NCBI RefSeq assembly: GCF_000775995.1 | Contig: NZ_CP009227.1 | Span: 1,902,296 to 1,966,295 of the forward strand | DNA from: Treponema sp. OMZ 838 | GTDB taxonomy: Bacteria; Spirochaetota; Spirochaetia; Treponematales; Treponemataceae | Reading direction: 5' to 3' | DNA length: 64,000 nt | Shown: piece after piece, positions 1-64,000 of the stretch | Position numbering within the stretch: the first letter of the stretch is position 1 | Layout: each line of letters starts with the position of its first letter | Notes under the pieces: generated by a model | Database searches by the model: none | Seen by the model: only the letters and a program-made list of their open reading frames with translations | Told to the model about the DNA's origin: nothing | Program-made: the position numbers and the translations under genes

Positions 1-371
1 TTGTTATTTCGACGGTACTCGCCTGTATCGGGCAGATTATCTTCTTGCAGAATATGGGAAACATGAGCACCTATAACGCGCATGATCAAACCGGTTTCTT
101 TGCCGCCGCGGCAATCCTTGTCGGAGGCGCTTCGGTAAATAAGGCAAATATTAAAAATGTCTTTATCGGCATTATCTTGCTGCACTTTTTGTACATCGTT
201 ACGCCGATGGCGGGACAGCACCTTTTTGATTCTGCGATGATCGGTGAATACTTTAGACAGTTTTCCGGCTATGCGGCGATTGCGTTATCGCTTGTCATGC
301 ACGCAGCGCGTAATCAAAAGAATGCGGAAAAACAGCGGGCTGCGCTGCGGGCCGAAAGCGGGAGGGCATAA
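1..371 (+). CDS. C-terminal fragment of an integral membrane protein, probably an ABC-type permease; 5' end lies outside the window
   Basis: The frame is open from base 3 with no upstream stop and the listed ORF begins with TTG at 45. The translation is hydrophobic and glycine-rich, like the last two TM helices of BPD_transp_2-type permeases. Its stop overlaps the next start (ATGA). Confidence 0.35.
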   Translation, partial: VISTVLACIGQIIFLQNMGNMSTYNAHDQTGFFAAAAILVGGASVNKANIKNVFIGIILLHFLYIVTPMAGQHLFDSAMIGEYFRQFSGYAAIALSLVMHAARNQKNAEKQRAALRAESGRA

Positions 372-775
372 TGATTCGGGTACGTTCAAAAAAAGGTCAG
401 CGGCTGGTTAAAATAGGCTTGGTTGTTTTTTATTTGCTCATTATGGCGCTTATGTTTTTATTCGGCCGCTCTCATACCGTGCTGATAGACAACAATAGCG
501 ATCCGAACGGCGCATATAAAGCGATTGACGGCTGTACCATTTCGTTTAACGGTGAAAAGCCGATCGAGATGTTTAAGGGCGACCGCGATAAAATTATGCT
601 GCGGGGTCAGACTCATCATGTAAAGGTTAGCTTCTTTAACGGACAAGAAGATGTTACCGGTACTATCACCATTCCGCTTTTTGAAGATGCGGTGATGGTG
701 TCAATTCCGGCCTTTACGAGAGGCGAAAATGCCGTTACTCACTTTGAGCTGTATGCTCCGGCGGAAGAGCGGTAA
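371..775 (+). CDS. hypothetical protein with an N-terminal TM anchor
   Basis: 134-aa ORF translationally coupled to the upstream gene; N-terminal hydrophobic helix; no recognisable catalytic motif. Confidence 0.4.
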   Translation: MIRVRSKKGQRLVKIGLVVFYLLIMALMFLFGRSHTVLIDNNSDPNGAYKAIDGCTISFNGEKPIEMFKGDRDKIMLRGQTHHVKVSFFNGQEDVTGTITIPLFEDAVMVSIPAFTRGENAVTHFELYAPAEER

Positions 776-782
776 TGATGAG

Positions 783-813
783 ACCTGTTCGATAACTGCG
801 TTGCCGAACAGGT
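783..813. terminator. REP-like terminator hairpin ACCTGTTCG-ATAACTGCGTTGC-CGAACAGGT followed by a T-rich tract
   Basis: Perfect 9-bp inverted repeat 8 nt after the stop codon, followed by TTTATTCTATATTTTTTT. The same loop sequence recurs at 9013-9043. Confidence 0.55.
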
Positions 814-818
814 TTATT

Positions 819-1556
819 CTATATTTTTTTGAGTGCGGCAACTTCATCGGGGGTAAGCTCGCGGCAAGAACCGGCAGGTAATTGCCGGTCGAGCATGACG
901 CCGCCCATCGAAATCCGCTTGAGGTAGACTACTTCATTTCCCAGTGCTTTTATCATTTTTTTTACTTGATGGTATTTCCCTTCACATATATGCATCAAAA
1001 ATGCCCATTCGGTTTTTATGTTTTGAGCTTCCGTGCGTTCAAAGGTTGCTGGAAGGCAGATGAAGTTTTTTCCGAGCGGTAATCCTTGACTACAGGCTGT
1101 TTGGGCGGCATTAAATTCAGCTTCGGGGAAAGGGGCTGCCGTTTCAAGATAATAGCTTTTGATGCAGGCTGATTTCGGAGCGGTAAGCCGGTGGGTGAGT
1201 TCCCCGTCATCGGTAATGATGAGCAGCCCTTCGGTATCGAGGTCGAGCCGCCCGATGGGGAAAAGATTCATTGCGGAAAAAGGCGGCGGCAGCAGCTCCA
1301 TAACGGTGCGGTGCAGCGGATCGGAGGTAGAAGTAACAACCCCAGCCGGTTTGTTCAGCATAAGGTAACAGCAGGTACGGAGATACAGTTGTTCCCCGTT
1401 GTGTAAAAGCGTATCGTGTTCAGGGTCAAGCAGCGTCCCTGCATCGGTTACCCGTGTGCCGTTGATTCGGAAATCTTCTTTACGCAAAAGCCGCCGTATA
1501 TCTTTCCGCGACCCCAATCCGTTCGCAGCGAGTATTTTATCTATTCTTACAAGCAT
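819..1556 (-). CDS. rsuA: 16S rRNA pseudouridine synthase (RsuA/RluB family)
   Basis: S4-like N-terminus (IDKILAANGLGSRKDIRRLL) and the catalytic GRLDxDTEGLL motif of RsuA/RluB pseudouridine synthases. Confidence 0.85.
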   Translation of the reverse strand: MLVRIDKILAANGLGSRKDIRRLLRKEDFRINGTRVTDAGTLLDPEHDTLLHNGEQLYLRTCCYLMLNKPAGVVTSTSDPLHRTVMELLPPPFSAMNLFPIGRLDLDTEGLLIITDDGELTHRLTAPKSACIKSYYLETAAPFPEAEFNAAQTACSQGLPLGKNFICLPATFERTEAQNIKTEWAFLMHICEGKYHQVKKMIKALGNEVVYLKRISMGGVMLDRQLPAGSCRELTPDEVAALKKI

Positions 1557-1572
1557 GCTCTGTAAATGGCGT

Positions 1573-2433
1573 TTAACCCGTAGTCAGGCGGCGGTACAGT
1601 TTCCGTACACCTTCGGTTCTGTCTTTCAGTAGTGCAGTAATGCAGGGGCGCCCGATCATGACCTGCGTTGCACCGAGCCGTTTCGCAGCGGCAATATCCG
1701 CGCGGCTCCGCAATCCGCCGTCTACCCACACCTCGCCTGCAAACTTACGGAGCGTACTGCCGTACTCGGCTAAGAAATCCGCCGTACTGCCGCGCCTTGT
1801 TTCTATCCTGCCGCCGTGATTGGAAATAACGGCAATATCGGGACGCAGCTCTTTTACCAGCTCCACATTTTCGGGTAAAAATATTCCTTTAATTGCAAAA
1901 GGCTTTTGTGCATACCGCTGTATTTCTTTCAGACTCTGTGCATCTTTTTGTTCAAGCTGAACCAGGTTGCGCATCGTTACAATATTATAGGAATCGATAT
2001 CGATCCCTATCAGATCGGCAGAATCGCGTACCCAATCTATCCGTTCAAAGATACGGGGATTAGGATACGGCTTAATGAACACCGCTCCGGTTTTTCCGTA
2101 CCGCCGGAGGGCTGCAAGGCCTCCCTGTATCTTTGCATCGGGGTAGCCGTCTCCAATGCTGAGCAGGAACCCTGCTTCGGCACAGGCTTCAATTAAATCG
2201 AAATAAAACGCGGCCTCGTCTTCGTAGCCGACATTTTCGACACCGCCGGTAATAGGCGCCAATCTAATGGGAGGCAACACATCATCACATAGCGTATCGC
2301 TATAATATTTTCGCCATGCAGAACAGTTGCTGATAAAATTGGCGCTTTGAAATACGCCGCCCATTCCGGGCAGCTCGCCGAGACAGCCGTATCCGTCGCA
2401 TTCGGCACAAAAATAACATTTATATCCGCTCAT
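1573..2433 (-). CDS. FMN-dependent alpha-hydroxy-acid dehydrogenase/oxidase family TIM-barrel protein
   Basis: The ISNHGGR ... VDGGLRSRADIAAAKRLGATQVMIGRP C-terminal region resembles the FMN_dh family (lactate oxidase / glycolate oxidase). The N-terminus is Cys-rich. Confidence 0.6.
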   Translation of the reverse strand: MSGYKCYFCAECDGYGCLGELPGMGGVFQSANFISNCSAWRKYYSDTLCDDVLPPIRLAPITGGVENVGYEDEAAFYFDLIEACAEAGFLLSIGDGYPDAKIQGGLAALRRYGKTGAVFIKPYPNPRIFERIDWVRDSADLIGIDIDSYNIVTMRNLVQLEQKDAQSLKEIQRYAQKPFAIKGIFLPENVELVKELRPDIAVISNHGGRIETRRGSTADFLAEYGSTLRKFAGEVWVDGGLRSRADIAAAKRLGATQVMIGRPCITALLKDRTEGVRKLYRRLTTG

Positions 2434-2467
2434 GATTTTCTACAATAGGGGGTAGCATTTTATTCAT

Positions 2468-3646
2468 TTATAAATTACGTTTCAGTGCTATCTTGGCTTC
2501 AAACATAGAAGTTGGAGTACTGTAAAGAAGCGGGTAAAACGAAAAACGGAAATCAAGATCGCACGGTCCGATATTCAGTGTATAGAACGGCGTAAAGGCG
2601 AGTACTACGAGCTGCATATTCGTCGGGCGTGTTATCGGCAGGGCAATCAGACTGTGAAATCCCCCCTGCATTTTATTTAATTCCATCCTTCCAAAACCAA
2701 AGAACATATTTAACCCGCCGTAGAGCTCATTATGAACGATAGTAAAAGGCTTTATAAGCGGTGCAGCAGGAAAAAGCCCGCCGGATTGAGTGTCCCGAAT
2801 CTTGGAAATAAAGAATGTAAAATCAAAGTCCATACGTTCAAGTGCGATACGCGGTTCAAAAAATGCAAAGAGATTGCCGATAAAATCCTGTTGCAGTGTT
2901 GCGCTTCTAAAATTCGTTTTATGCAACCCAACCTGCGTAAAAATACCGACATTATCATGAACGGTAAAAAGTGCCGAAGCTGATGTGGCAAGAGATACTT
3001 TTGCCGCTTTATCGCTAATATGAAAGGAGAAGTTTGCATTGATAAGTGCAATATTGGTGAAAACACCTCCCTGTGCGTATAGGCTGTATTCTTGTTTATC
3101 ATTTATCCCTCCGTTCCAGCTGAAAGAGCCTCCTACATACCCGGTATTCAAAATGAGTCCTGCAGCACTGACACCTAAGCCTTCACGAGGACGCGGCGGT
3201 GTAAAAAGCGCGGCAATATCGTTTTCATACATTTTTACCGGCCGTATACGCTGCTTAAGAAAATAAAAACTATACTGTTCGCCGGTAAGACTTTGGTGCT
3301 CTCCCGTAAAGACTGATAAAATCAGCGGCTGGCCTATAAAATTCGGAAAGTTCAGAGAAAAATCAACACAGGTGAATTGTCCCGGTATCCGCGACAGTTG
3401 TTCCGGATGGAAAAAACGCAGCACATCAGGAATATAGAGCGCAAGGTTTAAGTCGCTGTAAAAACGTTCTCCGTGCAGTAAACGGAAATTAACGGACGAT
3501 TCTTGGACTATACTGAATTGTGACAAGCCGCCCGGCTGTTTACCTGCCAATATCCCGAAGTTAAATTCAGGCACATTAACCTCTAAGGCTGCGGCGGTGT
3601 ATATCATCGAAAAACAAACAAAGATACGTGCGATAAATTTTTTCAT
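2468..3646 (-). CDS. hypothetical secreted / outer-membrane-like protein
   Basis: 392 aa with an N-terminal signal peptide (MKKFIARIFVCFSMIYTAAA) and beta-rich, aromatic-rich composition; no enzymatic motif. Confidence 0.4.
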   Translation of the reverse strand: MKKFIARIFVCFSMIYTAAALEVNVPEFNFGILAGKQPGGLSQFSIVQESSVNFRLLHGERFYSDLNLALYIPDVLRFFHPEQLSRIPGQFTCVDFSLNFPNFIGQPLILSVFTGEHQSLTGEQYSFYFLKQRIRPVKMYENDIAALFTPPRPREGLGVSAAGLILNTGYVGGSFSWNGGINDKQEYSLYAQGGVFTNIALINANFSFHISDKAAKVSLATSASALFTVHDNVGIFTQVGLHKTNFRSATLQQDFIGNLFAFFEPRIALERMDFDFTFFISKIRDTQSGGLFPAAPLIKPFTIVHNELYGGLNMFFGFGRMELNKMQGGFHSLIALPITRPTNMQLVVLAFTPFYTLNIGPCDLDFRFSFYPLLYSTPTSMFEAKIALKRNL

Positions 3647-3677
3647 TTCAAACTCCCTTTACAGTTTCGGTATTTTT

Positions 3678-4496
3678 TCAGTGCTGCTTGATTCCTTTTC
3701 GCAAGCGCAGAGAGAGCATCTCAAGTAAAATGACAGTACCGAAAATAACGTAGGTGATAACGCCGACTTCCCGTATATCATAATAGAGATTCCCTGCCAT
3801 GAATAAATAGTACCCGATACCGCCTGATCCTGCAGCGGCACCGATCGCAACGGCATTGATAAAATTAATTTCAAAACGGAAGAATGTCCATGAAATAATG
3901 GAAGTTGCAGCCACCGGAATAACCGCTTGCGTAATAATGCCGGAAAATCCCGCCCCGCATGCCCGCAAAGCATCGATCGTGTCACGGTTAATCTGTTCAA
4001 AGCTTTCGGAAAACACTTTTACCAAATAGGCAATGCTGTGAAAGCACATACCGATAACGGCGGCATCGGTACCGATATTAACCGTAACCGAGAAAACCAG
4101 TACCCAAATGATGGTGGGGATTGACCGGATAACTGCGGCGATAATGCGGATTACTTTTACAACAGCCGGAGGGGCAATGTTGCGGGCAGCTCCGAGCGCC
4201 AAGAAAAACGCAATAGCGGCGCCGCCGATTGTTGTTAAAATCGACAGTGCGAAACTGATGCCGAGTGAGTACACGAGTTCACCAATCGGTAAATGATCTG
4301 ACCGCTTCGGTTGTAAAAAAAGGATGCGCCCGTAATGGAGCAGATTATCCCATGAACTTTTCCAATCGATTGTTTCCTGCGCAAGGAGCAAGTATCCCCA
4401 GATGCTGATGCCGAAAAGAACTGCAAATACAAGAGAGAGCGTATATTGTTTTTTTCTCGGCAATCGGCAGCGGTCAATATTGGTATGGGTTTTCAT
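3678..4496 (-). CDS. phnE: phosphonate ABC transporter permease PhnE
   Basis: PhnE-type permease with six TM segments and a BPD_transp_1 EAA-like loop; last gene of the phnDCEE cluster. Confidence 0.8.
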   Translation of the reverse strand: MKTHTNIDRCRLPRKKQYTLSLVFAVLFGISIWGYLLLAQETIDWKSSWDNLLHYGRILFLQPKRSDHLPIGELVYSLGISFALSILTTIGGAAIAFFLALGAARNIAPPAVVKVIRIIAAVIRSIPTIIWVLVFSVTVNIGTDAAVIGMCFHSIAYLVKVFSESFEQINRDTIDALRACGAGFSGIITQAVIPVAATSIISWTFFRFEINFINAVAIGAAAGSGGIGYYLFMAGNLYYDIREVGVITYVIFGTVILLEMLSLRLRKGIKQH

Positions 4497-5347
4497 AGTA
4501 AGATCCTTCGTACCCTGTTGGAAATACTGTCGATGCAGAGTACGAGTATCATCAATACACAGATGATGAGCCCTGCTTCGGGATAGCGGAAGCTCTTAAA
4601 ATACAGATTGAAGAGAAATCCGATACCCGTACCCGTTAAGATACCGATCAGTGCCGAGTCTCTGACATTGGTTTCTATTGCATAAAGCAGCCATGAAATA
4701 AAAAGCGGGAGAACATTCGGTAATACCCCGTGAATGATAATCGGCATATACGGTACACCGGCCGCTTCCAATGCCGTATACGATTCTTCCGCATGAGAGT
4801 CTATAATTTCGGTAAATGCCCGCGTTAAATGTCCTGCCGTGATAAAAAAAAGAGCCAAAAAACCGGTTATGGCATTTTGCTTAAAGGATAATAGCAAGAG
4901 AATAGACCATGCGGGGAGGGGGATGTTTCTAAAAAAAGATGCCGCGCCGGAACAGACAATACGCAGTACACGGAAGCGTCCGGTTGTTTGAGAACCGGCA
5001 ACTGCCGCTATGCAGGCAACGCCAAAAGCCGTAGTTGATGCCGTTATCGCGATAACGGCGGTGTGCAGCGAAGTCTTAAAAATAAGCGGCAGCACCGCAA
5101 TCGATTGCGCCGATGGGAAAAAGTTTCGTATCAGCCAATACAGTCCGCGTGGGATGCCGGTTACCGCATTCCATGCCGTAAGTCCCGTCATAATTGCCGA
5201 AGCAACATATAACACGGCAGCCGTGAAAAAAAGAGTCAATGTTCTTACTTTCTTTTTTTTGAAGAAAGCTTCCGAAGAAGGTGAGTGACGGTGCCGGTGT
5301 GGTTCAAAGGCATGGTATTGTCTGCCTATCGGAATATCAAATTTCAT
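4493..5347 (-). CDS. phnE: phosphonate ABC transporter permease PhnE (second copy)
   Basis: PhnE-like C-terminus (GILTGTGIGFLFNLYFKSFRY). The listed ORF extends to 5431 but overlaps phnC by 95 nt. The internal Met (MKFDIPIG) at 5347 gives an 11-nt overlap and is the more plausible start. Confidence 0.7.
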   Translation of the reverse strand: MKFDIPIGRQYHAFEPHRHRHSPSSEAFFKKKKVRTLTLFFTAAVLYVASAIMTGLTAWNAVTGIPRGLYWLIRNFFPSAQSIAVLPLIFKTSLHTAVIAITASTTAFGVACIAAVAGSQTTGRFRVLRIVCSGAASFFRNIPLPAWSILLLLSFKQNAITGFLALFFITAGHLTRAFTEIIDSHAEESYTALEAAGVPYMPIIIHGVLPNVLPLFISWLLYAIETNVRDSALIGILTGTGIGFLFNLYFKSFRYPEAGLIICVLMILVLCIDSISNRVRRILL

Positions 5348-6110
5348 GGCCGTCTTTCTTTTCGGTATGGGATCCGGAAGAAAAAATAGCGTGCAGCGCT
5401 TCTTCCGACAGTTCTTCCGGTTTTCCGTCAAAAACCACTTTCCCGTTACCTAAACCGATAATTCTGTCGGAATATCGTTTTGCATATTCAACATGATGCA
5501 GATTCATGATGCAGGTAAGATTCCGCGTTCTGACGATCTTTTCGATATAATCAAGGATATCTTGTGCGTTTTGCGGATCAAGCGAAGACACCGGTTCATC
5601 GCATAAGAGTATTTCCGGATTTTGCATCAATGCCCGCGCAATGCCGGTACGCTGTTTTTGGCCGCCACTTAAATCCGTACACCGCTGATACAGGTAATCA
5701 GAAAGTCCGAGCTCTTCCAGCATCGCCAGTGCCCGTGCTCTTTCCTCCTGCGTATACAGCCCGAATAGGCTGCGGTACAACGGCAGTGCGCCGAGACAGC
5801 CATGGAGCGTGTTCTCCAGAACGGTGAGCCGTTCTACCAGATTATAGTTTTGAAAAATCATTCCGATTTTTCTACGGAGTTGTTTTAAGCGGCGCCCGGT
5901 CATTTTTTGCAATGCTTCACCGTCGATTTCAACCGTACCGGCAGTACAGTCGATGAGTCGGTTGATACAACGGATAAAGGTTGTTTTACCCGCCCCCGAA
6001 GATCCGATAACGGAAACGATTGTTCCCTGTTCAATCGTAAGATCGATGGAATTAAGCGCACATCGGCCGCCTGCATATTGTTTTGAAACATTTTTAAAAG
6101 TAATCAACAA
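5337..6110 (-). CDS. phnC: phosphonate ABC transporter ATP-binding protein PhnC
   Basis: Walker A GSSGAGKTT, signature LSGGQKQR, Walker B ILLCDEP; typical PhnC length. Confidence 0.9.
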   Translation of the reverse strand: MLITFKNVSKQYAGGRCALNSIDLTIEQGTIVSVIGSSGAGKTTFIRCINRLIDCTAGTVEIDGEALQKMTGRRLKQLRRKIGMIFQNYNLVERLTVLENTLHGCLGALPLYRSLFGLYTQEERARALAMLEELGLSDYLYQRCTDLSGGQKQRTGIARALMQNPEILLCDEPVSSLDPQNAQDILDYIEKIVRTRNLTCIMNLHHVEYAKRYSDRIIGLGNGKVVFDGKPEELSEEALHAIFSSGSHTEKKDGHEI

Positions 6111-6204
6111 TTCAAACCTTATTCGTACGGAGGGTTTAATACCCCGACGCTTTACGCCGGGGTATATCGGTTACATATTTAAGCAAGATAGCAGAGGGTA
6201 TTCA

Positions 6205-7272
6205 TTACTTAGTAGAATTTCTCAGCTCATCATACCAGGCATCATCGGTAGCAACCAGCCGTGTCTTTTCGGAATACTTAGGATATATGCCTTTTTTACC
6301 GGAATCCTTTACATTAAAAATGCCGGGATTATTTGCCGTCTTATCCGATGTCAGCGCATCTCGTATCTTTTGTATATCCGAGGCTGAAACCGTATTCGTA
6401 TTAACGGTAATCGGCGCATTTAAGACCGGAATTGAGCGGATGACGGTCATTTCACTTCCTGCAAAGGATGTGAAGGGTTCGTCGGCTCCTACGGTTACGC
6501 GGTATACGGCGCCTGTTTTATAATCTTCCCCGTCGAGCAGTTCATACACACCGATTGTCTGCGGGATCGCAAAGGCCGCCGCATCAGCATCACCACGGAA
6601 AAGATTTACCTGTGAGCCCTGATGAGAACCGGCAAACAGCACTTTGGAAAATACCTTGTCGCTCAAGATAAGATCATCGGTGTTGTCAATAGAAAAAGCC
6701 GCTGCTAAAACGCGTGCGGGAATAACAAAACCCGATGTGGAACTTGCCGCTACAAACGACATTCTTTTGCCTTGCAATAGGCTTAAATCAAAACTGCCGT
6801 CGGCTTTTCTATAGATATCGGCATCTTTCCTCTGGACGCCGATAAAGCTGTAATACTTTGCATCGTCAAGCGTTCCGCTGGGCCCCGAATTCGTTGCAAC
6901 AGGGATAACGGCGCTGTTCCGTTTATGTGCAGTAATGTATCCTTCGGCACCGACATAGGCCATATCAGCCTTACCGGAAACGAGCGCTTCCAATGCGATG
7001 TTATAATCGGTCGTGGTAAGAATTTTAACGTCTCGGCCGACAGCTTCTTTTAAAATTTCTTGGAATGCAGCACGGGCATCCTTCATGGATTCGCTTGATT
7101 CATTGGGATAAAAAACCATGGTAAGCGGCTTTTGTTCCTTTTTGCTGCATGAACAAACAAGGAGTGTTGATAGGCAAAGTACGAAAAAGAACGGTTTAAC
7201 ATACCGCAACAACTTTCCGACGTTTTGGCGGGACATATCACCAATTAAAAATGATTTCATCACTTTCTCCAA
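6205..7272 (-). CDS. phnD: phosphonate ABC transporter substrate-binding lipoprotein PhnD
   Basis: PhnD family periplasmic binding protein with a lipoprotein signal (LSTLLVCSCS); first gene of the operon. The real start is probably an internal Met near 7236-7260. Confidence 0.8.
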   Translation of the reverse strand: MEKVMKSFLIGDMSRQNVGKLLRYVKPFFFVLCLSTLLVCSCSKKEQKPLTMVFYPNESSESMKDARAAFQEILKEAVGRDVKILTTTDYNIALEALVSGKADMAYVGAEGYITAHKRNSAVIPVATNSGPSGTLDDAKYYSFIGVQRKDADIYRKADGSFDLSLLQGKRMSFVAASSTSGFVIPARVLAAAFSIDNTDDLILSDKVFSKVLFAGSHQGSQVNLFRGDADAAAFAIPQTIGVYELLDGEDYKTGAVYRVTVGADEPFTSFAGSEMTVIRSIPVLNAPITVNTNTVSASDIQKIRDALTSDKTANNPGIFNVKDSGKKGIYPKYSEKTRLVATDDAWYDELRNSTK

Positions 7273-7411
7273 ATTTGAAGGACTGCTAAAACAGTTTTTA
7301 GCGGTTCCTTTGAGTTAATTGCGTGCGCCAGTCTACTATAATTGAGGTCTTTATGCAATCGTCCGCTGTGGTTTCCGCTTTTCTACGGCATAGATAGTAT
7401 TATTCTCTCTT

Positions 7412-8215
7412 TTGTGTTACTATCGCCGCATGATCGGATTTTTTCTCAAAAAGAATTTTTTTGACGGGTGGGACAATTTTCTCCCGCTTATGATCTTTAA
7501 TGTTGCGATTATATTGATTTTTTCAGTGTTTTTCGGTTTAGCTTATTTAGTTTCAGCGGTATCGGTACTGCCGGTACTCATTTTGTTTATGTGTATCATT
7601 GGAATGGGAGTGCTGCTGTTAGCCGTTTCCAATTTGATGTCGCGTATTGCCGACTATAAATCTTTTTCATTGAAAGAAATCGGCGGAGAAATAAAACATA
7701 CGTGGCGGCATGGTGTTTTGTTCGCATTAATCGAAACTTTTTGTTGGGTTGTTGCCGGAGTTGCCGTCCCCTACTATTTTTCATTTCGGAATTTTCTCGG
7801 ACTCTTTCTCGGTGTTACTGTCGTATGGATTTTTGCGGTCATACAGCTGTCGCTTTTATGGTTTTTCCCGATACGGAGCCGGCTGGAATCGAATTTTGGC
7901 AAGTGTCTTAAAAAGTGCTTTATCGTTTTTTTTGATAATACCGGATTTACGCTTTTTATGCTGCTGTACAGTGTCGTTCTTATTATCATGACCCCGTTCT
8001 TAGCTTTTTTGGTGCCGGGCTTTTCAGGCCTCTTGCTTGCATGGAACAATGCCTTTAAACTGAGAATGTATAAATATGATTGGATTGAGCAGCATCCTGA
8101 AATACCGATTCAAACTGCACGGAAACAAATTCCGTGGGATGAGTTACTGGCGGAAGATCGGGAAACACTTGGCAGCCGGTCTATTCGAAATTTTATTTTT
8201 CCGTGGAAAGACTGA
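7412..8215 (+). CDS. hypothetical polytopic membrane protein (DUF624/YesL-like?)
   Basis: Six or more hydrophobic helices; no catalytic motif; followed by a hairpin terminator at 8229-8255. Confidence 0.45.
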   Translation: MCYYRRMIGFFLKKNFFDGWDNFLPLMIFNVAIILIFSVFFGLAYLVSAVSVLPVLILFMCIIGMGVLLLAVSNLMSRIADYKSFSLKEIGGEIKHTWRHGVLFALIETFCWVVAGVAVPYYFSFRNFLGLFLGVTVVWIFAVIQLSLLWFFPIRSRLESNFGKCLKKCFIVFFDNTGFTLFMLLYSVVLIIMTPFLAFLVPGFSGLLLAWNNAFKLRMYKYDWIEQHPEIPIQTARKQIPWDELLAEDRETLGSRSIRNFIFPWKD

Positions 8216-8300
8216 TGAATATAGGGACATCTAAAAACTCGGTGGATTTTTAGATATTCCTCATAATGATTTTGATACATTTGACAATACTAGGGAGGAT

Positions 8301-9008
8301 ATGATGAGTGTTCATATTGGAGCAAAAGAAGGTGAAATTGCCGAACGGATTTTGCTGCCGGGCGATCCGCTGCGGGCAAAATTCGTTGCTGAAAATTTTT
8401 TGGAAAATGCACGCTGTTACAATGAAGTCCGCGGTATGTACGGATTTACCGGCACGTATAAAGGAGTGCCGGTTTCCGTGCAGGGAACGGGCATGGGGCA
8501 GCCTTCCATTTCCATCTATGTGAATGAGCTTTTCCGTGAATACGGCGTGCAGAAAGCTATCCGTATCGGTACGGCGGGAGCCTTGCAAAAAGAGATTCCG
8601 TTGCGGTCTTTGATTATCGGAATGAGCGCTGCGACCAATTCCGGTTCAAATACGCTCCGTTTCCGCGGAACCCAGTTTGCGCCTACAGCGGACTGGAAGC
8701 TCTTAAAGCATGCCTATGATGCGGCTGTCCGCTTAGGGTATAACCCCTTGGTTGGCCCCATCGCCTCTTCGGATGTGTTCTATGACGAGCTTGAAACGTG
8801 GAAACTCTGGTCGAAGTACGGTCTTTTAGCGATTGAGATGGAAGCCGCCGAGCTGTACACCCTTGCCGCACAGTACAAACGGCAGGCGCTCGCACTGCTT
8901 ACCATATCCGACAATATGGTTACCCATGAAGAAACCACGGCAGAAGAGCGGCAGACATCGTTCACTGCAATGATGCAAACCGCACTTGAGGCAATTATCG
9001 CCGAATAA
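8301..9008 (+). CDS. deoD: purine nucleoside phosphorylase, DeoD type
   Basis: Full-length match to the hexameric PNP family ([44 protein letters not shown]). RBS GGGAGG upstream. Confidence 0.9.
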
Positions 9009-9010
9009 AT

Positions 9011-9131
9011 AGACCTATTCGATAACTGCGTTTTCGAATAGGTCGACGAGTTCTAAATCGCACAAATAGTACGATTTAGAACATCGCATTTCACGGTAAC
9101 CTGTTCAGAAACGGAAGTTTCCGAACAGGTT
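9011..9131. repeat. three consecutive hairpins, including a second copy of the ATAACTGCGTT-loop REP-like hairpin
   Basis: 9013-9043 ACCTATTCG-ATAACTGCGTTTT-CGAATAGGT; 9050-9082 GTTCTAAATCG-(loop)-CGATTTAGAAC; 9097-9131 AACCTGTTCAG-(loop)-CCGAACAGGTT. Confidence 0.55.
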
Positions 9132-9223
9132 TAATATAAATCGAAAGAGAACGGGGCTGTCTCAAAAGTCGGTTACTTTTTTGATAACCCGTTTCCTACT
9201 TTTTTGCAAAATTGTAAGCCATT

Positions 9224-11011
9224 TTGTTATTGGTGATGCATATATATGGTATGAATATCATCAATAACAAAGCGCCTGATGGCGAAATCTCCTACCTTTT
9301 TGAACCGGAGACGGCGCTGCCCGATACGGAAAGCTGTCCCGTGATTTTTGAATCGGATAATCCCGAATACAGCTTGGAAAAAACAGCCGATGCCGTTTCT
9401 ATCTGCGCACAGACCGTATTCGGGATTCCGGCGTTGTACCCGTGGCAGCGGCTCGTGATTGCCAATATCCTCGATGCCGTGCACGCCGCCGAAGCGGTCG
9501 AAGCTGCCGCATCGCCTGCCGGTACTACGGCGTCGCACGCCGAACGGCAGTATGGACAATATGTCGCAGCGCCGTACGAAACCGCGGTACCGCACGTAGA
9601 GGACGACTTTCTGTCCGGCACGGGGGAACCTTTAAGCGAGCTTTACGACGAGGACGGCGTGTTACGGGGCAGGCAGATTGTCTTGTTGCCGACCGGCGCG
9701 GGAAAATCGCTGTGTTTTCAGGTGCCGGCGCTGTTGTTGGATAAGCCGACACTCATTATCTATCCGCTTTTAGCCTTGATGAGCGACCAGATGCGCCGGA
9801 TGTGTGAAGGCAATCTTGAACCGGTCTTGTTCCGCGGCGGCCAGAGCGGACAGGAACGAGCCGCGCAGTATGCCCGTCTCGAAGGTACGGACGGTAAACC
9901 TCCTGCGAAACTCATCATTGCCAATCCCGAAATTCTGATGCAGGAAGAAGTGTTAAACCGTATTGCAAAGCGCGGCATTGCCCACCTTGCTATAGACGAG
10001 GCGCACTGCGTTAGTGAATGGGGAGACAGCTTTCGGCCTGCCTATCAAACGCTTAAGCAGGTTATCGAAACGTTGAAACCGCCCGCCGTTACCGCTTTTA
10101 CCGCAACAGCGGGAAACGAGGTATTAAAGCGTATCGGTGAGGTACTCTTTGACGGACGGGCGCATCTGGTACGCGGAGAGTCGGATCGTACCAACATTGC
10201 TTATTATGTACGGCAATGCCGCGTAAAGGCGCCTGCCCTCTTGCAAGAGGTTATGCAGCGGCAGCGGCCGATGGTTATTTTCTGTGCAACGCGGAACGGT
10301 ACGGAACAAACCGCTGCGTTTTTACGCTACACGTTGCGGGATCGGGCGATTCGGTTTTATCATGCAGGTTTGCAGCGGGATGAAAAAGATGAGGTGGAGC
10401 AATGGTTCCACGGGCACGACAGCGCGATATTGGTAACGACCTGTGCGTGGGGGATGGGCGTCGATAAAAAGAACGTACGCACCGTGATTCATCTGAATGC
10501 GTCGCCCACCGCCGAAGCTTATGTACAAGAAGCGGGCAGGGGAGGGCGGGACGGAAACCCTGCGCAGGCGGTGTTACTGTGGAGTCCGGAAGACAAGGCA
10601 CGGATTGCGCTGTTACCGGAAAAGCAGCGGAAACGGGCGGAAATACTCGTTAATTTTGCCGAAAGCGGCCGCTGCCGGCGCGAGGTTCTGCTCGAAGCGC
10701 TCGGAGAAGTGCGGGCAGTTCCGCTTCATACAGGAGATGAAAGTATTGCCTGTTCCGGCTGCGATATCTGTAACGGAACCGCGCTATTATATCCGCAGGA
10801 TGAACGGGAATTGCTTTCGTTTGTGGCGGCAAATAAGCGGAAATTTACCGCTCCGCAGCTTATCCGTCTATTACACGAAAATCTCCCGCTCTGGCGCGCC
10901 GGCGACATTAGCAGCCTCGTTTCACAGCTTATCCAAGAGCGGAAAATCCGCCCAGCTAAGGCGTTTTTCTGGAAACGTGCGCTTGTATGTTTTAAAAAAA
11001 AACTGCTATAG
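9224..11011 (+). CDS. recQ: ATP-dependent DNA helicase RecQ
   Basis: Motif 0 (FGIPALYPWQ), Walker A LPTGAGKSLCFQ, DEAH (AIDEAHCVSEWG), and C-terminal zinc-binding cysteines (CRR...CSGCDIC). An unusual roughly 70-aa insertion sits between motif 0 and motif I. Confidence 0.9.
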   Translation: MLLVMHIYGMNIINNKAPDGEISYLFEPETALPDTESCPVIFESDNPEYSLEKTADAVSICAQTVFGIPALYPWQRLVIANILDAVHAAEAVEAAASPAGTTASHAERQYGQYVAAPYETAVPHVEDDFLSGTGEPLSELYDEDGVLRGRQIVLLPTGAGKSLCFQVPALLLDKPTLIIYPLLALMSDQMRRMCEGNLEPVLFRGGQSGQERAAQYARLEGTDGKPPAKLIIANPEILMQEEVLNRIAKRGIAHLAIDEAHCVSEWGDSFRPAYQTLKQVIETLKPPAVTAFTATAGNEVLKRIGEVLFDGRAHLVRGESDRTNIAYYVRQCRVKAPALLQEVMQRQRPMVIFCATRNGTEQTAAFLRYTLRDRAIRFYHAGLQRDEKDEVEQWFHGHDSAILVTTCAWGMGVDKKNVRTVIHLNASPTAEAYVQEAGRGGRDGNPAQAVLLWSPEDKARIALLPEKQRKRAEILVNFAESGRCRREVLLEALGEVRAVPLHTGDESIACSGCDICNGTALLYPQDERELLSFVAANKRKFTAPQLIRLLHENLPLWRAGDISSLVSQLIQERKIRPAKAFFWKRALVCFKKKLL

Positions 11012-11018
11012 TGTCGGT

Positions 11019-11258
11019 ATGACGCTTTATGAATATTATATGGTATTTCCCGATGGCGATATGCAGGAAGTTTCCGATGAACTTATGGTCGGATCTCTGT
11101 ACGATATCAATGGTAGGCGATTAATGCTGCCGCTTCCGACAAATAAGATGATTGTGTATCAGGTATGCGGGAAACGTACCCGTGAAGAAAGAGGTATTGT
11201 GGCAACCTATTACGCGCTGGAACAGTTGGATGCTGCAGAATTACGTGCATACGTCTAA
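11019..11258 (+). CDS. small hypothetical protein (80 aa), 3' portion of the listed ORF 10497..11258
   Basis: ATG 8 nt after the recQ stop; its own stop is 4 nt before the next gene, giving a tight recQ-orf80-orf223 operon. Confidence 0.3.
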   Translation: MTLYEYYMVFPDGDMQEVSDELMVGSLYDINGRRLMLPLPTNKMIVYQVCGKRTREERGIVATYYALEQLDAAELRAYV

Positions 11259-11261
11259 CGA

Positions 11262-11933
11262 ATGATCAACACCTATAATGAAACACACCTGCACCGCACC
11301 CTAAAAGACTTGTACAGCAGTGACAGCGCCGTGCAGGAAACATCGATAGAAGGTTTTATCTGTGATATTTACGATACAGGGCGGATAATAGAAATACAAA
11401 CCTCCAAACTTTTCGCTCTACGGGTTAAATTGGAAAAGCTTTTGCCGCGGTATCCTATTCAGATTGTTTATCCCATCATAGAAAATGCCTATATACTGAT
11501 GCTTAACGAAGACGGCAGTAAACGAAGCTGCCGGAAAAGTCCGAAACACGGGAATTTCTATCAAATTTTTAGAGAACTGTTAGGAATTGTTCACTGTCTC
11601 GATAATCCGAATCTTACAATACGGATTTTGTATATCGATTGCGAAGTTATCAAAATAGATGATAAGCAGGGGAGAAGCAGATATAAGAGACCGCGTATTA
11701 TCGATAAAAAGCTGTTAAAGATACATCGGGAGGAGGAGTTTCACGGTATCGATAGCTTGACTGTTCGGCTTATGGCAAAGCTGCCCGATGCATTTATCAG
11801 TACCGATGTAAGAAAATTAGGCGCCGGTGTCTATGCATCATATATCCTATCGTTTTTAAAAAAATGTCAAAAAATAGTCTTTTATACAAAGGCGGGGCGC
11901 TATCATGTATATAAAAAAACCGGTACCGAATAG
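11262..11933 (+). CDS. hypothetical protein, possible PD-(D/E)xK-like nuclease fold (weak)
   Basis: 223 aa. The D...E.Q..K-like segment (CDIYDTGRIIEIQTSK) is only weakly suggestive. Rho-independent terminator immediately downstream. Confidence 0.4.
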   Translation: MINTYNETHLHRTLKDLYSSDSAVQETSIEGFICDIYDTGRIIEIQTSKLFALRVKLEKLLPRYPIQIVYPIIENAYILMLNEDGSKRSCRKSPKHGNFYQIFRELLGIVHCLDNPNLTIRILYIDCEVIKIDDKQGRSRYKRPRIIDKKLLKIHREEEFHGIDSLTVRLMAKLPDAFISTDVRKLGAGVYASYILSFLKKCQKIVFYTKAGRYHVYKKTGTE

Positions 11934-11946
11934 GTACCGGTTTTCA
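11914..11946. terminator. bidirectional intrinsic terminator AAAAACCGGTACC-GAAT-AGGTACCGGTTTT
   Basis: Perfect GC-rich 11-bp stem flanked by an A-run and a T-run, between convergent genes. Confidence 0.65.
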
Positions 11947-11974
11947 ATCGATTGATACGAGTTAGAACAGCGGT

Positions 11975-12715
11975 TTACCAGCTGTCTTTCATATCGTCAT
12001 CATCGCGCATATCAACTTCATAGAGGTCGGTAACAGCACGGAGATCATCGAAGTAGATGTAGTAATTTCCATAAGCTTCCCAGGGATTGCATTCAATGCG
12101 GAAACCTACAATCTTTAAGCCCATGCTGGTGCCGTAGTGATAATCTTTTTGTACAATTCCCGTTCCTGCTGCATTCTGCGGGGGAACCGCAACGGTCATC
12201 AATTTCCATCCTGCATGATTCAGTTTTCCTACATAGAGTTCAAAGCGCTGTCCCATATAATCTTCGAGGATGAGCTTTAAAACATGCGGATAACTTCTTC
12301 CGACAACCCAAACGCTGACGGTTTTAGTAATACCTTCGACCGGAATCGGTTTAACGGCACGGACTTCAAAGCTGTTATAACCACGGCGGTAGAAGGACAC
12401 CTTTGTACCGTAAACTTTGCTGTCAGGAAGATTCAAGTTTTCCTCGTCCGGAATTGCTTTCTTCTGTTTGGGTGCGCCGTCAAACAAACGTCCTTGAATA
12501 ACGCCTTCGTCAGACGACATGGAACAAACCCAAGAGCCTTCATTTTCGAACTTATCAACTGAAACTTCTTTTAAGCGCTGTTCTGCAGATTCAACGCCGA
12601 TGCGGGAAGCATCGACTTGATCCAATGCCAAACCATCGCGAGTGTTCTCTTGAGCAAATGCAAACAACGATAATGCTGATAATAATGCTGCTACGGTAAA
12701 ATATTTTTTTGTCAT
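11975..12715 (-). CDS. secreted protein, possible FlaA-like flagellar filament outer-layer protein (paralog 2)
   Basis: Signal peptide and beta-rich sequence. It is clearly paralogous to the upstream gene (HAGWKLMTVAVP vs YHGWKNLAVTVP; YIYFDDLRAVTD vs YVFFDEFKALTN). The FlaA assignment is from memory of Treponema tandem FlaA-like pairs. Confidence 0.4.
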   Translation of the reverse strand: MTKKYFTVAALLSALSLFAFAQENTRDGLALDQVDASRIGVESAEQRLKEVSVDKFENEGSWVCSMSSDEGVIQGRLFDGAPKQKKAIPDEENLNLPDSKVYGTKVSFYRRGYNSFEVRAVKPIPVEGITKTVSVWVVGRSYPHVLKLILEDYMGQRFELYVGKLNHAGWKLMTVAVPPQNAAGTGIVQKDYHYGTSMGLKIVGFRIECNPWEAYGNYYIYFDDLRAVTDLYEVDMRDDDDMKDSW

Positions 12716-13452
12716 TATTTTCCGCCCTCCTTATTTGAATCGGCATCATCAAACTTGGCATTCTCTAACTCAAAACCGTCATAAGAAGCTGTACGAGTAT
12801 TTGTTAATGCCTTGAATTCATCAAAGAAAACATAAAAGTCATCAACATTCTCTGTAGGCTGAGTGCGGATTCTAAATGCGACAAAGGTCATATATTTAAG
12901 CTGTGATAAATAGCGTGACCGCTGTTGAATATTCGTGGGAACGGTAACTGCTAAATTTTTCCATCCATGGTAATTTAATGTTCCGACCGGTAATGTATGT
13001 ATCCGTCCGTTGCAATCGCGTACCAGAATTTCAAGGTCATACGCATAGCCTGCGCCCCAGACCCAAAGATCAAATCTTTGGACAACCCCTTTTAAGGGGA
13101 TTTCATAAGGAGCGGCATTATCGCCTGAGCTCTTTGTCGGATAAAGATCGACCCAGTTATCGCCTTGGCGGTTAAATTTAAACTGCATTCCTAAAAATTT
13201 GTATTCTTTATCGGAATCGGATTGCATAACCCGCAGAGCGTTCGGCATTCCGTCAAAATACTTTAAAATAGGATAACCTTCGGTGATAAACTTGCTTCCA
13301 ATAGCATTCCATGTTATCTCTGATGATTCGGGGGAGTCAAAAGTCTCCACCATATACGTTTGATAATTAACACCGCTATCCTGCGCTGCCAATGGAGTAC
13401 AAACGACTGCAAACATCAGAACAAAGACCGTAATAACAACGCCTTGTTTCAT
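12715..13452 (-). CDS. secreted protein, possible FlaA-like flagellar filament outer-layer protein (paralog 1)
   Basis: Signal peptide; paralog of 11975..12715; translationally coupled. Confidence 0.4.
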   Translation of the reverse strand: MKQGVVITVFVLMFAVVCTPLAAQDSGVNYQTYMVETFDSPESSEITWNAIGSKFITEGYPILKYFDGMPNALRVMQSDSDKEYKFLGMQFKFNRQGDNWVDLYPTKSSGDNAAPYEIPLKGVVQRFDLWVWGAGYAYDLEILVRDCNGRIHTLPVGTLNYHGWKNLAVTVPTNIQQRSRYLSQLKYMTFVAFRIRTQPTENVDDFYVFFDEFKALTNTRTASYDGFELENAKFDDADSNKEGGK

Positions 13453-13655
13453 TCACAACTCCTTTTATTTCCGCCGATATTCTAAGAAATCATACCCATT
13501 ATAGTCTGAAAAGAAAACTTTGTCAAACAACTCGGTAATCCCCAAACCTCATGGAGCATCAATTCCGCAGCGGATGAAGAACTCTGCCTACAGTATCGGC
13601 AGAGTAAGCAAAATATACAAGGGCTAGACGTTTTTTTTATTTTTTGTTAGGATGT

Positions 13656-14279
13656 TTAGCCGGCGTTTCCTTGCCGGTATAGTATAAAGTGGAGTACCGC
13701 ACCGATGAAAGTGAGTCCCGCTAAAATAGAGCCGTAGATGAGCGGATTCCCTTTAAAATAATGAAGCCCCAGCGCAAAAGTACCCAGTATAAGGATTCCT
13801 ATATATAGAAGAAAGCAAAGGACGCAGGCAACGGCGTAATAGAAGGTGATATCGGTACAAAAATGTAAGAGTGCATCCAGAATAAACAGCGCGCTTGCAT
13901 ACAGAATGATGCAGAGTACAATAGGTATGATGCGGAGATGTGTGCTTGCAAGAAATAGCTGTTGATATATCTTTACGGTAAATAGACCAAATAGCGCTGC
14001 CGGAACCGGTAAAACGTTAAAACCGGAAAAGATCAAGGCGATCAATAATACAATGCAGAAAGGGATAAGGGTATCCACAAAGAAGGAATAAAAAAAATAA
14101 CTGCCTAACGAACCGATATAGCGATCCACTCTTGCAGAAAAAAAAGATACAATCAGTAAGAACAGCGTAGCCGCGGTAATACCGACAAAAAACATAAAGA
14201 TATGCTTATTTTTTTCTTCTAATTGAAAGGCGTAAGAGAAAAAAATGAGCGGAAGACAAAATAATAGTAAAACAGCCAT
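13656..14279 (-). CDS. hypothetical polytopic membrane protein
   Basis: 207 aa, about six hydrophobic helices, no motif. Confidence 0.4.
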   Translation of the reverse strand: MAVLLLFCLPLIFFSYAFQLEEKNKHIFMFFVGITAATLFLLIVSFFSARVDRYIGSLGSYFFYSFFVDTLIPFCIVLLIALIFSGFNVLPVPAALFGLFTVKIYQQLFLASTHLRIIPIVLCIILYASALFILDALLHFCTDITFYYAVACVLCFLLYIGILILGTFALGLHYFKGNPLIYGSILAGLTFIGAVLHFILYRQGNAG

Positions 14280-14455
14280 ACCCAGTTAGAATATCATAAA
14301 ATGATACGATAGACAACGCTCATTTTGAATCTGTGTTGAACACCAAAACTACCGGTGACGGAATACTATAGAGCAGGAGACCATTCAAAATGTTCTATCT
14401 TTGAACAGCCTCCTATTCATTTTCTCGGTAATACAATATTGTACCGCCGCCTCTT

Positions 14456-14680
14456 TTACGGATGGCGTGCAGCTACTCCTTTTTCGATCAGTGATATCAG
14501 TTGATCTTCATACCAATCTTGGGAATAGGGTGCATGCTGGCGGACAATCGGCCGAACTTTTGCTTCGATGGTGTCCTTGCAGGCTTCGCAAATATCATAT
14601 TCGCGGATATGCCAATAGGTTCTTCCGGTTATGGGATTAACCAATTCTTTTTTGCAAATGTCACAATGTAAAGTTTTCAT
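14456..14680 (-). CDS. small zinc-ribbon protein (two CxxC pairs)
   Basis: 74 aa with CDIC ... CEAC. Confidence 0.4.
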   Translation of the reverse strand: MKTLHCDICKKELVNPITGRTYWHIREYDICEACKDTIEAKVRPIVRQHAPYSQDWYEDQLISLIEKGVAARHP

Positions 14681-14752
14681 AACGATGCTCTCCTAATAAT
14701 AAAGCTTGTATACAAAAGCATACCGTATATTCGTTTTTTTGTCGAGTCAATC

Positions 14753-14898
14753 GGGTAAACGCATCAGGCTGTTTTTTAACAACCCCGCAGAATTATTGAG
14801 GCTGTTCAACCAGAATTGAACCTCTTCGCGGTTCAAATGGTCTCACAGCCTCAATAATTCTGCGATTTTCATCTACCGTGCCTGATGCGTTTACCCTC
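14753..14898. repeat. 146-nt near-perfect long hairpin (MITE-like or structured RNA)
   Basis: Outer 17-bp perfect inverted repeat GGGTAAACGCATCAGGC / GCCTGATGCGTTTACCC, inner 20-bp perfect inverted repeat CGCAGAATTATTGAGGCTGT / ACAGCCTCAATAATTCTGCG, and central GAACC-TCTTCGC-GGTTC. Confidence 0.6.
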
Positions 14899-14929
14899 CG
14901 TATAAAAGAAACTTTCCGTAATCTCGCTA

Positions 14930-15395
14930 CTGCTTGGAACCACCGCCATCCATGGCGGTTCTGCCTCTCCAACGCTTTTGCAAATAGACGATGCAGATGC
15001 TAGGAGTTAGGCAAAAAAGTACCGCAGGCACGGTACAAAATGTACATCCCTGTACATTTTGTACCTACGTGTTTGCCCTGCAAACACGCTACTGACTAGA
15101 ACCACCGCCATCCGTGGCGGAAATGATACGTTGAGCATTTATTGCAGAAGCGGCACGGATGCCGCTGATTTAAACAGAAGCGATATTTCGGCTTTGCCGA
15201 AATTCGCCATTAAAAGTGTACACGGATGTACACTTTTAATGATGCGACGCAGTAGATGCACCGTATCTCCAACGCTTTTGAAATAGACGGTATAGATACA
15301 AGGAGCTAGCTGAAAATAAAGCGGAGGCGTATCTATGATACGTTGAGCATTTATTTTCAGCGTACGACGCAGTAGATATGCCGTATATTTCAAAA
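14930..15395. repeat. hairpin-dense intergenic repeat element, copy A of a multi-copy family
   Basis: Shares about 150-bp and about 130-bp modules with 28597-28985 and a core with 25655-25690. The modules include GAACCACCGCCATCCRTGGCGG, GGTACAAAATGTACA-TCCC-TGTACATTTTGTACC, CGTGTTTGC-NNN-GCAAACACG and GCYGAAAATAAA...TTTATTTTCRGC. Confidence 0.65.
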
Positions 15396-17102
15396 GGCTG
15401 TGTCGTTGATGCTATTAAGCCACTCCGTACACGCCGGTACTACGGAAGCAATGCAGCCTTCTTTAAAGGGATTTTTCAAGTTGGCCAGTTCCACCAGGCG
15501 GAGGAAGGAGTCGCGGCCGCCCGCTTTACAGAGACGCAGATAATCTTCCCAGGCCGTTTTGCGGTCGGAAAGGCTTTTTGCCCAGAATTGCAATGCGCAT
15601 ACTTGAGCAAGTGTGTAATCGATGTAATAAAACGGCGTACTGAAGATATGTCCTTGGCGCATCCAATAACCGCCGCGGTTCAAGAAATCGTTATCGTCGT
15701 AATCCCGTGCAGGTAGGTACTTTTTTTCGATACTGCGCCATGCAGCTTTTCGTTCTGCGGGGCTTGCTTCGGGATGCTCATATACCCAGTGTTGAAACTC
15801 GTCTACCGTAACGCCGTAGGGTAAAAACAGGAGCGCTCCGGATAGATGGGTAAAGCGGAACTTATCGGTTTGCTCTTCAAAAAACAGATTCATCCACGGC
15901 CATGTAAAGAATTCCATACTCATCGAGTGTATTTCGCAGGCTTCGTAGGTCGGCCATACGTACTCCAGCAGGCGGGCATTACGGCTCTGATAGGCTTGGA
16001 ATGCGTGCCCTGCTTCATGGGTCATTACCTCCACATCGTGCTGCGTATTGTTAAAGTTGGCAAAAATAAACGGCGCCTTGTAATCGGGAATTGTGGTACA
16101 ATAACCGCCTGCTGCCTTTCCTTTTTTTGCAAGCACATCGAGCATCTGATGCGAAGTCATGAAAGTAAAAAATTCATCGGTTTCCGGGGAAAGTTCCGCA
16201 TACATCTTTTTGGCATTTGCCAAAATCCAATCGGGATTGCCGTGAGGAATCGCATTGCCGGTGGTATATTCAAGCGGTTCATCATAGTAGTATAGCCGTT
16301 CCAACCCCAACCGTTTCGCCTGCCGTTTTCGTAAGTTCACGGCTATCGGCACAATTTCGCGGTAGATTTGATTCCGATAGGCAGCAACCATCTCGGCATT
16401 GTAGTCGGTTCTGCCCATCCGGTCGTATCCGAGCTGCACGAAGTTTTGATATCCGAGTTTTTTTGCGATGCGTGTACGCACTTTGACTAAATTATCGTAG
16501 ATGGAATCGAATTCTGCTTCGTGTTCCGCAAAAAAACCGTAGTAGGCTTTTGCCGCTTTTTTCCGTGTTGCACGGTCTTGATCCTGCATAAAAGGAGTCA
16601 GCTGCGCGAGCGTGCGTTTTTCTCCTGCAAATTCGATTTCTGCCGAAGCAATCAGTTTGTCGTAGCTGCTGGTAAGTTTGTTTTCTTCTGCTAAATCTTC
16701 CATAATAGAGGGTGAAAACACCTTCATATCAAGTTCGGTCATTGCGAAGATATGCGTCCCGAGTTCTTTTTCCAGCTCTTTACGGAACGATGAGGCAAGC
16801 AGTTTTTTATTAAAGCTATTGGTCATTTCGATATAAAACGGGTTTGATTCATCAAAAAACGTATTTTCGGCATCGTAAAAACCGTCACGGGTGTCGATAC
16901 TATGCCGTATTTCCGCAAGGGTCTGCATGGTTTGATAATGAGATTTGAGTTTTTGTATTTCATCAATGAGCGCGATCTGCTCTGCTGCCGAATGTGCGGC
17001 TTCGAACTGCTGTTCCGCTTTTTTAAATGCCGTTTTTAATGCCTCCATATCGGGGCGGGTATAGGGAAGGGCGGTAAATTGCTTCATTTCCGGTGTATTC
17101 AT
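15390..17102 (-). CDS. pepF: oligoendopeptidase F (M3B family zinc metallopeptidase)
   Basis: HEAGHAF zinc-binding HExxH motif and typical M3B length. The start is chosen at MNTPEMKQF, preceded by AAGGAG. Confidence 0.9.
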   Translation of the reverse strand: MNTPEMKQFTALPYTRPDMEALKTAFKKAEQQFEAAHSAAEQIALIDEIQKLKSHYQTMQTLAEIRHSIDTRDGFYDAENTFFDESNPFYIEMTNSFNKKLLASSFRKELEKELGTHIFAMTELDMKVFSPSIMEDLAEENKLTSSYDKLIASAEIEFAGEKRTLAQLTPFMQDQDRATRKKAAKAYYGFFAEHEAEFDSIYDNLVKVRTRIAKKLGYQNFVQLGYDRMGRTDYNAEMVAAYRNQIYREIVPIAVNLRKRQAKRLGLERLYYYDEPLEYTTGNAIPHGNPDWILANAKKMYAELSPETDEFFTFMTSHQMLDVLAKKGKAAGGYCTTIPDYKAPFIFANFNNTQHDVEVMTHEAGHAFQAYQSRNARLLEYVWPTYEACEIHSMSMEFFTWPWMNLFFEEQTDKFRFTHLSGALLFLPYGVTVDEFQHWVYEHPEASPAERKAAWRSIEKKYLPARDYDDNDFLNRGGYWMRQGHIFSTPFYYIDYTLAQVCALQFWAKSLSDRKTAWEDYLRLCKAGGRDSFLRLVELANLKNPFKEGCIASVVPACTEWLNSINDTAF

Positions 17103-17457
17103 TAATAGGCTCCTTACAATTGAACATCTGAACAAAGTGTTAACTTTGGAAGGTGTTCAATTCGTGCGCAGGCAGCGCACATACAATCTGCAAGTTTGCA
17201 CAAAGCAAACTTGACGTGTTTTTCAGCGGTACCATTTGTACCGCTGAAAATAAACATTCCTATGCTTTTTATAAAATTATACGGAGCGATTATAGCATAA
17301 GGCCGATATTTAGGACAGCATCGGGAATTCTCAGTAGAAATTCTTATATACACTTGACGGATATTCGATTAATTTGTATATATACGGCAATTAAAATATA
17401 AAGTTCCCTGATGCGTTGCATCAGTGAATCCCGCATTTTTTATTATGGAGTCTACTC

Positions 17458-19293
17458 GTGAAGAAACCTTTAATTATCTTTCTTTCAATCCTGTCTATTT
17501 TGTTCTTTTCAGCATGTAATAACAATTATCCCACGACCATCCCTGTTACGGGTATTGCATTTGAACCGGAACTTTCCACAAATCCAATTTCGCTTGCCAA
17601 GGATGAAACATATCAGCTTAATGCAAAGGCAAAGCCCGATAATGCAACGAATAAAAGGCTCGCCTATACTTCGGACAACCCAACTATTGCTTCCATCGAC
17701 GATAAAGGGTTGATTACCGCAAAAGCGGTTGGAAATGCACTCATTACCATAAAAGCAGCAGACGGTATTTCAAAAACGGTGAATCTGACTGTTACTCCGG
17801 AGCCGGTCCCGGTTACAAGCATTGTAATTGAGGGAACGACACCTGCCTCTTTATTTATCGGTCAAAGCTATAGAATCATGGCAAAAGCCCAACCTGATGA
17901 AGCAACGAATAAAGAGCTTTCCTACACCGCAGACAATAATAAAGCACATGTAACTTCCGATGGTACGGTAACCGCTCAATCGGAAGGGAGTGTAAACATA
18001 ACAGTAAAGTCCCAAAGCAATCCCGAAATTACAGCGACGGTTACTATCACTATAAAACAAAGACCCTCAATTGAACTGATAACAGAAGAAATTACGAGTG
18101 AAAGCAGTGAATCAAATCTGAATCTTGAAATAAAAACGCTCCATGGCAAGCTTTCATATACGCCTAAAATTGTTGGAGAAGGAAGCGGTTGGCTGAGCAT
18201 TATCAGTACAGACAACACTACAGATATGGAGAAAGATACCATATACCTAAAAGCTATTCAAAATAAAACTGTATGGAAGCGAACTGCCTATATTAACTTC
18301 GAGGATGGATCCAATCAAGTGATCAAAAATGCCAAGGGGGAAAAACTCGAAGTAAAAGTAGTTCAGAAAGAGAACGAGAACCCGAACGTAACAATAAAAT
18401 GGGTACACGGAATAGATGCTCCGACTGCAGATGAAAAAACAAAAATTGAAGTTCCTCATGTCGGTCAAGCTAAAAAATTTTATTGGAATGATGAAAATAT
18501 TTTCTTCTGGTATGAAAATGCGAATACGAAATGGTTCAACAATAGAAAGGCAAAGCCCGTAGGTGCAGTTGCTACCGACGGCGGCGATAGCAACCAATGC
18601 TGGGGTAAAACCGCTTCCAATATGCTGCATTGGTGGTTTGAGCAGAATGAAAACAATATAAATCAGTACATAGCAAAGAAAAATATAACAAGTCCTAAAA
18701 AGGATGAATATCAACATTTTTATTACCGGAATTTTTCCGGTAATCAAGAGCCGGAGAAAAGTTATATAGCAAAAACTTTCAGGACAAAGGCACATAACGG
18801 AGAGCTGGGGGGATATGTTATAAGCGGTCTTGCATGGTATCTCTACGGTAATACAAGTGCATCACACCCCAGCACCCCCACATACGAAGGACCTGCTTTA
18901 TTCAAAGATGTGTTTAGCAAAGAAGACACTCCTATTGAAGATAAAATTGTTATGAACAAAGTTGAGTTTGAAACAGTAATAACCGAAGCGCTTAATTCTA
19001 AAAAAGCAATCGGACTACACATGCGGGGTACAAAGGGCGGAAAAGATTATGGCCATGCAATAACACTTTGGGGTGCGGTCTTTGATGAAGAGGAAAATAT
19101 TATTGCAATCTATGTTGTTGACAATAATTATAAAGAAAACAGGATATTCCCTTATGGAATCTACTATAGAGATGGTCGCCCTTACATTTTTAACTATCCA
19201 AACAATGCATTCGCTACTGATAGGTATGTGGGTGAAGTAATTACCCTAGACAAAGCTGAAGCCCAGTGGCTGGATTGGCTGAGTAAACACTAG
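17458..19293 (+). CDS. lipoprotein with two Big_2 Ig-like domains and a C-terminal IdeS/Mac-1 (peptidase C66) cysteine protease domain (dentipain-like)
   Basis: GTG start after a GGAG RBS; lipobox LFFSAC. Big_2-like segments (ITAKAVGNALITIKAADGISKTVNLTV). The C-terminal region matches the IdeS catalytic-Cys region (CWGKTASNMLHWWFEQN vs IdeS CGAATAGNMLHWWFDQN) and the His region (HAITLWGAVFDEEENIIAIYVVDNN vs HVINLWGADFDSNGNLKAIYVTDSD). Confidence 0.8.
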   Translation: MKKPLIIFLSILSILFFSACNNNYPTTIPVTGIAFEPELSTNPISLAKDETYQLNAKAKPDNATNKRLAYTSDNPTIASIDDKGLITAKAVGNALITIKAADGISKTVNLTVTPEPVPVTSIVIEGTTPASLFIGQSYRIMAKAQPDEATNKELSYTADNNKAHVTSDGTVTAQSEGSVNITVKSQSNPEITATVTITIKQRPSIELITEEITSESSESNLNLEIKTLHGKLSYTPKIVGEGSGWLSIISTDNTTDMEKDTIYLKAIQNKTVWKRTAYINFEDGSNQVIKNAKGEKLEVKVVQKENENPNVTIKWVHGIDAPTADEKTKIEVPHVGQAKKFYWNDENIFFWYENANTKWFNNRKAKPVGAVATDGGDSNQCWGKTASNMLHWWFEQNENNINQYIAKKNITSPKKDEYQHFYYRNFSGNQEPEKSYIAKTFRTKAHNGELGGYVISGLAWYLYGNTSASHPSTPTYEGPALFKDVFSKEDTPIEDKIVMNKVEFETVITEALNSKKAIGLHMRGTKGGKDYGHAITLWGAVFDEEENIIAIYVVDNNYKENRIFPYGIYYRDGRPYIFNYPNNAFATDRYVGEVITLDKAEAQWLDWLSKH

Positions 19294-19316
19294 CCGACAA
19301 CTTTTATAAATAAGCT

Positions 19317-19355
19317 CTCAGCTGTAAAAAGTTCAGAAAGAGCTTTTTACAGCTG
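19317..19355. terminator. hairpin terminator CAGCTGTAAAAAG-(loop)-CTTTTTACAGCTG
   Basis: 13-bp perfect inverted repeat 24 nt after the stop of the IdeS-like gene; further hairpins at 19395-19445. Confidence 0.5.
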
Positions 19356-19594
19356 CGTAGTATGCAAATACATTAAAAACCGTACAGGATTTTGAACAAG
19401 CAGACACATTCATTATGAATGTGCCCGCTTTTTTTATGGGATGGGGTGTATCATAAAAATAAGCGGGGTACGACAACTTTCTATTTGACATTATAGCCAT
19501 ATCGTTTTATTCTAATAACGATTACTAATACGAAAATCGTCTAAGAGTAACCGCTTCTTTCGAACGATTCAGTATATAAAGGGATGAAAAAAGT

Positions 19595-20113
19595 ATGGCA
19601 ACAGAAACAAAAAATACGGAAGAATTGAATACCGCTTGGGTACAATGGGATAAAAAACTGGAACTCGGTATTCCGCGAATCGACAGTCAGCATCGTAAGC
19701 TGGTGGCAATGTGCAATGAGCTGCGTGAAGCGCTGATGAACCGTCAGAAACGGAGTAAAGATGAATGGCTGGTGACCGTAGGTAACGTACTGCGGCAAGC
19801 AGTAGACTATACTCAAACACACTTTATCGATGAAGAAAAATTGATGAAGGCGTGTGGCTTTTCCGGCTATGAAGCTCATAAACAGCGGCACAAGGAGTTT
19901 GTCCAAACAATTACTCGGGTATTGATGGACTTTGACGAAATGACCGTAACGATCGGTTTTGAGTTTGCCGACTACCTTAGGGATTGGATACTGTCGCATA
20001 TTGCTTACGAGGATAAGCAGTACTGTCCGGCTATGCGCTCCTTTTATCACACGTTGCAGGAATACAGCCAACAGAATCATACAGCCGATTCAACTGCCGG
20101 ACAGCAGCCTTAG
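19595..20113 (+). CDS. bacteriohemerythrin (hemerythrin-like metal-binding protein)
   Basis: His/Glu spacing of the hemerythrin HHE domain (H..KLV, HFIDEE, HKQRHKEF, SHIAYED). Confidence 0.8.
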   Translation: MATETKNTEELNTAWVQWDKKLELGIPRIDSQHRKLVAMCNELREALMNRQKRSKDEWLVTVGNVLRQAVDYTQTHFIDEEKLMKACGFSGYEAHKQRHKEFVQTITRVLMDFDEMTVTIGFEFADYLRDWILSHIAYEDKQYCPAMRSFYHTLQEYSQQNHTADSTAGQQP

Positions 20114-20253
20114 ATTAAATCCTTCGTACGAATAAAAAAATATTTATATATTGGCGATGCGACGTTTATATGCTATTATAAGACAGTAAAGGGAACTTCT
20201 AAAAAGCTTCAGTTTTTAGAAGTTTTCCTTAGATTTACTTGCGATGGAGATGT

Positions 20254-22311
20254 ATGAAATCATTCGTCCGAACGTTTGAACAGACAATTCCGCCTCGCGA
20301 TATGCAGCTCGGCGCTGTGTATGATGCCGCCGCTCAAAGCTGCCGTTTTTCTTTATGGGCGCCGACTTCCCGCGATGTGTCGGTAAACCTCTATCAAAAC
20401 GCCGGTGATTCATCGCCTGCTTTTACGCTTCCTCTTCGGTATGACGATGTAACCGGTCTGTGGTGCGGCATCTTTGCGGAACGGGATCCGGAACTGTTCT
20501 TTTACGATTACACGCTGACAAACGAAACGGGAACGCATACCGTGCTCGATCCGTACAGCCTCTCGATGGCGGCTTGTACCGGCAGCGGTGGTATCGGACG
20601 GGGCGCTATTATCAACCTGCAAAAAGAAACGCTCAAACCGGAGCGGGAATATCCGTATATCACCTTGCAAAAACGGGAGGATGCGATTATTTACGAAGTG
20701 TCCGTCCGCGATTTTACCGCAAGCCCCGACTCCGGCGTTAAAAATATCCCCGGTACGTATAAAGCCTTTATCGAAAAAATCCCCTATTTACGCGAATTGG
20801 GCATTACGCATATTCAGCTGATGCCGGTGCTGAACTTTTACTACACGGACGAGACAAATCAGCAGTATGAAGATGCCGGTACCGTGCATAACAACAACTA
20901 TAACTGGGGCTACGATCCGCACAACTATTTTACGCCCGAAGGCTGGTATGCAAGCGAGCCTGAAAATCCCGAAAGCCGCGTACGCGAATTGCGGGAGCTG
21001 ATTAATGAGTGCCATCGGGCAGGGCTCGGTGTAGTGCTCGACGTGGTGTATAATCATGTTGCGCGCACCGATCTTTTCGACGCGATTGTTCCGGGCTATT
21101 ATTTTCGGACAAATTCCGACGGCAGCTATACCAACGGCTCGTGCTGCGGGAACGATATTGCTTCGGAGCGGACGATGGTACGAAAGCTCATCGTAGATTC
21201 GGCGGTACACTGGGTTAAAAACTATAAGGCCGACGGCTTCCGGTTTGACCTGATGGGACTGCTCGATACCGAAACGGTGTTGGAGGCGTACAACCGCTGC
21301 AAGGAACTCAATCCGTCGGTGCTGTTTATCGGGGAAGGCTGGAAGATGTATAACGGAGCCGAAGGTACCGTCGGTATGGATCAGCGGTACATGACCGAAA
21401 CCGACAGCGTTGCCGTCTTTAACGATGAGTTTCGCGATTTGGTGAAAGCAGGCGGTGTGAATGAGGAAGGAAAGGGCTTTTTAACCGGCGGCAACGTCGA
21501 TCTTAGACAGCTCTTTTGCAACTGTATCGGTTTGCCTCAGTGCAATTACACCGCCGATAGCCCGGGTGATAACGTACAGTACCTTGTTTGCCACGACGGG
21601 CTTACGCTGCACGACTGCATCGCTCATAATGCAGGGCTTGATGAACGTATCCCCTCGCAACGGCAGGAGCTGATTGCCCGTATCAAACTCGGCAACGCGC
21701 TGGCGCTTACCTGTCAAGGGATCGCATTCTTACACGCCGGACAGGAGCGGGGTCGTACTAAGCCGAATGTGCACGGAGCGGCGGAAGAATGTACCGGTGC
21801 TTTTGTCCGCAACAGCTATGACGCTTCGGACAGCGTTAACCGCATTGTATGGACGCTCGATGAAGATTACGCTGAGCTGCTCGCATACACGCGCGGGCTT
21901 ATCGCGTTGCGGAAACGGTTTGACGTGTTTAAAATAGGAAATGCCGGACGCATTGCACAAGTCGCCGCGTTTTTGCCCGCAGAAGACGCAGCGGTTGCTG
22001 CATCGGGGGATTGCAGCGGTAACCGATGTGCCGTAAAGAGTGATGCCGGAGCATTGTCCGAAACGGAGAAGCAGTACGGGCAGGCATTCGGGTACACACT
22101 TGACTGGACGGACGGCACGTGGTTTTTGTTGTTTAATGCCGCGGGAACGGAACACTGTTTTACACTTGGCGGCGCATTACAAAAGCCTGTGGTTTTTGTC
22201 GACGGAGCGGCGGCATCGCCGGACGGTATTACACATCCGTCCGGTATACGATTTGAGCAAAACCGGATCATACTAGATCCGTACACTGCGGCTATTGTTC
22301 GCAGTAAATAG
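20254..22311 (+). CDS. type I pullulanase (GH13, alpha-1,6-glucosidase)
   Basis: GH13 catalytic regions VVLDVVYNH, DGFRFDLMG and YLVCHD. Start taken at MKSFVRT after a GGAG RBS; the listed ORF begins 15 nt earlier. Confidence 0.85.
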   Translation: MKSFVRTFEQTIPPRDMQLGAVYDAAAQSCRFSLWAPTSRDVSVNLYQNAGDSSPAFTLPLRYDDVTGLWCGIFAERDPELFFYDYTLTNETGTHTVLDPYSLSMAACTGSGGIGRGAIINLQKETLKPEREYPYITLQKREDAIIYEVSVRDFTASPDSGVKNIPGTYKAFIEKIPYLRELGITHIQLMPVLNFYYTDETNQQYEDAGTVHNNNYNWGYDPHNYFTPEGWYASEPENPESRVRELRELINECHRAGLGVVLDVVYNHVARTDLFDAIVPGYYFRTNSDGSYTNGSCCGNDIASERTMVRKLIVDSAVHWVKNYKADGFRFDLMGLLDTETVLEAYNRCKELNPSVLFIGEGWKMYNGAEGTVGMDQRYMTETDSVAVFNDEFRDLVKAGGVNEEGKGFLTGGNVDLRQLFCNCIGLPQCNYTADSPGDNVQYLVCHDGLTLHDCIAHNAGLDERIPSQRQELIARIKLGNALALTCQGIAFLHAGQERGRTKPNVHGAAEECTGAFVRNSYDASDSVNRIVWTLDEDYAELLAYTRGLIALRKRFDVFKIGNAGRIAQVAAFLPAEDAAVAASGDCSGNRCAVKSDAGALSETEKQYGQAFGYTLDWTDGTWFLLFNAAGTEHCFTLGGALQKPVVFVDGAAASPDGITHPSGIRFEQNRIILDPYTAAIVRSK

Positions 22312-22341
22312 ATTTTTTTCATAACAGACTGGAGGTGTTAT

Positions 22342-23571
22342 ATGAAAAAAGCAATTATAAGGCTTTCTGCCTGTGTATCATTGATGCTTCTTCTTGCTCT
22401 TACGAGCTGCGGCGGAGGTTCCGAGAAGAAGGACGATAAAGCCGGCGCTATGAAAGGCGAAACGGTTACCATCAAAATATGGGAATCCGAAGGCCCCGAA
22501 AAAGATTTTATGCTGTTTGCTGCGGAAGAATACAAGAAAACGCATCCGAACGTATCCTTTGTGTATGAACCGGTTCAGTCGACCGATGCGCGCACAAAGA
22601 TCGAAATGGACGGCCCCGCAGGTGTAGGCGCAGATATCTTTGTTGCACCGCACGACCATATCGGCGCCCTTGTCGCAGGCGGTCATATTCTCCCCTTTGA
22701 CGATGCGTCCATCCTCGACAACTTTATTCCCGCTGCATTGACATCCGCCGCGTATGAGGGAAAAAACTACGGGTATCCGCTTGCAATCGAAACCTACGCA
22801 TTGTTCTATAATAAAGACCTTCTACCGGAAGCCCCCAAGACATGGGACGCGGTGGAAGCATTTGCAAAGACGTGGAACGATAAAGCTCAAAATAAATATG
22901 CATTGGTCTGGGGTGTCGGAAACGCATACTTTAACTATATTTTTATGAGCGGTTTCGGCGCACCGCTTTTCGGCCCGAACGGCGATGATCCCAAACAGCA
23001 CAACGTCAATAGCCCCAATGCTATTACCGGCTTAACCTATTTCCAGAGCCTTCGCAAGAAGATGCTCGATGTTCCGTCAGGCGACATTACCGATGATTTC
23101 TGCAATTCCTCGTTTACGGAAGGTAAAGCCGCGATGATTATTACCGGCCCGTGGAAGATCTCCGATTTTTCAAAAACAGGCCTTAACTACGGTATTGCAC
23201 CCATTCCGGTCTTCCCCGGCATGACCAATCCTCCGGCATCGTTCTCCGGTCTTCGCATGGCCTTTGTCAGCGCTTACAGTGATCATCCGGCGGAAGCGCA
23301 AGACTTTGCAAAATTCCTTACTTCAAAGCCGATATTGGAAAAACGGTATGAAATGACCAAGCAAATTCCGCCCCGCTCCGATATCACCATCAGCGATCCG
23401 TTAAGCCAAGGTATTTTAGCGCAGGCGCAATACGCAACACCGATGCCCACCATTCCCGAAATGGGCAAATACTGGTCTGCAATGAATGCAACTTTTACGA
23501 ATATCTGGGACGGCGGCAATGTTACGGAAAAACTGAATGCTGCTGCGGCTACAATGGAGACGATACAATAG
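22342..23571 (+). CDS. maltose/maltodextrin ABC transporter substrate-binding lipoprotein (SBP family 1, MalE-like)
   Basis: Lipobox LALTSCGGG, SBP_bac_1 architecture, and a position between two GH13 genes and malFG. Confidence 0.85.
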   Translation: MKKAIIRLSACVSLMLLLALTSCGGGSEKKDDKAGAMKGETVTIKIWESEGPEKDFMLFAAEEYKKTHPNVSFVYEPVQSTDARTKIEMDGPAGVGADIFVAPHDHIGALVAGGHILPFDDASILDNFIPAALTSAAYEGKNYGYPLAIETYALFYNKDLLPEAPKTWDAVEAFAKTWNDKAQNKYALVWGVGNAYFNYIFMSGFGAPLFGPNGDDPKQHNVNSPNAITGLTYFQSLRKKMLDVPSGDITDDFCNSSFTEGKAAMIITGPWKISDFSKTGLNYGIAPIPVFPGMTNPPASFSGLRMAFVSAYSDHPAEAQDFAKFLTSKPILEKRYEMTKQIPPRSDITISDPLSQGILAQAQYATPMPTIPEMGKYWSAMNATFTNIWDGGNVTEKLNAAAATMETIQ

Positions 23572-23687
23572 GGTATTGGGGCTGTCCAAAAACTGAAAGC
23601 CTATCGACTTTTTCTGTAAGGAAATTATTCGTTATATCCGCTAAAGTGAATTGCGAAACAGTTTTTGGACAGTTTCCTTGGATATAG

Positions 23688-25598
23688 GTGCTTGGTATGC
23701 AGTTTTCGGCAATAGAACATCGCAGTACGGATAATTTTTGTTATCCCCTCAATGAAAATGAGCTCATGATCGGCATTAAAACCGGCAGCGACATACGGCG
23801 TGTATTTATTATCTACGGAGATCCGTTCGACGGTTCGGTAACACCGGACGGCTGGGCATGGGAAGGCAAACGGCAGGAAATCACTCGCAAAAAAGATCTT
23901 CCGTATCATACATGGTGGCAGGTAACGGTTACGCTTCCTTATGGACGGTGTAAATACTGCTTTGAACTGCACGGTCAAGATGAAGGCGATGTCCGCTACT
24001 GTCTGGAAAACGGGTTTTACACGGCAGAGGAGCTTGTTACGCTGCGCCGAATAACCGGTAATTTTCCCGGTTTTGAGTTTCCGTGGCTGGACGGCGCCGA
24101 ATGCGTCCGCGTACCGGATTGGGTACCCCGCACGGTGTGGTATCAAATTTTTCCCGATCGGTTTTGCAGGGATACCGCTTCGCAGAAACCGAATGCTTTG
24201 CCGTGGCCCGCTGCCGAGGATGCCGTTACCAACAATGAACACTATGGCGGTACGCTTCGGGGTATTATCGAAAAGCTCGACTATCTTGCCGATTTGAACA
24301 TTACCGGTTTATATCTTAATCCGGTTAATGCTTCGCCGAGTGTGCATAAGTATGATACATCCGATTATTTGAATATCGATCCTGCATTCGGTACTGCGGA
24401 AGACTTATGCATGTTGGTGAAAGAAGCCCATGCACGCGGTATAAAAGTGATGCTGGACGGTGTCTTTAACCACTGCGGCTGGGACTTTGCACTGTGGCAG
24501 GATGTTGTCCGCAACGGAAAAGCCTCGCCGTATTTCGATTGGTTTATCGTACAAGAATGGCCGTTTGAAACCGTTGCAGAACCGGAATGTGAAGCCGCCG
24601 CGAGCCGACCGTCCGGTACAAACGGAAAAAGCGGACGATACAGCGTTTTTGCGTATGTCGATACGATGCCAAAGCTGAATACCAATAATCCTGCCGTCAT
24701 CGATTATCTGCTGAACGTATGCGAAACATGGGTGCGCAGTTATGATATTGACGGGCTCCGGCTCGATGTTGCGAATGAGCTTTCGCACACATTTTGCAGG
24801 CAGCTTTATCGGCGGATGCGCAGTCTTAAAAAAGGCTTTTACCTGCTCGGTGAAATATGGCGCAGTGCCTTGCCGTGGCTGCGCGGCGGCGAGTTGGATT
24901 CGGTAATGAATTATCCGCTCGCGCTGTGCTTTTGGAAATTCTTTTACGATAAAACGCTGCCTGCCCTGACTTTGGAGCAGGACATAAACGCTGTTTTTAC
25001 GGCCTATCCCGAACCTGTTACCGTAGGCCTGTTTAATCTGCTGGACTCCCATGATACGCCGCGCCTTTTTACCCGCAACGGCGGCGATGTGTCCGCCGTA
25101 TGGCAGCAATACGCCCTGCTGTTGAGCCTGCCCGGTTCGCCGTGTATCTATTACGGCAGCGAGGTTTTGCTTGCAGGCGGAAATGATCCCGATTGCCGCC
25201 GCTGTATGCCGTGGCAGGCTATCGAAGCAGGTGAATACGCCGAACCGATGAGCATGATGCGGCAGTTGATTGCTTTGCGCTATACGCATCCGGCAATGAC
25301 CGCTTCCGGTTACTCATATCTGCATGACGTGCCGCTTACCGAAAGCGAACCGAATAGAATTATTCATTTGCAAAAGTATGCCGAAACGGTAGAACCTGCG
25401 GAAACTACGGAGACCGTTGAAAGCGCGGAAATTCCGATTACGCGGAGCATAGACCTCATTCTCAATTGCGGTACGGCTCCGGTATCAATCGCACAGGTAA
25501 TAGATGAAAAGGCACGGGTATACCTCTCCCTGCGCTGCAGGGATAAAACGGTACAGCCCGGCGGCTTTATCTTTTTTGAACACCTCATCAACCGATGA
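23688..25598 (+). CDS. GH13 neopullulanase / cyclomaltodextrinase / maltogenic amylase family enzyme
   Basis: N-terminal domain followed by GH13 regions DGVFNHCG, GLRLDVANE, GEIW and LLDSHDTPR. Confidence 0.85.
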   Translation: MLGMQFSAIEHRSTDNFCYPLNENELMIGIKTGSDIRRVFIIYGDPFDGSVTPDGWAWEGKRQEITRKKDLPYHTWWQVTVTLPYGRCKYCFELHGQDEGDVRYCLENGFYTAEELVTLRRITGNFPGFEFPWLDGAECVRVPDWVPRTVWYQIFPDRFCRDTASQKPNALPWPAAEDAVTNNEHYGGTLRGIIEKLDYLADLNITGLYLNPVNASPSVHKYDTSDYLNIDPAFGTAEDLCMLVKEAHARGIKVMLDGVFNHCGWDFALWQDVVRNGKASPYFDWFIVQEWPFETVAEPECEAAASRPSGTNGKSGRYSVFAYVDTMPKLNTNNPAVIDYLLNVCETWVRSYDIDGLRLDVANELSHTFCRQLYRRMRSLKKGFYLLGEIWRSALPWLRGGELDSVMNYPLALCFWKFFYDKTLPALTLEQDINAVFTAYPEPVTVGLFNLLDSHDTPRLFTRNGGDVSAVWQQYALLLSLPGSPCIYYGSEVLLAGGNDPDCRRCMPWQAIEAGEYAEPMSMMRQLIALRYTHPAMTASGYSYLHDVPLTESEPNRIIHLQKYAETVEPAETTETVESAEIPITRSIDLILNCGTAPVSIAQVIDEKARVYLSLRCRDKTVQPGGFIFFEHLINR

Positions 25599-25599
25599 A

Positions 25600-25780
25600 C
25601 TTCCGTGTACATCGGTTGATGGCGAATTTTGGCAATGCCAAAATATCGCTTCTGTTATAACCACCGCCATCCGTGGCGGTAAAGTTTGCGGTGCAAACTC
25701 GATTATTTACGGGTGCGCCGTCCTGAACTTCGGAGCAAAGCTCCTCGTTGCAGGACATGCGCACGGCTAAAAACTTTTTC
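25600..25780. repeat. partial copy (copy C) of the hairpin repeat family
   Basis: Contains AACCACCGCCATCCGTGGCGGT plus the hairpins ATTTTGGCA-ATGCC-AAAAT and GTTTGCGGTGCAAAC. Confidence 0.5.
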
Positions 25781-25824
25781 GGATGTTTAAACATCCTGCA
25801 AAAGTTTTTATAGGAGGAGTTTTA

Positions 25825-27207
25825 ATGGCTACAACGACCTTACAAGGCGCTGCCGTTATCGACAAATCAATTATCAAAAAGACATCAACCGCATCGACGT
25901 GCTTTATGGGGCTCGGTCAGATTCTCTATTTAAAGCAATACGTGCGCGGCGCCTTTTTCGCTTTGATGGAATTGGCGGTCTTATTTTTGATCTTTTTTGA
26001 TCAGACGGTTATGCAGTTCAATGGAAAAGGCCCTATCGTGCGGAGTCTGATCGGCCTTATCACACTCGGAGATGAAAAACCGAATGTCCCCATCAAGATG
26101 AAGGATCATTCCATCTTCATGATGATCGGCGGTCTTATCACCGTATTGCTGCTCGTCGTGTTTATCTGCGTGTATGTCGCGAACGTGATCACTGCGAAAA
26201 AAACGGCAGCATATATCGTCGAAAAGCAGCGTTATCCATCCGTTGAGGAAGCCCGCAAGAAGTTTGTCGAATCGGCGTTTCCGTATCTCGGATTGAGCCC
26301 TGCGATCCTGTTGATGCTGTTTTTCACTGTTTTGCCGCTCATCTTTTCGGCGCTGGTCGCCTTTACGAATTACTCATCGCCCAAGCACATTCCGCCGAAC
26401 AACCTTGTCGACTGGGTCGGTTTTGAAAACTTTATCACGATGTTTAATTCAAAGATGGCAAACAGCTGGTTCTCCGCCTTCGGGCGCGTCGCTCTGTGGA
26501 CGGTTATCTGGGCATTCTTTGCAACCACAACCTGTTACTTTACCGGTATGATCTTCGCGGTTATCCTCGTCGACAAGCGCATCAAGCTGCCGAAATTCTT
26601 CCGAACCGTGTTTATCCTACCATATGCTATTCCGGTTATGCTGAGTTTGTTCATTTGGGCGAACCTTTTAAACGGAACATTCGGCCCCATCAACCGCTCG
26701 CTGATGCAGTTCGGTCTTTTGAGTGAACCGATTAAGTGGCTTTCCGACCCGTTTATGGCAAAGATTACGATGCTGTTGGTCAATATTTGGATCGGTTTTC
26801 CATATAGTATGATATTGATTACCAGCAATATGACGGCCATCCCTGCGGATATTTATGAGGCGGCAACCATCGACGGTGCGAATAAATTGCAGCAATTCTT
26901 CCGCATCACCCTTCCGTTGGTGTTGTTCCAAACGATGCCCATTCTCATTATGCAGTTTGCTGCCAATATCAACAACTTCGGTGCGGTATTCTTCCTTACT
27001 GCCGGCGGTCCGAATCTTGACGACAGTATTCAGACAAAGGCGGGCGCAACCGATCTGTTGATTTCGTGGATTTATAAACTCACGTATGATACGCCGACTT
27101 TGTATAACCTTGCCTCGGTACTTTCCATCCTCGTGTTTGTCGTGCTGGTGCCGTTCGCAGTCTATAATTTTACGCATACCAAGGCGTTTAAAGAAGGAGA
27201 ACTGTAA
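25825..27207 (+). CDS. malF: maltodextrin ABC transporter permease MalF-like (long N-terminal extension)
   Basis: BPD_transp_1 permease with the EAA loop region (EAATIDGANKLQQFFRITLP). Start at MATTTLQG after a TAGGAGGAG RBS. Confidence 0.85.
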   Translation: MATTTLQGAAVIDKSIIKKTSTASTCFMGLGQILYLKQYVRGAFFALMELAVLFLIFFDQTVMQFNGKGPIVRSLIGLITLGDEKPNVPIKMKDHSIFMMIGGLITVLLLVVFICVYVANVITAKKTAAYIVEKQRYPSVEEARKKFVESAFPYLGLSPAILLMLFFTVLPLIFSALVAFTNYSSPKHIPPNNLVDWVGFENFITMFNSKMANSWFSAFGRVALWTVIWAFFATTTCYFTGMIFAVILVDKRIKLPKFFRTVFILPYAIPVMLSLFIWANLLNGTFGPINRSLMQFGLLSEPIKWLSDPFMAKITMLLVNIWIGFPYSMILITSNMTAIPADIYEAATIDGANKLQQFFRITLPLVLFQTMPILIMQFAANINNFGAVFFLTAGGPNLDDSIQTKAGATDLLISWIYKLTYDTPTLYNLASVLSILVFVVLVPFAVYNFTHTKAFKEGEL

Positions 27208-28091
27208 TGAAAAAGCATTCTCTGAGTACCATACTGGTGCTGATTATCCTGTATACCGTCCTTATTTCGACGGTGCTCTTTGTCCTCTATCCCGTTGCCT
27301 TTACCGTCGGCGCGGCGTTTACCAAAACCAATTCGTTGGCGGCAACAAGCATTTCTCCTATTCCCAAGGAACCGTCGGTGTATCAGTTTAAACGGCTTTT
27401 AACACCTGCCGACAAAATCGTCGAAGGTACAACCGATGTACGTGGTACAAACTACGTTAAATGGTACGGAAATACCCTCAAAATTGCGGTGTTCAATGTT
27501 CTTTTGACCTTGGCTGTCTGTGTAACCGCCGCCTATATCTTTTCCCGGTTTAGGTTCCCGCTGCGGAAGCCGCTGCTCGCTTCTATGATTGTGCTGCAGA
27601 TGTTCCCAAGCTTTATCGGAATGGTTGCAACGTATGTACTGCTATGGAAGATAAACGGCTTAAATACCCATTGGGGACTCCTTTTGGTATATGCGGCGGG
27701 CAGTGTGCCTTTTAACGTATGGCTGATGAAAGGCTATTTTGATACGGTGCCGAAAAGCGTTGAAGAAGCCGCCCATGTCGACGGTGCCGGTTCGTTTACC
27801 ACATACGTGAAAATCGTACTGCCGATGGTAAAGCCGATGATTATGTTCCTTGCGCTTACCAGCTTTACCGCACCGTGGATGGACTTTATCTTCCCGCGCC
27901 TTATTTTGCGCAGCGATGATAAAAAGACCTTGGCACTCGGCCTTTTCGAGCTGATTAACGGCCGCGCAAACGATAACTTTACGATGTTTGCTGCAGGCGC
28001 GCTGCTCGTAGCAGTGCCCTTTACGCTGCTGTTTATGGCAGGACAGAAATTCCTATTAAAGTCCCTTGCCGCCGGAGCGGTAAAAGAGTAG
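27207..28091 (+). CDS. malG: maltodextrin ABC transporter permease MalG-like
   Basis: EAA loop (EEAAHVDGAGSFTTYVKIVLPMVKP); translationally coupled to malF (ATGA overlap). Confidence 0.9.
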   Translation: MKKHSLSTILVLIILYTVLISTVLFVLYPVAFTVGAAFTKTNSLAATSISPIPKEPSVYQFKRLLTPADKIVEGTTDVRGTNYVKWYGNTLKIAVFNVLLTLAVCVTAAYIFSRFRFPLRKPLLASMIVLQMFPSFIGMVATYVLLWKINGLNTHWGLLLVYAAGSVPFNVWLMKGYFDTVPKSVEEAAHVDGAGSFTTYVKIVLPMVKPMIMFLALTSFTAPWMDFIFPRLILRSDDKKTLALGLFELINGRANDNFTMFAAGALLVAVPFTLLFMAGQKFLLKSLAAGAVKE

Positions 28092-28224
28092 AAAAGGGCA
28101 GGGCAAAGAATTGGCAATGGGTAATTGGTGATGCGTAATTATATTTCCAATTACCCCAGCCTCGTCTAAAACGGTAGAAGAAAAGTTCAATGTAATTTTC
28201 ACTCTTACCGGGCAAGTAAAAGAA

Positions 28225-28545
28225 ATGAGCGACCGCCTGACTGAGGCAATGCGGGAACAGGAGAATGGAAGTAGGGAAGTGTTGACTGCCATTAAGAGCA
28301 TCAACACGGTGACGATAGAAGTACAGGCCGGCTCCGAAGAAATGTTAAAAGGCGGAGAAAGTGTTACGGGCGAAATGCATAAACTCGATGAACTTACTCG
28401 TATCATAACCGACAGCATGAATGAAATGGCTTCCGGTGCGGTGCGGATTAGTAACGCCATACAAGAAGTAAACGAAATCACGCAGAAGAATAAGCGGAAT
28501 ATTGGGAATTTGACGGAAGCAGTCGCTCAATTTAAAGTCAATTAG
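28225..28545 (+). pseudogene. remnant of a methyl-accepting chemotaxis protein (C-terminal roughly 100 aa of the signalling domain only)
   Basis: The 106-aa ORF matches the extreme C-terminus of MCP signalling domains (ASGAVRISNAIQEVNEITQKNKRNIGNLTEAVAQFKV). No ligand-binding, HAMP or TM portion lies upstream. Confidence 0.55.
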
Positions 28546-28596
28546 CGGCTCTGCCCCTAATGACCCCATCTCGCGCAAACTAAGCCGATGCCCCCG

Positions 28597-28985
28597 TATA
28601 TTTGCAAAAGGGCGCTTTCGAAAAAAAGCTTCCGTAAGCTTTTGCAAAGAGACGGTATAGATGCTAGGAGCGTACAAAAAACACCCGCAGGCACGGTAAA
28701 AAATGTACGTCCTGTACATTTTTTACCTACGTGTTTGCTGCGCAAACACGCTGCTGCGTAGAACCACCGCCGTCCATGGCAGTTCTGATACGTCGAAGAC
28801 TAATTTGTTCGCAGCAACAAAGTAGATACACACATCCAGCGCTTTTGCAAAGAGACGGCGTAGATACAAGGAGTTAGCCGAAAATAAAGCGCAGGCGTAT
28901 TTATATACGTTGAGCATTTATTTTCGGCGTGCGACGCAGTAGATGCGTCGTATATTTGCAAAAGACTAGTCGACACGAAAAAGTT
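28597..28985. repeat. hairpin-dense intergenic repeat element, copy B of the family
   Basis: Collinear with 14967-15120 and with 15268-15395. Stems carry compensatory substitutions relative to copy A. Confidence 0.65.
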
Positions 28986-31449
28986 GACTCTTCTGATACA
29001 CAGGGAAAAAGCGTTTCTGGCTGCCGTTTTCAAACTGTACGGTAATCACCAATTCGCCGCCGCTTTGCCTTGACTGTACGACATAGCCGTAGCCGTAGTC
29101 GTCGTGAAAGATCTGCTGCCCGCACTTCCATAATGCAGCTTCTTCGTCGGCGGGAGAGGTAAAGCTTGCAATGGACTGTCCTATCACGTCGACAAGACCG
29201 CTGTCAATTTCCGCTAAAAAGCGGCTTGGTTCCATATACGACAGCTTTCCGTACATCCGCCGTGCTGCGCAGCTGGTCATATACAGCGCGTCCTGTGCAC
29301 GGGTACAGGCAACGTACATCAACCGCCGCTCCTCTTCCATATCTTCGGCGCTTTCGTCATTGCGCGGAAAAATACCGTTTTCAAGACCGGTGATAATTAC
29401 ATTGCGGAACTCAAGCCCTTTTGTGTTGTGCATAGTGATAAGCTGCACGGCATCGGCTCCTGCATCGGTTTCCGCAAGGCTGCGGTCCAGTTCGATATGC
29501 TCCAAAAAGGAAGTCAGTCCGGCAGCCGAGCAGGGGTACAGCGAGGCGGTATTGGCAAGTTCCTGCAAGTTCGCTGTTTTCTGCGTACCCATCACTTCGT
29601 CCTGATTCCGGTGAAAAACGCCTAAACCTGTTTGCTCGATAACCGCCAGTACAAAGGCAGCGAGCCGCTCGCCCTGCTGTCCGTGTTTTTGCGTAATTGC
29701 CTGTTCAGAGGCGCCGGTGTCTATGGTACTGCCGATTGGGGCATCAGACCGCAGGTCGTCGGCTTGTGCATCGATGTCCACTGCCGTATCAAACGCCGCA
29801 GCGCCGGCGGTATTTGCGGAATCGTATTCGGCAAGAAGGCTGCGGAGCGAATGCAATGTGTTTAAAAACTCCTGCAGCGCGGTACCTGCTTTCTTGGGTA
29901 TCGGGAGCTTTGCTCCTGCGCCGAGTAGTACAGTAATATAGTCGGCTCCTTGTTGCGGTATAGCTTCTGCTTGTTGTCGCAAGGGTAGGGCAGTGGGTTC
30001 TTGCAGTTGAGTGAACTCTTGTTGAGCGCTTCCACTGTCTTGTTCCGGTGAACTGCCGAATGCCAATACACCTGTATATGCCGGTGGTTCTATGGTTGCC
30101 GCTTCTTCCACAGTTGCCGCTGAACCTGTATTTGCGGATAAATTTGTAAATGCTGCGCGAGCGTACGCAACCAACTTATTTTGTGTGGTTTCGCCGATTC
30201 CCCGCGCGGGTTTATTCACCATACGGCGGAAGGCAATTTCATCGCGTCCGTTTGCGATAAGCGCCAAAAGAGCAAGCGCATCTTTAATTTCTTCGCGTTC
30301 GTAGAACTTGAGCGTACCGACTACTTTGTGAGGAATTTTTTCGTGCAGGAAAGTTGTTTCAAAGTTGAGCGACTGTGCATTGGTGCGGTACAAAATTGCC
30401 CAATCTGAATAGGCACCGCCTGCCCGTACCGCCTTTTTGATGAGCTGCACACACAGCTCTGCCTCCGCGTCTTGAGACGGTAGGTAATAAAGGCAGGGCT
30501 TTTGTCCGCCGGTTCCGCGTGCTGCAATCAGCGTTTTACCGAGCCGGCCCTCATTGCGGGAAACCACCGAGTCGGCGACGCGCAAAATCGGTTCATACGA
30601 GCGGTAGTTCCGCACCAGCCGGATAATCTTTGTGTGCGGAAATTGACGGTCAAAGGTCAGGATGTTCTGCACCTCCGCGCCGCGGAACCGGTAAATAGAC
30701 TGATCGTCATCGCCGACAACACAGACATACGTGTCTTCGCCGGTCAATTCCCGCAATAGCTGAAACTGAGCGCTGTTTGAATCCTGATACTCATCCACGA
30801 GGATCACTTTAAAGCGTCTATGAAGCTGCTGGGCAATAGCGGTATGTTCTTGCAGCAGCTGAACCGGCAGCATAATCAAATCGCCGAAGTCGGCATTCCC
30901 TGTTTCACGGAGCCGCTGTTGATACGCACGGTAGATTACAGCGAACTCAGGCGCGGGGTCGATCATCGTAAGCTGCGGGTTATCAGGCAACAGGCAATAA
31001 TCTTTCGCGCGGGAGATTTTCCGTATAAAGCGCTGCGCCTCCTGCTTATTTAGCTGAGGCAGCACTTTCATCAACAGCGTTACCGAATCATCATCATCGT
31101 AAATCGTAAAATTGGGAGAAAGCCCCGCCCATTCGGCATACCGGCGCAGCATCCACGCACCGAAAGAGTGAAAGGTGCGGATACTCGACCTGGCTGCGCG
31201 TTCATCCAGTGCCTGTGCCCGTTCCGCCATTTCCCGAGCAGCCTTGTTGGTAAAGGTAACTGCCAAAATCGATTCAGGACGCACATCTTGTTCTGCAATG
31301 AGCCACGCAATTTTTGTTGTAATAACCCGCGTCTTCCCCGAACCCGCACCAGCCAAAATCAAAAGCGGCGAGCCGGTATGACACACGGCTTCAAGTTGTT
31401 CAGGATTTAAAACCGATAAATATCCGCACGTTTCTTCCATCGTTCTCAT
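28966..31449 (-). CDS. uvrD: ATP-dependent DNA helicase UvrD/PcrA family
   Basis: Walker A AGAGSGKT, motifs TFTNKAAREM and DEYQDSN, and a C-terminal UvrD_C/Tudor-like tail. A roughly 170-aa A/T/Q-rich low-complexity insertion sits in the 2B region. Confidence 0.9.
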   Translation of the reverse strand: MRTMEETCGYLSVLNPEQLEAVCHTGSPLLILAGAGSGKTRVITTKIAWLIAEQDVRPESILAVTFTNKAAREMAERAQALDERAARSSIRTFHSFGAWMLRRYAEWAGLSPNFTIYDDDDSVTLLMKVLPQLNKQEAQRFIRKISRAKDYCLLPDNPQLTMIDPAPEFAVIYRAYQQRLRETGNADFGDLIMLPVQLLQEHTAIAQQLHRRFKVILVDEYQDSNSAQFQLLRELTGEDTYVCVVGDDDQSIYRFRGAEVQNILTFDRQFPHTKIIRLVRNYRSYEPILRVADSVVSRNEGRLGKTLIAARGTGGQKPCLYYLPSQDAEAELCVQLIKKAVRAGGAYSDWAILYRTNAQSLNFETTFLHEKIPHKVVGTLKFYEREEIKDALALLALIANGRDEIAFRRMVNKPARGIGETTQNKLVAYARAAFTNLSANTGSAATVEEAATIEPPAYTGVLAFGSSPEQDSGSAQQEFTQLQEPTALPLRQQAEAIPQQGADYITVLLGAGAKLPIPKKAGTALQEFLNTLHSLRSLLAEYDSANTAGAAAFDTAVDIDAQADDLRSDAPIGSTIDTGASEQAITQKHGQQGERLAAFVLAVIEQTGLGVFHRNQDEVMGTQKTANLQELANTASLYPCSAAGLTSFLEHIELDRSLAETDAGADAVQLITMHNTKGLEFRNVIITGLENGIFPRNDESAEDMEEERRLMYVACTRAQDALYMTSCAARRMYGKLSYMEPSRFLAEIDSGLVDVIGQSIASFTSPADEEAALWKCGQQIFHDDYGYGYVVQSRQSGGELVITVQFENGSQKRFFPVYQKSQLFRVD

Positions 31450-31450
31450 G

Positions 31451-32578
31451 TTACTTTTGGCTAAGATTTCCCGTCAGCAATTCTTTAAGTTGATCTAAAA
31501 TCTGCCCGCCGCCGGTAATGGAAATTTGGCTGATCTTTTCGCTCATCTTATCGACATATTCAAGTTCCTTGAGTTTTAGCAACAAGGGATTTTCCTCCAT
31601 CAATTTAGCGGTATTGAGGAGGCTCCGCGTCGAAGCGGTTTCTTCGCGGCGGGTGATGATATTCGCCTGCGCTTTCTTTTCGGCAATCAACACTTGATTG
31701 ACAATATCCCGAATCTCTCCCGGTAAAATAGTATCTTTCAGTCCGCATGAAAGCACTTCGATACCGAATTGCGCTTGATACGGTTTTAGAGTCTCCATGA
31801 CAAAGGCATTGATTTCCTGTTTTTTTTGCAGCAGCTCATCAAAAAGGAGCGTGCCGACATACTCGCGCAATGCAAGTTGAAAGCACACATACAGCTGATT
31901 TTCATAATCGACATTTGCAACCAGCGCAGTAACCGGATCGTTTATTTTATACCGGCACATAAAATTAAGCCGGAGCAGGATTTTATCCTTTGTCAATATT
32001 TCTTGACCTGAAATTTCAAGTTGCCGTGCACGCATATCGGCTTTTATCACATTGATGGACTGAACACCTTTCCAGAAAAAATAATTCCCCGGTTCAAGTA
32101 TTTTGATGAATTGTTTATCAAAGTAGAGAAGCCCCTTCTCGTATGGTTCAACTCCATAGCTGATAACGTAGGGTTTCAATACATCGGCAGTGAGGATATT
32201 CCGATCAATATCCGCGCTGATTTCAGGATTGTTCAAATCAATCTGCTGAAATGTTTTAACGCGGCTATTATTCCAAAAAATATGCTGTCCCGGTGTTAAC
32301 ACGTCTTTTAAAAACTCATCGTCAAAATAGAGCGCAATATGACCGGCACTCACCGTAACGGTTTCCGTTTGATTGCGGAATGCCTCGTCGGCAAGCAGTT
32401 CAGCCGGATCGCCTGCGGTATGCAGTTCTTCAAAAACCGAATGATATTCAAGCGTATAGCTTTTCCAATTCAAAAAAAATCCAGGCTTTAGGATTTTGAT
32501 AAACTTTCCGTGCTTAAATAGCAATACCTTTTGATCAAACCTAATATACATACTTACTCCCTGTAATAGCTGAGGCAA
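31451..32578 (-). CDS. SPFH/band-7 domain protein
   Basis: Central SPFH-like region with a C-terminal coiled coil. 1-nt spacing from uvrD suggests an operon. The start may be the internal MYIRF. Confidence 0.65.
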   Translation of the reverse strand: MPQLLQGVSMYIRFDQKVLLFKHGKFIKILKPGFFLNWKSYTLEYHSVFEELHTAGDPAELLADEAFRNQTETVTVSAGHIALYFDDEFLKDVLTPGQHIFWNNSRVKTFQQIDLNNPEISADIDRNILTADVLKPYVISYGVEPYEKGLLYFDKQFIKILEPGNYFFWKGVQSINVIKADMRARQLEISGQEILTKDKILLRLNFMCRYKINDPVTALVANVDYENQLYVCFQLALREYVGTLLFDELLQKKQEINAFVMETLKPYQAQFGIEVLSCGLKDTILPGEIRDIVNQVLIAEKKAQANIITRREETASTRSLLNTAKLMEENPLLLKLKELEYVDKMSEKISQISITGGGQILDQLKELLTGNLSQK

Positions 32579-32947
32579 TTGCCCTGAGATTAAAAAGAAT
32601 ACGGAAGACCTGTCCTGCCGTCGAAGAACGGATCGCGGCTTTAGGAATGCTGCAATGCTTCTATGCTCGGTACGGTTAGGCGCTCTTTCTAAAAAGAGAA
32701 CCGTAGCGTACTGAGTTTCGGCAGCTGCGCTCTACATTCCGGTATCTGCTGCAATGCTAAGTTATCCGCCGGTTGCCGTCTGCAAGCTCCTCACCTGACC
32801 CCGCACAAGTCCTCGGGACGGCACGGCATCAGATAGAAACAGTATGCAAAAGCGCCGAGACATCAGCGCCTTTGCCGCAGACAGCGAGGGCAAGTATTCC
32901 GTATGTGTTGTGGTGCTTCTTTTCAGAAGCTGTGTTACCATACGCTG

Positions 32948-32992
32948 CGTGAAGTGCAGTTGGGAATCGAACCCAATTAGTCCAGCCGGGCG
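32948..32992 (-). ncRNA. tRNA-like T-arm plus acceptor 3'-half fragment (GGAC-TAA-TTGGG-TTCGATT-CCCAA-CTGCACT-TCA)
   Basis: The minus-strand sequence has a canonical GGTTCGATTCC T-loop, a 5-bp T-stem and a 7-nt 3' acceptor strand. No matching 5' acceptor strand, D arm or anticodon arm lies within 90 nt. It sits in a 1-kb ORF-free gap. Confidence 0.25.
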
Positions 32993-33715
32993 AGAGAGTG
33001 CTTTGCTCTAACTCGACACCGGGTTATCTCATATTTTTTCACGGCAGAACGCAGGAGACTACTGTTCCGGCGCTGCTGTGCTCTAAATGAAACACCGCGT
33101 GAAAAAAACAGACGTCTTATTGTATGAGTTTATCGAGGCCTTGGCTAGAGGAAAGTGAGAATGCACCAGGGCAAATATTTAAAAAATGTTGAGTGTACTT
33201 GCCTTCTTTTTGCGAGCATCTCTAGAAATTATACCTGAGTTTTTTGCAGATGCCTATGATTGTATAATCAAAACTATGAGAAGTATTATATCATAAGTGT
33301 ACGGATTTTGGTAGCGAATGCTACATTTCATATTAGAGTAAACGCATCGGATTTCCGGCGCAGCGCAGCCGTGCTTCAAATATGTTTGTTGATTCCCATT
33401 AGTTAACGAAAAACTAAATTTACAACCCAATGAGTAAATGTACCGATAGGGAGTAAATCGATATCGATTATGTTTTCGATGATTATGGCAGCAAACAAAG
33501 TAAGAGTGCCGTATTGTGTTATTTTCCGCTCAACTTCATTGCTTAAATTGAGTCCCGATAAAAATACATGACTGCCGTGCCATCGCCGAGTTTATCCGCA
33601 ACGAAGGCATGGCTGAATTCATGTACGGTAAGGCCGATAATCACTCTGGGCAGCGAATACAGTATATTAGTCCAGTTAAAATTCATAAAAAAACGCTATC
33701 AGTGTAAAAACTCTT

Positions 33716-34894
33716 TTACAGCGCCGCTTTATAAATTGCAAGAACATCGGCTGCCGTTAAGGTTTGGAAGCCGCGGATTTTTCCGCTGCGGCTCCGGTGC
33801 ATCACAGCCGCTTCCGCCATCTCTTTAAGATGCTCTTCGCCGATACCGACTTCACGCAGCGTCATCGGGATACCGAGCGATGCAAAAAATTCCGATGTCT
33901 TATCGATGGCGGCGTTTGCCGTTTTATAGACATCCGCGTCTGCGGGCAAGCCCCACACGTTGACACCGTATTCGGCAAGCTTATGCACGGTATTATCGTT
34001 CAGTACGTGCCGCATCCAGTGAGGGGTCAGGATTGCAAGTCCTACCCCATGCGTAATGTCATAAAAGGCGCTCAGCTCATGTTCCATCGGATGAGCCGAC
34101 CACATCGTCATTTTTCCGCAACCCAACAAGCCGTTAATTGCCCATGTTCCTGCCCACATCAGATTGGCGCGGGCGTCATAATTATCGGGTTCCTTCAGCG
34201 CAATGGGGCCGTAGTGGATACAAGTCTTGAGTACCGCTTCGGCGGACCGGTCTTGTAAGTAAGCCCCGTCATCCAACGAAAAATAATTTTCAAACGTATG
34301 ACTCATAATATCCGCAGTACCGGCGGCCGTATGCTCTTTGGGTACCGAGAACGTGTAGCACGGATCCATCACCGAGAATTTAGGCATTGCAGACGGTACT
34401 TCAAAGCCGAGCTTTTCCTTGGTTTTAAAATTGGTAATAACGGCTCCGCAATTCATTTCGGAACCCGTCGCTGCAAGGGTTAAGACAGTACCGAGCGGGA
34501 GGACGTTCTCCGCTGATGCCTTCCGGGTAACAATGTCCCACGGGTCGCCGTTATAGTGCGCACCGGCAGCGATTGCCTTAGCACAATCGATGGAACTTCC
34601 TCCGCCGACAGGGAGAATAAAATTAAGCTTATGTTCCCGTACCAGCGCGATTCCTTTTTCAACTTCTTCTATCCGGGGGTTGGGAGAGATGCCTGACAGC
34701 TCCGCATAAAAGATACCTTTTGATTTTAACTGCGCCGTTACCGTATCGTAAAGCCCGATTTTCTTGATACTCCCGCCGCCGTAACAGAGCAACACTCTAT
34801 TGCCGTACTTTAGTATTTCATCGGCAAGCCCTTCGACACTGCCTTTCCCGAACAGTATCTTTACCGGTACATCAAAAACAAAATTGAACATCAT
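33716..34894 (-). CDS. iron-containing (group III) alcohol dehydrogenase
   Basis: Fe-ADH family signature (GGGSSIDCAKAIAAG, His-rich metal site HGVGLAILTPHWM). Confidence 0.9.
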   Translation of the reverse strand: MMFNFVFDVPVKILFGKGSVEGLADEILKYGNRVLLCYGGGSIKKIGLYDTVTAQLKSKGIFYAELSGISPNPRIEEVEKGIALVREHKLNFILPVGGGSSIDCAKAIAAGAHYNGDPWDIVTRKASAENVLPLGTVLTLAATGSEMNCGAVITNFKTKEKLGFEVPSAMPKFSVMDPCYTFSVPKEHTAAGTADIMSHTFENYFSLDDGAYLQDRSAEAVLKTCIHYGPIALKEPDNYDARANLMWAGTWAINGLLGCGKMTMWSAHPMEHELSAFYDITHGVGLAILTPHWMRHVLNDNTVHKLAEYGVNVWGLPADADVYKTANAAIDKTSEFFASLGIPMTLREVGIGEEHLKEMAEAAVMHRSRSGKIRGFQTLTAADVLAIYKAAL

Positions 34895-34987
34895 AGCCTC
34901 CTAATCATTTTATGGAATGGAAAAAACGCTTTGATAAATCTATTTATTTAAGTTTAACATAGAATACATGATTGTACTATCCTGCAT

Positions 34988-35128
34988 AGTCTAAAGTTTT
35001 ATCTGGGGGCCTCACTCCGTTCGGGGCGCTACGTCCGCTGTTCCGCTTTCGCTCCATTCCTCCACTTCGTTTCTGTACGGACAAGGATGTCCGTGATGTG
35101 AATCAGCAGCTCCTATCGCTAACCCTGT
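34988..35128. repeat. left copy of a roughly 150-bp direct repeat flanking the GNAT/ATPase cassette
   Basis: About 90% identical to 37097-37245. Begins with the iteron-like CTAAAGTTTTATCTGG and the motif CCTCACTCCGTTCGGG. Confidence 0.7.
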
Positions 35129-35142
35129 GGGCAGCACAGAGC

Positions 35143-35637
35143 TTATATCTCCTTGCACATATATACTATTCCGATGTTCCTGCCGAATTTCCGCCAACAG
35201 TTCTTCAATCTTCCGTATTCAATAAACCCATGCTTCTTATGAAATGCAATGCTTTGCTCATTCTCATCGGATATATCAACAACAAGCTTTTTCATGCTGT
35301 GTTGTTTTGCGTCATTTTCCAGCAATGATACGATTTCCCGTCCCACACCTTTTCCGGTCATTTCCTGTTTAATGAAATACATGCAATCGCCGAGTTCGTT
35401 AAATGTTCGGATGTTTTTATATTTTTCCAGCATACAAAATCCGATAACCTCGTTTGCATTATTCATTATCGCGTATGCGCTGACAACATCGTCATCAACG
35501 AGGGTGTTAAAGAAGTCATACCCAACTTTTTCGGAACGGTATGCTGCTGTTGTGTGTTCAATATAATAATTGAAAATATCGATTGTTTCTTTTTTATATT
35601 TTGCAGTCAGCCTGTTAAAATGAATATCCATCAGCAC
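35143..35637 (-). CDS. GNAT family N-acetyltransferase
   Basis: Acetyl-CoA binding motif region (QEMTGKGVGREIV) of the GNAT fold. Confidence 0.8.
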   Translation of the reverse strand: MLMDIHFNRLTAKYKKETIDIFNYYIEHTTAAYRSEKVGYDFFNTLVDDDVVSAYAIMNNANEVIGFCMLEKYKNIRTFNELGDCMYFIKQEMTGKGVGREIVSLLENDAKQHSMKKLVVDISDENEQSIAFHKKHGFIEYGRLKNCWRKFGRNIGIVYMCKEI

Positions 35638-35731
35638 CTCTCCTACTTTTTATACAAAACCAGCATAAAAATTTACCCTGTTCTATTATATGTATTGTAG
35701 CGGTATTATCTACAGCAATAATCGTAAAAGC

Positions 35732-36901
35732 TCACCGTAAATGCTTTTCCCAATCGCGCCAGCTCACATAGGAAGTACCGTTGATGTCCATACTCATATC
35801 GGATAAATAAAACACCGCATTTTTTGCCGTTTCATCATTCAGCAGCTGTAAATATTTTTTTGTGCTGCGCGACAGCTTTGCATCCGGGGCATTGGAGCTT
35901 TTTATCTCAATCGCAAAAGTACGGTTCCAATCCGCAATCGTATCTACCTCCAAGCCCTTGCTGTCTCTAAAAAAGGTCAGATTCGCTTTTTTGCCCTGAT
36001 TCATGCGATATTTCAGTAATTCTGAAACGGCAAAGGTCTCAACCGCTGCTCCCTTGTATCTGCTCAAGAGCAAAGCCTCTTTTGTCTCCAGCCGTAAAAG
36101 ATGACACAGCAGTCCTGAATCAACAAAATAGAGCTTCGGCGTTTTTACAATACTTCTTCCAAGATTATTGGTGTTCGGTTCAAGGAAGTGGATAATAAAC
36201 GAAGCCTCTAAAATAGAAAGCCAGCTCTTGACCGTCGGTGCGGAAATACCGGTATCCCGCGCAATGCTATCCATAGAAAGCAGCTGCCCGCTCTGCACCG
36301 CACATATTTGAACAAACTTCTTAAACAGCGAAATATTGCCGGAATTAATCTGATCCCGTATATCCAAGTCCAAGTAGGTATCGATATAATTTTCATACCA
36401 ATCCTCCGGAATAAAATGCCGGGCAGTATCATAGAGGGGCGGATATTGACCCGAAAAAATCAGCGTATACGGATTGTCCGGCAGCACACCGCCCGTCTGT
36501 AATTCGTGAATGGAAAACGGCAGCAGCTTCAAAAACGCTGCTCGCCCCGCCAAACTGTCCGTCATATTTGCTTTTAACCGGAGCTGACTGGAACCCGTTA
36601 CGATAAACGTTCCCGGAGCGCTCTGTTCCCGATCCACATGCAGTTTTATCGCATCAAAGATTTCCGGTACTTTCTGCGCCTCATCAATCACCGCACCATC
36701 GGGAAACGCCATAATAAAGTCATTCGGATTCGACGCTGCAAGATCCCGCATTGTCCGGTCATCAAACGTCACATATTTTTTATCAGGGAAAACCGCTTTT
36801 GCCAGTGTTGACTTCCCGCTCTGCCGCGGCCCGGTTATCCCAATCACCGGAAACTGAGAAGCCAACCGCCGCAACGCCTCTTCCGCTGTCCTTTTAACCA
36901 T
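35732..36901 (-). CDS. AAA+ ATPase of the AAA_14/DUF4143 family (COG1373)
   Basis: Walker A GPRQSGKST, Walker B-like FIVTGSS, and a C-terminal DUF4143-like region. Confidence 0.8.
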   Translation of the reverse strand: MVKRTAEEALRRLASQFPVIGITGPRQSGKSTLAKAVFPDKKYVTFDDRTMRDLAASNPNDFIMAFPDGAVIDEAQKVPEIFDAIKLHVDREQSAPGTFIVTGSSQLRLKANMTDSLAGRAAFLKLLPFSIHELQTGGVLPDNPYTLIFSGQYPPLYDTARHFIPEDWYENYIDTYLDLDIRDQINSGNISLFKKFVQICAVQSGQLLSMDSIARDTGISAPTVKSWLSILEASFIIHFLEPNTNNLGRSIVKTPKLYFVDSGLLCHLLRLETKEALLLSRYKGAAVETFAVSELLKYRMNQGKKANLTFFRDSKGLEVDTIADWNRTFAIEIKSSNAPDAKLSRSTKKYLQLLNDETAKNAVFYLSDMSMDINGTSYVSWRDWEKHLR

Positions 36902-36981
36902 ATCGCCGCTCCTTTTTTAATCCGATTACAAGTAGACCTGTTTACCCCTTCTGTTGCTGAAGAGGTCTAGCATTGGAGATG

Positions 36982-37115
36982 ATAATCCAAAGTATACTAT
37001 GGGAGAATCCTAAAGTCAATATTGGGAATAATCCAAAGTTTTATATGGTGATAATCTAAAGTTTTGACGGGTTGTAATCTAAAGTTTTATGCAGTGATAA
37101 TCTAAGGTCTTGTTT
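36982..37115. repeat. iteron-like array of 6 tandem 22-23 bp repeats (consensus roughly GATAATCYAAAGTTTTATATGG)
   Basis: AATCC/AATCT cores at 36985, 37007, 37030, 37053, 37076 and 37099, with regular 22-23 bp spacing, upstream of the AAA ATPase gene. A seventh copy lies at 34988-35006. Confidence 0.65.
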
Positions 37116-37245
37116 TTATATGGTGGTTTTCTCACTCCGTTCGGGTCGCTACGTCTGCTGTTTCGCTTTCGCTCCATTTCTCCGCTTCGTTTCTATACGG
37201 ACAAGGATGTCCGTGATGTGAATCAGAAGCTCCCATCGCTAATCC
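37097..37245. repeat. right copy of the roughly 150-bp direct repeat
   Basis: See 34988-35128. The 30-bp start motif TATATGGTGGTTTTCTCACTCCGTTCGGG also occurs at 42270-42300. Confidence 0.7.
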
Positions 37246-37335
37246 TATTGTAGCGGTATACATTATCTCTCTATAGACTAAGGCTATGAGCAGGGGGCGG
37301 AGCGGTTTGTTACATTATACCGCCCGCCTATGATA

Positions 37336-37788
37336 TTATTTACTGTACTTCTTTTCTATATCGCCGATCATATTGACGCGTTTTGTGTAGCTGCCGCCTT
37401 CAAACTGTGCATCAAAAAAAGCATCGACAATTGCTTTTGCTATTTCAGGGCCTACAATACATACCCCCATAGAAACGATATTGATATCACTGTGCTCAAC
37501 AGCCAATTTTGCGGTGCACGGTTCACTACACGCGGCAGCACGGATTCCCGGAACCTTATTTGCGGCGAGGGAAATACCGATACCTGATCCGCAGATCAAT
37601 ATTCCTTTTTCAACCTCCTTCGATTTAATTGCCTCAGCAACCTTTAAACCGAATTCGGGATAATCGACCGGAACCTTCGGATCTGTCGTTCCGTAATCGA
37701 CACATTCATACCCTTTGTTTCGTACATGTTCCATTAAGATATGTTTTAATCCAACCGATGCATGATCGCATCCAAAACCGACCTTCAT
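37336..37788 (-). CDS. rpiB: ribose-5-phosphate isomerase B (RpiB/LacAB family)
   Basis: MKVGFGCDHAS N-terminus and LICGSGIGISLAANK motif; start taken at the internal MKVGF. Confidence 0.85.
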   Translation of the reverse strand: MKVGFGCDHASVGLKHILMEHVRNKGYECVDYGTTDPKVPVDYPEFGLKVAEAIKSKEVEKGILICGSGIGISLAANKVPGIRAAACSEPCTAKLAVEHSDINIVSMGVCIVGPEIAKAIVDAFFDAQFEGGSYTKRVNMIGDIEKKYSK

Positions 37789-38025
37789 AGTATGCTCCCT
37801 TTGTATCGTAAGATTTTTGATCATTTTCTACAAACCGGAATCTTATAGAAAAGATCGCAATTATTGCAACTTCTATTGCAGTGCTACAACATAATAACAT
37901 ATTTATAGCGAAAATACTATGGATAGGATATCTCTAAAAAACTCACGCAGATTTGTTTCGCGTTCTTCGGAATAGATACACTCATCCCCTTGACACCTAC
38001 CCCAATCGGTTGTATTTTTATATGT

Positions 38026-38035
38026 GTTAGCTAAC
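38026..38035. promoter_or_regulatory. palindromic operator GTTAGCTAAC downstream of a TTGACA-N17-TATTTT promoter, ahead of the tetR-family gene
   Basis: Perfect 10-bp palindrome. The same palindrome occurs twice more at 38742-38757 and 38764-38777, ahead of the ABC exporter genes. Confidence 0.45.
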
Positions 38036-38040
38036 GCTGT

Positions 38041-38667
38041 ATGCAAAAGAAGGAATCCATGCCGAGAGACAAAACCGCCAATCATATAAAAATTATAGCT
38101 GCGGCAAAAGCCGAATTTATGGAGATGGGCTTTGATAAGTCTTCCATGCGGCGCATTGCTGAACGCTGCGGTATGACGGCTGCGGGAATATATCGGCATT
38201 GTGTGGATAAAGCAGACCTCTTTGATCAAATTGTCGCTCCTGCGGTGGATCGCATAAACGCTTGGTTGGATGCGCACGTTGCGCGGTATGTGGATGCAGT
38301 CCATCACGAAGAACGTATACAGTGGCGGGATTCTGAAATCGACATGATGCGTGAGATTATCTATCCGAACATGGAAGAATATCATCTATTGCTGGCAAAA
38401 TCGCGGGGGAGTAAGTACGAGCATTTCCTCCACGATCTTACAGAGGGGCAGCAAGCGCAGCTTTTACAATATATGCCGATGCTGAAAGCGCAAGGCTACG
38501 CGGTGAGGGATATTACTCCAAAGGAGCTGCATCTTTTGCTTTCAGCATATACGACTGCTCTTTTTGAACCGGTTATCCATAATTACAGCGTGAAAGAAGC
38601 ACTCCGCTGCTTAACAACGGTAGAGGCATTCTTTGTTCCGGGCTGGAAGCAGTTGTTAGGGTTCTGA
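38041..38667 (+). CDS. TetR/AcrR family transcriptional regulator
   Basis: N-terminal TetR HTH (IIAAAKAEFMEMGFDKSSMRRIAERCGMTAAGIYRHCVDKADLF). Confidence 0.8.
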   Translation: MQKKESMPRDKTANHIKIIAAAKAEFMEMGFDKSSMRRIAERCGMTAAGIYRHCVDKADLFDQIVAPAVDRINAWLDAHVARYVDAVHHEERIQWRDSEIDMMREIIYPNMEEYHLLLAKSRGSKYEHFLHDLTEGQQAQLLQYMPMLKAQGYAVRDITPKELHLLLSAYTTALFEPVIHNYSVKEALRCLTTVEAFFVPGWKQLLGF

Positions 38668-38741
38668 TAGCTTGCATAATTGAATAGTGTTAAAAGACAC
38701 ACCGCCTCGTGTGTGAAGAGTGGCGATGAGTTTAAGTAAAT

Positions 38742-38777
38742 GTTAGCTAATGCTAACTATTGTTTGTTAGCTAACAA
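38742..38777. promoter_or_regulatory. two GTTAGC-N-GCTAAC operator palindromes upstream of the ABC exporter
   Basis: GTTAGCTAATGCTAAC and the perfect 14-bp palindrome TTGTTAGCTAACAA, 10-30 nt upstream of the RBS. Confidence 0.45.
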
Positions 38778-38791
38778 AAGGAAGTTTGCTT

Positions 38792-40537
38792 ATGAAGGAA
38801 AAAGAAAAAAGTCCTTCGCCTATCGCGTGGGCGTTGGGACAAACAGGGGAACACAAAGGACAATATGTTTTGAGTGTTATCCTCGCAGTCATCGGTGTGG
38901 CCTTTTCCATCGCACCGTATTTTGTTGTTGCCGGCATCGTACATGGTTTGATGGGCGGAAACAAAGACCTTTCATATTATATGATACGTTGTCTGATTAT
39001 CGCAGCGTTCTGGTTTTGCCGTGTACTGTTTCATGCGCTCAGTACATCGACAAGTCATAGAGCAACGTTTGCAGTACTCGCTGAACTCCGAAAACGCTGC
39101 ACGGAAAAACTGACAAGAATGCCGCTGGGGGCGGTGCTGGAGCAAAGTTCCGGGGCGCTCAAAAATACGCTCATCGAACGTATCGACAGCATTGAAACAA
39201 CACTGGCGCATATCGTTCCGGAGTTCACCGCAAATTTACTGATCCCCGTCATCATTTTGATCTACATTTTTACCATTGATTGGCGTATGGGGCTGGCTTC
39301 GCTTGCAACGATACCGGTGGGATTTTTCTGTTATAGTCTTATGATGAAGGGCAGTCCTCAATTTTATCAACGCACGGTTACAGCCACCAAAGCGCTCAAT
39401 GATACGGCGGTTGAATATATCGGCGGTATTCAAGTCATCAAAGTTTTCGGAAATACAAAAAGTTCCTACGACCGCTTTGTGCATGATGCCTATGAAGCCG
39501 CTCACAGCTATATCGATTGGATGCGCTCCTGCATTCTCACCTTTACATTCGCCACGGTAATCATGCCCGCTACAATGGTTTCCGTGCTCCCCATCGGCGG
39601 TCTTTTGGTAAAAGGCGGCTCTCTTTCTCCGCAGAATCTGGTAACAATTATTATTCTGTCTGTCGGCATCATCACACCGCTTATAACCTTGATGAGTTAT
39701 TCGGACGATTTTCGAACCATGGGAACCATCTTCGGTGAAGTTCAAAGTATTCTGTATGCTCCCGAAATGGAGCGCCCTGTAGACGGAACTGTTCCAAAGA
39801 GAAATACGCTGAAACTGCAGGATGTTCATTTTTCGTATAAGGAAAAGGAAGTGCTTCACGGCATTTCGATGGAAATCCCGGAGGGCCGTTTTATTGCGCT
39901 GGTCGGTCCTTCCGGCAGCGGAAAGAGTACCATTGCGCGCCTCATCGCTTCGCTTTGGGATGTGAGCAGCGGCTCAATTTTGCTGGGGGATACGGACATT
40001 CGCGCAATTCCGCAAGAGGCCTATTCGGATAAGATTGCCTTTGTCTCGCAGGATAATTATCTATTCAACATGACGGTCAGGGAAAATATCCGCATCGGAC
40101 GGGCGGATGCAACTGATGCGGAAGTGGAGGAAGCGGCGAGACAAAGCGGTTGCCATGAATTCATTATGGAGCTGGAAAACGGTTACGATACTTTGGTAGG
40201 CACTTCCGGCGGGCATCTTTCCGGCGGCGAGCGGCAGCGTATTTCCATTGCCAGAGCAATGCTGAAAGCGGCGCCCATTATCATTTTGGATGAAGCAACC
40301 GCATACACCGATCCTGAAAACGAGGCGGTCATTCAGCGCTCTATCTCGAAGCTGACGGAGGGGAAGACGCTCATCGTGATTGCGCACCGGCTCTCGACGG
40401 TCTCCTCTGCGGATTGTATTTATGTCATTAAAGACGGCGCCGTTGCAGACAGCGGAACTCATGATGAGCTTCTTTCTCATCACGGGTTATATGAAACGAT
40501 GTGGAATGCACATATTGAGGTGAAAGATCATGCTTAA
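38792..40537 (+). CDS. ABC exporter, fused permease/ATPase subunit (heterodimer partner 1)
   Basis: Six-TM domain plus NBD (GPSGSGKST, LSGGERQRISIARA, IIILDEAT). Confidence 0.9.
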   Translation: MKEKEKSPSPIAWALGQTGEHKGQYVLSVILAVIGVAFSIAPYFVVAGIVHGLMGGNKDLSYYMIRCLIIAAFWFCRVLFHALSTSTSHRATFAVLAELRKRCTEKLTRMPLGAVLEQSSGALKNTLIERIDSIETTLAHIVPEFTANLLIPVIILIYIFTIDWRMGLASLATIPVGFFCYSLMMKGSPQFYQRTVTATKALNDTAVEYIGGIQVIKVFGNTKSSYDRFVHDAYEAAHSYIDWMRSCILTFTFATVIMPATMVSVLPIGGLLVKGGSLSPQNLVTIIILSVGIITPLITLMSYSDDFRTMGTIFGEVQSILYAPEMERPVDGTVPKRNTLKLQDVHFSYKEKEVLHGISMEIPEGRFIALVGPSGSGKSTIARLIASLWDVSSGSILLGDTDIRAIPQEAYSDKIAFVSQDNYLFNMTVRENIRIGRADATDAEVEEAARQSGCHEFIMELENGYDTLVGTSGGHLSGGERQRISIARAMLKAAPIIILDEATAYTDPENEAVIQRSISKLTEGKTLIVIAHRLSTVSSADCIYVIKDGAVADSGTHDELLSHHGLYETMWNAHIEVKDHA

Positions 40538-42269
40538 AGTTATTAGAAAGTTTTTTGCGTTCTGCGGTGAAGAAAACCGCCGGAAATTTATCACTTCCAT
40601 TCGGCTCAATGTTATCCAGGCGCTGTTTGAGGCGCTAAAGATTCCGGCGATTGCAGTGATGATTCGGGCGCTGATGAACGGAACGGTAGACACAAACGAT
40701 ATCCTGCTCTCGTTAGGGATTATGCTGATCAGCATTGCCGGATCGGGATTGCTAAAATCAAAGGCTGTTATCTTGCAGACCGAAGGGGGCTATGACACTT
40801 GTGCGAAAAAACGAGTGGAGATTGCGGAGCATCTGCGGTATCTTCCGATGGGATACTTTAACGCCAACAGCCTCGGGCAGATTACGTCTATCACAACTAA
40901 TATAATGGAAAGCCTTGAAAATATTGCAACCCGTGTGGTAATGCTTGTCTGCGACGGTCTGCTTACAACTTCGCTTATTGTCATCATGTTGTTTTTCTTC
41001 GATTGGAGAATCGCCTGTGTACTGCTCTGCGGTTTTTCGCTGTTTCTTTTTGCAAACAGCCGTCTCCGGATTGCTTCCGAAAAGGTGTCGGGAAAAAAGA
41101 TACGCGCAGATGAAAGACTCGTAGAAAAGGTTCTGGAATACCTGCAAGGAATGACCGAGGTTAAGGCTTACCGGTTGACGGGAGTTAAGAGCAAGGAATT
41201 AAATGAGGCTATCTCGGAAAACAGTAAGATCAATATCGACATGGAAATGACACTGGTGCCGCGCATAGCATTGCAGAGTTTTATCGCCAAGCTTACCGGT
41301 GCGGCAATGGTAGCTTTTTCATGCGTATTTTATTGTGCCGGAAGTATGGACGCGCTGAATGCTGTTGTCATGGTAATCTCCTCATTTATCATCTATACCA
41401 GTCTGGAAACGGCAGGACAATACTCGTCACTGCTGCGCGTAGTTGATATGAGTGTTGACCGGGCGCAGGAAATTCTGAACACGCCGCAGATGGATATATC
41501 CGGAGAAAATATTACACCGGCAGTGCGTGATATTACTGCGCAGGATATAGCATTTTCGTATGAGAAGCGAAAGATCATCGACGGGATTTCATTGCATATT
41601 CCTGAAAAGACCACGACGGCGATTGTCGGACCTTCCGGCGGAGGAAAAACCACCTTAGTAAATCTGCTTGCACGGTTCTGGGATGTAGACGGGGGAACCG
41701 TTATGCTGGGCGGCCGGAATGTGAAAGATTACGATATGGATTCCTTGATGGCGAATTTCAGTTTTGTGTTCCAATCGGTCTATTTATTCCACGACACCAT
41801 CGCCAACAATATCCGCTTTGGTCAGCCCGGCGCTCCGATGGCGGATGTGATCGCTGCGGCAAAAAAAGCCTGCTGCCATGACTTTATCTCAAGCCTTCCC
41901 CAAGGATACGATACGGTTGTCGGTGAAGGCGGCGCAAGCCTTTCCGGCGGCGAAAAGCAGCGCATCTCTATTGCCCGCGCCATGATGAAAAACGCACCGG
42001 TCATCTTTTTGGATGAGGCAACCGCCAACGTTGATCCCGAAAATGAAAACGAACTGATGCACGCCGTCCAAGCGCTTACCGCCGAAAAGACCGTCATCAT
42101 GATAGCCCACCGGCTGAAAACCGTTGAGAGAGCCGATCAAATCATCGTCGTAGACCACGGCAAGATTGTACAGCAGGGCACACATGCCGAACTGATGGAG
42201 CAGGACGGCATTTACCGAAACTTTATCGGCGAGCGTCGCGAAGCTGCAAGTTGGAAGGTACATAAATAA
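40530..42269 (+). CDS. ABC exporter, fused permease/ATPase subunit (heterodimer partner 2)
   Basis: NBD motifs GPSGGGKTT, LSGGEKQRISIARA, VIFLDEAT. 8-nt overlap with the partner gene. Confidence 0.9.
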   Translation: MLKVIRKFFAFCGEENRRKFITSIRLNVIQALFEALKIPAIAVMIRALMNGTVDTNDILLSLGIMLISIAGSGLLKSKAVILQTEGGYDTCAKKRVEIAEHLRYLPMGYFNANSLGQITSITTNIMESLENIATRVVMLVCDGLLTTSLIVIMLFFFDWRIACVLLCGFSLFLFANSRLRIASEKVSGKKIRADERLVEKVLEYLQGMTEVKAYRLTGVKSKELNEAISENSKINIDMEMTLVPRIALQSFIAKLTGAAMVAFSCVFYCAGSMDALNAVVMVISSFIIYTSLETAGQYSSLLRVVDMSVDRAQEILNTPQMDISGENITPAVRDITAQDIAFSYEKRKIIDGISLHIPEKTTTAIVGPSGGGKTTLVNLLARFWDVDGGTVMLGGRNVKDYDMDSLMANFSFVFQSVYLFHDTIANNIRFGQPGAPMADVIAAAKKACCHDFISSLPQGYDTVVGEGGASLSGGEKQRISIARAMMKNAPVIFLDEATANVDPENENELMHAVQALTAEKTVIMIAHRLKTVERADQIIVVDHGKIVQQGTHAELMEQDGIYRNFIGERREAASWKVHK

Positions 42270-42601
42270 TTATATGGAGGTTCCCCTCACTGCGTTCGGG
42301 TGGGGGAAAAATCTGACAGTGGAAAAAAGCCTTAAAAATGGTATAATATCGGCAAATATGTAGAGAGAAAACTGTGAAGAAAAAGGTGGTGAGTTCATTT
42401 GCTGAACTCAATAACTGGAACTTAGAAAGCAAAGAAATAAAGCAAGAGGTGTTGTGAGATAATACATATGTGACAAGAATATACAAAATGGCTTGCGAAT
42501 GATATAATTAAATGATATAATTTAAATATAAAAGATGTTGATGGTTTTTTTGTATTGTGGTTAGAAAAACTTATGCAGTTAGAAGGAAAGGAGAATTAAA
42601 G

Positions 42602-44200
42602 ATGATTACAAAGAGCTTCGAAAGAAAATTAGAAAAACTTGGTGCATTTGAAATTAGCTTTGATATGTTGAAATTATCAGAAAAGAATGAGAAACATTTG
42701 AAATTTTTGAATGCAGGAAGAGGAAATCCTAATTGGATTAATACCTTGGGAAGATTAGCTTTTGCAAGACTGATGGAATTTGGCGTGTCAGAATGCAAAA
42801 GAACTCTAGATAAAGGAGATTTAGCTGGATATGTTGACTCCAATGGAATTGAGGAGAGGTACAATGCTTTTTTAAATCGTGACGATGAGGTGGATGTATT
42901 TCTTAAAAAGATCGTGGAGTATAGCGTAGACCATCTAGATTTAGATAAGAAAAGCCTTATTTTGGAGCTTACAAATGGCATTATAGGAAATAATTATCCG
43001 GTTCCTAGCCGTTGTTTGGAGAATACGGAGCACATCATCAATGCATTTCTTCAAAGCATTCTATATGGGAAGGCTAATTTAAGAAAAAATACTAAGGTAT
43101 TTCCAGTAGAAGGCGGTACGGCTGCAATTGTTTATATATTTGATTCCTTAAAGCATAATGGACTACTTAATGATGGAGACCACATTGCAATCAACACACC
43201 GGTATTTACTCCTTATATTCAGATTCCGAGACTATCAAATTTTGATTTAGCAGAGGTCGATCTTCAAGCAAGGGAAGAAAATCAGTGGCATATTCCAGAT
43301 TCTGAATTTGAAAAGCTTTTGGACCCTTCTGTCAAGGCATTTTTCTTAGTGAATCCATCAAATCCGGGTTCTCGTAGTCTTACAGATGAGTCTTTGGAAC
43401 AGTTAAGAAAGGTAGTTGTAAAGCGTCCGGATCTTATTATTATAACAGATGATGTATACGGTACTTTTGTAAATGGATTCCGCACTGTTTATTCCGTTTG
43501 CCCAAGAAACACTATTTTGGTTTATTCGTATTCAAAGCTTTATGGTGTTACAGGATGGAGACTCGGAGTTATAGCAATTAATGAAGATAATGTTTTTGAT
43601 GAACTGATTAAGAAGCTTCCTGAGAAGAAGAAAAAAGAACTAGAAAGCGATTATTCTATCGTTACATTTAATCCTTCGGAAATGAGCTTTGTTGAAAGGA
43701 TATGTGCAGACAGCAGATCTATTGGATTGTATCATACAAGCGGGCTATCTACACCACAGCAGATTATGATGGTTCTTTTTTCTATGACTCATTTGGTTCT
43801 TGAAAATGAAAAGGATCAATACATTGAAGCTTGTAAAGAAATTACAGCGATTCGTTACCACAATTTAATGTCTACATTAGGCTTACCTGAGGATAACAGT
43901 GATTCCAATGCTAAATATTATACACTGATTGACATATATCAACTTGCAGAGACAAATTATGATAAGAACTTCGCAACATGGCTTAGAAATGAATTTGAGG
44001 AAATAGATTTTCTTTTACATCTAGCAAAGGAAGATGGTGTTGTGTTGATGGAAGGAGTTGGTTTTGGAGCAACTCCGGGTACAGTCAGAGTTTCAGAAGC
44101 AAACTTAGCGGACAATGATTATAAGAAAATAGCAAATCGTATCCTGTCCCTTTTGAAGGAGTATTACGAAAAGTATGCAAAAGAGAAAAAGGATAAATAG
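42602..44200 (+). CDS. asdA: aspartate 4-decarboxylase (bifunctional aspartate aminotransferase / aspartate beta-decarboxylase, AsdA)
   Basis: Collinear match to AsdA: LNAGRGNPN, FPVEGGTAAIVYIFDSLKHNGLL, and the PLP-lysine region YSYSKLYGVTGWRLG. About 530 aa from the MITKSF start (RBS AAGGAG). Low-GC sequence. Confidence 0.85.
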   Translation: MITKSFERKLEKLGAFEISFDMLKLSEKNEKHLKFLNAGRGNPNWINTLGRLAFARLMEFGVSECKRTLDKGDLAGYVDSNGIEERYNAFLNRDDEVDVFLKKIVEYSVDHLDLDKKSLILELTNGIIGNNYPVPSRCLENTEHIINAFLQSILYGKANLRKNTKVFPVEGGTAAIVYIFDSLKHNGLLNDGDHIAINTPVFTPYIQIPRLSNFDLAEVDLQAREENQWHIPDSEFEKLLDPSVKAFFLVNPSNPGSRSLTDESLEQLRKVVVKRPDLIIITDDVYGTFVNGFRTVYSVCPRNTILVYSYSKLYGVTGWRLGVIAINEDNVFDELIKKLPEKKKKELESDYSIVTFNPSEMSFVERICADSRSIGLYHTSGLSTPQQIMMVLFSMTHLVLENEKDQYIEACKEITAIRYHNLMSTLGLPEDNSDSNAKYYTLIDIYQLAETNYDKNFATWLRNEFEEIDFLLHLAKEDGVVLMEGVGFGATPGTVRVSEANLADNDYKKIANRILSLLKEYYEKYAKEKKDK

Positions 44201-44217
44201 GATAAGGGGGATTTCAT

Positions 44218-45951
44218 ATGAATATAGGATTAATCTCACATGAAGTGTTGGAAACAGCACAGCATATTACGATAACAGGTTTTTCCGATATAGCCCATTA
44301 TTTGATTGCAAATCCGGTTATTTCTATCTTTATATGTCTTGCACTAGGGTATCTTATTGGAAAGCTAAAAATCAAATCCTTTACTATAGGTGCCACTGTA
44401 GGAACTTTGCTGGTAGGACTTCTCATATCCCTGGTATTTAAGGGGGCGGGAACCTATGAGATTGACGGAACTGTAAAGACAATCTTTTTCTCACTGTTTA
44501 TTTTTGCTATCGGATATGAGGTGGGACCTTCATTTTTTGCAAGTTTAAAAAGCTCCGGCCTTAAGATTATTATCCTATCCCTTTTCTTCGCCGTGGTAGC
44601 TTTTGCAGTTTCGATTGTTTTGTTTAAGGCTTTTGGTATCGGAGCGGGAGAAGCCGGCGGAATTTTGGCCGGTAGCCTTACACAGTCTGCAATCCTGGGA
44701 ACAGCGGATTCCACGATGAAGGGAATGCTTTCAGGCACAGAACTGAAAACAGCGGAAAGTCAGATGGCAATTGCCTATGCGCTTACCTATGTTTTCGGAA
44801 CCGTTGGGGTAGTGGTGTTTTTGAAAAACGGTGCAGCGAAGTTAATTGGTGTAAATCTGACAGATACTGTTAAGAAGAAAATCGATCAAACAAATTTCCA
44901 TGAGTCTTCTTCGGAAAATACTGTTGTTGGAAATATCAAAGCACGTGCATTTTGCATAGAAAATGGTGCAGAATTTATTGGTAAAACAATAGGTTCAGTG
45001 GAAGAGCAGTACGGGGATGATCTTACAATAACGAAAATCATTCGAAAGGGTACACAGGTGAACCTTGCACCGGATGTGCAGCTCCTGGAAGGGGATACGG
45101 TTACGATTATCGGACTTCTTGATGCAGTATTGCATTTTGAAGCTTCTGGCATGGAGGAAACTAATGATTCAGAAGCTCTTAGGCTAGATGTGGTAAAGCA
45201 AGAAATAGTTTTAACTAACAATTTCTCTCTAGATGTTATAAAGAATCTTTCAAAAAATGGAATCGTCATTTCAGAAAGGATGAGAGATAACAATATTCTC
45301 CCTGAAGAGGAGGAGTTAAAGGCTCTTGATCACTTGATATTGGTGGGACCGAAAGCCTTGATTGCGAAGGTTGTAAAGAAACTTGGTTATGTGAAGGATA
45401 CAGGTACCGAGACAGATGTATCCTTCATCAGCATGGGGCTTGTATTCGGTTTATTAATCGGTGCAATCAGCTTCGTAGTATCCGGAATTCCGATTACACT
45501 CGGATCCGGCGGAGGTGCCTTGATTGGAGGGCTTTTATTCGGATATTATCAGGACAAACATTCTAACTATGGACTGATGCCGAAAGCAACACGGTGGTTT
45601 TGCAAGAGTGTGGGACTGAATCTATTTATCGCCATTGTGGGGCTTACATCCGGTGCATCCTTCTTATCCGCCCTGCAATCGATGGGCGTAAAGGTACTTT
45701 TAATCGGTGTTTTGGTAACCATTTTGCCTCATATTGCTTCCGTTTACTTTGGAAGATTTGTGTTAAAGTTGGATGCTGTAGATATCATTGGTGCTCTATG
45801 TGGTGCTGGAACGTGTACAGCAGCACTTAACGGAGTTGTGGAGGAATATGATTCAAGTATTTTTGCTATAGCATATACACCAGGATATGCAATGGGAAAT
45901 ATTTTACTTACAGTCTTAGGTCCTCTTGTAGTAGCAATATGCATACATTAG
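44218..45951 (+). CDS. aspT: aspartate:alanine antiporter AspT-like (AAE transporter family, YidE/YbjL/AspT)
   Basis: Duplicated TM domains around a central soluble region with two TrkA-C-like repeats. Immediately downstream of asdA, as in the Tetragenococcus aspD-aspT operon. Confidence 0.75.
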   Translation: MNIGLISHEVLETAQHITITGFSDIAHYLIANPVISIFICLALGYLIGKLKIKSFTIGATVGTLLVGLLISLVFKGAGTYEIDGTVKTIFFSLFIFAIGYEVGPSFFASLKSSGLKIIILSLFFAVVAFAVSIVLFKAFGIGAGEAGGILAGSLTQSAILGTADSTMKGMLSGTELKTAESQMAIAYALTYVFGTVGVVVFLKNGAAKLIGVNLTDTVKKKIDQTNFHESSSENTVVGNIKARAFCIENGAEFIGKTIGSVEEQYGDDLTITKIIRKGTQVNLAPDVQLLEGDTVTIIGLLDAVLHFEASGMEETNDSEALRLDVVKQEIVLTNNFSLDVIKNLSKNGIVISERMRDNNILPEEEELKALDHLILVGPKALIAKVVKKLGYVKDTGTETDVSFISMGLVFGLLIGAISFVVSGIPITLGSGGGALIGGLLFGYYQDKHSNYGLMPKATRWFCKSVGLNLFIAIVGLTSGASFLSALQSMGVKVLLIGVLVTILPHIASVYFGRFVLKLDAVDIIGALCGAGTCTAALNGVVEEYDSSIFAIAYTPGYAMGNILLTVLGPLVVAICIH

Positions 45952-46136
45952 TTATTTGAGTAGATAAGATAGATAGATTCATACATTTATTTTAAGGAAA
46001 AGTGGTTGTATAATATTTAGCGTTGGTGAGAGAAAAAATCCTCTCCCAACGCTAAATTTTTACAAAAAAATAGGAACACACATCAAATCTCGTGTATAAT
46101 TTAAATCGCACAAAATAAAAAACAAGGAGAAATGAT

Positions 46137-46705
46137 ATGTGTTCTAATGCTAGTATAACAGAAATCTTAGGAATTAACGATAAGAATTTAGTAATTTTAG
46201 GTAACGAAAAAGAAAATATTAAGGAGATAGAATATACAGTCTTAAGGGGAAAGCTTTCATATAGGCCAGCTTGCTGCCCTAAGTGTGGTATAGTCAATGA
46301 AAATTATGACATTATTAGAAATGGGAGTCAGACTGTAAAAATACTTTTTAATAGGGTTAATACAACCCCTTTGATATTGATGGTTAAAAGCAGAGATTTT
46401 TCTGTAAGCATTGCGAGTCAACATTTATGGCTAAAACACCTATCGTAGATAAGGGGTGCTTCATATCGAATGATGTTAAGAGGTCTATAGTTTTAAACCT
46501 ATGTGAGACTAAGTCAATGGACCTAATTGCAAGAGAACACTGTGTATCTCCTACTAATATTGCCAGAATACTCCGTTTAACTGAAGATAGGAGAAGAAAA
46601 AATATTCTATCAATAGATGAATTCAAGTCAGTAAATACAGTTGATGCGTCTATGAGTGTAAATTTAACCGATTTAGAAGAAAGAAAGGTTTCTGATATAA
46701 TGTAA
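46137..46705 (+). pseudogene. ISL3-family transposase, N-terminal portion only, with a frameshift in an A-run near 46375
   Basis: zf-ISL3 motif (CCPKCG). The continuation KQRFFCKHCESTFMAKTP appears in another frame, followed by the HTH region. The DDE domain is absent. Confidence 0.75.
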
Positions 46706-47700
46706 ATCTACCAAACCACATTAAGGAGAAACCTTTCATATGAGTAGTATATCAGAAATATACCGTGTTCGTCAACGGGCAATTGAGTATGCAATAAAAC
46801 ATAATAATAATTCAAAGGCAGCAGTGAAGTATAAGACATCACGTCAGCAGATAAAACGTTGGAGAGACAGATACGACGGCACAGTCCAGTCTCTCCTGCC
46901 AAAAAGCAGAAGACCTAAAAGCCACCCAAACCAGCACACGCAAGAAGAAGTAGGGATGGTTATGAAAAAGTACAGGAAATTTGGCTATGAAGGGCTGGCA
47001 GAAGTTTATGTCAAAGCGAGAAAGGAAGGCTATAGCCGTACATACGATTCAATGTGCAAGATAATAAGGAAAATGAAGGGCAATGCCAAAGAAAAGCCTA
47101 AAAAGCTGCATAAAAGAAAAAAAAAGGTTGAACAGGCGAAGTACCCTGGGGAAAGAGTACAGATAGACATAAAATATGTTCCGGAAGAATGCATACAGTT
47201 TGGTACACGTGACCAGAAGTATTATCAAATAACGGCATTAGATGAATATACAAGAAAAAGAGTGTTAAGGATAGCAGATGAAAAAAGCACCTATCAGACC
47301 GCAAAGTTTCTAGAGAACTTGGAAAGGGAGCAGGGATTTGACATAAAGAAAGTTCAGACAGACAATGGGAAAGAGTTCACAAATTCTGAAAGTGATAAGA
47401 AAACACTGTTTGAGCTGAAACTGGAGGAGAAGGGGATAGAGTACGTGACAACCCGTCCATATTCGCCATGGGAGAATGGAAAAGTGGAAAGAAGCCACAG
47501 GCTTGACAGCAAGTACTATGCAGACAAGAAATTTAAAAGCAAGGAAGAACTGTTAAGGGCAATAAGGAAATACAATACAAGATACAACAACATATCAAGA
47601 AAAGTACTAGGCTTTAAGAGTCCAAATGAAGTGTTAAAAGAGTACAAGCAAAATCAGTAGGTTAAAGATACATTAGGAAAGAAACATTTTTTTTAATATA
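46706..47700 (+). mobile_element. IS481-like insertion sequence that truncates the ISL3 transposase gene
   Basis: The transposase ORF begins 35 nt after the point where the ISL3 reading frame ends. Terminal inverted repeats were not resolved by eye. Confidence 0.5.
46740..47660 (+). CDS. IS481-like (rve/DDE integrase-core) transposase
   Basis: N-terminal HTH; DDE core with VQIDIKYV ... DNGKEFTN ... YSPWENGKVERSHR. Single 306-aa ORF. Confidence 0.75.
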   Translation: MSSISEIYRVRQRAIEYAIKHNNNSKAAVKYKTSRQQIKRWRDRYDGTVQSLLPKSRRPKSHPNQHTQEEVGMVMKKYRKFGYEGLAEVYVKARKEGYSRTYDSMCKIIRKMKGNAKEKPKKLHKRKKKVEQAKYPGERVQIDIKYVPEECIQFGTRDQKYYQITALDEYTRKRVLRIADEKSTYQTAKFLENLEREQGFDIKKVQTDNGKEFTNSESDKKTLFELKLEEKGIEYVTTRPYSPWENGKVERSHRLDSKYYADKKFKSKEELLRAIRKYNTRYNNISRKVLGFKSPNEVLKEYKQNQ

Positions 47701-47851
47701 TTTTTGTAACAAATGTTTGACATCTATACAGAAAGCAAAGAAATAAAGCAAGAGGATTGAATATAAGCACACAGGTTAATTGATATTTAGCTTGAGTAAA
47801 TGGCAAAATGTGGAAAAAGTGATATAATGAGACGGACGAGAAGATTATAAG

Positions 47852-48250
47852 ATGAACAATTATATAAAATTAAATGAAGATAGATGGAATAATGTAAAAA
47901 ATGACTATACTGAGCCATTGACACATGAAGAATTAGAAGAAGTTAGAAATAATCCAATTTCTGTTGCATTAACTGTTGGGAAAAAAGTTCCGAAAGAATG
48001 GTTTGAAAAAGCCAACGGAAAAAAGATATTAGGTTTAGCTTGTGGTGGTGGACAGCAGGGACCGGTTTTTGCTATAAAAGGTTATGATGTAACCATAATG
48101 GATTTTTCTAAATCACAATTACAAAGAGATGATATGGTTGCTAAACGAGAAGGCTTAAAAATCAACACAGTTCAAGGCGATATGACAAAATCATTTCCAT
48201 TTGAAAATGAAACTTTTAATATCCCCATCAACAACCATGCTTTCCAATAA
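47852..48250 (+). pseudogene. class I SAM-dependent methyltransferase, C-terminally truncated fragment
   Basis: Motif I (ILGLACGGGQQGP) and motif II are present, but the ORF ends after 132 aa. Confidence 0.5.
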
Positions 48251-48431
48251 TGAAAAGTTCCTGCAGGTAAAAACAATAAAATTCCTATGGCCACCACGCC
48301 GAGAGAAAACTTTAACAGTGCTTTAAAGCATAAATCTTTTTCCATACAACCTCTTTTATATTCCCCTTCGCTCAGTTCTTTATGAGCTGTATAATTTTTT
48401 CACAATGCCTTTCTGTTGTTTTTACGGAAAC

Positions 48432-49928
48432 TTATCTACGGTTCTGTATATATTCTTTTCTGAGCTTATCGGCAATACCGCTCTTTTGAATATGGTGAAT
48501 AAGATTTGCATGCGGAAACGGTATGGTTTTGATATCTTTATCATATTCTGTAATTTTTCCGGTTTCATTAAAAAGCGGACGCCCTTCTATTTTGCCGAAC
48601 TTAATAAACTGTATCCAGTCCTTTTGAATTGCAATAACGGCAGCCTTATTTTCATCGGTAATGTGTATATTCATGTTATCTATGGTGCCGAAGAAAAATG
48701 CAAGTTCCGCCCCATGATATGAGCCGCGAAGTCCATTATATAGATTAGGAATATAATTCATTCTATATCCGTATACGGGAGATTTTTCTCCGATTTTTTC
48801 CATGAGGAACAGTGCACTTGAGTGAAATACAAGCAACTCCATGATTTGAATTTGTAAGTCTACGATTCCGTTCGCTTCCGGTTTTAGTTCGGATTCAAGA
48901 GAATCTGCAAATTCTCCGTATTTTTTCAACAGAAATTCTTTTAAATGTTCTTTGTTCTTTGTAATTCCAAGGGCTTTGTAGTACATCGGTAATTCAATCA
49001 TGGAAAATTCATCTTTATTTGACCCTATCAGTACCGGCATACAAGGGAATGATCCTCGTTCCAACAGATTCATCGGGTGCTCTGTAAAAAACTTGCCGTC
49101 AATGATATCATTTTGACCTCCTTTTAGTTTCATCAATTTTTTAGCCGACAATTTTTTCAGGTCTTCAAGTCCGTTTAAATGATTTTTTGACAGCATTTTT
49201 TCATATTCATTTTTTGCGAAATCATATTCAGACAGTATCGGGACATTTCCCGCACAAAGCATGAGTTTATGAAACAGATTATTACTCAGCGGATTTAAAT
49301 AATGATACAGGGCTGCGACTGCGCCTCCGCAATGCCCCATAAGTGTAATGTTTGTATTATCTCCGCCGAATGAGTTGATATTATTATGAATCCAAGTTAA
49401 AGCTGCTTGCTGATCAAGGTAGGAAAGCGACCCTCTTACTTCTCCTTTTTCAAAAACAGGCATATAGCCGAAGTTTCCTATTCGATAAGTAATTGTAACC
49501 GCTACAATACCTTGTTCGGCAATATGCGCCATTGTGTATATCGGAACCGTTCCCGATCCTTCTCCTCCGCCGTGTAAAAATACAAGCACCGGTTTCTTTT
49601 TCGTAAAATTGTCAGGTGCCCATATGTTTACTACAAATGCATTTTCCGTTTGGGTATCTTTTAACGGTTGAAATTCCGGACGCAGCATATGATGTTTCAT
49701 TAAAATATTTAAAAACAGCGGATATTTTCTCTGCGGAAAGCATACTGTCTCCGTTCGGTTAATTACTGTTTCCGGTGTATAGTCTTTTTTATTAAGAATT
49801 TTTGCATATTCAAATCTTTTTCCTTGTGCATAGGGGACGCTCAATATAGAATACACTGTTCTGCCTTCTTCCGTTTTTCCGACTATATCCGCATATACTC
49901 TGCCGATTTCTGTCTGTACTGTTTTCAT
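48432..49928 (-). CDS. type-B carboxylesterase family protein with GHCGG in place of the GESAG nucleophile elbow
   Basis: COesterase family (FLHGGGEGSG oxyanion region; FGGDNTNITLMGHCGGAVAA aligns to FGGDPxNITxFGESAGG). The Cys codon is at 49329-49331. Confidence 0.8.
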   Translation of the reverse strand: MKTVQTEIGRVYADIVGKTEEGRTVYSILSVPYAQGKRFEYAKILNKKDYTPETVINRTETVCFPQRKYPLFLNILMKHHMLRPEFQPLKDTQTENAFVVNIWAPDNFTKKKPVLVFLHGGGEGSGTVPIYTMAHIAEQGIVAVTITYRIGNFGYMPVFEKGEVRGSLSYLDQQAALTWIHNNINSFGGDNTNITLMGHCGGAVAALYHYLNPLSNNLFHKLMLCAGNVPILSEYDFAKNEYEKMLSKNHLNGLEDLKKLSAKKLMKLKGGQNDIIDGKFFTEHPMNLLERGSFPCMPVLIGSNKDEFSMIELPMYYKALGITKNKEHLKEFLLKKYGEFADSLESELKPEANGIVDLQIQIMELLVFHSSALFLMEKIGEKSPVYGYRMNYIPNLYNGLRGSYHGAELAFFFGTIDNMNIHITDENKAAVIAIQKDWIQFIKFGKIEGRPLFNETGKITEYDKDIKTIPFPHANLIHHIQKSGIADKLRKEYIQNRR

Positions 49929-50171
49929 TTTATATCTCCGTTATGCCAATTTTTATCTCTTCTTATTTATAAATAGTATATCGTTTTTAAGATACATTTT
50001 CTATCAGTCGGCAGATCAACGTCGGATTGCCTATATTCTCAATACTTATATTTTTTTGTATAATCGCATAGTGTCAATTAAAAGCGATTTTTTCAGGGGA
50101 TTCCGAATAAGTGATAGGGCATCTCGAAAACCTGACCTTGAGCGAATTTGTTCGAGACTTAAAGAAACGAT

Positions 50172-50588
50172 ATGAGAGAATCGAATCAATTAAAAGAATG
50201 TCAGAAACTTTGGGCAGTACATAAGTATCTCGTTCTCAGCAAGTCCGGCTCTATTTATAACGAGATTCGCGAGTATTTAAAGCGGGAGAATGCACAAGTG
50301 CAGCATGTGTTGACTCTCATTGATCAGGCGTGCACTTTACCGGAGGATCGAGGACAAGTCTGCAACGCGTTTCAGCATATCTGGGGATATTTTAAGAAGC
50401 AGGCTACTCAGGATGAAAAGGCGGAGTTTATGTATTGTTTGGAGCAATATCGCAGCGGTCAGGCGGAACAGGAAATTTTGTTGGGCGCTGTGCGCAAGCT
50501 CCTTGCAGTCTACCCTAACAAGTATTTGCAGCAATCGCATCTATTATTCGGAGAACAAGATGAGACTGTGGCATCAAGATATGATTAG
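50172..50588 (+). CDS. DUF1722 (YbgA-like) protein
   Basis: About 138 aa; the QHIWGYFKK region resembles the YbgA/DUF1722 core. That family is usually adjacent to UV-repair genes. Confidence 0.45.
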   Translation: MRESNQLKECQKLWAVHKYLVLSKSGSIYNEIREYLKRENAQVQHVLTLIDQACTLPEDRGQVCNAFQHIWGYFKKQATQDEKAEFMYCLEQYRSGQAEQEILLGAVRKLLAVYPNKYLQQSHLLFGEQDETVASRYD

Positions 50589-50925
50589 CAAACTCCCGCG
50601 TCAACAGCTGTTGGGACAACATAGGGAGTGTTGTGCCTTGCGCGGAAACGGCTGGGGCAGGCAGCATGCAACTGTCAATTATGTTTTTCGTTATTCACCC
50701 TATCTGCTTTATTGTTATCACCGACTCATTATGGCAGAGATGAATCGGCGAGGCTACAGGGTCAGTCCGGAGTGGTTGGACAAAGACTATCGCGGCAGGA
50801 GATGTCCGTCATATAACAATTTAGCGGTCATCGAAGTACTCAACCCCATATATACTGAACATGATGATTGCTATTATCGTGAGTGTCTCAAGAATTTGGA
50901 AACCAAGGGAATTCATTTGGATTAA
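50560..50925 (+). CDS. pyrimidine-dimer DNA glycosylase-like protein (T4 endonuclease V / DenV family, TIGR02328-like)
   Basis: N-terminal MRLWHQDMISKLPRQQLLGQHRECCALRG matches my memory of bacterial DenV-like proteins. It is the 3' portion of the listed ORF 50320..50925. Confidence 0.5.
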   Translation: MRLWHQDMISKLPRQQLLGQHRECCALRGNGWGRQHATVNYVFRYSPYLLYCYHRLIMAEMNRRGYRVSPEWLDKDYRGRRCPSYNNLAVIEVLNPIYTEHDDCYYRECLKNLETKGIHLD

Positions 50926-50944
50926 GTAGGGTAACATCAAATGT

Positions 50945-51295
50945 ATGGAACTTTGTATGGATAAAAGCGAAAAGCTCATTAAATATATACTGGGGGACTC
51001 CATAGCCCTAGACATCACTCTTTGTGTATGCTTTGTTATCGGTTTTTCACTGGGACTTGGAAGTGTGGAGATCGGCTTTTTTATGGTAGGTCTTGTTTTC
51101 CGGTACGGACTAACCATAGCCATCATCAGCATTTTATTGAAGTTTGCTGTTATTGCTTTGAGTTTTCAAAGAGATACAAATATAAAAAGAAAGTCATGGT
51201 CCATCGCTTTTCTGTCTCTGGTAAGGCTGTTGATTATAGGCGGAGTAATCTGGGGAATTTACTTTATCGGTAAGGTGATGACTGCCGTAGGATAA
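50945..51295 (+). CDS. small hypothetical membrane protein
   Basis: 116 aa, three hydrophobic helices. Confidence 0.3.
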   Translation: MELCMDKSEKLIKYILGDSIALDITLCVCFVIGFSLGLGSVEIGFFMVGLVFRYGLTIAIISILLKFAVIALSFQRDTNIKRKSWSIAFLSLVRLLIIGGVIWGIYFIGKVMTAVG

Positions 51296-51365
51296 CCCAT
51301 CGCTAACCCTTTTAATATCTTTTTTTGCTCATCTCTTACAGCAACAAAGCTCTTCGAACAAAAAT

Positions 51366-51983
51366 CTATTGAATGAATCTTCTAAACCAAGTATCCAAAA
51401 AATTCATTTGTTCTTCAGTATGAAACCAATGTTCTCCATTATCAAAAACCGTTAGGTCCGCATGTATTTTATTCGCAAAATTCGTCATTGTCTCTAAAGA
51501 AGTCATATCGTCTTTTTTACCGTAAAGAATGCCGGTAGGAATGTTCCATGCTATAGGATTTTTTCTAACAAAAGAAAGATATTCCCACGATAAAGGTTCG
51601 CCGAACGGAATGTTGATGATTTTTTTCAGTCTAAGTTTTTCTTCAGATATCTTTGCCCGTTTCATCATGTGTAAAATGATATTTTCCATATCGACAATGG
51701 GGGAAACAAACAGTGCTTTTTTGATCGGTTTTTCCGATAAGGACAACATAGAAAAATATGCCCCTATACTGTTTGCAATTAATAGGATTTCATTATAATT
51801 CGGAATAATGGAATCAAAATAGTTTTGAAATTCTTCATTGGCCTGCCAAGGTAATTCCGATTCATAATTAAAACCTAAAAGCTCATAATCATCATTAAAA
51901 AACTTTTTATAGTAAAGCGCTTCATCGGCAGAACCGCCTTTTCCGTGTATATATACAACCGCATTTTTCATACAAAACTCCAC
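51366..51983 (-). CDS. alpha/beta-hydrolase fold esterase
   Basis: Nucleophile elbow IANSIGAY and a C-terminal D ... H (FDNGEHWFH). Confidence 0.65.
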   Translation of the reverse strand: MEFCMKNAVVYIHGKGGSADEALYYKKFFNDDYELLGFNYESELPWQANEEFQNYFDSIIPNYNEILLIANSIGAYFSMLSLSEKPIKKALFVSPIVDMENIILHMMKRAKISEEKLRLKKIINIPFGEPLSWEYLSFVRKNPIAWNIPTGILYGKKDDMTSLETMTNFANKIHADLTVFDNGEHWFHTEEQMNFLDTWFRRFIQ

Positions 51984-52059
51984 CGCATTCTAAACGAAAT
52001 ATGGATAGTGCTCAATACTTGTGATATAATGCGGGCAGCTAAAGATCGGCCGGGGAGTT

Positions 52060-52257
52060 ATGATTATGGTAAGAGAAGCGGTTAAAGAAGATTTGTCTGA
52101 ATTATTGAATCTATATCTGTTTTTACACGAAAAAGATATTCCGGAAAATTCAAGTCGTCTGGAAAATACATGGAACACAATTATTGAAGATGAGAATCAT
52201 CATATCATCGTCAATGAAATAAACGGTAAAATCGAAATCCGAGGAGATGATTTTTAG
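52060..52257 (+). pseudogene. N-terminal fragment of a GNAT acetyltransferase (65 aa)
   Basis: MIMVREAVKEDLSELLNLY-type GNAT N-terminus; ends before the acetyl-CoA binding motif. Confidence 0.4.
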
Positions 52258-52260
52258 ACG

Positions 52261-52950
52261 ATGGAAACAGTGATTATACACGGACAAAATCATAAGGGAT
52301 CAACATATCATATTGCGAACAATCTGGCATTGAAAGTCGGGGGAAACATAAAAGAGTTTTTTTTGCCGAAAGATTTCGGTGAGTTTTGTACCGGTTGTAC
52401 AAAGTGTTTTTTAGAATCGGAAAAACAATGTCCGCATTTCGACAGACTTAACCCTATTACCGAGACGATAGACAAAGCCGATTTGATTATTCTTGCAAGT
52501 CCCGTATATGTAATGCACCCAACGGGTTCTATGAAAGCATTTTTAGATCATTACGGATATCGTTGGATGGTACACCGGCCGGAGGAAACAATGTTTTCGA
52601 AGCAGGGTGTGTGTATTTCCACTGCCGCGGGTGGGGGTATGAAATCTGCAAATAAAGATATGGCAGACAGTTTGTTTTTTTGGGGAGTTGCTGAAATTTA
52701 CACATACGGCAAAGCTGTTCAGGCTGTAAAATGGCAAGATGTAAGTGAAAAAGATAAAAAATCCATAGATAAAGCATTAAGCTCTCTTGCAAAAAAAATT
52801 ACCGATAAGTACGGTAAAGCGAAGCCCGGAATAAAAACAAAACTGATGTTCAATATCATACGCCTCTTACAAAATAAAATCCGGAATCGGGCAGATACGG
52901 ATTATTGGCAGGAAAAGGGATGGCGGGATAAAAACCGTCCGTGGAAATAA
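52261..52950 (+). CDS. flavodoxin-like fold NAD(P)H-dependent FMN reductase family protein
   Basis: IIHGQNHKGST ... LIILASPVY pattern of the FMN_red / iron-sulfur flavoprotein family. Confidence 0.65.
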   Translation: METVIIHGQNHKGSTYHIANNLALKVGGNIKEFFLPKDFGEFCTGCTKCFLESEKQCPHFDRLNPITETIDKADLIILASPVYVMHPTGSMKAFLDHYGYRWMVHRPEETMFSKQGVCISTAAGGGMKSANKDMADSLFFWGVAEIYTYGKAVQAVKWQDVSEKDKKSIDKALSSLAKKITDKYGKAKPGIKTKLMFNIIRLLQNKIRNRADTDYWQEKGWRDKNRPWK

Positions 52951-53069
52951 TGATAAACTTTGGAAATATTCTATAGGGCACCTTTGAAAACCAACCGGGT
53001 TTTTAGAGATGCCGCATAGTAACTTGAAAGTTTAGTTGATAAATTCAACCATCCACCCTTTTCCTGAAC

Positions 53070-54011
53070 TCAGCTTTCCAATATTCTCCCTATATGGCGT
53101 TTTTCAAAGAACATATCTTTGTTTGTAAAAACGATAATTACAGCGGCAACTGTAACACAGATTGTTTCGACGCATTTTGTCGTTTGGGTCATCGCAATCT
53201 TTTCCTGCATGAAGTTTACAAAAAGGTGAAAAATAATACTTGCAAGCATGCTTCGGTTATTTTTCACGTAAACCCATGTTGTTATAAAACCGAACGGAAT
53301 AACGGAAATAAAAAAGTTGAACATATACAAAACATTTATTTCACGTATTCCAAAATGGTAGGTGCCTGGGATGAAAAACAGCGGTAGGTGCCATAATGCC
53401 CATACAAAGCCGAATATAATCGATTCTGTGAACCAACTGCAATATTGAGCGATTGAGTCTTCACCGTAACCGCGCCAACCTACTTCTTCCAAAACCGAAG
53501 CAAGCAAAATCGTTAAAAATGCGGAAGTGACTCCTGCTCCGGTAAAAGAAAAACCCTCCGTGACGGAAAACTGATTTAAAGACTGCCCCCACAACGTTGA
53601 AAGTAAAATTGAGCAGCTGACTATCAGTGCAAAAACAATTACGGCAGCAAAAATGTATTTCAGTCTTAATTTATAAAACCTGAAGATCTTGCGTTTAAAG
53701 TCCGCTTTTAGTTCTTTACTTTTTGAACCAAACACGGTGATGAGTGCAATTATTGCCGGTGAAAGGAGTCCGAGCAGCATTGTGAGTGTACAAATAAAAC
53801 CTTCTTTAAAAATAAGCGCGCAAAACCAAAAGCCCCATGTTGCTAGAATGGTCGTAACATAAAACCTTACGGGTCTGTATATATAGGGTTTGTTTATGCA
53901 ATCTACCGATATGGTTATTGCCTGACGATTTTGACTGCATTTTTCTGTAAGTTCTTCCTGCACAAGATTCTTTTGCTGTCGCAAGGTTTCTGATTTTTTC
54001 GAAAAGTTCAT
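53070..54011 (-). CDS. CPBP family intramembrane metalloprotease (CAAX protease / Abi)
   Basis: Motifs EExxxR (LEEVGWRGY), FxxxH (FVWALWHLPLFF) and HLFVN. Confidence 0.8.
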   Translation of the reverse strand: MNFSKKSETLRQQKNLVQEELTEKCSQNRQAITISVDCINKPYIYRPVRFYVTTILATWGFWFCALIFKEGFICTLTMLLGLLSPAIIALITVFGSKSKELKADFKRKIFRFYKLRLKYIFAAVIVFALIVSCSILLSTLWGQSLNQFSVTEGFSFTGAGVTSAFLTILLASVLEEVGWRGYGEDSIAQYCSWFTESIIFGFVWALWHLPLFFIPGTYHFGIREINVLYMFNFFISVIPFGFITTWVYVKNNRSMLASIIFHLFVNFMQEKIAMTQTTKCVETICVTVAAVIIVFTNKDMFFEKRHIGRILES

Positions 54012-54144
54012 AATCCATCTCCTTCACGGATGTTCTTCGGCATCCGTAATGTTAGACGGATAATAACCTTGCAGCTGCAATTATGAAAGAAATGATACAT
54101 TACAATCCGAGAAATTTTCGCTACTTATAGTAGCAGGGGATGTC

Positions 54145-54930
54145 TCAAGACATCAATTTGTTATAAATGGCTTCATCCTGTTTGCTGAATACATTAAACA
54201 CGATTTTCATTGTGCTGTTGTTTTTTGCTTTCCAGTCTTCAACCGTTGAGACGGCAATCTCCGCAGCTTTTTGAGCAGGGAACCGGAACACACCGGTGGA
54301 AATACAGCAAAAGGCAACAGATCCTACGCCGTTTTCCGCTGCGAGGTTCAGACAGGACGTGTAGCAGTTTGCAAGCAGCGTGCAGTCGCGGTCGGTAAGT
54401 TGACCGCTGATAATCGGCCCTACGGTATGCAGCACATACTTACATGGCAGGTTAAACGCAGGCGTAATCTTTGCTGTTCCGATCGGCTCTTTGTGTCCTT
54501 GTTTTTGCATAATGTCGGCACACACGGCGCGCAGCTGAATACCTGCGAAGGTGTGGATGCAGTTGTCGATACATGCATGGCAGGGTTGCCAGCATCCGGT
54601 CATACCGCTGTTCGCCGCGTTCACAATCGCATCGACCTTAAGCGTTGTAATGTCACCCCGCCACACATACCAATCCCCGTTACCCCGTCCGGTAGCCGGT
54701 TTTAAATTGGCAAGGTCGGTAATGCCGCGCTGCCGGATCGCTTCCTGCAAATAGCTGTCCTGTATGCGCAAGAATTCTTCGCTTGTATGCTGCGGCGGAC
54801 GAACGTTCATCAGAGAACGGAGCAGGTTCTTCTGTTCATCCTCATCATTCGGCATCTGCACATCGCGATAGTTGGGATTTTCCCTTAAAAGATATTCGAT
54901 TAAAAAAATACGCCGTTCCTTTTGTGTCAT
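54145..54930 (-). CDS. macro-domain protein (ADP-ribose / protein-ADP-ribose hydrolase-like) with an N-terminal extension and a Cys-rich motif
   Basis: VDAIVNAANSGMTGC ... HTVGP ... macro-domain core with C..C.C.H between strands; about 80-aa N-terminal helical extension. Confidence 0.75.
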   Translation of the reverse strand: MTQKERRIFLIEYLLRENPNYRDVQMPNDEDEQKNLLRSLMNVRPPQHTSEEFLRIQDSYLQEAIRQRGITDLANLKPATGRGNGDWYVWRGDITTLKVDAIVNAANSGMTGCWQPCHACIDNCIHTFAGIQLRAVCADIMQKQGHKEPIGTAKITPAFNLPCKYVLHTVGPIISGQLTDRDCTLLANCYTSCLNLAAENGVGSVAFCCISTGVFRFPAQKAAEIAVSTVEDWKAKNNSTMKIVFNVFSKQDEAIYNKLMS

Positions 54931-54982
54931 CTTTCCCTTCCATAAAATGCATCAATATTTTGGAAATATACGACTCTCATTC

Positions 54983-55117
54983 TACCGCTGCTTACTATCG
55001 CCCCAGCCGTGCCAATGCCCGTGTATCGGGATCTACATCGTATTGTATTTCTTCATAGAGATTATCGTCAATACAGCGGCGTTCAATCATCTTTTCAATG
55101 ATGGTGTTGCGGCAGAG
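54983..55117. repeat. about 137-bp direct repeat, copy 1: orphan duplicate of the 3' end of gene 56461..57084
   Basis: About 96% identical to 56451-56589. Confidence 0.7.
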
Positions 55118-55209
55118 GGAATATTTGAAAAAGGAATTCAACATACAAAGGATTTCGTGTTATTGGCGGCTTTTGAGCTTACCATCACTGATCACCCCTG
55201 AATCTTCGA

Positions 55210-55288
55210 TTGACAAAGAACGGCAAATAATTATAATCACGCTAATAAAACCTTGTTTTGTAAATCCGATTTTACAAAACGAGGTTTT
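55210..55288 (+). promoter_or_regulatory. consensus sigma70 promoter TTGACA-N16-TATAAT, immediately followed by a 17-bp hairpin
   Basis: TTGACA at 55210, TATAAT at 55232, hairpin AAACCTTGTTTTGTAAA-TCCGAT-TTTACAAAACGAGGTTT at 55247-55288, then a roughly 130-nt leader before 55422. Confidence 0.5.
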
Positions 55289-55421
55289 CACTTCTTAATC
55301 TAAAGAGCGGTGATTCGTTGGATTCGATTATTGGCATTGGTAAAGGTATGTTTTGTTCGAGACCTATTCCAATGCATCTCTAATGCTTGATTCTAACACA
55401 TTTTTATTTTAGGAGTTTATA

Positions 55422-55901
55422 ATGATACACACCTACAAGGCGCGGATTTACAGGATTCTTGTAAATATCGCTATGGGATTGGCAGTTGCTGCAGTTATAA
55501 GTGTGGTTGCAGGTTTTTTTATATCGAGCAATATAATAAGAGCCCTTATTTTTATTGCTGTTCTGGCGGGATATGTTTGGCTTGTTATTATTGGTAATCT
55601 GATTACTATAGAAGTCGATGAAAAAACGCTGACTGTAAAAAAAGGCAAAAAAACGGATGTGTATGATCTTGCAACAACGGCCGTCAGAGCAGAACTCGTT
55701 ACCACAACATACGGCCGATCTCGAGCTGGCAGCGATACATCCTGCACACTGTATTTGACGAGGCAGGGTGAACAGGAAGTATCCGTTGATTGTGAACTTA
55801 TCGGTGTTTCCCAGTTTAACGAGTTGTTGGGGAATTTGGGGATTACGGGAGATACCGTAACTAAGCTCGAAGAACCGGTACACACTAAAGACAATAACTA
55901 G
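55422..55901 (+). CDS. hypothetical membrane protein
   Basis: 159 aa with two N-terminal TM helices; RBS GGAG. Confidence 0.4.
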   Translation: MIHTYKARIYRILVNIAMGLAVAAVISVVAGFFISSNIIRALIFIAVLAGYVWLVIIGNLITIEVDEKTLTVKKGKKTDVYDLATTAVRAELVTTTYGRSRAGSDTSCTLYLTRQGEQEVSVDCELIGVSQFNELLGNLGITGDTVTKLEEPVHTKDNN

Positions 55902-55911
55902 GAGAATTCAA

Positions 55912-56361
55912 ATGGCACGAGTTTATTATTTTATTATTATTCCAATAGCGGTGGCTATCTATCTGGCGTATATGTTTTTTAAAGTGAAAACCGATAAAGC
56001 GCACATTGCCGGCTGGCTGAATGAAAATCCGAATGCGGCAAAAGTATATATCGCCAAGCCCACTTCATTACTCGGCTTCCTGTCCAAAGCATGGAATCAT
56101 CTGAACGTTATTAGTGTAGACGGACAGCGCCCGCTCTTTTTTAGAGAAAAACTTTCGGTAGGTTTCTATGTTGCTGCCGGAACACATGTTGTTGAATCTT
56201 CTTTTTCAAAAACACGTCCCGGATTTTTTTACCGTACCGTTACAACATCCTACGGACCGAGCAAGCAGGAAATCAGCGTAGAGTCTGCAAAATCGTATAA
56301 CTACACCTTTGATAAAGGTGAAGAATCCTACCATTTTGAACAAATAAACGAGGTATTATAG
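55912..56361 (+). CDS. hypothetical membrane-anchored protein
   Basis: 149 aa with one N-terminal TM helix; RBS GGAG; terminator hairpin at 56410-56443. Confidence 0.4.
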   Translation: MARVYYFIIIPIAVAIYLAYMFFKVKTDKAHIAGWLNENPNAAKVYIAKPTSLLGFLSKAWNHLNVISVDGQRPLFFREKLSVGFYVAAGTHVVESSFSKTRPGFFYRTVTTSYGPSKQEISVESAKSYNYTFDKGEESYHFEQINEVL

Positions 56362-56409
56362 GTATCGATTTGTAATTCGGTTCGGATCAAGCCTATGAAA
56401 ATGATATGG

Positions 56410-56443
56410 GAAACCTCTAAAAACAGAAGTTTTTAGAGGTTTC
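56410..56443. terminator. bidirectional terminator GAAACCTCTAAAAAC-AGAA-GTTTTTAGAGGTTTC
   Basis: Perfect 15-bp inverted repeat between convergent genes. Confidence 0.6.
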
Positions 56444-56460
56444 TCTTTTACCACTGCTTA

Positions 56461-57084
56461 CTATCGCTCCCTCCGTGCCAATGCCCGTGTATCGGGATCT
56501 ACATCGTATTGTATTTCTTCATAGAGATTATCGTCAATACAGCGGCGTTCAATCATCTTTTCAACGATGGTGTTACGGCAGAGGGGGCATTTCATGTTAC
56601 GATACAGTATCCGGAGAATATCGTTAAACACGGGATCTTCGGCTAACGCCTTTGACTCTAGAGCCGTATGTTTTATCTCATGTATATCGAAGATAGTGCA
56701 CAGCTCAAGCAAGTTAAAAAGCTCAGTCTTTTTGTTTTCAGAGTAATATTTCAAGCAGACTTTTATAAAGGCATTTCTGGTATTGTCGTCATACCGGTCT
56801 TTTAAAAAATCATAGACGGCAGGATCATTGAAGGGAACAAGCGCTTCGATAATATCTTGCCGAAACGGCTTATTTTCAGTTGCTTCAAAAGAATCGAAGA
56901 GTACCTGTGCAGGAATTTTGATTTGCCGTTCTTCGAATAATCGGATAAGTCTTTTTTTCAACGGCAGTTCAGCTTCAAGAAATACATTCGAAAGTTTTTG
57001 GATATCGGCTTCGCTTGCACGTCTTCGTACCCATCTCCAAAGGCTGATACGTTCCAGTCGGGTTGGGGAGGGTTTTCTTTTCAA
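56461..57084 (-). CDS. hypothetical alpha-helical protein
   Basis: 207 aa; its 3' end is duplicated at 54983-55117; 4-nt overlap with the upstream gene. Confidence 0.4.
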   Translation of the reverse strand: MKRKPSPTRLERISLWRWVRRRASEADIQKLSNVFLEAELPLKKRLIRLFEERQIKIPAQVLFDSFEATENKPFRQDIIEALVPFNDPAVYDFLKDRYDDNTRNAFIKVCLKYYSENKKTELFNLLELCTIFDIHEIKHTALESKALAEDPVFNDILRILYRNMKCPLCRNTIVEKMIERRCIDDNLYEEIQYDVDPDTRALARRER

Positions 57085-57761
57085 CAGTGCAATGGCTGTA
57101 TCCGCCGTATACTGTTTTTGTTTTTCCTTCGTGTCTTTCGTTTTATGTGCGCGATTGCGAGATAGCGGTCGATTGCCGCATCATGTTCGTTGCGGAGCTT
57201 TTCTGTCAGCTCCGCTTCAGTGTATCCGATATCTTCCGCATATATATCGTAAAAAGTAGAGTCGATAAACTCTTTTTTATTATCTTCTGTAATATGGGTA
57301 CCGAAATAACGAGCGAGGTATACAACCGCCTCATATTTATCGAGTAGCAGTAAATCGCTCAAGCCGATCATGCCATTATACATATCTTCTTCGGCATACT
57401 GTTCGAATTTTTTGTACAGCTCGGTCTTATCGAACCGCCTCGACTCGGCGAGCTTCCGTACAAATCCGAATACCTGCAATTCGCCCCAATCTCTATCGTC
57501 CATTGTGTTAAAATATGCGATAACGCGCTCGTCGATTTTTTCTCTGTGCGGATATAATTCCAAGAGATCGTACAGATATTCGGTGCGGCTGCCTTCACAT
57601 TGCGGATCGTAGGCTTTGTTTTCTATAATGTTAGCATATAAGATTTCTTCAATTTGCTCCGAAGGTTGAATACAGCCTTTTTTCAGCAAAAGATACGGTA
57701 CACCGGTACCCTTCTCAAGTTCCTGTTCAAAAACGGTAATCATAGTTACTCCTATTTTCAA
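57081..57761 (-). CDS. hypothetical alpha-helical protein
   Basis: 226 aa, acidic, no motif. Confidence 0.4.
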   Translation of the reverse strand: MKIGVTMITVFEQELEKGTGVPYLLLKKGCIQPSEQIEEILYANIIENKAYDPQCEGSRTEYLYDLLELYPHREKIDERVIAYFNTMDDRDWGELQVFGFVRKLAESRRFDKTELYKKFEQYAEEDMYNGMIGLSDLLLLDKYEAVVYLARYFGTHITEDNKKEFIDSTFYDIYAEDIGYTEAELTEKLRNEHDAAIDRYLAIAHIKRKTRRKNKNSIRRIQPLHC

Positions 57762-58155
57762 TACTCCAATTGTGTAATAACCCCGACATCAACATTGAGC
57801 CCGCGGATTTTCAGTGCATTAAAAATGATATTTTCCACATCTACTGAATATTTTTGCGTAAAAGCGCAAAAAATTCCAGTAGATGTTTTGCTTATTCTAT
57901 AAAATCTTTCCCATTTTGTCTCTTTTCTTTCTCAATAAGGCTGAAAAAAAGCCGAAAATCATAAAGACGAACGTTTATTTTCAGCCGTTGAAATAGCGCG
58001 GCTGAAAAACACTGCGAGTTTGCTTTCGCAAACGTCGTAGATTATATGTGCGCTTTTCGCGCACGAATGCAACAGTTTCCAAAGTTGATACTTTGTTCAA
58101 CTGTTGCATTTTAAGGAAAGTTTATCTATATAGAGGCAAATTGGAGGTTCAATAC

Positions 58156-59487
58156 ATGCAAGCACTTGATGTCCAGAACGATATGCAGCCGGTCAATTAC
58201 ACGGATGCGGTACAGTCAAGTAATCAGGATAAAAAAAATGCAAAAGAACCTGATGTGAAGGGCTCATCCTTTATTGATATAATAAAAAAGCTGATGGCGG
58301 AGGAGACCGACAGCCGTACTGCGGGAGAAGAAAAAATATCCGGCAGCACCGCATTGGCTCAAGAGGCGTCGGAACAGACTGAGCGTAAAAAAAATGCTGC
58401 GGCGCAAACCGAATTATCCCGGTTAAAGAACAAAGCCGGGAAACACAGCGATATGCGCGCACAACACCTTGCCGAAGCAGATGCACGGGAAGGGGAAGCT
58501 GCCGAAGCGCTTGCAGACGCGGACGTTTTGCTTGCCTTTGAAGACGGGATCGATGTAAAGAATGCGCTTGAAAACGGCGCGGATAAGCAGCTTCAAACTT
58601 CGATGTTTGCTCAAGCGGAGACGGATGCCGTGCCTGAGGGAGCCGCTTTACTGTCTGCCGAAGAAGCTCAACTGTTAAAAAAGCAGAAAAACGGCAAAGC
58701 GGAATCCGGCATGGCTGTAGGTATATCGGCTTCCGGTACGGCAGAGCTGCCCGGAAAGCTGAAGAAAAATGCCGATGAGCCCGCCGCGGATCGTTCTCTC
58801 GAAAAAAGCACAAAAGCGCAGCAGGTAAAACAGCACAAGCCGGTGTTTACCATTATAGATGAACGCACGGTGAATGCCGCTCCGGTTGTTGCGGACGGTT
58901 CCGTACACGAAGCGGGCGCCGCCGTGCGGGTTACCAATGCGCCGTCGGTTGATATGGCGGCGGACTTCCGCAGTATGACGGCAGGTTTGGGCACCGCTGC
59001 AAACGGTACGCAGACAACACAGGAGAGCGGCGCACCGAGTTTTGCGTCGTTGGTGGCGCAGCAGGTGCAGGATATGGCACCCGACTTTGTGCAGGCAGGA
59101 CGGATTGTGCTGCAGGATAACAACGCAGGCGTCATCCGCTTGCAGATGCAGCCCGCGCATCTCGGCAATGTCAGAATCAATTTGGAATTGGCCGGCGGGA
59201 AGAAAATCGTCGGGAAGATTATCACGGGATCAAAAGAAGCGTACGAAGCGTTTAAAGAAAGCATCGAACAGCTTGCCAAGGCCTTTGAACAGGGCGGATT
59301 CGCAAGTGCGCAATTTGATGTCAGCTGGTCGGGCGAAGGCGGCGGGCAATTTGATGGTGAGAACGGTCAATTTAATGAATTATTTGCACAAAATGACCGG
59401 CTTGAGGTAATGCAGGGTAATCGTTATGCCGATACTGAAACTGTCTATGCCTTCGGGCAAGATCAAGCGGTGAATGTATTTGCGTAA
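58156..59487 (+). CDS. fliK: flagellar hook-length control protein FliK (spirochete Tap1-like)
   Basis: C-terminal Flg_hook domain (RLQMQPAHLGNVRINLELAGGKKIVGKII), Ala/Glu-rich central region, first gene of the flgE operon. Start at MQALDV after a GGAGG RBS; the listed ORF starts upstream at 58048. Confidence 0.7.
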   Translation: MQALDVQNDMQPVNYTDAVQSSNQDKKNAKEPDVKGSSFIDIIKKLMAEETDSRTAGEEKISGSTALAQEASEQTERKKNAAAQTELSRLKNKAGKHSDMRAQHLAEADAREGEAAEALADADVLLAFEDGIDVKNALENGADKQLQTSMFAQAETDAVPEGAALLSAEEAQLLKKQKNGKAESGMAVGISASGTAELPGKLKKNADEPAADRSLEKSTKAQQVKQHKPVFTIIDERTVNAAPVVADGSVHEAGAAVRVTNAPSVDMAADFRSMTAGLGTAANGTQTTQESGAPSFASLVAQQVQDMAPDFVQAGRIVLQDNNAGVIRLQMQPAHLGNVRINLELAGGKKIVGKIITGSKEAYEAFKESIEQLAKAFEQGGFASAQFDVSWSGEGGGQFDGENGQFNELFAQNDRLEVMQGNRYADTETVYAFGQDQAVNVFA

Positions 59488-59505
59488 AATGGGGGATAAA
59501 GAGAT

Positions 59506-59985
59506 ATGAATATCGGTATGGTAGCGCAGGGAAACGGAATTCCGATGCCTTCTTTTGACATGAGTCCGGAAGAAAAAGCCCGGCTCAACATGGAAGTAGA
59601 CACAATCAATAAACAGAATTTTCCGGAAGGGAGAAAGCCGAAGCAGGAGCTGGGAAAGGACGATTTTCTCCAGTTGCTCGTAGCACAGCTGACTCATCAA
59701 GATCCTACCAGCCCGATGGAAGATACTCAGTTTGTCGCTCAGATGGCACAGTTTACGTCGCTTGAGCAGCTGACGAATATGAACCAGAGCTTCGGAACCT
59801 TGAACAGACTGATCGGAGATTCTTCGGCGGTTAATGTGGTCGGTAAGCAGGTTGATATCCAACAGAGCAGCGGTACCGTTTCGGGAACCATTACGGCTGC
59901 GACCCGCGGAGAAAACCCGCAGGTACAGGTTAACGGCAAATGGTATGCATGGTCGGACGTACAAACCGTCTATGCAAATAACTAA
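59506..59985 (+). CDS. flgD: flagellar hook assembly/capping protein FlgD
   Basis: FlgD N-terminal motif [37 protein letters not shown]. Confidence 0.9.
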
Positions 59986-60008
59986 GATATAATAGAGGAG
60001 ATACAGAT

Positions 60009-61400
60009 ATGATGCGGTCATTATTTTCCGGCGTTTCCGGAATGCAGAATCACCAAACCAGAATGGATGTTATCGGTAACAATATTGCAAACGTGAATAC
60101 CACAGGCTTTAAGCGCGGACGGGTTAATTTTCAGGATTTGATTTCTCAGCAGTTGAGCGGCGCTTCCCGTCCGAACGAAGAAGTCGGCGGCGTGAACCCG
60201 AAAGAAGTCGGCCTCGGTGTTATGGTTGCCAGCATCGACACCGTGCATACGCAGGGCGCTTTGCAGTCAACCGGCATCAATACCGATATCGCGGTGCAGG
60301 GAAACGGTTTCTTCGTACTCAAGTCGGGTGAAAAGAGCTTTTATACTCGCGCCGGTGCCTTCGGTGTCGATAAAGACGGCACGATGGTGAACCCCGCAAA
60401 CGGTATGCGTGTTCAGGGCTGGATGGCGCAGGAAGTAGACGGTACCCGCCTTATCAACACCTCCGCACAGACGGAAGATCTCATCATTCCGATTGGGCAG
60501 AAGATCGATGCCCGTGCAACCACATCGGTGAACTATGCCTGTAACCTCGACAAGCGGCTTCCGGAACTTCCCGAAAATGCGAACCGCGCGCAAGTGCTGG
60601 AATCGACATGGACAACCGAGTTCAAAGTATACGATACTTTCGGCGAAACCCATGAACTTAATTTAAGCTTTTCGCGCGTCCCGGGCACACAGAACCAGTG
60701 GCTCGCGACGGTCAATGTTGACCCTGAAAACGCAGAAGCAACGGCAACGCGCACGGGCGTCGGTACTACCGAAGGCACCGGTAACACGTTTACCGTTACC
60801 TTCGACAACTACGGACACCTTGCTTCGGTTACCGATACGGCAGGAAATGCCTCCGCCGCAGCAGGACAAGTACTTGTGCAGGTTTCCTATAATGTTCCCG
60901 GTGCAACAGCCGGTGAAGACGGTGCTCCTGTCCGCCACACCTTTGATATTAACTTAGGTGAGATCGGTACTTCCCGCAATACGATTACACAGTTTGCGGA
61001 ACGCAGCACAACGAAAGCATACGAACAGGACGGATACGCAATGGGCTATCTTGAAAACTTTAAGATTGACCAGAGCGGTATTATCACCGGTGTGTATTCC
61101 AACGGCGTAAGCAACGAGATCGGTCAGCTTGCGATGGCAGGCTTTGCAAACCAGGGCGGCTTGGAAAAAGCAGGTGAAAATACCTATATTCAGTCGAATA
61201 ACTCCGGTATTGCGAATATCACCACATCGGGTGTTATGGGAAAGGGTAAACTGATTGCCGGTACCCTCGAAATGAGTAATGTCGATTTAACCGATCAGTT
61301 TACCGACATGATTATTACACAGCGCGGGTTCCAAGCAGGGGCAAAAACCATTCAAACGTCCGATACAATGCTTGAAACCGTATTGAATTTGAAGCGGTAA
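60009..61400 (+). CDS. flgE: flagellar hook protein FlgE
   Basis: N-terminus [35 protein letters not shown] and C-terminal flagellar rod/hook domain; closely matches spirochete FlgE. Confidence 0.95.
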
Positions 61401-61423
61401 TAAGGTAATATAAAGGATACATT

Positions 61424-61621
61424 ATGGTAAAGGTTACGCGGCTTAACGGTACACAGTATTGGATAAATCCCCATCAGATTGAAACGATAGACTGTAACCC
61501 CGATGTAACGTTGCATATGCTGTCGGGCAAGAGTTTTGTGATAAAAGAAACACCCGAAGCCTTGATCGATGCTATTGTCGCGTACCGCAAATGTATCGGT
61601 ATCTTTAAAAACGAAATGTAA
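61424..61621 (+). CDS. flbD: flagellar protein FlbD
   Basis: 65-aa FlbD family protein (MVKVTRLNGTQYWINPHQIETI) between flgE and motA, as in spirochetes and Bacillus. Confidence 0.85.
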   Translation: MVKVTRLNGTQYWINPHQIETIDCNPDVTLHMLSGKSFVIKETPEALIDAIVAYRKCIGIFKNEM

Positions 61622-61638
61622 GGGAGCTGTCTTAAGTT

Positions 61639-62418
61639 ATGGATATAGCATCATTTATAGGTATATTCGGCGGTATTGCTATCGTTCTGTTCGGAGCTTT
61701 CATGGGAAGCTCGTTGGGCGGACTTATCGACGTTCCTTCGATGTTCATCACGATCGGCGGTTCGTATATGTGTTTGTTCTTAACCTATCCGCTTTCTTAT
61801 GTTATCGGTGTTTTCAAGGTTATGGGCAGGGTGTTCAAAGTTGCCGATTATAAAGAAAAAGAAATGGTGCAAAAATTGGTCGCCTTGTCAGAAAAAAGCC
61901 GCCGTACCGGTCTTTTAGCTCTGGAAGAAGAAATTCAAGATTTTGAAGATGATTTTCTCCGTACCGGATTACGCAATGTTATCGACGGTATCGACGGGGC
62001 TGCTATCCGTGTGTCGATGGAAAACGAATTAACACAGATGGAAGAGCGGCATAACAAATGGATTTCGTTGGTAAACGCATGGGCAACCCTCGCACCGGGC
62101 TTTGGAATGTTGGGAACGGTTATCGGTCTTATCGGTATGTTGCTGAACATCGAAGATAAGAGTTCATTAGGTCCAAACATGGCTGTTGCATTGGTTACGA
62201 CGTTCTACGGTTCTATGATGGCAAACTGGATGCTTATTCCGATAGCGTCAAAGCTTGCTTATCAGAATAATCTGGAGGTACGGTCAAAGGAAATGATTAT
62301 CGAGGGTATCCTTGGTATTCAATCGGGCGATCACCCGCGTATCCTTGCGCAGCGTTTGCTGACGTATCTTGATCCTAAAGACCGAAAGGTTTTGGAATCC
62401 GAGCTTGTAAGGGATTAG
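61639..62418 (+). CDS. motA: flagellar motor stator protein MotA
   Basis: MotA/TolQ/ExbB channel family with four TM segments and a conserved C-terminal TM3-4 region. Confidence 0.95.
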   Translation: MDIASFIGIFGGIAIVLFGAFMGSSLGGLIDVPSMFITIGGSYMCLFLTYPLSYVIGVFKVMGRVFKVADYKEKEMVQKLVALSEKSRRTGLLALEEEIQDFEDDFLRTGLRNVIDGIDGAAIRVSMENELTQMEERHNKWISLVNAWATLAPGFGMLGTVIGLIGMLLNIEDKSSLGPNMAVALVTTFYGSMMANWMLIPIASKLAYQNNLEVRSKEMIIEGILGIQSGDHPRILAQRLLTYLDPKDRKVLESELVRD

Positions 62419-62421
62419 TTC

Positions 62422-63138
62422 ATGGCACGGAAAAAGAAAGGCGCGAGCGCTCCCGGCAGCGGATGGCTCACAACGTACGGTGATATGGTTACGCTGATGC
62501 TCTGTTTCTTTGTTATGCTCTATGAACCGAGCGAAGTAGATATCACTCGGTTACAGGCGTTATCGGCATCTATCAGCGGCGACCCTACCGGCGGTTCCAT
62601 CTCGTTATCGGCGGGCAAACTTGCCGACCTCGGCAATACCATCAGTTCAATGCCGTCTATGGAAAAAGGGAAGATGCTCGGAACCGCCTTAAAAAAGGCT
62701 GTTTCGATTTTTACGCCCGAAATAAAGACGACTAAGATTGCTGTTACGAGCGATGAACGCGGTATTGTGATTTCACTTATAGCTGAGTCTTTTTTTGCCC
62801 GGAACAGTGCAGAGCTAAATATCGAAGAAAGCCGCGAAACATTATTGAAAATTGCGCAGTTTTTATCCGATAAAGAATTAGCGGCTCGCCGTTTCCGTAT
62901 TGAAGGACACACCGATTCAAGCGATGCGCTTGCGGGAAAGTGGACAAGCAACTGGGAACTGTCGGCTGCCCGTGCAATCAGCGTATTGCACAATTTGACT
63001 GACTTTGGTGTGCAGGAAGATAAGTTTTCCATTGCCGGCTATGCAGATACTCGTCCTGTCTATTCCAACGAGACTGCAGAAGAACGTGCATATAATAGAC
63101 GGGTTGATATTATCATTTTGGATGATGCACATTTTTAG
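62422..63138 (+). CDS. motB: flagellar motor protein MotB
   Basis: N-terminal TM with the conserved Asp ([12 protein letters not shown]) and a C-terminal OmpA-like peptidoglycan-binding domain (NRRVDI). Confidence 0.9.
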
Positions 63139-63180
63139 TGCTTCCCTAAAGATTTACTTGAAGAGAGAGGAGTAACCACA

Positions 63181-63732
63181 ATGGCTGACGAGCATACAAA
63201 TTTGACTGATGAACACGGAATGGATGAAAACATCGGTGTCGATAATCCGGTAAAGGCTAAAAAAGCGGGGCTTATTCCGACGCTTCTGAAATACATTGCC
63301 ATCACACTCGCTGCTTTGATTTTTATTGTGACGGTTGTCGTTATTACGGTTAATCTGATGTCAAAGCGGGGGCAATCTCAGTCCGAATATCCTATTGCTG
63401 AGGAATACCGCGACTCACGCGAAATGCTGCAATATTATTCTGCAATCGGTGCTGTAAAGACATTTACCAAAGATGTCGTGCCGGGTACCGTTGTGGTTAA
63501 CGTCGAGCTGGGATATCCGCAAAACGATAAGACAACTTCGCAGGAACTGACAGCGCGGTTGGTTGAGTTGAAGGATTTTCTCCGTGGTTATTTCCAGAGT
63601 AAAACGATTGCGGAACTGAAGCAGGAAGAGAAGATTAAAATCGAAATCCGTAATCAAATCAATGACAATATACTATCGAAGTCGAAGATAAAAGCGGTTG
63701 CTTTTACCCAATATGATATTATAGAACAATAG
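63181..63732 (+). CDS. fliL: flagellar basal body-associated protein FliL
   Basis: Single TM, FliL-family C-terminal domain, in its conserved position after motB. Confidence 0.85.
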   Translation: MADEHTNLTDEHGMDENIGVDNPVKAKKAGLIPTLLKYIAITLAALIFIVTVVVITVNLMSKRGQSQSEYPIAEEYRDSREMLQYYSAIGAVKTFTKDVVPGTVVVNVELGYPQNDKTTSQELTARLVELKDFLRGYFQSKTIAELKQEEKIKIEIRNQINDNILSKSKIKAVAFTQYDIIEQ

Positions 63733-63739
63733 GGATTGT

Positions 63740-63960
63740 ATGACTGAAGTATTATCGCAGGACGAAATAGACCAGCTTCTCACTGCAATCAGCTCAGGGG
63801 ATACCGAAGCGGAAGAGTTTAGACCGGTTAATGATACGCGTAAAATCAAAATTTACGATTTTAAGCGGCCGGATAAATTCTCTAAGGAGCAGATGCGTAC
63901 CGTTTCAATTATGCACGAAACCTTTGCGCGTTTGACTACCACCGCTCTTTCTGCTCAGCT
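63740..63960 (+). CDS. fliM: flagellar motor switch protein FliM (N-terminal fragment, runs off the window)
   Basis: N-terminus MTEVLSQDEIDQLLTAIS, the CheY-P binding motif of FliM. Confidence 0.85.
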
Positions 63961-64000
63961 GCGGAGTATGGCGCACGTACACGTTGCCTCTGTCGATCAG

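What the first reader, a model, noticed from the sequence alone, without database searches (positions are those of the whole stretch)
14753..14898. 146-nt near-perfect long hairpin (MITE-like or pre-sRNA)
Nested perfect inverted repeats of 17 bp and 20 bp plus a central GAACC/GGTTC stem fold the whole 146-nt segment into one long imperfect hairpin with two symmetric internal loops. Elements like this are typical of MITEs or of processed structured RNAs. It sits immediately next to repeat copy A.
Basis: seen in the sequence. Interest (0 to 1): 0.55.

Follow-up and report, generated by a model that had tools for sequence, protein, structure and literature searches.

The report
New hairpin repeat family in oral treponemes
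The 146-base hairpin is real and is one copy of a previously uncatalogued family of about 150-base hairpin-forming intergenic repeats, found dozens of times per genome in oral Treponema; it belongs to a familiar kind of bacterial repeat whose function is still unknown.

Summary
The hairpin at 14753-14898 exists as described. It has perfect 17-bp and 20-bp nested stems and folds at -85/-81 kcal/mol, z about -14 against shuffles. It is single-copy in the window and matches no Rfam family.

It is not a chance palindrome. Its 24-nt apex occurs at 78 sites in Treponema genomes, at least 24 of them in T. plautii OMZ 806, and at 120 or more metagenome sites.

Across 58 copies, 95.6% of stem positions pair and 29 of 47 pairs show compensatory changes. 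The apical internal loop is almost invariant. The window's minus strand is the better-folding strand.

Copies within one genome are old (about 75% identical). They are retained at orthologous loci across species, show no target-site duplications and have no visible transposase partner. They sit beside unrelated housekeeping genes, so an active MITE, an integron attC site and a riboswitch are all unlikely.

The hairpin occurs in mosaics with TD-1/TD-2 motifs and terminator-like hairpins. Here it lies between a peptidase gene's terminator and the promoter of a 74-aa gene.

Best reading: a new ERIC/REP-like structured repeat that is selected as a folded single strand, probably RNA. Its function remains inferred.

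The parts
14753..14898 (-). Whole hairpin element, a member of the new repeat family. The functional orientation is the window's minus strand.
   Evidence: Covariance model R1 scores 168.9 bits on the - strand and 84.9 bits on the + strand.
14880..14896 (-). P1 5' arm (GGGTAAACGCATCAGGC), the outer stem.
   Evidence: It is a perfect 17-bp complement of 14753-14769. Thirteen of the 16 P1 pairs covary across the family.
14753..14769 (-). P1 3' arm (GCCTGATGCGTTTACCC). It forms the sharp right-hand boundary of the repeat.
   Evidence: Searches support the pairing. Family conservation ends at CCCTG. This arm is retained even in strains that lack the rest of the element (L003, L005).
14865..14879 (-). 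5' internal loop (ACGGTAGATGAAAAT). Its family consensus is roughly gYAGArTAGATAAAAAT.
   Evidence: The loop stays unpaired and is moderately conserved in alignment A1.
14845..14864 (-). P2 5' arm (CGCAGAATTATTGAGGCTGT), the inner stem. Its sequence is hypervariable across the family.
   Evidence: It is a perfect 20-bp complement of 14786-14805. Thirteen of 18 pairs show compensatory changes.
14806..14844 (-). Apex: P3 (GACCA/TGGTT), the conserved internal loop (U / CUC-type), P4 (TTGAACC/GGTTCAA) and the loop GCGAAGA. It contains the family's 24-nt core at 14816-14839.
   Evidence: The core is invariant in A1, but A1 was collected by exact match to that core. Copies found by the model without the exact core keep CAUUUGA...AAACUCUG while the P4 stem covaries.
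14786..14805 (-). P2 3' arm.
14770..14785 (-). 3' internal loop (GGGTTGTTAAAAAACA). In other strains and species, other repeats are inserted here at the CTGCGG^GG junction.
   Evidence: Insertions or junctions at this point are seen in L006-8, L018, L010, L047, L003 and L005.
14717..14745 (-). Promoter-like site (TCGACA-17-TATGCT) immediately downstream of the hairpin.
   Evidence: This is a consensus scan only. The sequence is conserved in all ten orthologous loci.
14456..14680 (-). Downstream 74-aa ORF with two Cys pairs, preceded by AGGAGA. It has no Pfam family.
   Evidence: An identical protein is encoded on 23 or more contigs.
15019..15036 (-). Terminator-like hairpin plus T6, upstream of the hairpin and inside a TD-2 copy. 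It lies downstream of the peptidase gene.
   Evidence: Consensus scan.
15028..15121 (-). TD-2 RNA motif copy, an adjacent repeat module.
   Evidence: Rfam RF03162, 66.1 bits against a gathering score of 48.7.
15149..15245 (+). TD-2 RNA motif copy, an adjacent repeat module in the opposite orientation.
   Evidence: Rfam RF03162, 72.5 bits.
15390..17135 (-). Upstream M3-family oligoendopeptidase gene, on the same strand as the hairpin.
   Evidence: Peptidase_M3 is recorded for the orthologs in L002, L003 and L006. My own Pfam scan of the window ORF returned nothing at E <= 0.001.

Best explanation
The segment is one copy of an undescribed family of about 150-nt polar hairpin repeats in oral phylogroup-I treponemes. 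The window is about 99% identical to Treponema sp. OMZ 305, i.e. T. plautii.

Its architecture has four parts:
- a 16-17-bp basal stem (P1);
- two roughly 16-nt internal loops;
- a roughly 20-bp stem (P2) whose sequence varies but always stays complementary;
- a nearly invariant apex, CAUUUGA-[short stem-loop]-AAACUCUG.

Copies lie in intergenic regions in mosaics with other structured repeats: TD-1, TD-2, a terminator-like palindrome and a mini-hairpin. In these respects the family resembles enterobacterial ERIC and REP/BIME elements.

Shown: the family exists; its helices are kept by compensatory change; copies are old and retained at orthologous loci; and one strand (the window's minus strand) folds better.

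Inferred: the element acts as a folded single strand. The most likely form is RNA, made by read-through from the upstream unit or from a promoter of its own. It would act at transcript boundaries as a processing, stability or termination barrier, with the conserved apex serving as a protein recognition site. In the window it would separate the peptidase gene's transcript from the promoter of the 74-aa gene.

I put about 0.95 on the family membership and about 0.4 on the RNA-boundary mechanism.
For: Family and distribution:
- The covariance model finds about 12 more copies that lack the exact core.

Structure:
- 47 pairs are predicted and 29 show compensatory changes.
- 95.6% of cells pair. The covariation score is 0.345 against 0.089 or less for slid controls, and 0 of 500 shuffles reach it.
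- The result holds among paralogs of one genome: 24 of 49 pairs.
- The P4 stem covaries in variant copies.

Age and retention:
- Orthologs are 92-100% identical, usually at least as conserved as the adjacent coding sequence.
- Paralogs have a median identity of about 75%.

Polarity:
- The model scores about twice as high in one orientation.
- The forward strand is more stable in 84 of 95 copies.
- G-U pairs outnumber A-C mismatches 108 to 46.
- The polarity is the same whichever way the neighbouring gene points.

Context:
- A terminator-like palindrome plus T-run lies 15-20 nt upstream in 29 of 41 copies.
- Promoter-like or leaderless starts lie 40-60 nt downstream in several copies.
- In the window the order is terminator, hairpin, promoter.
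- TD-1 lies directly upstream in L012, L032, L042 and L048.
- The organism was identified through the 2,842,704-bp genome size of OMZ 305.
Against: - No transcript data were available, so RNA has not been shown.
- No sigma-70-type promoter is conserved upstream of the hairpin or inside it.
- No U-tract follows the hairpin.
- Orientation relative to the downstream gene is only weakly biased once redundancy is removed: 60 same-strand against 36 opposite. My earlier figure of 63 against 11 was inflated by orthologous duplicates and crude ORF calls.
- The G-U excess is partly inherited within subfamilies, so its nominal p-value overstates independence.
- Complementarity in DNA quasi-palindromes can also be restored by template switching, without any selection on RNA.
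Confidence: 0.6

Rival explanations
1. It is a DNA-level element. The hairpin would be the single-stranded DNA (or cruciform) form of a REP-like repeat recognised by a strand-specific DNA enzyme, such as a domesticated HUH/RAYT-type transposase, a topoisomerase or a nucleoid protein. Alternatively it is an old, immobilised MITE whose arms are kept complementary by template-switch correction.
For: - Its polarity is independent of the orientation of flanking genes.
- It folds strongly as DNA.
- Subfamilies share P2 sequences at different loci, e.g. L012/L048/L078/L082/L084/L088 at 90-93% identity.
- Alleles are swapped at orthologous loci: window against L001 is 76.7% identical with 99-100% identical flanks, and L010 carries chimeric inner-stem arms.
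- Other repeats nest in its loops: TD-2 in the apex in L041 and L004, and TD-2-like or 'family X' repeats in the 3' internal loop in L010, L047, L006-8 and L018.
- The outer stem resembles terminal inverted repeats.
Against: - There are no target-site duplications.
- No transposase-like neighbour or long-range arm pair was found in the fetched loci.
- No identical paralogs exist.
- The asymmetric internal loops and unpaired apical nucleotides are conserved, whereas template switching should erase them.
- Orientation does not follow local GC skew: 29 positive against 24 negative.
Confidence: 0.3
2. It is a cis-regulatory leader of the downstream gene, either riboswitch-like or bound by a protein. 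It would resemble TD-1, which lies between promoter and ribosome-binding site.
For: - About nine non-orthologous copies have a Shine-Dalgarno sequence and start codon within about 25 nt of the P1 3' arm; all are in same-strand tandem contexts.
- The internal loops and apex are conserved.
- The window's TD-1 (58006-58115) ends just before a ribosome-binding site, and the TD-1-like copy (17111-17259, minus strand) lies between a TATAAT box and one.
Against: - Downstream genes are functionally unrelated, for example a tyrosine recombinase, an amidohydrolase, an acyl-CoA dehydrogenase, an AIR-synthase-related protein, an ABC ATPase, signal peptidase II, DNA polymerase III delta' and Hsp33.
- In 36 of 96 sites the next gene is on the other strand, and the hairpin abuts its stop codon.
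- In several copies, and in the window, the gene's promoter lies downstream of the hairpin.
- The element contains no expression platform such as a terminator or a sequestered ribosome-binding site.
Confidence: 0.07
3. It is an integron attC-type or other site-specific recombination site.
For: - It is an imperfect palindrome of about the size of Vibrio VCR attC sites.
- Treponema carries chromosomal integrons.
- The locus is rearranged between strains, with breakpoints inside the element.
Against: - Treponema denticola attC sites are 63-68 bp with conserved AAC/GTT triplets (PMC3607928). The hairpin's corresponding positions vary (TAAAC, CAACC, TAATC, TAAGC, CGACT).
- Conservation is central, not terminal.
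- Copies are dispersed singly next to housekeeping genes rather than arranged in cassette arrays.
- The spacing of the apical inverted repeat is not conserved.
Confidence: 0.02
4. It is a chance palindrome or an assembly artefact.
For: It is single-copy within the 64-kb window.
Against: - The fold z-score is about -14.
- More than 100 independent homologs exist in isolates and metagenomes.
- The element is present in complete genomes CP051147 and NZ_CP050497.
Confidence: 0.01

Closest known systems
ERIC / IRU (enterobacterial repetitive intergenic consensus; about 127-bp imperfect palindromes). This comparison rests on my own knowledge of the literature.
   Same: Both are long imperfect palindromes of 125-150 nt with a highly conserved central inverted repeat. 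Both occur tens of times per genome, only in intergenic regions, in either orientation relative to the neighbouring genes. Both have larger variants created by insertions at fixed internal sites, and neither has a known transposase.
   Different: There is no sequence similarity and the phylum differs (Spirochaetota). Here the stems are hypervariable with compensation, whereas ERIC copies are conserved throughout. This family also occurs in mosaics with TD-1/TD-2 and a terminator-like palindrome.
TD-1 (RF03155) and TD-2 (RF03162) RNA motifs (Weinberg et al. 2007, PMC1950547).
   Same: They occur in the same genomes and the same intergenic regions and are often directly adjacent. They are multi-copy with covariation, and they flank a wide array of unrelated genes. 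TD-2 shares a GAACC...GGTTC-type hairpin and is found inserted in the hairpin's apex.
   Different: The hairpin does not match either Rfam model, even at E <= 10. It is a single roughly 70-bp interrupted helix rather than three short hairpins. No T. denticola genome was among the 78 exact-core hits.
REP / BIME elements and their RAYT transposases. This comparison rests on my own knowledge.
   Same: Both are polar hairpin repeats with stems maintained by compensation. Both are stable at orthologous sites, clustered in mosaics with other motifs, and proposed to act in mRNA stabilisation or termination and in DNA-protein binding.
   Different: REPs are 20-40 nt, carry a conserved 5' tetranucleotide, occur hundreds of times per genome and lie mostly at 3' ends of genes. 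No RAYT-like gene was seen here, though this was not fully testable.
Correia / NEMIS elements of Neisseria and bacterial MITEs in general. This comparison rests on my own knowledge.
   Same: They are 100-155-bp elements with terminal inverted repeats that fold into long hairpins in transcripts. They often lie close to gene starts and can influence promoters, termination and RNase III processing.
   Different: Correia elements have TA target-site duplications, an IHF site and clear presence/absence polymorphism. This family has no target-site duplication and no clean empty site, and its copies are old.
Integron attC sites (VCR-type).
   Same: Both are imperfect palindromes that function as a folded single strand with strand polarity.
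   Different: The hairpin has no conserved R''/R' boxes, is not arranged in arrays and has the wrong size for Treponema attC sites.

Membership tests
MITE | Terminal inverted repeats at the element's ends | tested here: met
   The P1 arms are 17 bp and perfect in the window. They are present in the 58 aligned copies, which excluded five copies whose 3' arm was displaced by insertions, and their sequence covaries rather than staying fixed.
MITE | Target-site duplication flanking the element | tested here: not met
   The distribution of direct-repeat lengths at the 58 boundaries equals that of permuted flanks: 2 nt in 22 copies, 3 nt in 14, 5 nt in 1, against 25.3, 8.9 and 0.3 expected.
MITE | Presence/absence polymorphism with a precise empty site | tested here: not met
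   Strains lacking the hairpin (L003, L005) still carry the 3' loop and the P1 3' arm, with a PDDEXK_9 gene fragment abutting them. L004 keeps only the 3' half.
MITE | Many near-identical dispersed copies, indicating a recent burst | tested here: not met
   Among 21 OMZ 806 copies the median identity is about 75%, the best pair is 93%, and none is identical.
MITE | A related autonomous element carrying the same ends and a transposase | tested here: inconclusive
   None was found in about 500 kb of fetched loci. Whole genomes could not be scanned.
TD-1 / TD-2 (Rfam RF03155, RF03162) | A match to the Rfam covariance model at its gathering score | tested here: not met
   No hit overlaps 14753-14898, even at E <= 10. 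The neighbouring TD-2 copies do hit.
Integron attC | Conserved R'' (RYYYAAC) and R' (GTTRRRY) boxes at the ends | tested here: not met
   The window has GGTAAAC / GTTTACC, which do not fit the R/Y pattern. The AAC/GTT positions vary across copies. The criteria are taken from PMC3607928.
Integron attC | Arrays of co-oriented sites, each following a cassette ORF, near intI | tested here: not met
   There is one copy per roughly 8-kb locus, next to housekeeping genes.
Riboswitch / gene-specific cis-regulatory leader | A consistent 5'-UTR position upstream of functionally related genes | tested here: not met
   Ten downstream proteins hit ten unrelated sets of Pfam families. The next gene is on the other strand at 36 of 96 sites.
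Intrinsic terminator | A G+C-rich hairpin followed directly by a U-tract | tested here: not met
   No T-run follows P1 on the minus strand (GCGTTTACCC GATTGAC). The scan reports only the small apical stem as terminator-like. The separate palindrome upstream of other copies does meet this criterion.
ERIC/REP-like structured intergenic repeat (a descriptive class) | A multi-copy, exclusively intergenic, hairpin-forming repeat that is conserved within a clade | tested here: met
Structured non-coding RNA | Evidence of transcription, or a discrete RNA product | not testable with these tools
   No expression data are available. Only covariation and strand polarity support it.

The most novel reading that the evidence does not exclude
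The hairpin family would be a new class of functional structured RNA (a 'TD-3' motif) with its own polarity and perhaps its own transcription. A dedicated protein or nuclease would recognise its invariant apical internal loop. Together with TD-1, TD-2 and the terminator palindrome, it would form a genome-wide modular system marking or controlling transcript boundaries at dozens of loci in phylogroup-I oral treponemes. A DNA-level version of the same idea is a strand-specific ssDNA site for an unrecognised recombinase or nuclease, which would explain why other repeats nest in its loops.
Probability: 0.3. Interest if true: 0.65.

Novelty: new member of a known kind. Interest (0 to 1): 0.45.

Why it matters
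Structured intergenic repeats such as REP, ERIC and Correia elements shape mRNA stability, termination and genome rearrangement, but they are almost unstudied in spirochaetes. This family has unusually clean covariation and an invariant apex, so it is a strong candidate for a new Rfam family. It is also a handle for finding the protein that reads the apex.

The work shows that TD-1 and TD-2, described in 2007 as confined to T. denticola, extend to the T. medium / T. vincentii / T. plautii group and form mosaics with the hairpin.

On the practical side, these repeats break metagenome assemblies of oral treponemes, because many copies lie at contig ends. They also mark recombination-prone intergenic hotspots that differ between strains.

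Tried and rejected
- **Rfam:** searched at the gathering score over the whole window and at E <= 10 over 14300-15500. Nothing overlaps the hairpin.
- **Plasmid and phage collections:** blastn found no match.
- **attC:** rejected on box sequence, size and arrangement.
- **Riboswitch or regulon leader:** rejected because the downstream genes are unrelated.
- **Target-site duplications:** none beyond chance.
- **Autonomous element:** no P1 arms 1-3 kb apart around a gene. The only two such distances are between separate copies.
- **Recurrent neighbouring protein:** none such as a transposase. This is my own reading of the 49 upstream and 29 downstream ORF translations; only 10 were run through Pfam.
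- **Replication-strand link:** local GC skew shows no relation to orientation, 29 positive against 24 negative.
- **Promoter inside or just upstream of the hairpin:** no position-conserved sigma-70-like pair. The TTCCTT-17-nAAAAT arrangement is only a weak candidate.
- **Reverse complement as terminator of opposite-strand genes:** no enrichment of an A-run before P1 in those copies. The G-U polarity does not flip either.
- **Orientation bias, corrected:** my first estimate was 63 against 11. Codon-usage-scored gene calls on 116 deduplicated sites give 60 against 36.
- **Organism, corrected:** my first assumption of T. denticola was replaced by phylogroup-I Treponema.
- **Mini-ORF ATG-CGT-TTA-CCC-(GAT)-TGA in the P1 3' arm:** considered and dropped, because the ATG and the reading frame are not conserved.
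- **K-turn reading of the apical loop:** considered and dropped, because the strand polarity of the bulge is wrong.

Full report
**1.

The sequence at 14753-14898 contains a perfect 17-bp outer inverted repeat (14753-14769 with 14880-14896). It also contains a perfect 20-bp inner inverted repeat (14786-14805 with 14845-14864) and a central TTGAACC/GGTTCAA stem with a 7-nt loop.

As RNA it folds into a single interrupted hairpin. The energy is -80.7 kcal/mol on the + strand (z = -14.2) and -85.3 kcal/mol on the - strand (z = -13.7). As DNA the energy is -50.3 kcal/mol (z = -12.9). None of 200 dinucleotide-preserving shuffles came close.

The element is single-copy in the 64-kb window. This holds for arm searches with up to 3 mismatches and for a covariance-model search at E <= 10. 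No Rfam family matches it, even at E <= 10.

**2. Local setting**

The hairpin lies in a 709-nt intergenic region. Upstream is an M3-family oligoendopeptidase gene (15390-17135, minus strand). Downstream is a 74-aa ORF with two Cys pairs (14456-14680, minus strand).

Read on the minus strand, the order is:
- the peptidase gene;
- two TD-2 motif copies (RF03162: 15149-15245 on the + strand and 15028-15121 on the - strand), the second of which contains a terminator-like hairpin plus T6 at 15036-15019;
- a short GAACC...GGTTC hairpin;
- the 146-nt hairpin;
- a promoter-like TCGACA-17-TATGCT at 14745-14717;
- AGGAGA and the ATG.

The window also holds TD-2 copies at 25583-25680 and 28691-28783. 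It holds a TD-1 copy at 58006-58115 and a TD-1-like copy at 17111-17259 on the minus strand. The first ends just before a ribosome-binding site, and the second lies between a TATAAT box and one.

**3. Organism**

The window is 98.9% identical to CP051147.1 over this locus. That record's length, 2,842,704 bp, is the genome size given for Treponema sp. OMZ 305. OMZ 305 and OMZ 806 were recently proposed as Treponema plautii sp. nov., in the phylogroup-I T. medium/T. vincentii complex, and have only 69.5% ANI to T. denticola (PMC12781046). The window's G+C content is 44.7%, which fits.

TD-1 and TD-2 were described in 2007 as confined to T. denticola (PMC1950547). They therefore occur in this group too.

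**4. It is a member of a large family**

The 24-nt apex CATTTGAACCGCGAAGAGGTTCAA has exact matches at 78 sites among one-genome-per-species representatives. All are in Treponema: at least 24 in OMZ 806 and the rest in six uncultured oral Treponema MAGs. Many lie at contig ends, as expected for a repeat that breaks assemblies.

A covariance model built from 58 copies (R1) found about a dozen further copies without the exact core in the same loci. Plasmid and phage collections hold nothing similar.

**5. Structure is conserved by compensation**

In the 58-copy alignment, RNAalifold predicts 47 pairs, and 29 of them show changes on both sides that keep the pair.

Counting on that structure gives 95.6% paired cells and 266 doubly changed cells, against 77 +/- 9 in shuffles. 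The covariation score is 0.345 against 0.089 or less when the partners are slid by 1-3 columns, and 0 of 500 shuffles reach the observed values. The pattern holds for the paralogs of one genome: 22 OMZ 806 copies plus the window give 24 of 49 pairs with compensation.

P2 is almost free in sequence but is always complementary. P1 is moderately conserved.

The apex was invariant by ascertainment in the first alignment. Copies found by the model show that CAUUUGA and (G/C)AAACUCUG stay fixed while the enclosed P4 stem covaries: GAACC/GGUUC, GAAUCGC/GCGAUUC and GCCGC/GCGGC. The two internal loops of about 16 nt are kept unpaired and are moderately conserved.

**6. Polarity**

Every copy scores about twice as high with R1 in one orientation. 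For the window the scores are 168.9 bits on the minus strand and 84.9 on the plus strand. The forward strand is the more stable RNA in 84 of 95 non-redundant copies, by 7.2 kcal/mol on average.

In the stems, G-U pairs outnumber A-C mismatches 108 to 46, with one constitutively G-U position excluded. Many of these pairs are inherited within subfamilies, so the nominal p-value overstates independence.

The polarity is the same whether the adjacent gene is on the same or the opposite strand. It shows no relation to local GC skew.

**7. Genomic context**

A first count suggested a strong bias toward co-oriented downstream genes (63 against 11). That count included orthologous duplicates and used length-only ORF calls.

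With codon-usage-scored gene calls on 116 deduplicated sites, the downstream gene is co-oriented at 60 sites and opposite at 36. The upstream gene is co-oriented at 46 and opposite at 39. Where both neighbours are known, there are 24 forward-tandem, 20 divergent, 15 anti-tandem and 9 convergent sites. The preference for gene 5' sides is therefore real but modest.

The right end of the hairpin usually abuts a gene boundary. This is either a start 0-60 nt away or the stop codon of an opposite-strand gene -27 to +16 nt away.

Where the gene is co-oriented, two arrangements occur:
- A Shine-Dalgarno sequence and start codon follow within about 25 nt, always in same-strand tandem contexts.
- A sigma-70-like promoter fills the 40-60 nt gap, and several of these genes look leaderless.

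The neighbouring genes are unrelated housekeeping genes.

**8. Mosaic partners**

In most non-window copies, the conserved unit extends about 110 nt upstream and reads, 5' to 3':
- a mini-hairpin made of P1-like arms only (GGGCAACCGCAT...GCGGTTGCC);
- the motif TTCCTT;
- a 13-bp palindrome TGTGCGAAATTTT-N4-5-AAAATTTCGCACA followed by a T-run, which is intrinsic-terminator-like and is present in 29 of 41 copies, with its own compensatory changes;
- about 15 nt of spacer;
- the hairpin.

In four OMZ 806 loci a TD-1 copy lies immediately upstream on the same strand.

Other repeats are nested in the hairpin's unpaired regions:
- TD-2 sits in the apex in L041 and L004.
- A TD-2-like element sits in the 3' internal loop in L010 and L047.
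- An uncatalogued repeat of about 115 nt ('family X') sits at CTGCGG^GG in L006-8 and L018.

**9. Evolutionary behaviour**

Orthologous copies in species whose flanks are about 87-90% identical are themselves 92-100% identical. That is generally at least as conserved as the adjacent coding sequence. The 150 nt upstream of the hairpin are often unrelated between the same pairs.

Paralogs within OMZ 806 have a median identity of about 75%. One subfamily reaches 90-93%, and no two copies are identical.

The locus studied here is polymorphic:
- The window, L009 and L002 share one allele.
- L001 carries a different family member, 76.7% identical with many paired changes, between flanks that are 99-100% identical.
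- L010 is a chimera with mismatched inner arms.
- L003 and L005 retain only the 3' loop and the P1 3' arm next to a PDDEXK_9 gene fragment.
- L004 retains only the 3' half.

There are no target-site duplications and no sign of an autonomous partner.

**10. Interpretation**

The data exclude a chance palindrome, an attC site (T. denticola attC sites are 63-68 bp with AAC/GTT triplets and lie in arrays), a gene-specific riboswitch and an active MITE.

They fit a host-retained, polar, structured intergenic repeat. The class is best known from ERIC, REP/BIME and Correia elements, and the family is a sibling of TD-1/TD-2. Four features argue for selection on a defined fold in one strand: maintained helices in old paralogs, conserved unpaired loops, an invariant apex and a strand polarity.

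I consider RNA the most likely medium (about 0.4). The element would act at transcript boundaries, and in the window it would sit between a terminator and a promoter. The long helices would be natural RNase III substrates, and the apex would be a recognition site. These steps are inferred, not shown.

A strand-specific ssDNA role, or a decayed mobile element kept palindromic by template switching, remains a serious rival (about 0.3). The reasons are that the polarity ignores the direction of the neighbouring genes, and that other repeats insert into the hairpin's loops.

Transcript mapping in OMZ 305 or OMZ 806 would decide between these readings.

Noticed in passing
window 5' to 3': 15028-15121(-), 15149-15245(+), 25583-25680(-), 28691-28783(-), 58006-58115(+); also loci L012, L013, L018, L032, L042, L045, L048: TD-1 and TD-2 Rfam motifs were reported in 2007 as found only in Treponema denticola. 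They are present in this phylogroup-I Treponema window and in T. plautii OMZ 806. TD-1 often lies directly upstream of hairpin copies.
   Followed up: partly
window 17111-17259 (-): A TD-1-like copy, below Rfam's gathering score, is 77% complementary to the TD-1 at 57969-58117. It sits between a TATAAT box (about 17291-17296) and the AAGGAG/ATG of the M3 peptidase gene. This implies that the peptidase gene's real start is near 17102, not 17135.
   Followed up: partly
L006:2770-2885, L018 about 7040-7110, L012, L013, L026, L028: An uncatalogued repeat of about 115 nt ('family X') has the form AGGATTTAATACC...CGACGC..GCGTCG...GGGTATTAAAGCCGACTGCAACCAC...CCCCGACGCAAGCGTCGGGG...GTTGATT. It has internal hairpins, is inserted at a fixed point of the hairpin in some strains, and occurs elsewhere too. 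Rfam gave no hit on L018.
   Followed up: no
upstream of hairpin copies, e.g. L078:6275-6390(-), L070, L086: Two further conserved modules lie upstream of hairpin copies. One is a mini-hairpin made of the hairpin's outer arms only, followed by TTCCTT. The other is a covarying 13-bp palindrome, TGTGCGAAATTTT-N4-5-AAAATTTCGCACA, followed by a T-run that looks like an intrinsic terminator.
   Followed up: partly
L003:2657-2887, L005:1-774: In two strains a PDDEXK_9-family gene (truncated in L003) replaces everything left of the hairpin's 3' internal loop. The junction is the same one where other repeats insert.
   Followed up: no
L048, L052, L065, L020, L037 (40-60 nt downstream of hairpin copies): Several housekeeping genes appear to be leaderless. 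A TATACT/TATAAT-like box lies 5-9 nt before the ATG, with no Shine-Dalgarno sequence.
   Followed up: no
L089:1-97 (IMG/VR contig IMGVR_UViG_3300008680_000112): A 9.2-kb viral contig begins with the 3' half of a hairpin copy and continues with phage-like sequence of strongly skewed base composition (reading the sequence, it looks A+T-rich and terminase/portal-like). It may be a chimeric assembly or a prophage junction.
   Followed up: no
window 17458-19293 (+): A 611-aa protein with Big_2 domains and a Mac-1 (IdeS-like cysteine protease) domain is encoded divergently from the peptidase gene. Its length varies between strains (611-722 aa).
   Followed up: no
window 54980-55126 / 56446-56592; 35011-35126 / 37131-37246; 40181-40323 / 41904-42046: Three pairs of direct repeats of 116-147 nt, at 71-93% identity, lie 1.5-2.1 kb apart. 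They are probably paralogous genes.
   Followed up: no

What the first reader, a model, noticed from the sequence alone, without database searches (positions are those of the whole stretch)
14930..15395. Multi-copy hairpin-dense intergenic repeat family whose stems carry compensatory substitutions (copy A)
A composite element of roughly 150-bp and 130-bp modules occurs here, again at 28597-28985, and partially at 25655-25690. Every module is a string of hairpins. Comparing copies A and B shows covariation that preserves the stems. GGTACAAAATGTACA-TCCC-TGTACATTTTGTACC becomes GGTAAAAAATGTAC-GTCC-TGTACATTTTTTACC. GCTGAAAATAAA...TTTATTTTCAGC becomes GCCGAAAATAAA...TTTATTTTCGGC. The loops and the stem CGTGTTTGC-NNN-GCAAACACG stay conserved. 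That is the signature of selection on secondary structure, whether a structured small RNA, a REP/MITE-like element or a protein-bound DNA cruciform. It is not neutral duplication. I do not recognise these from any described Treponema repeat. All copies sit at 3' ends of genes or between convergent genes.
Basis: seen in the sequence. Interest (0 to 1): 0.78.

Follow-up and report, generated by a model that had tools for sequence, protein, structure and literature searches.

The report
Mosaic of mobile hairpin repeats (TD-2)
The hairpin-dense repeats are real: about half is the already catalogued Treponema "TD-2" motif and the rest is two undescribed palindromic repeat families, and together they behave like small mobile DNA elements whose hairpin loops exactly match the binding motif of the RNA regulator CsrA.

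Summary
Copy A (14753-15396), copy B (28594-28964) and a third site (25583-25680) are packed with hairpins, and the A/B differences are compensatory. The novelty claim is not confirmed: four units pass the Rfam threshold for TD-2 (RF03162), reported from T. denticola in 2007 with unknown function. The remaining sequence has no Rfam match. It consists of X, a 121-124-nt long hairpin, and Y, a 145-nt hairpin.

In about 100 Treponema loci I found 189 TD-2 matches and 68 X sites. Covariation is massive: 96-98% of cells are paired, and 0 of 500 shuffles reach the observed values.

The units behave as mobile, recombining DNA:
- They are gained, lost and swapped between close relatives.
- TD-2 is nested in the tips of X and Y.
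- TD-2 and X interrupt Rpn-nuclease genes.
- TD-2 is inserted in frame into AAA-ATPase/PDDEXK_9 genes, with clean filled and empty paralogues.
- Orientation relative to neighbouring genes is random, and there is no conserved promoter or terminator.

This resembles RPE, BOX and BIME repeats.

One new point: both TD-2 loops are C-ANGGAN-G, and hairpin 3 reads A-C-A-N-G-G-A-N-G-U. That is the CsrA/RsmE consensus at every fixed position. Whether CsrA binds is untested.

The parts
14753..14897 (.). Y element: a 145-nt long hairpin, member of a third repeat family
   Evidence: RNAfold gives -80.9 kcal/mol for 14746-14905. Copies occur in L055, L067, L023, L048 and L039. In L104 and L055 the element is split at its tip by a TD-2 unit.
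14880..14959 (-). Truncated TD-2 unit: hairpin 1 and half of hairpin 2 remain
   Evidence: CM R1 scores 38.6 bits. The orthologous positions in L037 and L036 hold a complete unit.
14974..15031 (+). Left arm of X element X1
   Evidence: nhmmer matches X positions 1-67; repeat families D4 and D7.
15028..15121 (-). TD-2 unit nested in the tip of X1
   Evidence: Rfam RF03162, 66.1 bits against a gathering score of 48.7.
15122..15148 (+). Fragment of an X right half (GATACGTTGAGCATTTATTGC) from a different X subtype
   Evidence: Repeat family D9. Its arm does not pair with the X1 left arm (read).
15149..15245 (+). TD-2 unit, inverted relative to the previous one
   Evidence: Rfam RF03162, 72.5 bits.
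15243..15266 (+). Distal right arm of X1 (GCGACGCAGTAGATGCACCGTAT)
   Evidence: Repeat family D11.
15275..15396 (+). Complete X element X2. Its 3' end contains the stop codon of the peptidase gene 15390-17102(-).
   Evidence: nhmmer full length. Absent from the orthologous locus L036. The stop codon TCA at 15390-15392 is read.
25583..25680 (-). Solitary TD-2 unit between an alpha-amylase-family gene and an ABC permease gene. It overlaps the last codons of the former.
   Evidence: Rfam 65.0 bits. It is 98/98 identical in L054 and L113, where the flanks are 89-98% identical.
28594..28610 (+). Remnant of an X right end (CCGTATATTTGCAAAAG)
   Evidence: Inverted repeat I1; matches the X consensus 3' end.
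28639..28694 (+). Left arm of X element in copy B
   Evidence: nhmmer matches X positions 1-83 at 28639-28724, overlapping TD-2.
28691..28783 (-). TD-2 unit nested in the tip of that X
   Evidence: Rfam 67.1 bits.
28782..28829 (+). Right-half fragment of the interrupted X
   Evidence: nhmmer matches X positions 58-105.
28842..28964 (+). Complete X element. It ends 1 nt before the stop codon of the convergent UvrD-like helicase gene 28966-31449(-).
   Evidence: nhmmer 103 bits; included in alignment A5; Pfam UvrD-helicase.

Best explanation
The finding is a mosaic of three families of short, non-coding palindromic repeats that populate oral Treponema genomes. The families are TD-2 (about 98 nt, three hairpins, already in Rfam), X (121-124 nt, one long imperfect hairpin) and Y (about 145 nt, one long hairpin).

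Shown:
- The units act as DNA-level mobile or recombining modules. They are inserted, lost, truncated and exchanged between close relatives.
- They stack in tandem and in inverted pairs.
- TD-2 sits inside the tips of X and Y.
- TD-2 and X interrupt genes, and TD-2 also occurs as an in-frame insertion that keeps the reading frame open.

Inferred:
- The stems stay paired because a copy must fold on a single strand to be propagated or retained.
- The invariant C-ANGGAN-G loops are the contact point for a protein that acts on that folded form.
- The enzyme is unidentified. The PD-(D/E)XK nucleases that the elements cluster with (Rpn family; AAA-ATPase/PDDEXK_9) are only candidates.
- When a copy is transcribed it adds very stable hairpins to the 3' or 5' end of the neighbouring mRNA.
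- The compensatory differences between copies A and B reflect different family lineages brought in by module exchange, not selection on a gene at these two loci.
For: Identity of the units:
- Four Rfam TD-2 hits lie above threshold in the finding.
- Nothing else in 14600-15600 matches Rfam at E<=1 apart from two far-sub-threshold chance hits.

Family size and spread:
About 100 of the 120 loci come from Treponema, including T. vincentii OMZ 806, T. putidum and many MAGs.
- The covariance model found 189 TD-2 matches, and nhmmer found 68 X sites.

Structure is kept:
- TD-2: 95.9% of cells paired, 25/27 pairs with two-sided changes, 673 compensated cells, 0/500 shuffles, slid controls 36-42%.
- X: 97.9% paired, 25/41 pairs with two-sided changes, 0/500 shuffles.

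DNA-level behaviour:
- L036 lacks X2. In L037 the X1 has no nested TD-2 and a different arm subtype. The window holds a truncated TD-2 where L036 and L037 hold a full one.
- TD-2 splits X at positions about 54|58 and splits Y at its tip.
- TD-2 is inserted in frame in AAA-ATPase_like/PDDEXK_9 proteins at two different sites. Empty alleles read QTEVHC-ATGRADCVV. Filled alleles read QTEVHC-YSTAMDGGGSTQQRCFGGAETRSQNYTRMYSFD-RRADCVV. A filled/empty paralogue pair from one MAG differs by a single 35-aa gap.
- The TD-2 + X composite replaces about 84 bp inside Rpn-family (TIGR01784) genes. Three species share one junction and have different deletions at the other.

Not a stand-alone gene or a cis-regulator:
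- Orientation relative to neighbours is 21 sense, 27 antisense, 16 convergent and 15 divergent.
- There is no conserved upstream or downstream signal beyond TTTCAGA. Sequences resembling a -10 box number 31, against 35 in shuffles. A T-run follows 19/123 copies.
- The promoter scan shows no enrichment.
Against: - No target-site duplication, no transposase-type terminal repeats for TD-2, and no autonomous partner element were found.
- Copies within one genome are old: median pairwise identity is about 0.6 and nearest neighbour about 0.7-0.8. Yet almost all are perfectly paired. Orthologous copies are more conserved than their flanks, 98/98 against 89-98%. That looks like selection on each resident copy rather than on transposition competence alone.
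- Detection with a structure-aware model favours intact copies, so decayed copies may be undercounted.
- G-U exceeds A-C in stems (57:20 for TD-2, 39:16 for X). This points to function on one strand, but the two elements point to opposite strands in the composite. This model does not explain that.
Confidence: 0.65

Rival explanations
1. TD-2 units are CsrA-binding RNA modules. Each unit, transcribed on the GGA strand, presents two high-affinity CsrA hairpins. The dispersed copies would then titrate CsrA, or place neighbouring mRNAs under CsrA control. The DNA mobility would only be the means by which these sites spread.
For: - Across 145 distinct copies, hairpin 3 reads A(96%) C(97%) A(98%) N G G A N G(100%) U(95%), and hairpin 1 reads C-C-A-N-G-G-A-N-G-G.
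- 122 copies match CANGGANG in hairpin 3 and 136 in hairpin 1; 115 match in both.
- This equals the RsmE/CsrA optimal site A/U-CANGGANG-U/A, with the same two free positions (Schubert 2007, as cited in PMC6849547 and PMC5864733).
- T. denticola has a fliW-csrA cluster (PMC9481697).
- G-U exceeds A-C on the GGA strand: 57:20, and 33:13 after clustering at 80%, p = 0.0045.
- Resident copies are conserved in orthologous loci.
- No paper in the library links TD-2 to CsrA.
Against: - Orientation relative to flanking genes is random, and copies antisense to both neighbours are not depleted (27 of 79).
- There is no conserved promoter or terminator.
- Inside Rpn genes TD-2 is antisense to the gene.
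- The adjacent X element shows its strand signal on the opposite strand.
- The two GGA loops are about 70 nt apart. From my own recollection of the literature, this is at or beyond the spacing bridged by one CsrA dimer.
- csrA was not checked in the window's own organism.
Confidence: 0.3
2. The clusters are selected mainly as transcript-end structures, that is terminators, insulators or 3' stabilisers of mRNA, as proposed for REP, ERIC and SPRITE repeats.
For: - All three window sites lie at gene 3' ends.
- The X 3' end lies 2-5 nt from the stop codon of a convergent gene in 8 of 15 such cases, including both X2 copies in the window.
- The hairpins are very stable.
- The X centre has an A-run, a G+C hairpin and a T-run, like a two-way terminator.
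- One terminator-like site lies on the - strand at 15036-15019 followed by TTTTTT.
Against: - Only 19/123 TD-2 copies are followed by a T-run.
- Terminator-like sites are not enriched (2 found against 1.2 expected).
- A terminator needs no invariant ANGGAN loop.
- Copies also occur between divergent genes, inside coding sequences and in tandem arrays.
Confidence: 0.15
3. TD-2 is a stand-alone small RNA gene acting in trans. This matches the Rfam label 'Gene; sRNA' and the 2007 suggestion.
For: [quoted passage not shown]
- Strong covariation.
- The G-U over A-C bias on one strand.
Against: - No conserved promoter or terminator.
- Tandem arrays and inverted pairs.
- Nesting in other repeats.
- In-frame copies inside protein-coding genes.
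- Truncated copies.
Confidence: 0.07
4. The similarity of copies A and B is a neutral segmental duplication, and the paired changes are chance.
Against: - There are hundreds of copies in many genomes, with 96-98% pairing, and 0/500 shuffles reach the observed covariation.
- The genes flanking A and B are unrelated.
Confidence: 0.01

Closest known systems
TD-2 RNA motif (Rfam RF03162; Weinberg et al. 2007, PMC1950547)
   Same: Four units in the finding are members above the curated threshold. They share the three hairpins, the AYGGAU and ACGGAU loops, and the covarying, variable-length stems that the authors reported.
   Different: - The motif was reported from T. denticola only, as 36 copies and a possible ncRNA.
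- Here it occurs in a 44.7% G+C Treponema, in T. vincentii, in T. putidum and in many MAGs.
- It behaves as an insertable DNA module: nested, tandem, and in frame within genes.
- It is physically coupled to a second element, X.
Rickettsia palindromic elements (RPE)
   Same: Both are short palindromic repeats found in intergenic DNA and also inserted in frame in protein-coding genes, so that the host protein gains a peptide segment (review PMC10969869). Neither has a known transposase.
   Different: - The sequences and hosts are unrelated.
- In-frame TD-2 copies were seen in one protein family only, at two sites.
- No single reading frame is open in most TD-2 copies. RPEs encode a conserved peptide.
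Mosaic palindromic repeats: pneumococcal BOX, E. coli BIME/REP, enterobacterial ERIC
   Same: - Modular clusters of hairpin units in both orientations at gene ends.
- X resembles ERIC: a whole-length imperfect palindrome of about 125 nt that accepts internal insertions.
- No coding capacity.
(The comparison rests on my own knowledge of these families.)
   Different: - There is no sequence similarity.
- REP stems are conserved in sequence and carry a 5' GTAG recognised by a RAYT transposase. TD-2 stems vary freely and only the loop is fixed.
- No RAYT was looked for or seen.
CsrA-sequestering RNAs (CsrB, RsmY, RsmZ) and CsrA sites in mRNA leaders
   Same: GGA sits in the loop of short hairpins, and TD-2 hairpin 3 matches the full optimal site A/U-CANGGANG-U/A.
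   Different: - Those are single transcribed genes with their own promoter and terminator, carrying many GGA sites.
- TD-2 is a dispersed repeat with two sites per unit, no promoter, and random orientation.
- Binding is untested.

Membership tests
TD-2 RNA (Rfam RF03162) | Covariance-model score at or above the curated gathering score (48.7 bits) | tested here: met
   15149-15245(+) scores 72.5 bits, 28691-28783(-) 67.1, 15028-15121(-) 66.1 and 25583-25680(-) 65.0.
TD-2 RNA (Rfam RF03162) | Three hairpins, with a conserved AYGGAU loop in hairpin 1 and an ACGGAU loop in hairpin 3 | tested here: met
   Alignments to the model cover positions 1-98 with no broken helices except single pairs.
TD-1 RNA (Rfam RF03155) | Score at or above 64.5 bits | tested here: not met
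   There is no TD-1 hit in copy A or copy B. 25701-25815 scores 36.8 bits. The only true hit in the window is 58006-58115, outside the finding.
MITE (miniature inverted-repeat transposable element) | Small, non-coding, multi-copy, with presence/absence differences between related genomes | tested here: met
   The elements are 98-145 nt. There are 189 TD-2 and 68 X sites in about 100 loci. Filled and empty sites were found. No single frame is open in most copies.
MITE (miniature inverted-repeat transposable element) | Target-site duplication flanking each copy | tested here: not met
   No duplication is visible at the filled/empty junctions in PDDEXK_9 or Rpn genes. In Rpn genes the composite replaces about 84 bp.
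MITE (miniature inverted-repeat transposable element) | Terminal inverted repeats shared with an autonomous IS that supplies the transposase | tested here: inconclusive
   X ends are inverted repeats (CTTTTGAAAATAGACGG / CCGTATATTTTCAAAAG), but they are part of a whole-length palindrome. TD-2 has no terminal repeats. No IS with these ends was seen in the loci, and whole genomes were not searched.
REP/BIME with RAYT transposase | 20-40-nt palindrome of conserved sequence with a 5' GTAG, and a RAYT gene flanked by REPs | tested here: not met
   TD-2 stems vary in sequence with only the loops fixed. GTAGAT occurs inside X arms but not at a hairpin foot. The recurrent neighbours are Rpn and AAA-ATPase/PDDEXK_9 genes, not Y1 transposases. 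A genome-wide RAYT search was not possible.
RPE-like in-frame palindromic insertions | The repeat is inserted in a coding sequence without breaking the frame, and homologues lacking it exist | tested here: met
   L007, L013, L052 and L117 carry the insertion at site 1, and L025 carries it at site 2. The ORFs stay open at 570-586 aa. Empty homologues are L043, L089, L033 and L102.
CsrA-binding RNA (CsrB/RsmZ type or mRNA site) | GGA in a hairpin loop matching A/U-CANGGANG-U/A | tested here: met
   122/145 hairpin 3 loops and 136/145 hairpin 1 loops match CANGGANG. Hairpin 3 also keeps the flanking A-U pair.
CsrA-binding RNA (CsrB/RsmZ type or mRNA site) | Expressed on the GGA strand as a discrete RNA or as part of a regulated mRNA | tested here: inconclusive
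   There is no conserved promoter or terminator, and orientation is random. No expression data are available.
CsrA-binding RNA (CsrB/RsmZ type or mRNA site) | Physical binding by CsrA | not testable with these tools
   This needs EMSA, ITC or CLIP.
Integron attC site | R''/L''...L'/R' cores (RYYYAAC ... GTTRRRY) bounding gene cassettes | tested here: not met
   GTTGAGC occurs in the X right arm, but the left arm holds no matching RYYYAAC partner. The units do not bound ORF cassettes (read).
Intrinsic terminator | G+C-rich stem followed directly by a U-run | tested here: not met
   19/123 TD-2 copies have at least 5 T in the next 10 nt. The scan found 2 sites against 1.2 expected in 14300-15500.

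The most novel reading that the evidence does not exclude
TD-2 is a mobile palindromic element whose two hairpins are genuine high-affinity CsrA sites. If so, a selfish repeat has scattered well over a hundred CsrA-binding hairpins through oral Treponema genomes. These would act collectively as an RNA sponge and as portable CsrA-control modules. The lineage is one where only the protein antagonist FliW is known so far; that last point rests on my own knowledge of the CsrA-FliW literature.
Probability: 0.3. Interest if true: 0.8.

Novelty: new member of a known kind. Interest (0 to 1): 0.5.

Why it matters
- TD-1 and TD-2 have sat in Rfam as orphan motifs since 2007. Showing that TD-2 is an insertable DNA module changes how it should be annotated: as a repeat, not an sRNA gene.
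- The same applies to X and Y, which are unlabelled and seed spurious ORFs.
- It explains hairpin-dense intergenic regions and local synteny breaks in oral treponemes.
- It adds a spirochaete case to the short list of palindromic repeats that insert in frame into proteins.
- The exact match of the loops to the CsrA site turns 'function unknown' into a one-experiment question. If binding is confirmed, it would be the first RNA antagonist or dispersed CsrA regulon module in a FliW-type CsrA system.

Tried and rejected
- **Exact-protein look-ups.** I looked up the flanking peptidase to find the source genome. Nothing is on record with either start codon.
- **Peptide search.** The first attempt failed because the query was too short. 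A 44-aa query around the TD-2-encoded peptide found no candidate, so the extent of in-frame copies in other protein families is unknown.
- **Replication-strand bias.** TD-2 orientation against local GC skew is 35:34. The apparent run of '-' copies in the first 0.7 Mb of T. vincentii was not supported by skew.
- **Integron attC sites.** Treponema integrons are known, but the core-site pattern is absent.
- **REP/RAYT.** The stems are not conserved in sequence, there is no GTAG foot, and no Y1 transposase lies nearby.
- **Coding potential.** All six frames are open in 31-61% of TD-2 copies, against about 15% of shuffles. No single frame is open in most copies, so TD-2 is not a gene.
- **Promoters and terminators.** None is conserved.
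- **Phage or plasmid origin.** No match at blastn sensitivity.
- **Target-site duplications.** None is recognisable.
- **csrA in the window.** A motif scan for a CsrA-like ORF found nothing. This is a weak test covering 64 kb only.
- **Two weak Rfam hits.** frnS scores 28.9 of 60 bits and sot0042 13.2 of 88 bits. Both are chance alignments to the same hairpins.

Full report
**1. The observation**

The sequence at 14930-15395 and 28597-28985 is as described. Direct-repeat families link the two regions at 81-88% identity over 58-134 nt. The named hairpins are perfect inverted repeats of 9-15 bp.

- C to A at 15036, matched by G to T at 15061.
- T to C at 15311, matched by A to G at 15359.

Copy A folded as one strand gives -190.9 kcal/mol against -131.0 +/- 5.9 for dinucleotide shuffles, z = -10.2. 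The window has 44.7% G+C and only 26 perfect hairpins of at least 8 bp. Eight of them lie in these clusters.

**2. About half of it is a known family**

Rfam at gathering thresholds reports TD-2 (RF03162) at four places:
- 15149-15245(+)
- 15028-15121(-)
- 28691-28783(-)
- 25583-25680(-)

It also reports TD-1 at 58006-58115(+). The alignments cover the whole model. The third site is therefore a complete unit, not a fragment.

TD-1 and TD-2 were described in 2007 as motifs with 28 and 36 copies in T. denticola only. They had covariation and modular stems. [quoted passage not shown] I found no later paper on them.

The rest of the clusters has no Rfam match at E<=1, apart from two far-sub-threshold chance hits.

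**3. The other modules**

It is a 121-124-nt element whose two halves pair along their whole length. Its layout, 5' to 3', is:
- CTTTTGAAAATAGACGG
- GCAGATGC
- TAGGAGCCTAG
- a variable 12-bp stem
- GAGGCGTAC..GTACGTYGAG
- the stem complement
- GTAGCGACAACGCAGATGC
- CCGTATATTTTCAAAAG

. RNAalifold on 29 copies gives 41 pairs, 25 of them with compensated changes. 97.9% of cells are paired, 0/500 shuffles reach the observed values, and slid controls give 36-51%.

Y, at 14753-14897, is a 145-nt hairpin with copies in at least six other loci.

**4. The family outside the window**

About 100 are Treponema: T. vincentii OMZ 806, T. putidum ATCC 700334 and many oral MAGs. The loci from other phyla have no TD-2, except two small contigs binned as Prevotella and Atopobium.

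A covariance model built from six copies found 189 matches. On the best 150:
- 95.9% of cells are paired.
- 25 of 27 pairs show two-sided changes.
- 673 cells are compensated.
- 0/500 shuffles reach this.
- Slid controls give 36-42%.

Copies within one genome are old and diverse. Median pairwise identity is about 0.6 and nearest neighbour about 0.7-0.8. The scan required a fixed hairpin 1 sequence, so variation in hairpin 1 is understated.

**5. Behaviour as DNA**

*(a) Orthologous loci at 88-92% identity differ by whole modules.* L036 lacks X2. L037 has an intact X1 of another subtype with no nested TD-2. Both have a full TD-2 where the window has a truncated one. L036 also lacks copy B and has different genes between the peptidase and helicase genes.

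*(b) TD-2 lies next to X in a fixed opposite orientation.* In 26 cases it lies within 60 nt 5' of X (typically about 10 nt) and opposite, and in 10 cases 3' and opposite, against 8 in the same orientation. It also sits inside the tips of X and Y.

*(c) TD-2 forms tandem arrays,* for example L073 7620-7903 and L099 5965-6365.

*(d) TD-2 is inserted in frame and in sense in AAA-ATPase_like/PDDEXK_9 proteins at two sites.* The ORFs stay open at 570-586 aa, and empty homologues exist. Two paralogues from one MAG are 79% identical with a single 35-aa gap, which is the TD-2 unit.

*(e) The TD-2 + X composite interrupts Rpn-family genes.* These are TIGR01784, named 'T_den_put_tspse', and they are the commonest neighbours, with 32 ORFs in 20 loci. 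Three species share the TD-2-side junction but have different deletions beyond the X 3' end, with short CAAAAG-like homologies.

*(f) The X 3' end lies next to boundaries.* It lies 2-5 nt from the stop codon of a convergent gene in 8 of 15 such cases, including both complete X copies in the window. It directly precedes Rpn residue ~185-191 in at least 7 loci. Either X inserts at such boundaries, or flanking DNA is deleted up to a selected boundary.

*(g) Orthologous TD-2 copies in L014 and L083 show a compensated A-U to G-C change and what looks like an inversion of the hairpin 2 loop*.

**6. Not a stand-alone gene**

TD-2 orientation relative to flanking ORFs is 21 sense, 27 antisense, 16 between convergent genes and 15 between divergent genes.

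The 70 nt upstream and 60 nt downstream of 123 copies show no conserved positions except TTTCAGA at the 5' edge. Sequences resembling a -10 box number 31, against 35 in shuffles. A T-run follows only 19 copies.

The promoter and terminator scan of 14300-15500 shows no enrichment. There is no link to local GC skew and no match in phage or plasmid collections.

**7. The loops**

Both terminal loops of TD-2 are hexaloops A-N-G-G-A-N closed by C-G. Hairpin 3 also keeps an A-U pair below, giving A-C-A-N-G-G-A-N-G-U. Each fixed position is conserved at 95-100% of 131 scored copies, and the two N positions are free.

This is the optimal RsmE/CsrA site A/U-CANGGANG-U/A. T. denticola encodes CsrA next to fliW. 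The match is striking and, as far as the library shows, has not been noted before.

Against an RNA role are the random orientation and the lack of promoters (section 6).

In favour of a single-strand role, G-U outnumbers A-C in stems 57:20, and 33:13 after clustering at 80% (p = 0.0045). [quoted passage not shown] I cannot reconcile these two strand signals.

**8. Interpretation**

The best-supported reading is a mosaic of mobile or recombining palindromic repeats. In behaviour it is closest to RPE (in-frame insertions), to BOX and BIME (modular clusters) and to ERIC (a long palindrome that accepts internal insertions) (plus my own knowledge). It is not a sequence member of any of them.

Several features go beyond a simple 'dead on arrival' selfish model:
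- the near-perfect pairing of old copies
- the invariance of the loops
- the conservation of resident copies in orthologous loci, 98/98 against 89-98% in the flanks

These leave room for a host-level function. CsrA binding is the most specific candidate.

What is shown: identity with TD-2, the new X and Y families, covariation, and DNA-level gain, loss, nesting and in-frame insertion.

What is inferred: the need to fold on a single strand, protein recognition of the loop, and any effect on transcripts.

**9. Verdict**

- Observation: confirmed.
- Interpretation: partly supported.
- Novelty: reduced, because TD-2 is known. The X and Y families, the composite architecture, the in-frame and gene-interrupting insertions and the CsrA-type loops are new.

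Noticed in passing
window 58006-58115 (+): A full TD-1 RNA (RF03155, 75.9 bits against 64.5) lies upstream of the ORF that starts near 58048-58120. It shares the GAGUUUGC..GCAAAC hairpin with TD-2 but has no GGA loops.
   Followed up: partly
window 25681-25815 (+): Directly after the solitary TD-2 there is a GAGTTTGC-type hairpin and a sub-threshold TD-1-like match (36.8 bits). The match ends at AUAGGAGG, the ribosome-binding site of the ABC permease gene at 25783.
   Followed up: partly
window 35011-35126 and 37131-37246: A 116-nt repeat (92% identical) in a minus-strand gene cluster carries another C-AAGGAU-G hexaloop hairpin (ACGGACAAGGATGTCCGT at 35077-35094 and 37197-37214) on the + strand. 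That strand is antisense to the local genes.
   Followed up: no
window 17135-28966 compared with L036 2843-7554: The closest relative found for copy A has different gene content between the peptidase gene and the UvrD-like helicase gene, and it has no copy B. The repeat clusters therefore sit at the edges of a variable segment.
   Followed up: partly
L053 4036-4941, L088 1945-2831, L058 1566-2186, L031 5465-6484: Rpn-family nuclease genes are interrupted by the TD-2 + X composite. In L053 and L031 the X 3' end supplies an ATG (GCAGATGCNCCGTATATTTTCAAAAG) in frame with the Rpn C-terminal part that follows.
   Followed up: partly
L014 4589-4687 compared with L083 1517-1615: Orthologous TD-2 copies differ by an apparent inversion of the hairpin 2 loop (ATTTGAC against GTCAAAC). 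This would be expected from strand switching or recombination within a DNA hairpin.
   Followed up: no
L074 384-701 and L002 2052-2149: Good TD-2 matches (76 bits) occur on contigs binned as Prevotella and Atopobium MAGs. This is either mis-binned Treponema DNA or transfer.
   Followed up: no
window 15036-15019 (-): The junction of the nested TD-2 and the X1 left arm creates a G+C hairpin followed by TTTTTT on the strand of the peptidase gene. It is the only terminator-like site inside copy A.
   Followed up: no

Follow-up and report, generated by a model that had tools for sequence, protein, structure and literature searches.

A mosaic hairpin repeat with nested TD-2 motifs at a variable uvrD junction in oral treponemes

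The window analysed here, a 64,000-nucleotide stretch of the Treponema sp. OMZ 838 genome, has a GC content of about 45%. The repeat under study, copy B, lies in it between an MCP remnant on the left and the 3' end of uvrD on the right, the setting in which the initial annotation had placed it (Table 1). BLASTP aligned 127 aa of the MCP remnant, at 83% identity, with residues 569-695 of the MCP of locus L002, a protein of 696 aa; Pfam detected MCPsignal in it at E = 0.0024 only, in a search opened to E ≤ 10, and gave no match at the default threshold. The remnant is cut further, at 28448, in CP051194.1 and OMZ 857. The UvrD of the window is 96% identical to the helicase of Treponema sp. OMZ 857, and its stop codon occupies 28966-28968. 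An exact-sequence protein look-up returned matches for the permease, a 207-aa protein and Band_7, and none for UvrD (two start codons) or the MCP remnant. The extent first given to copy B stands in the main, except that its end at 28985 takes in 20 nt of uvrD coding sequence; 28582-28965 are better limits.

Table 1. Copy B, its neighbouring genes and related repeats in the window
Feature	Position	Strand	Remarks
Cluster A	14938-15396	+	Collinear partner; TD-2-bearing unit, then basic unit, as in copy B
Cluster A, lone TD-2 hairpin 1	14938-14963
Cluster A, two-TD-2 unit	14975-15266
Cluster A, TD-2	15028-15121	-
Cluster A, TD-2	15149-15245	+
Cluster A, basic unit	15275-15396
TD-2 copy with further hairpins	25583-25811	-	TD-2 at 25583-25680; cmscan 65 bits
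MCP C-terminal remnant	28156-28545	+	Last ~128 codons and stop codon; longest ORF 28225-28545
Copy B, Z stub	28582-28610	+	Right end with terminal inverted repeat CCGTATATTTGCAAAAG; rest of unit lost
Copy B, spacer	28611-28638		GGCGCTTTCGAAAAAAAGCTTCCGTAAG with small hairpin; inverted repeat I8
Copy B, unit 1	28639-28835	+	X module (28639-28672), Y 5' arm, TD-2 in site 1, then 3' part
Copy B, TD-2 (RF03162)	28691-28783	-	Three hairpins; antisense to X->Z, sense with respect to uvrD
Copy B, unit 2	28842-28964	+	Complete basic X-Y-Z, 123 nt; folds as rod hairpin; X 28842-28875, Y 28878-28928, Z 28930-28964
X box	28632-28670 and 28835-28873
Box GAACCACCGCCGTCCATGGC	28764-28783
Box ATACGTTGAGCATTTATTTTC	28905-28925
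Box GACGCAGTAGATGCGTCG	28933-28950
uvrD-type helicase gene	28966-31449	-	Pfam UvrD-helicase E = 7e-85, UvrD_C E = 4e-65

Copy B is made up of a Z stub, a spacer, one TD-2-bearing unit (unit 1) and one basic unit (unit 2), side by side. The order of this repeated DNA is that of cluster A, bearing out the collinearity noted in the initial annotation, and all four of the sequence boxes listed there were found in copy B at their positions. In a BLASTN search against the window, 28590-28970 matched 14974-15134 with 82.7% identity over 162 nt and 15251-15399 with 84.8% identity over 151 nt, and a repeat search of the window recovered the same families (D4-D9 and D14). The repeat is far beyond chance, since its TD-2 motif scored 67.1 bits on the minus strand in cmscan against a gathering score of 48.7 (E = 4.5e-10, model positions 1-98 of 98) and the 124-nt unit profile gave 112 bits for unit 2 (E = 5e-33).

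Relatives were compared as genome pieces of 8-20 kb, and several of them share parts of this arrangement. The Z stub matches positions 8-35 of the Z-module profile (nhmmer, E = 4e-4), and in OMZ 806 an equivalent stub and spacer come after a complete TD-2/Z (L050 7605-7668), with the copy B spacer conserved at 7640-7668. The X module of unit 1 was recognised at E = 2.6e-9 (nhmmer), and its 3' part consists of a degenerate Y 3' arm followed by a Z' without the terminal repeat. The same layout is seen in L005 12565-12774 and L009 12615-12760, and the Z'-X junction is common to L013 (87% over 108 nt). Unit 2 has a minimum free energy of -57.6 kcal/mol on the plus strand (z = -8.5) and -46.9 kcal/mol on the minus strand. 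A different hairpin element, with a 27-nt inverted repeat at 14786-14864, occupies 14753-14893 just left of cluster A; its second copy elsewhere in CP051194.1 (L135 9403-9542, 89% identical) marks it as another small repeat family.

TD-1 and TD-2 were described by Weinberg et al. 2007 as candidate structured RNAs of T. denticola only, with no function assigned, and TD-2 was graded a probable RNA (PMC1950547). The copy B TD-2 has the same three hairpins and the same conserved loops as the published motif. In the copy B motif all three stems of the model are present; the hairpin-1 loop is CAUGGACG and the hairpin-3 loop is the variant ACAGGACG. The setting differs from the published one: the motif was described as stand-alone and confined to T. 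denticola, whereas the present host is a member of the T. vincentii group, and roughly half of the TD-2 copies examined form nested modules of a larger carrier repeat, which the Rfam model does not cover. TD-1 (RF03155, 75.9 bits) also occurs in the window, at 58006-58115 on the plus strand, about 40 nt upstream of an ORF starting near 58157; a degenerate Y-like hairpin (57941-57988) precedes the motif.

The nesting follows strict rules. TD-2, a module of about 95 nt with three hairpins, sits at two fixed sites of the X-Y-Z unit: at site 1, the tip of the Y hairpin, it replaces about 10 nt (GTAYnnnn), and at site 2, the Y-Z boundary, it replaces the 3' arm of Y. Just after X it is antisense to X->Z in 10 of 10 cases and just before Z it is sense in 7 of 7, giving the layout X-Y5-[TD-2 antisense]-Y3-[TD-2 sense]-Z in all 17 scorable cases; the other TD-2 copies, about 17 of the 35 examined, stand alone or beside degenerate modules. 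Units occur in forms of about 47, 65, 124, 210 and 300 nt, with TD-2 content yielding those of about 124, 210 and 300 nt. Gain of TD-2 swaps out 10-13 nt and is no clean insertion, so neither simple transposition nor simple deletion fits. The TD-2 copy at 25583-25811 lies between amylase and permease genes, and is present in some strains and absent in others. There, a block of about 216 nt (25596-25811, TD-2 with further hairpins) stands in place of 13 nt, TGGGTAATATATA, of L004 and L005 and changes the 3' end of the upstream alpha-amylase gene, both its final codons and its stop codon; a small inverted segment is found at the right end of this block in L010.

The basic X-Y-Z unit is 122-124 nt long and has 17-nt imperfect inverted ends, CTTTTGCAAAkAgrCGG ... 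CCGTATATTTGCAAAAG, which are 88% complementary (inverted repeat I1). Fourteen full-length units from the window, unit 2 included, and from several Treponema genomes, among them T. vincentii OMZ 806 and T. putidum, were aligned (alignment A1). Their consensus fold is one rod of 42 pairs, 19 of which show compensatory changes. Paired cells amounted to 97.6% (97.8% in terminal helix 1), compared with 85.9% in column shuffles; when partners were slid by 1-3 columns, 34-51% were paired and at most 4 pairs had compensatory changes. Three types of Y stem are common to several species, and the covariation is thus in part a record of few old events copied many times, since unit subtypes are shared across species. 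Taken with the conserved hairpin loops, the strong covariation indicates selection on structure.

The fold also differs between strands. The X->Z strand folds more stably in 13 of the 14 units (mean, -52.5 versus -42.8 kcal/mol), and it carries 43 G-U pairs against 10 A-C mismatches, the latter being G-U on the other strand. This is moderate evidence that one single strand, as RNA or ssDNA, is the target of selection; we grade it no higher because two conserved G-U columns give about half of the excess and several of the 14 units are close kin. The TD-2 stems have no strand bias, with 36 G-U pairs in sense and 35 in antisense. A tabulation by eye from the ORF lists showed units in mixed orientation with respect to adjacent genes, which does not separate the 3'-UTR, 5'-UTR and DNA-level readings.

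The X-Y-Z part had no Rfam match at E ≤ 1 in 28400-29100 or 14650-15500. The extra hits in these regions, BcKCsr2 in the former (15.9 bits) and frnS (28.9 bits, E = 0.0097) and sot0042 (13.2 bits) in the latter, were far below their gathering scores. A literature search gave no account of the X-Y-Z family or of the nesting rules, and only Weinberg et al. 2007 on TD-2. The TD-2 part of copy B is therefore already known, while the X-Y-Z unit and the nesting rules appear to be absent from Rfam and the searched literature. An integron attC site was considered and rejected: GTTAGGC is found at the X-Y boundary in one subtype only, its partner core GCCTAAC is missing and cassette arrays do not occur.

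A hairpin of this kind at the end of a gene could be an ordinary bidirectional terminator between convergent genes. Copy B does lie between convergent genes, unit 2 ending 1 nt short of the uvrD stop codon, and 28000-29200 contains no other terminator-like site; units elsewhere often come directly after stop codons (L023, L024, L065). However, no U tract follows the rod on either strand, units are also found upstream of genes and between divergent genes, and the conserved internal loops and nested TD-2 exceed the needs of termination; we consider this reading very unlikely. A scan of 28000-29200 gave one promoter-like site (1.2 expected) and no terminators and, with no excess of sites, backs neither a transcription unit of its own nor a canonical terminator.

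The strand asymmetry of the X-Y-Z rod is also what would be expected if the units were primarily functional RNA, with TD-2 as a CsrA-binding decoy or 3'-UTR site, the rod as a stabiliser or processing site, and repetition and variability as secondary features. Any transcript across a two-TD-2 unit would then hold one TD-2 in sense, and a uvrD read-through transcript would carry the copy B motif in sense about 180 nt past the stop. The published grading of TD-2 as a probable RNA favours such a role, as do the loops themselves: CANGGANG occurs in hairpin-1 and hairpin-3 loops of 32 of the 35 TD-2 copies (65 such loops in all), on stems that covary, and in 23 of the 35 the hairpin-3 tip shows 0-1 mismatch to the 12-nt E. 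coli CsrA SELEX consensus RUACARGGAUGU. CsrA consensus sequences and a preference for GGA in hairpin loops have been described (PMC4347634, PMC6849547), and T. denticola has a fliW-csrA cluster (PMC9481697). Several findings speak against the RNA reading, which we regard as rather unlikely. TD-2 orientation is mixed, the copy at 25583-25680 being antisense to the amylase-permease operon and that at 15149-15245 antisense to both its neighbours; TD-2 stems contain G-U pairs equally on both strands; 28000-29200 has no excess of promoters or terminators; no Csr/Rsm sRNA family matched in Rfam, either in the window at the gathering threshold or in 28400-29100 at E ≤ 1; and CANGGANG, a short 8-nt motif, has 32 matches in the window against 21.5 expected.

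The loops may be compared with those of the CsrB/RsmY/RsmZ RNAs. Both have GGA in hairpin loops, the TD-2 loops fitting CANGGANG and the hairpin-3 tip fitting the SELEX consensus, whereas TD-2 has two sites per module, is without its own promoter or terminator, is not matched by these families in Rfam and has mixed orientation relative to genes. In organisms with fliW-csrA, the known CsrA antagonist is the protein FliW, and to our knowledge it is the only one in the oral treponeme lineage. TD-2 copies might be dispersed, recombination-shuffled CsrA-binding cassettes held in fixed orientation within a carrier hairpin at gene ends, although we think this quite unlikely. If true, many transcripts of oral treponemes would be under CsrA control, or would jointly titrate CsrA, and an RNA arm of the Csr system would have been spread by a repeat element.

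The distribution of the family was surveyed by a scan with the 17-nt end, one genome per species, which gave at least 120 stretches: 21 from Treponema (at least 10 genomes) and 99 from other organisms. Among the matches listed, the full X-Y-Z unit is restricted to Treponema: it was present in the 21 Treponema stretches only, where full-length units scored profile E values of 1e-19 to 1e-34, and in the 99 non-Treponema stretches the unit profile reached E = 0.01 at best. These 99 were rejected as mostly chance 17-mer matches without the rest of the unit. All copies in the loci examined are intergenic. Contigs classed as viral by IMG/VR contain full units (L150 350-472 and 2694-2816) and partial ones (L140 216-311, L144 849-944), and a TD-2 hairpin-1 box is present in L153, another contig of that class.

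A classical MITE, a non-autonomous element which a DDE transposase acting in trans recognises by its ends and moves by cut-and-paste, would fit the imperfect 17-nt terminal inverted repeats, the uniform length of 122-124 nt, the many intergenic copies and their presence or absence between strains. The initial annotation had likewise considered copy B a possible insertion site, and had named an intact MCP gene together with the repeat in related strains as a finding that would weaken a mobility reading. Such genes are common, with the repeat directly after the stop codon in L002, L023, L024, L043, L055 and L065, and the mobility reading is weakened accordingly. Nor can truncation of MCP by a mobile insertion be upheld: the 3' end and stop codon are kept beside the repeat, and the 5' 82% of the gene is lost at about 28157, some 440 nt away. 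The target-site duplications that the annotation had suggested looking for were not found at the flanks of the 14 units or at two filled-versus-empty site pairs, where 10-13 nt are replaced in place of a clean insertion. Moreover, the roughly 480 kb of Treponema sequence examined contained no IS bounded by such ends, and the copies have diverged, with compensatory changes between them, and are not near-identical recent ones, all of which makes a MITE highly improbable.

The lack of target duplication, together with strand-asymmetric folding, conserved hairpin loops on variable stems and BIME-like mosaics of modules in alternating orientation, would be in keeping with a REP/RAYT or IS200/IS605-type ssDNA element, in which an HUH (Y1) enzyme recognises hairpins on one strand and inserts without duplication. 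GTAG lies within the Z loop GCAGTAGATGC in some units. On the other hand, no Y1 transposase was seen in the loci examined, where the genes recurring beside units are MCP, Rpn-family and AAA/PDDEXK_9 genes, and units of 124-300 nt far exceed REPs in size. An origin of this type is, in our judgement, improbable.

Comparison of the junctions among relatives revealed extensive differences. The common permease gene has at least four different 3' neighbours in related genomes: thioredoxin reductase, an AAA_14 ATPase, an intact MCP and then RadC, and the MCP remnant and then uvrD. In CP051195.1 some 700 kb separates uvrD from the permease, and each has repeats of the family at its flank. At the uvrD end, the Z end is always kept, while six related genomes have six different module sets; a basic unit is found in the window and OMZ 806, TD-2 in site 1 in OMZ 857, in sites 1 and 2 in CP051194.1 and in site 2 in CP051195.1, and a Z stub only in L086. 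CP051194.1 and the window are 99.5% identical in both flanks, yet 28448-28930 is wholly different, and cluster A likewise differs from its CP051194.1 counterpart despite 99% identical flanks. At one orthologous site TD-2 is absent in L004 and L008 and single in L005, and L009 has two copies together with an inversion of the entire unit.

The last 1 kb of uvrD (28930-29952) is 96.7% identical to CP051194.1, compared with 99.5% in the flanks, and to judge from this difference it looks like a recombination tract that ends in the repeat. UvrD also varies in length, 827 versus 801 aa, the difference falling in a low-complexity stretch near 29952-30018.

Some breakpoints coincide with units. In CP051194.1 and OMZ 857 the MCP remnant runs into an X module, the two sharing GGTGC at the join, and Rpn-family genes break off exactly where a unit ends, with GCAAAAG as the shared bases. 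Rpn-family (HTH_Rpn_C) nuclease genes lie beside the units at L063 7358-7480, L090 5500-5622 and L043 2933-3056; in three of the Rpn loci the first ~23 codons are lost at the unit end, and in L005 (13201-14085) two inverted units lie on either side of an intact Rpn gene. We do not claim Rpn as a mobilising enzyme, these genes being multi-copy in these genomes and the joins looking like truncations.

On a larger scale, the same flanks in T. vincentii OMZ 806 do not enclose the 13.6 kb that separates clusters A and B in the window: there, the sequence left of cluster A (window 10992-14921) leads through a single hybrid cluster, which includes the copy B spacer, straight into uvrD. The block contains peptidase M3, Big_2/Mac-1, hemerythrin, amylase and ABC-transporter genes and the MCP remnant. 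Because direct repeat clusters surround it and it is missing between the same flanks elsewhere, we infer that it was gained or lost by recombination through the direct repeats A and B. The changing permease neighbours, the 700-kb separation in CP051195.1 and the missing block in OMZ 806 support the suggestion of the initial annotation that copy B may mark a past rearrangement.

Copy B is thus probably a recombination-prone mosaic repeat whose modules are exchanged, whose clusters serve as crossover points and whose single-strand fold is under selection. From end states only, we infer that recombination is the mechanism by which modules are spread and swapped. Copy B is a non-coding mosaic of a leftover right end and two tandem units, with the basic unit an imperfect palindrome, a single strand of which folds into one long rod hairpin. 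Copies would build up at gene ends, and modules would be swapped, added, lost or inverted as copies recombine with one another, by homologous exchange or at microhomologies a few bases long; the clusters would also have acted as crossover points for larger rearrangements, from which the uvrD junction of copy B would have arisen. Selection on the fold of the X->Z strand would act most simply on RNA, upon read-through from flanking genes. A purely selfish or passive repeat would need no structural selection, and to that extent the covariation and conserved loops count against the reading we prefer.

In its general features, the X-Y-Z family is, by analogy, best compared with the mosaic intergenic repeats BIME/REP, ERIC and BOX. 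BIME/REP elements of enterobacteria are extragenic palindromes in alternating orientation with conserved linkers, located at gene ends, without target duplications and involved in rearrangements. The X-Y-Z family shares the extragenic palindromic mosaic, the alternating orientation, the position at gene ends, the lack of target duplications and the rearrangements, whereas it has no sequence kinship with them, is 3-8 times longer, shows no RAYT in the loci examined and has stems that covary between copies. ERIC (IRU) elements of enterobacteria are imperfect palindromes of about 127 nt, found in intergenic DNA that is transcribed, and also exist in longer forms with insertions at fixed internal sites; BOX elements of Streptococcus pneumoniae consist of boxA, a variable number of boxB and boxC. 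An X-Y-Z unit with 0-2 TD-2 modules parallels both, although the phyla differ and there is no sequence similarity, and we know of no ERIC or BOX counterpart of the module orientation rule or of the CsrA-like loops. Correia/NEMIS elements of Neisseria and other MITEs resemble the unit in size, terminal inverted repeats and transcript hairpin; Correia elements duplicate a TA target, whereas no target duplication was seen here.

TD-2, without function or setting since 2007, gains a context from these results, occurring outside T. denticola and in about half of its copies nested under strict rules. The X-Y-Z family appears to be a driver of plasticity in oral treponeme genomes: between strains with 99.5% flank identity the cluster interiors are completely different, and clusters bound a 13.6-kb carbohydrate-uptake block. 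The near-perfect match of the TD-2 hairpin tip to the CsrA consensus is a testable lead in an organism with fliW-csrA. For annotation, repeat clusters explain spurious small ORF calls and the gene remnants (MCP, Rpn) at junctions.

Some further repeats were observed. A promoter-like TTGACA-N17-ATAATT followed by (CACAGCT)n lies directly beside the unit in L004 (12714-12830), L005 (12775-12940), L008 (12687-12845) and L009 (12918-12970). The number of (CACAGCT) repeats ranges from 2 to more than 20 between strains, and since this variable tract is upstream of a Flg_new_2/LRR_5 surface-protein gene, the site is a candidate phase-variation switch. In the window, a 116-nt direct repeat (35011-35126 and 37131-37246, 92% identical) surrounds AAA_14/DUF4143 and acetyltransferase genes, which possibly form a two-gene cassette, and a 147-nt direct repeat (54980-55126 and 56446-56592, 93% identical) has its copies 1466 nt apart.
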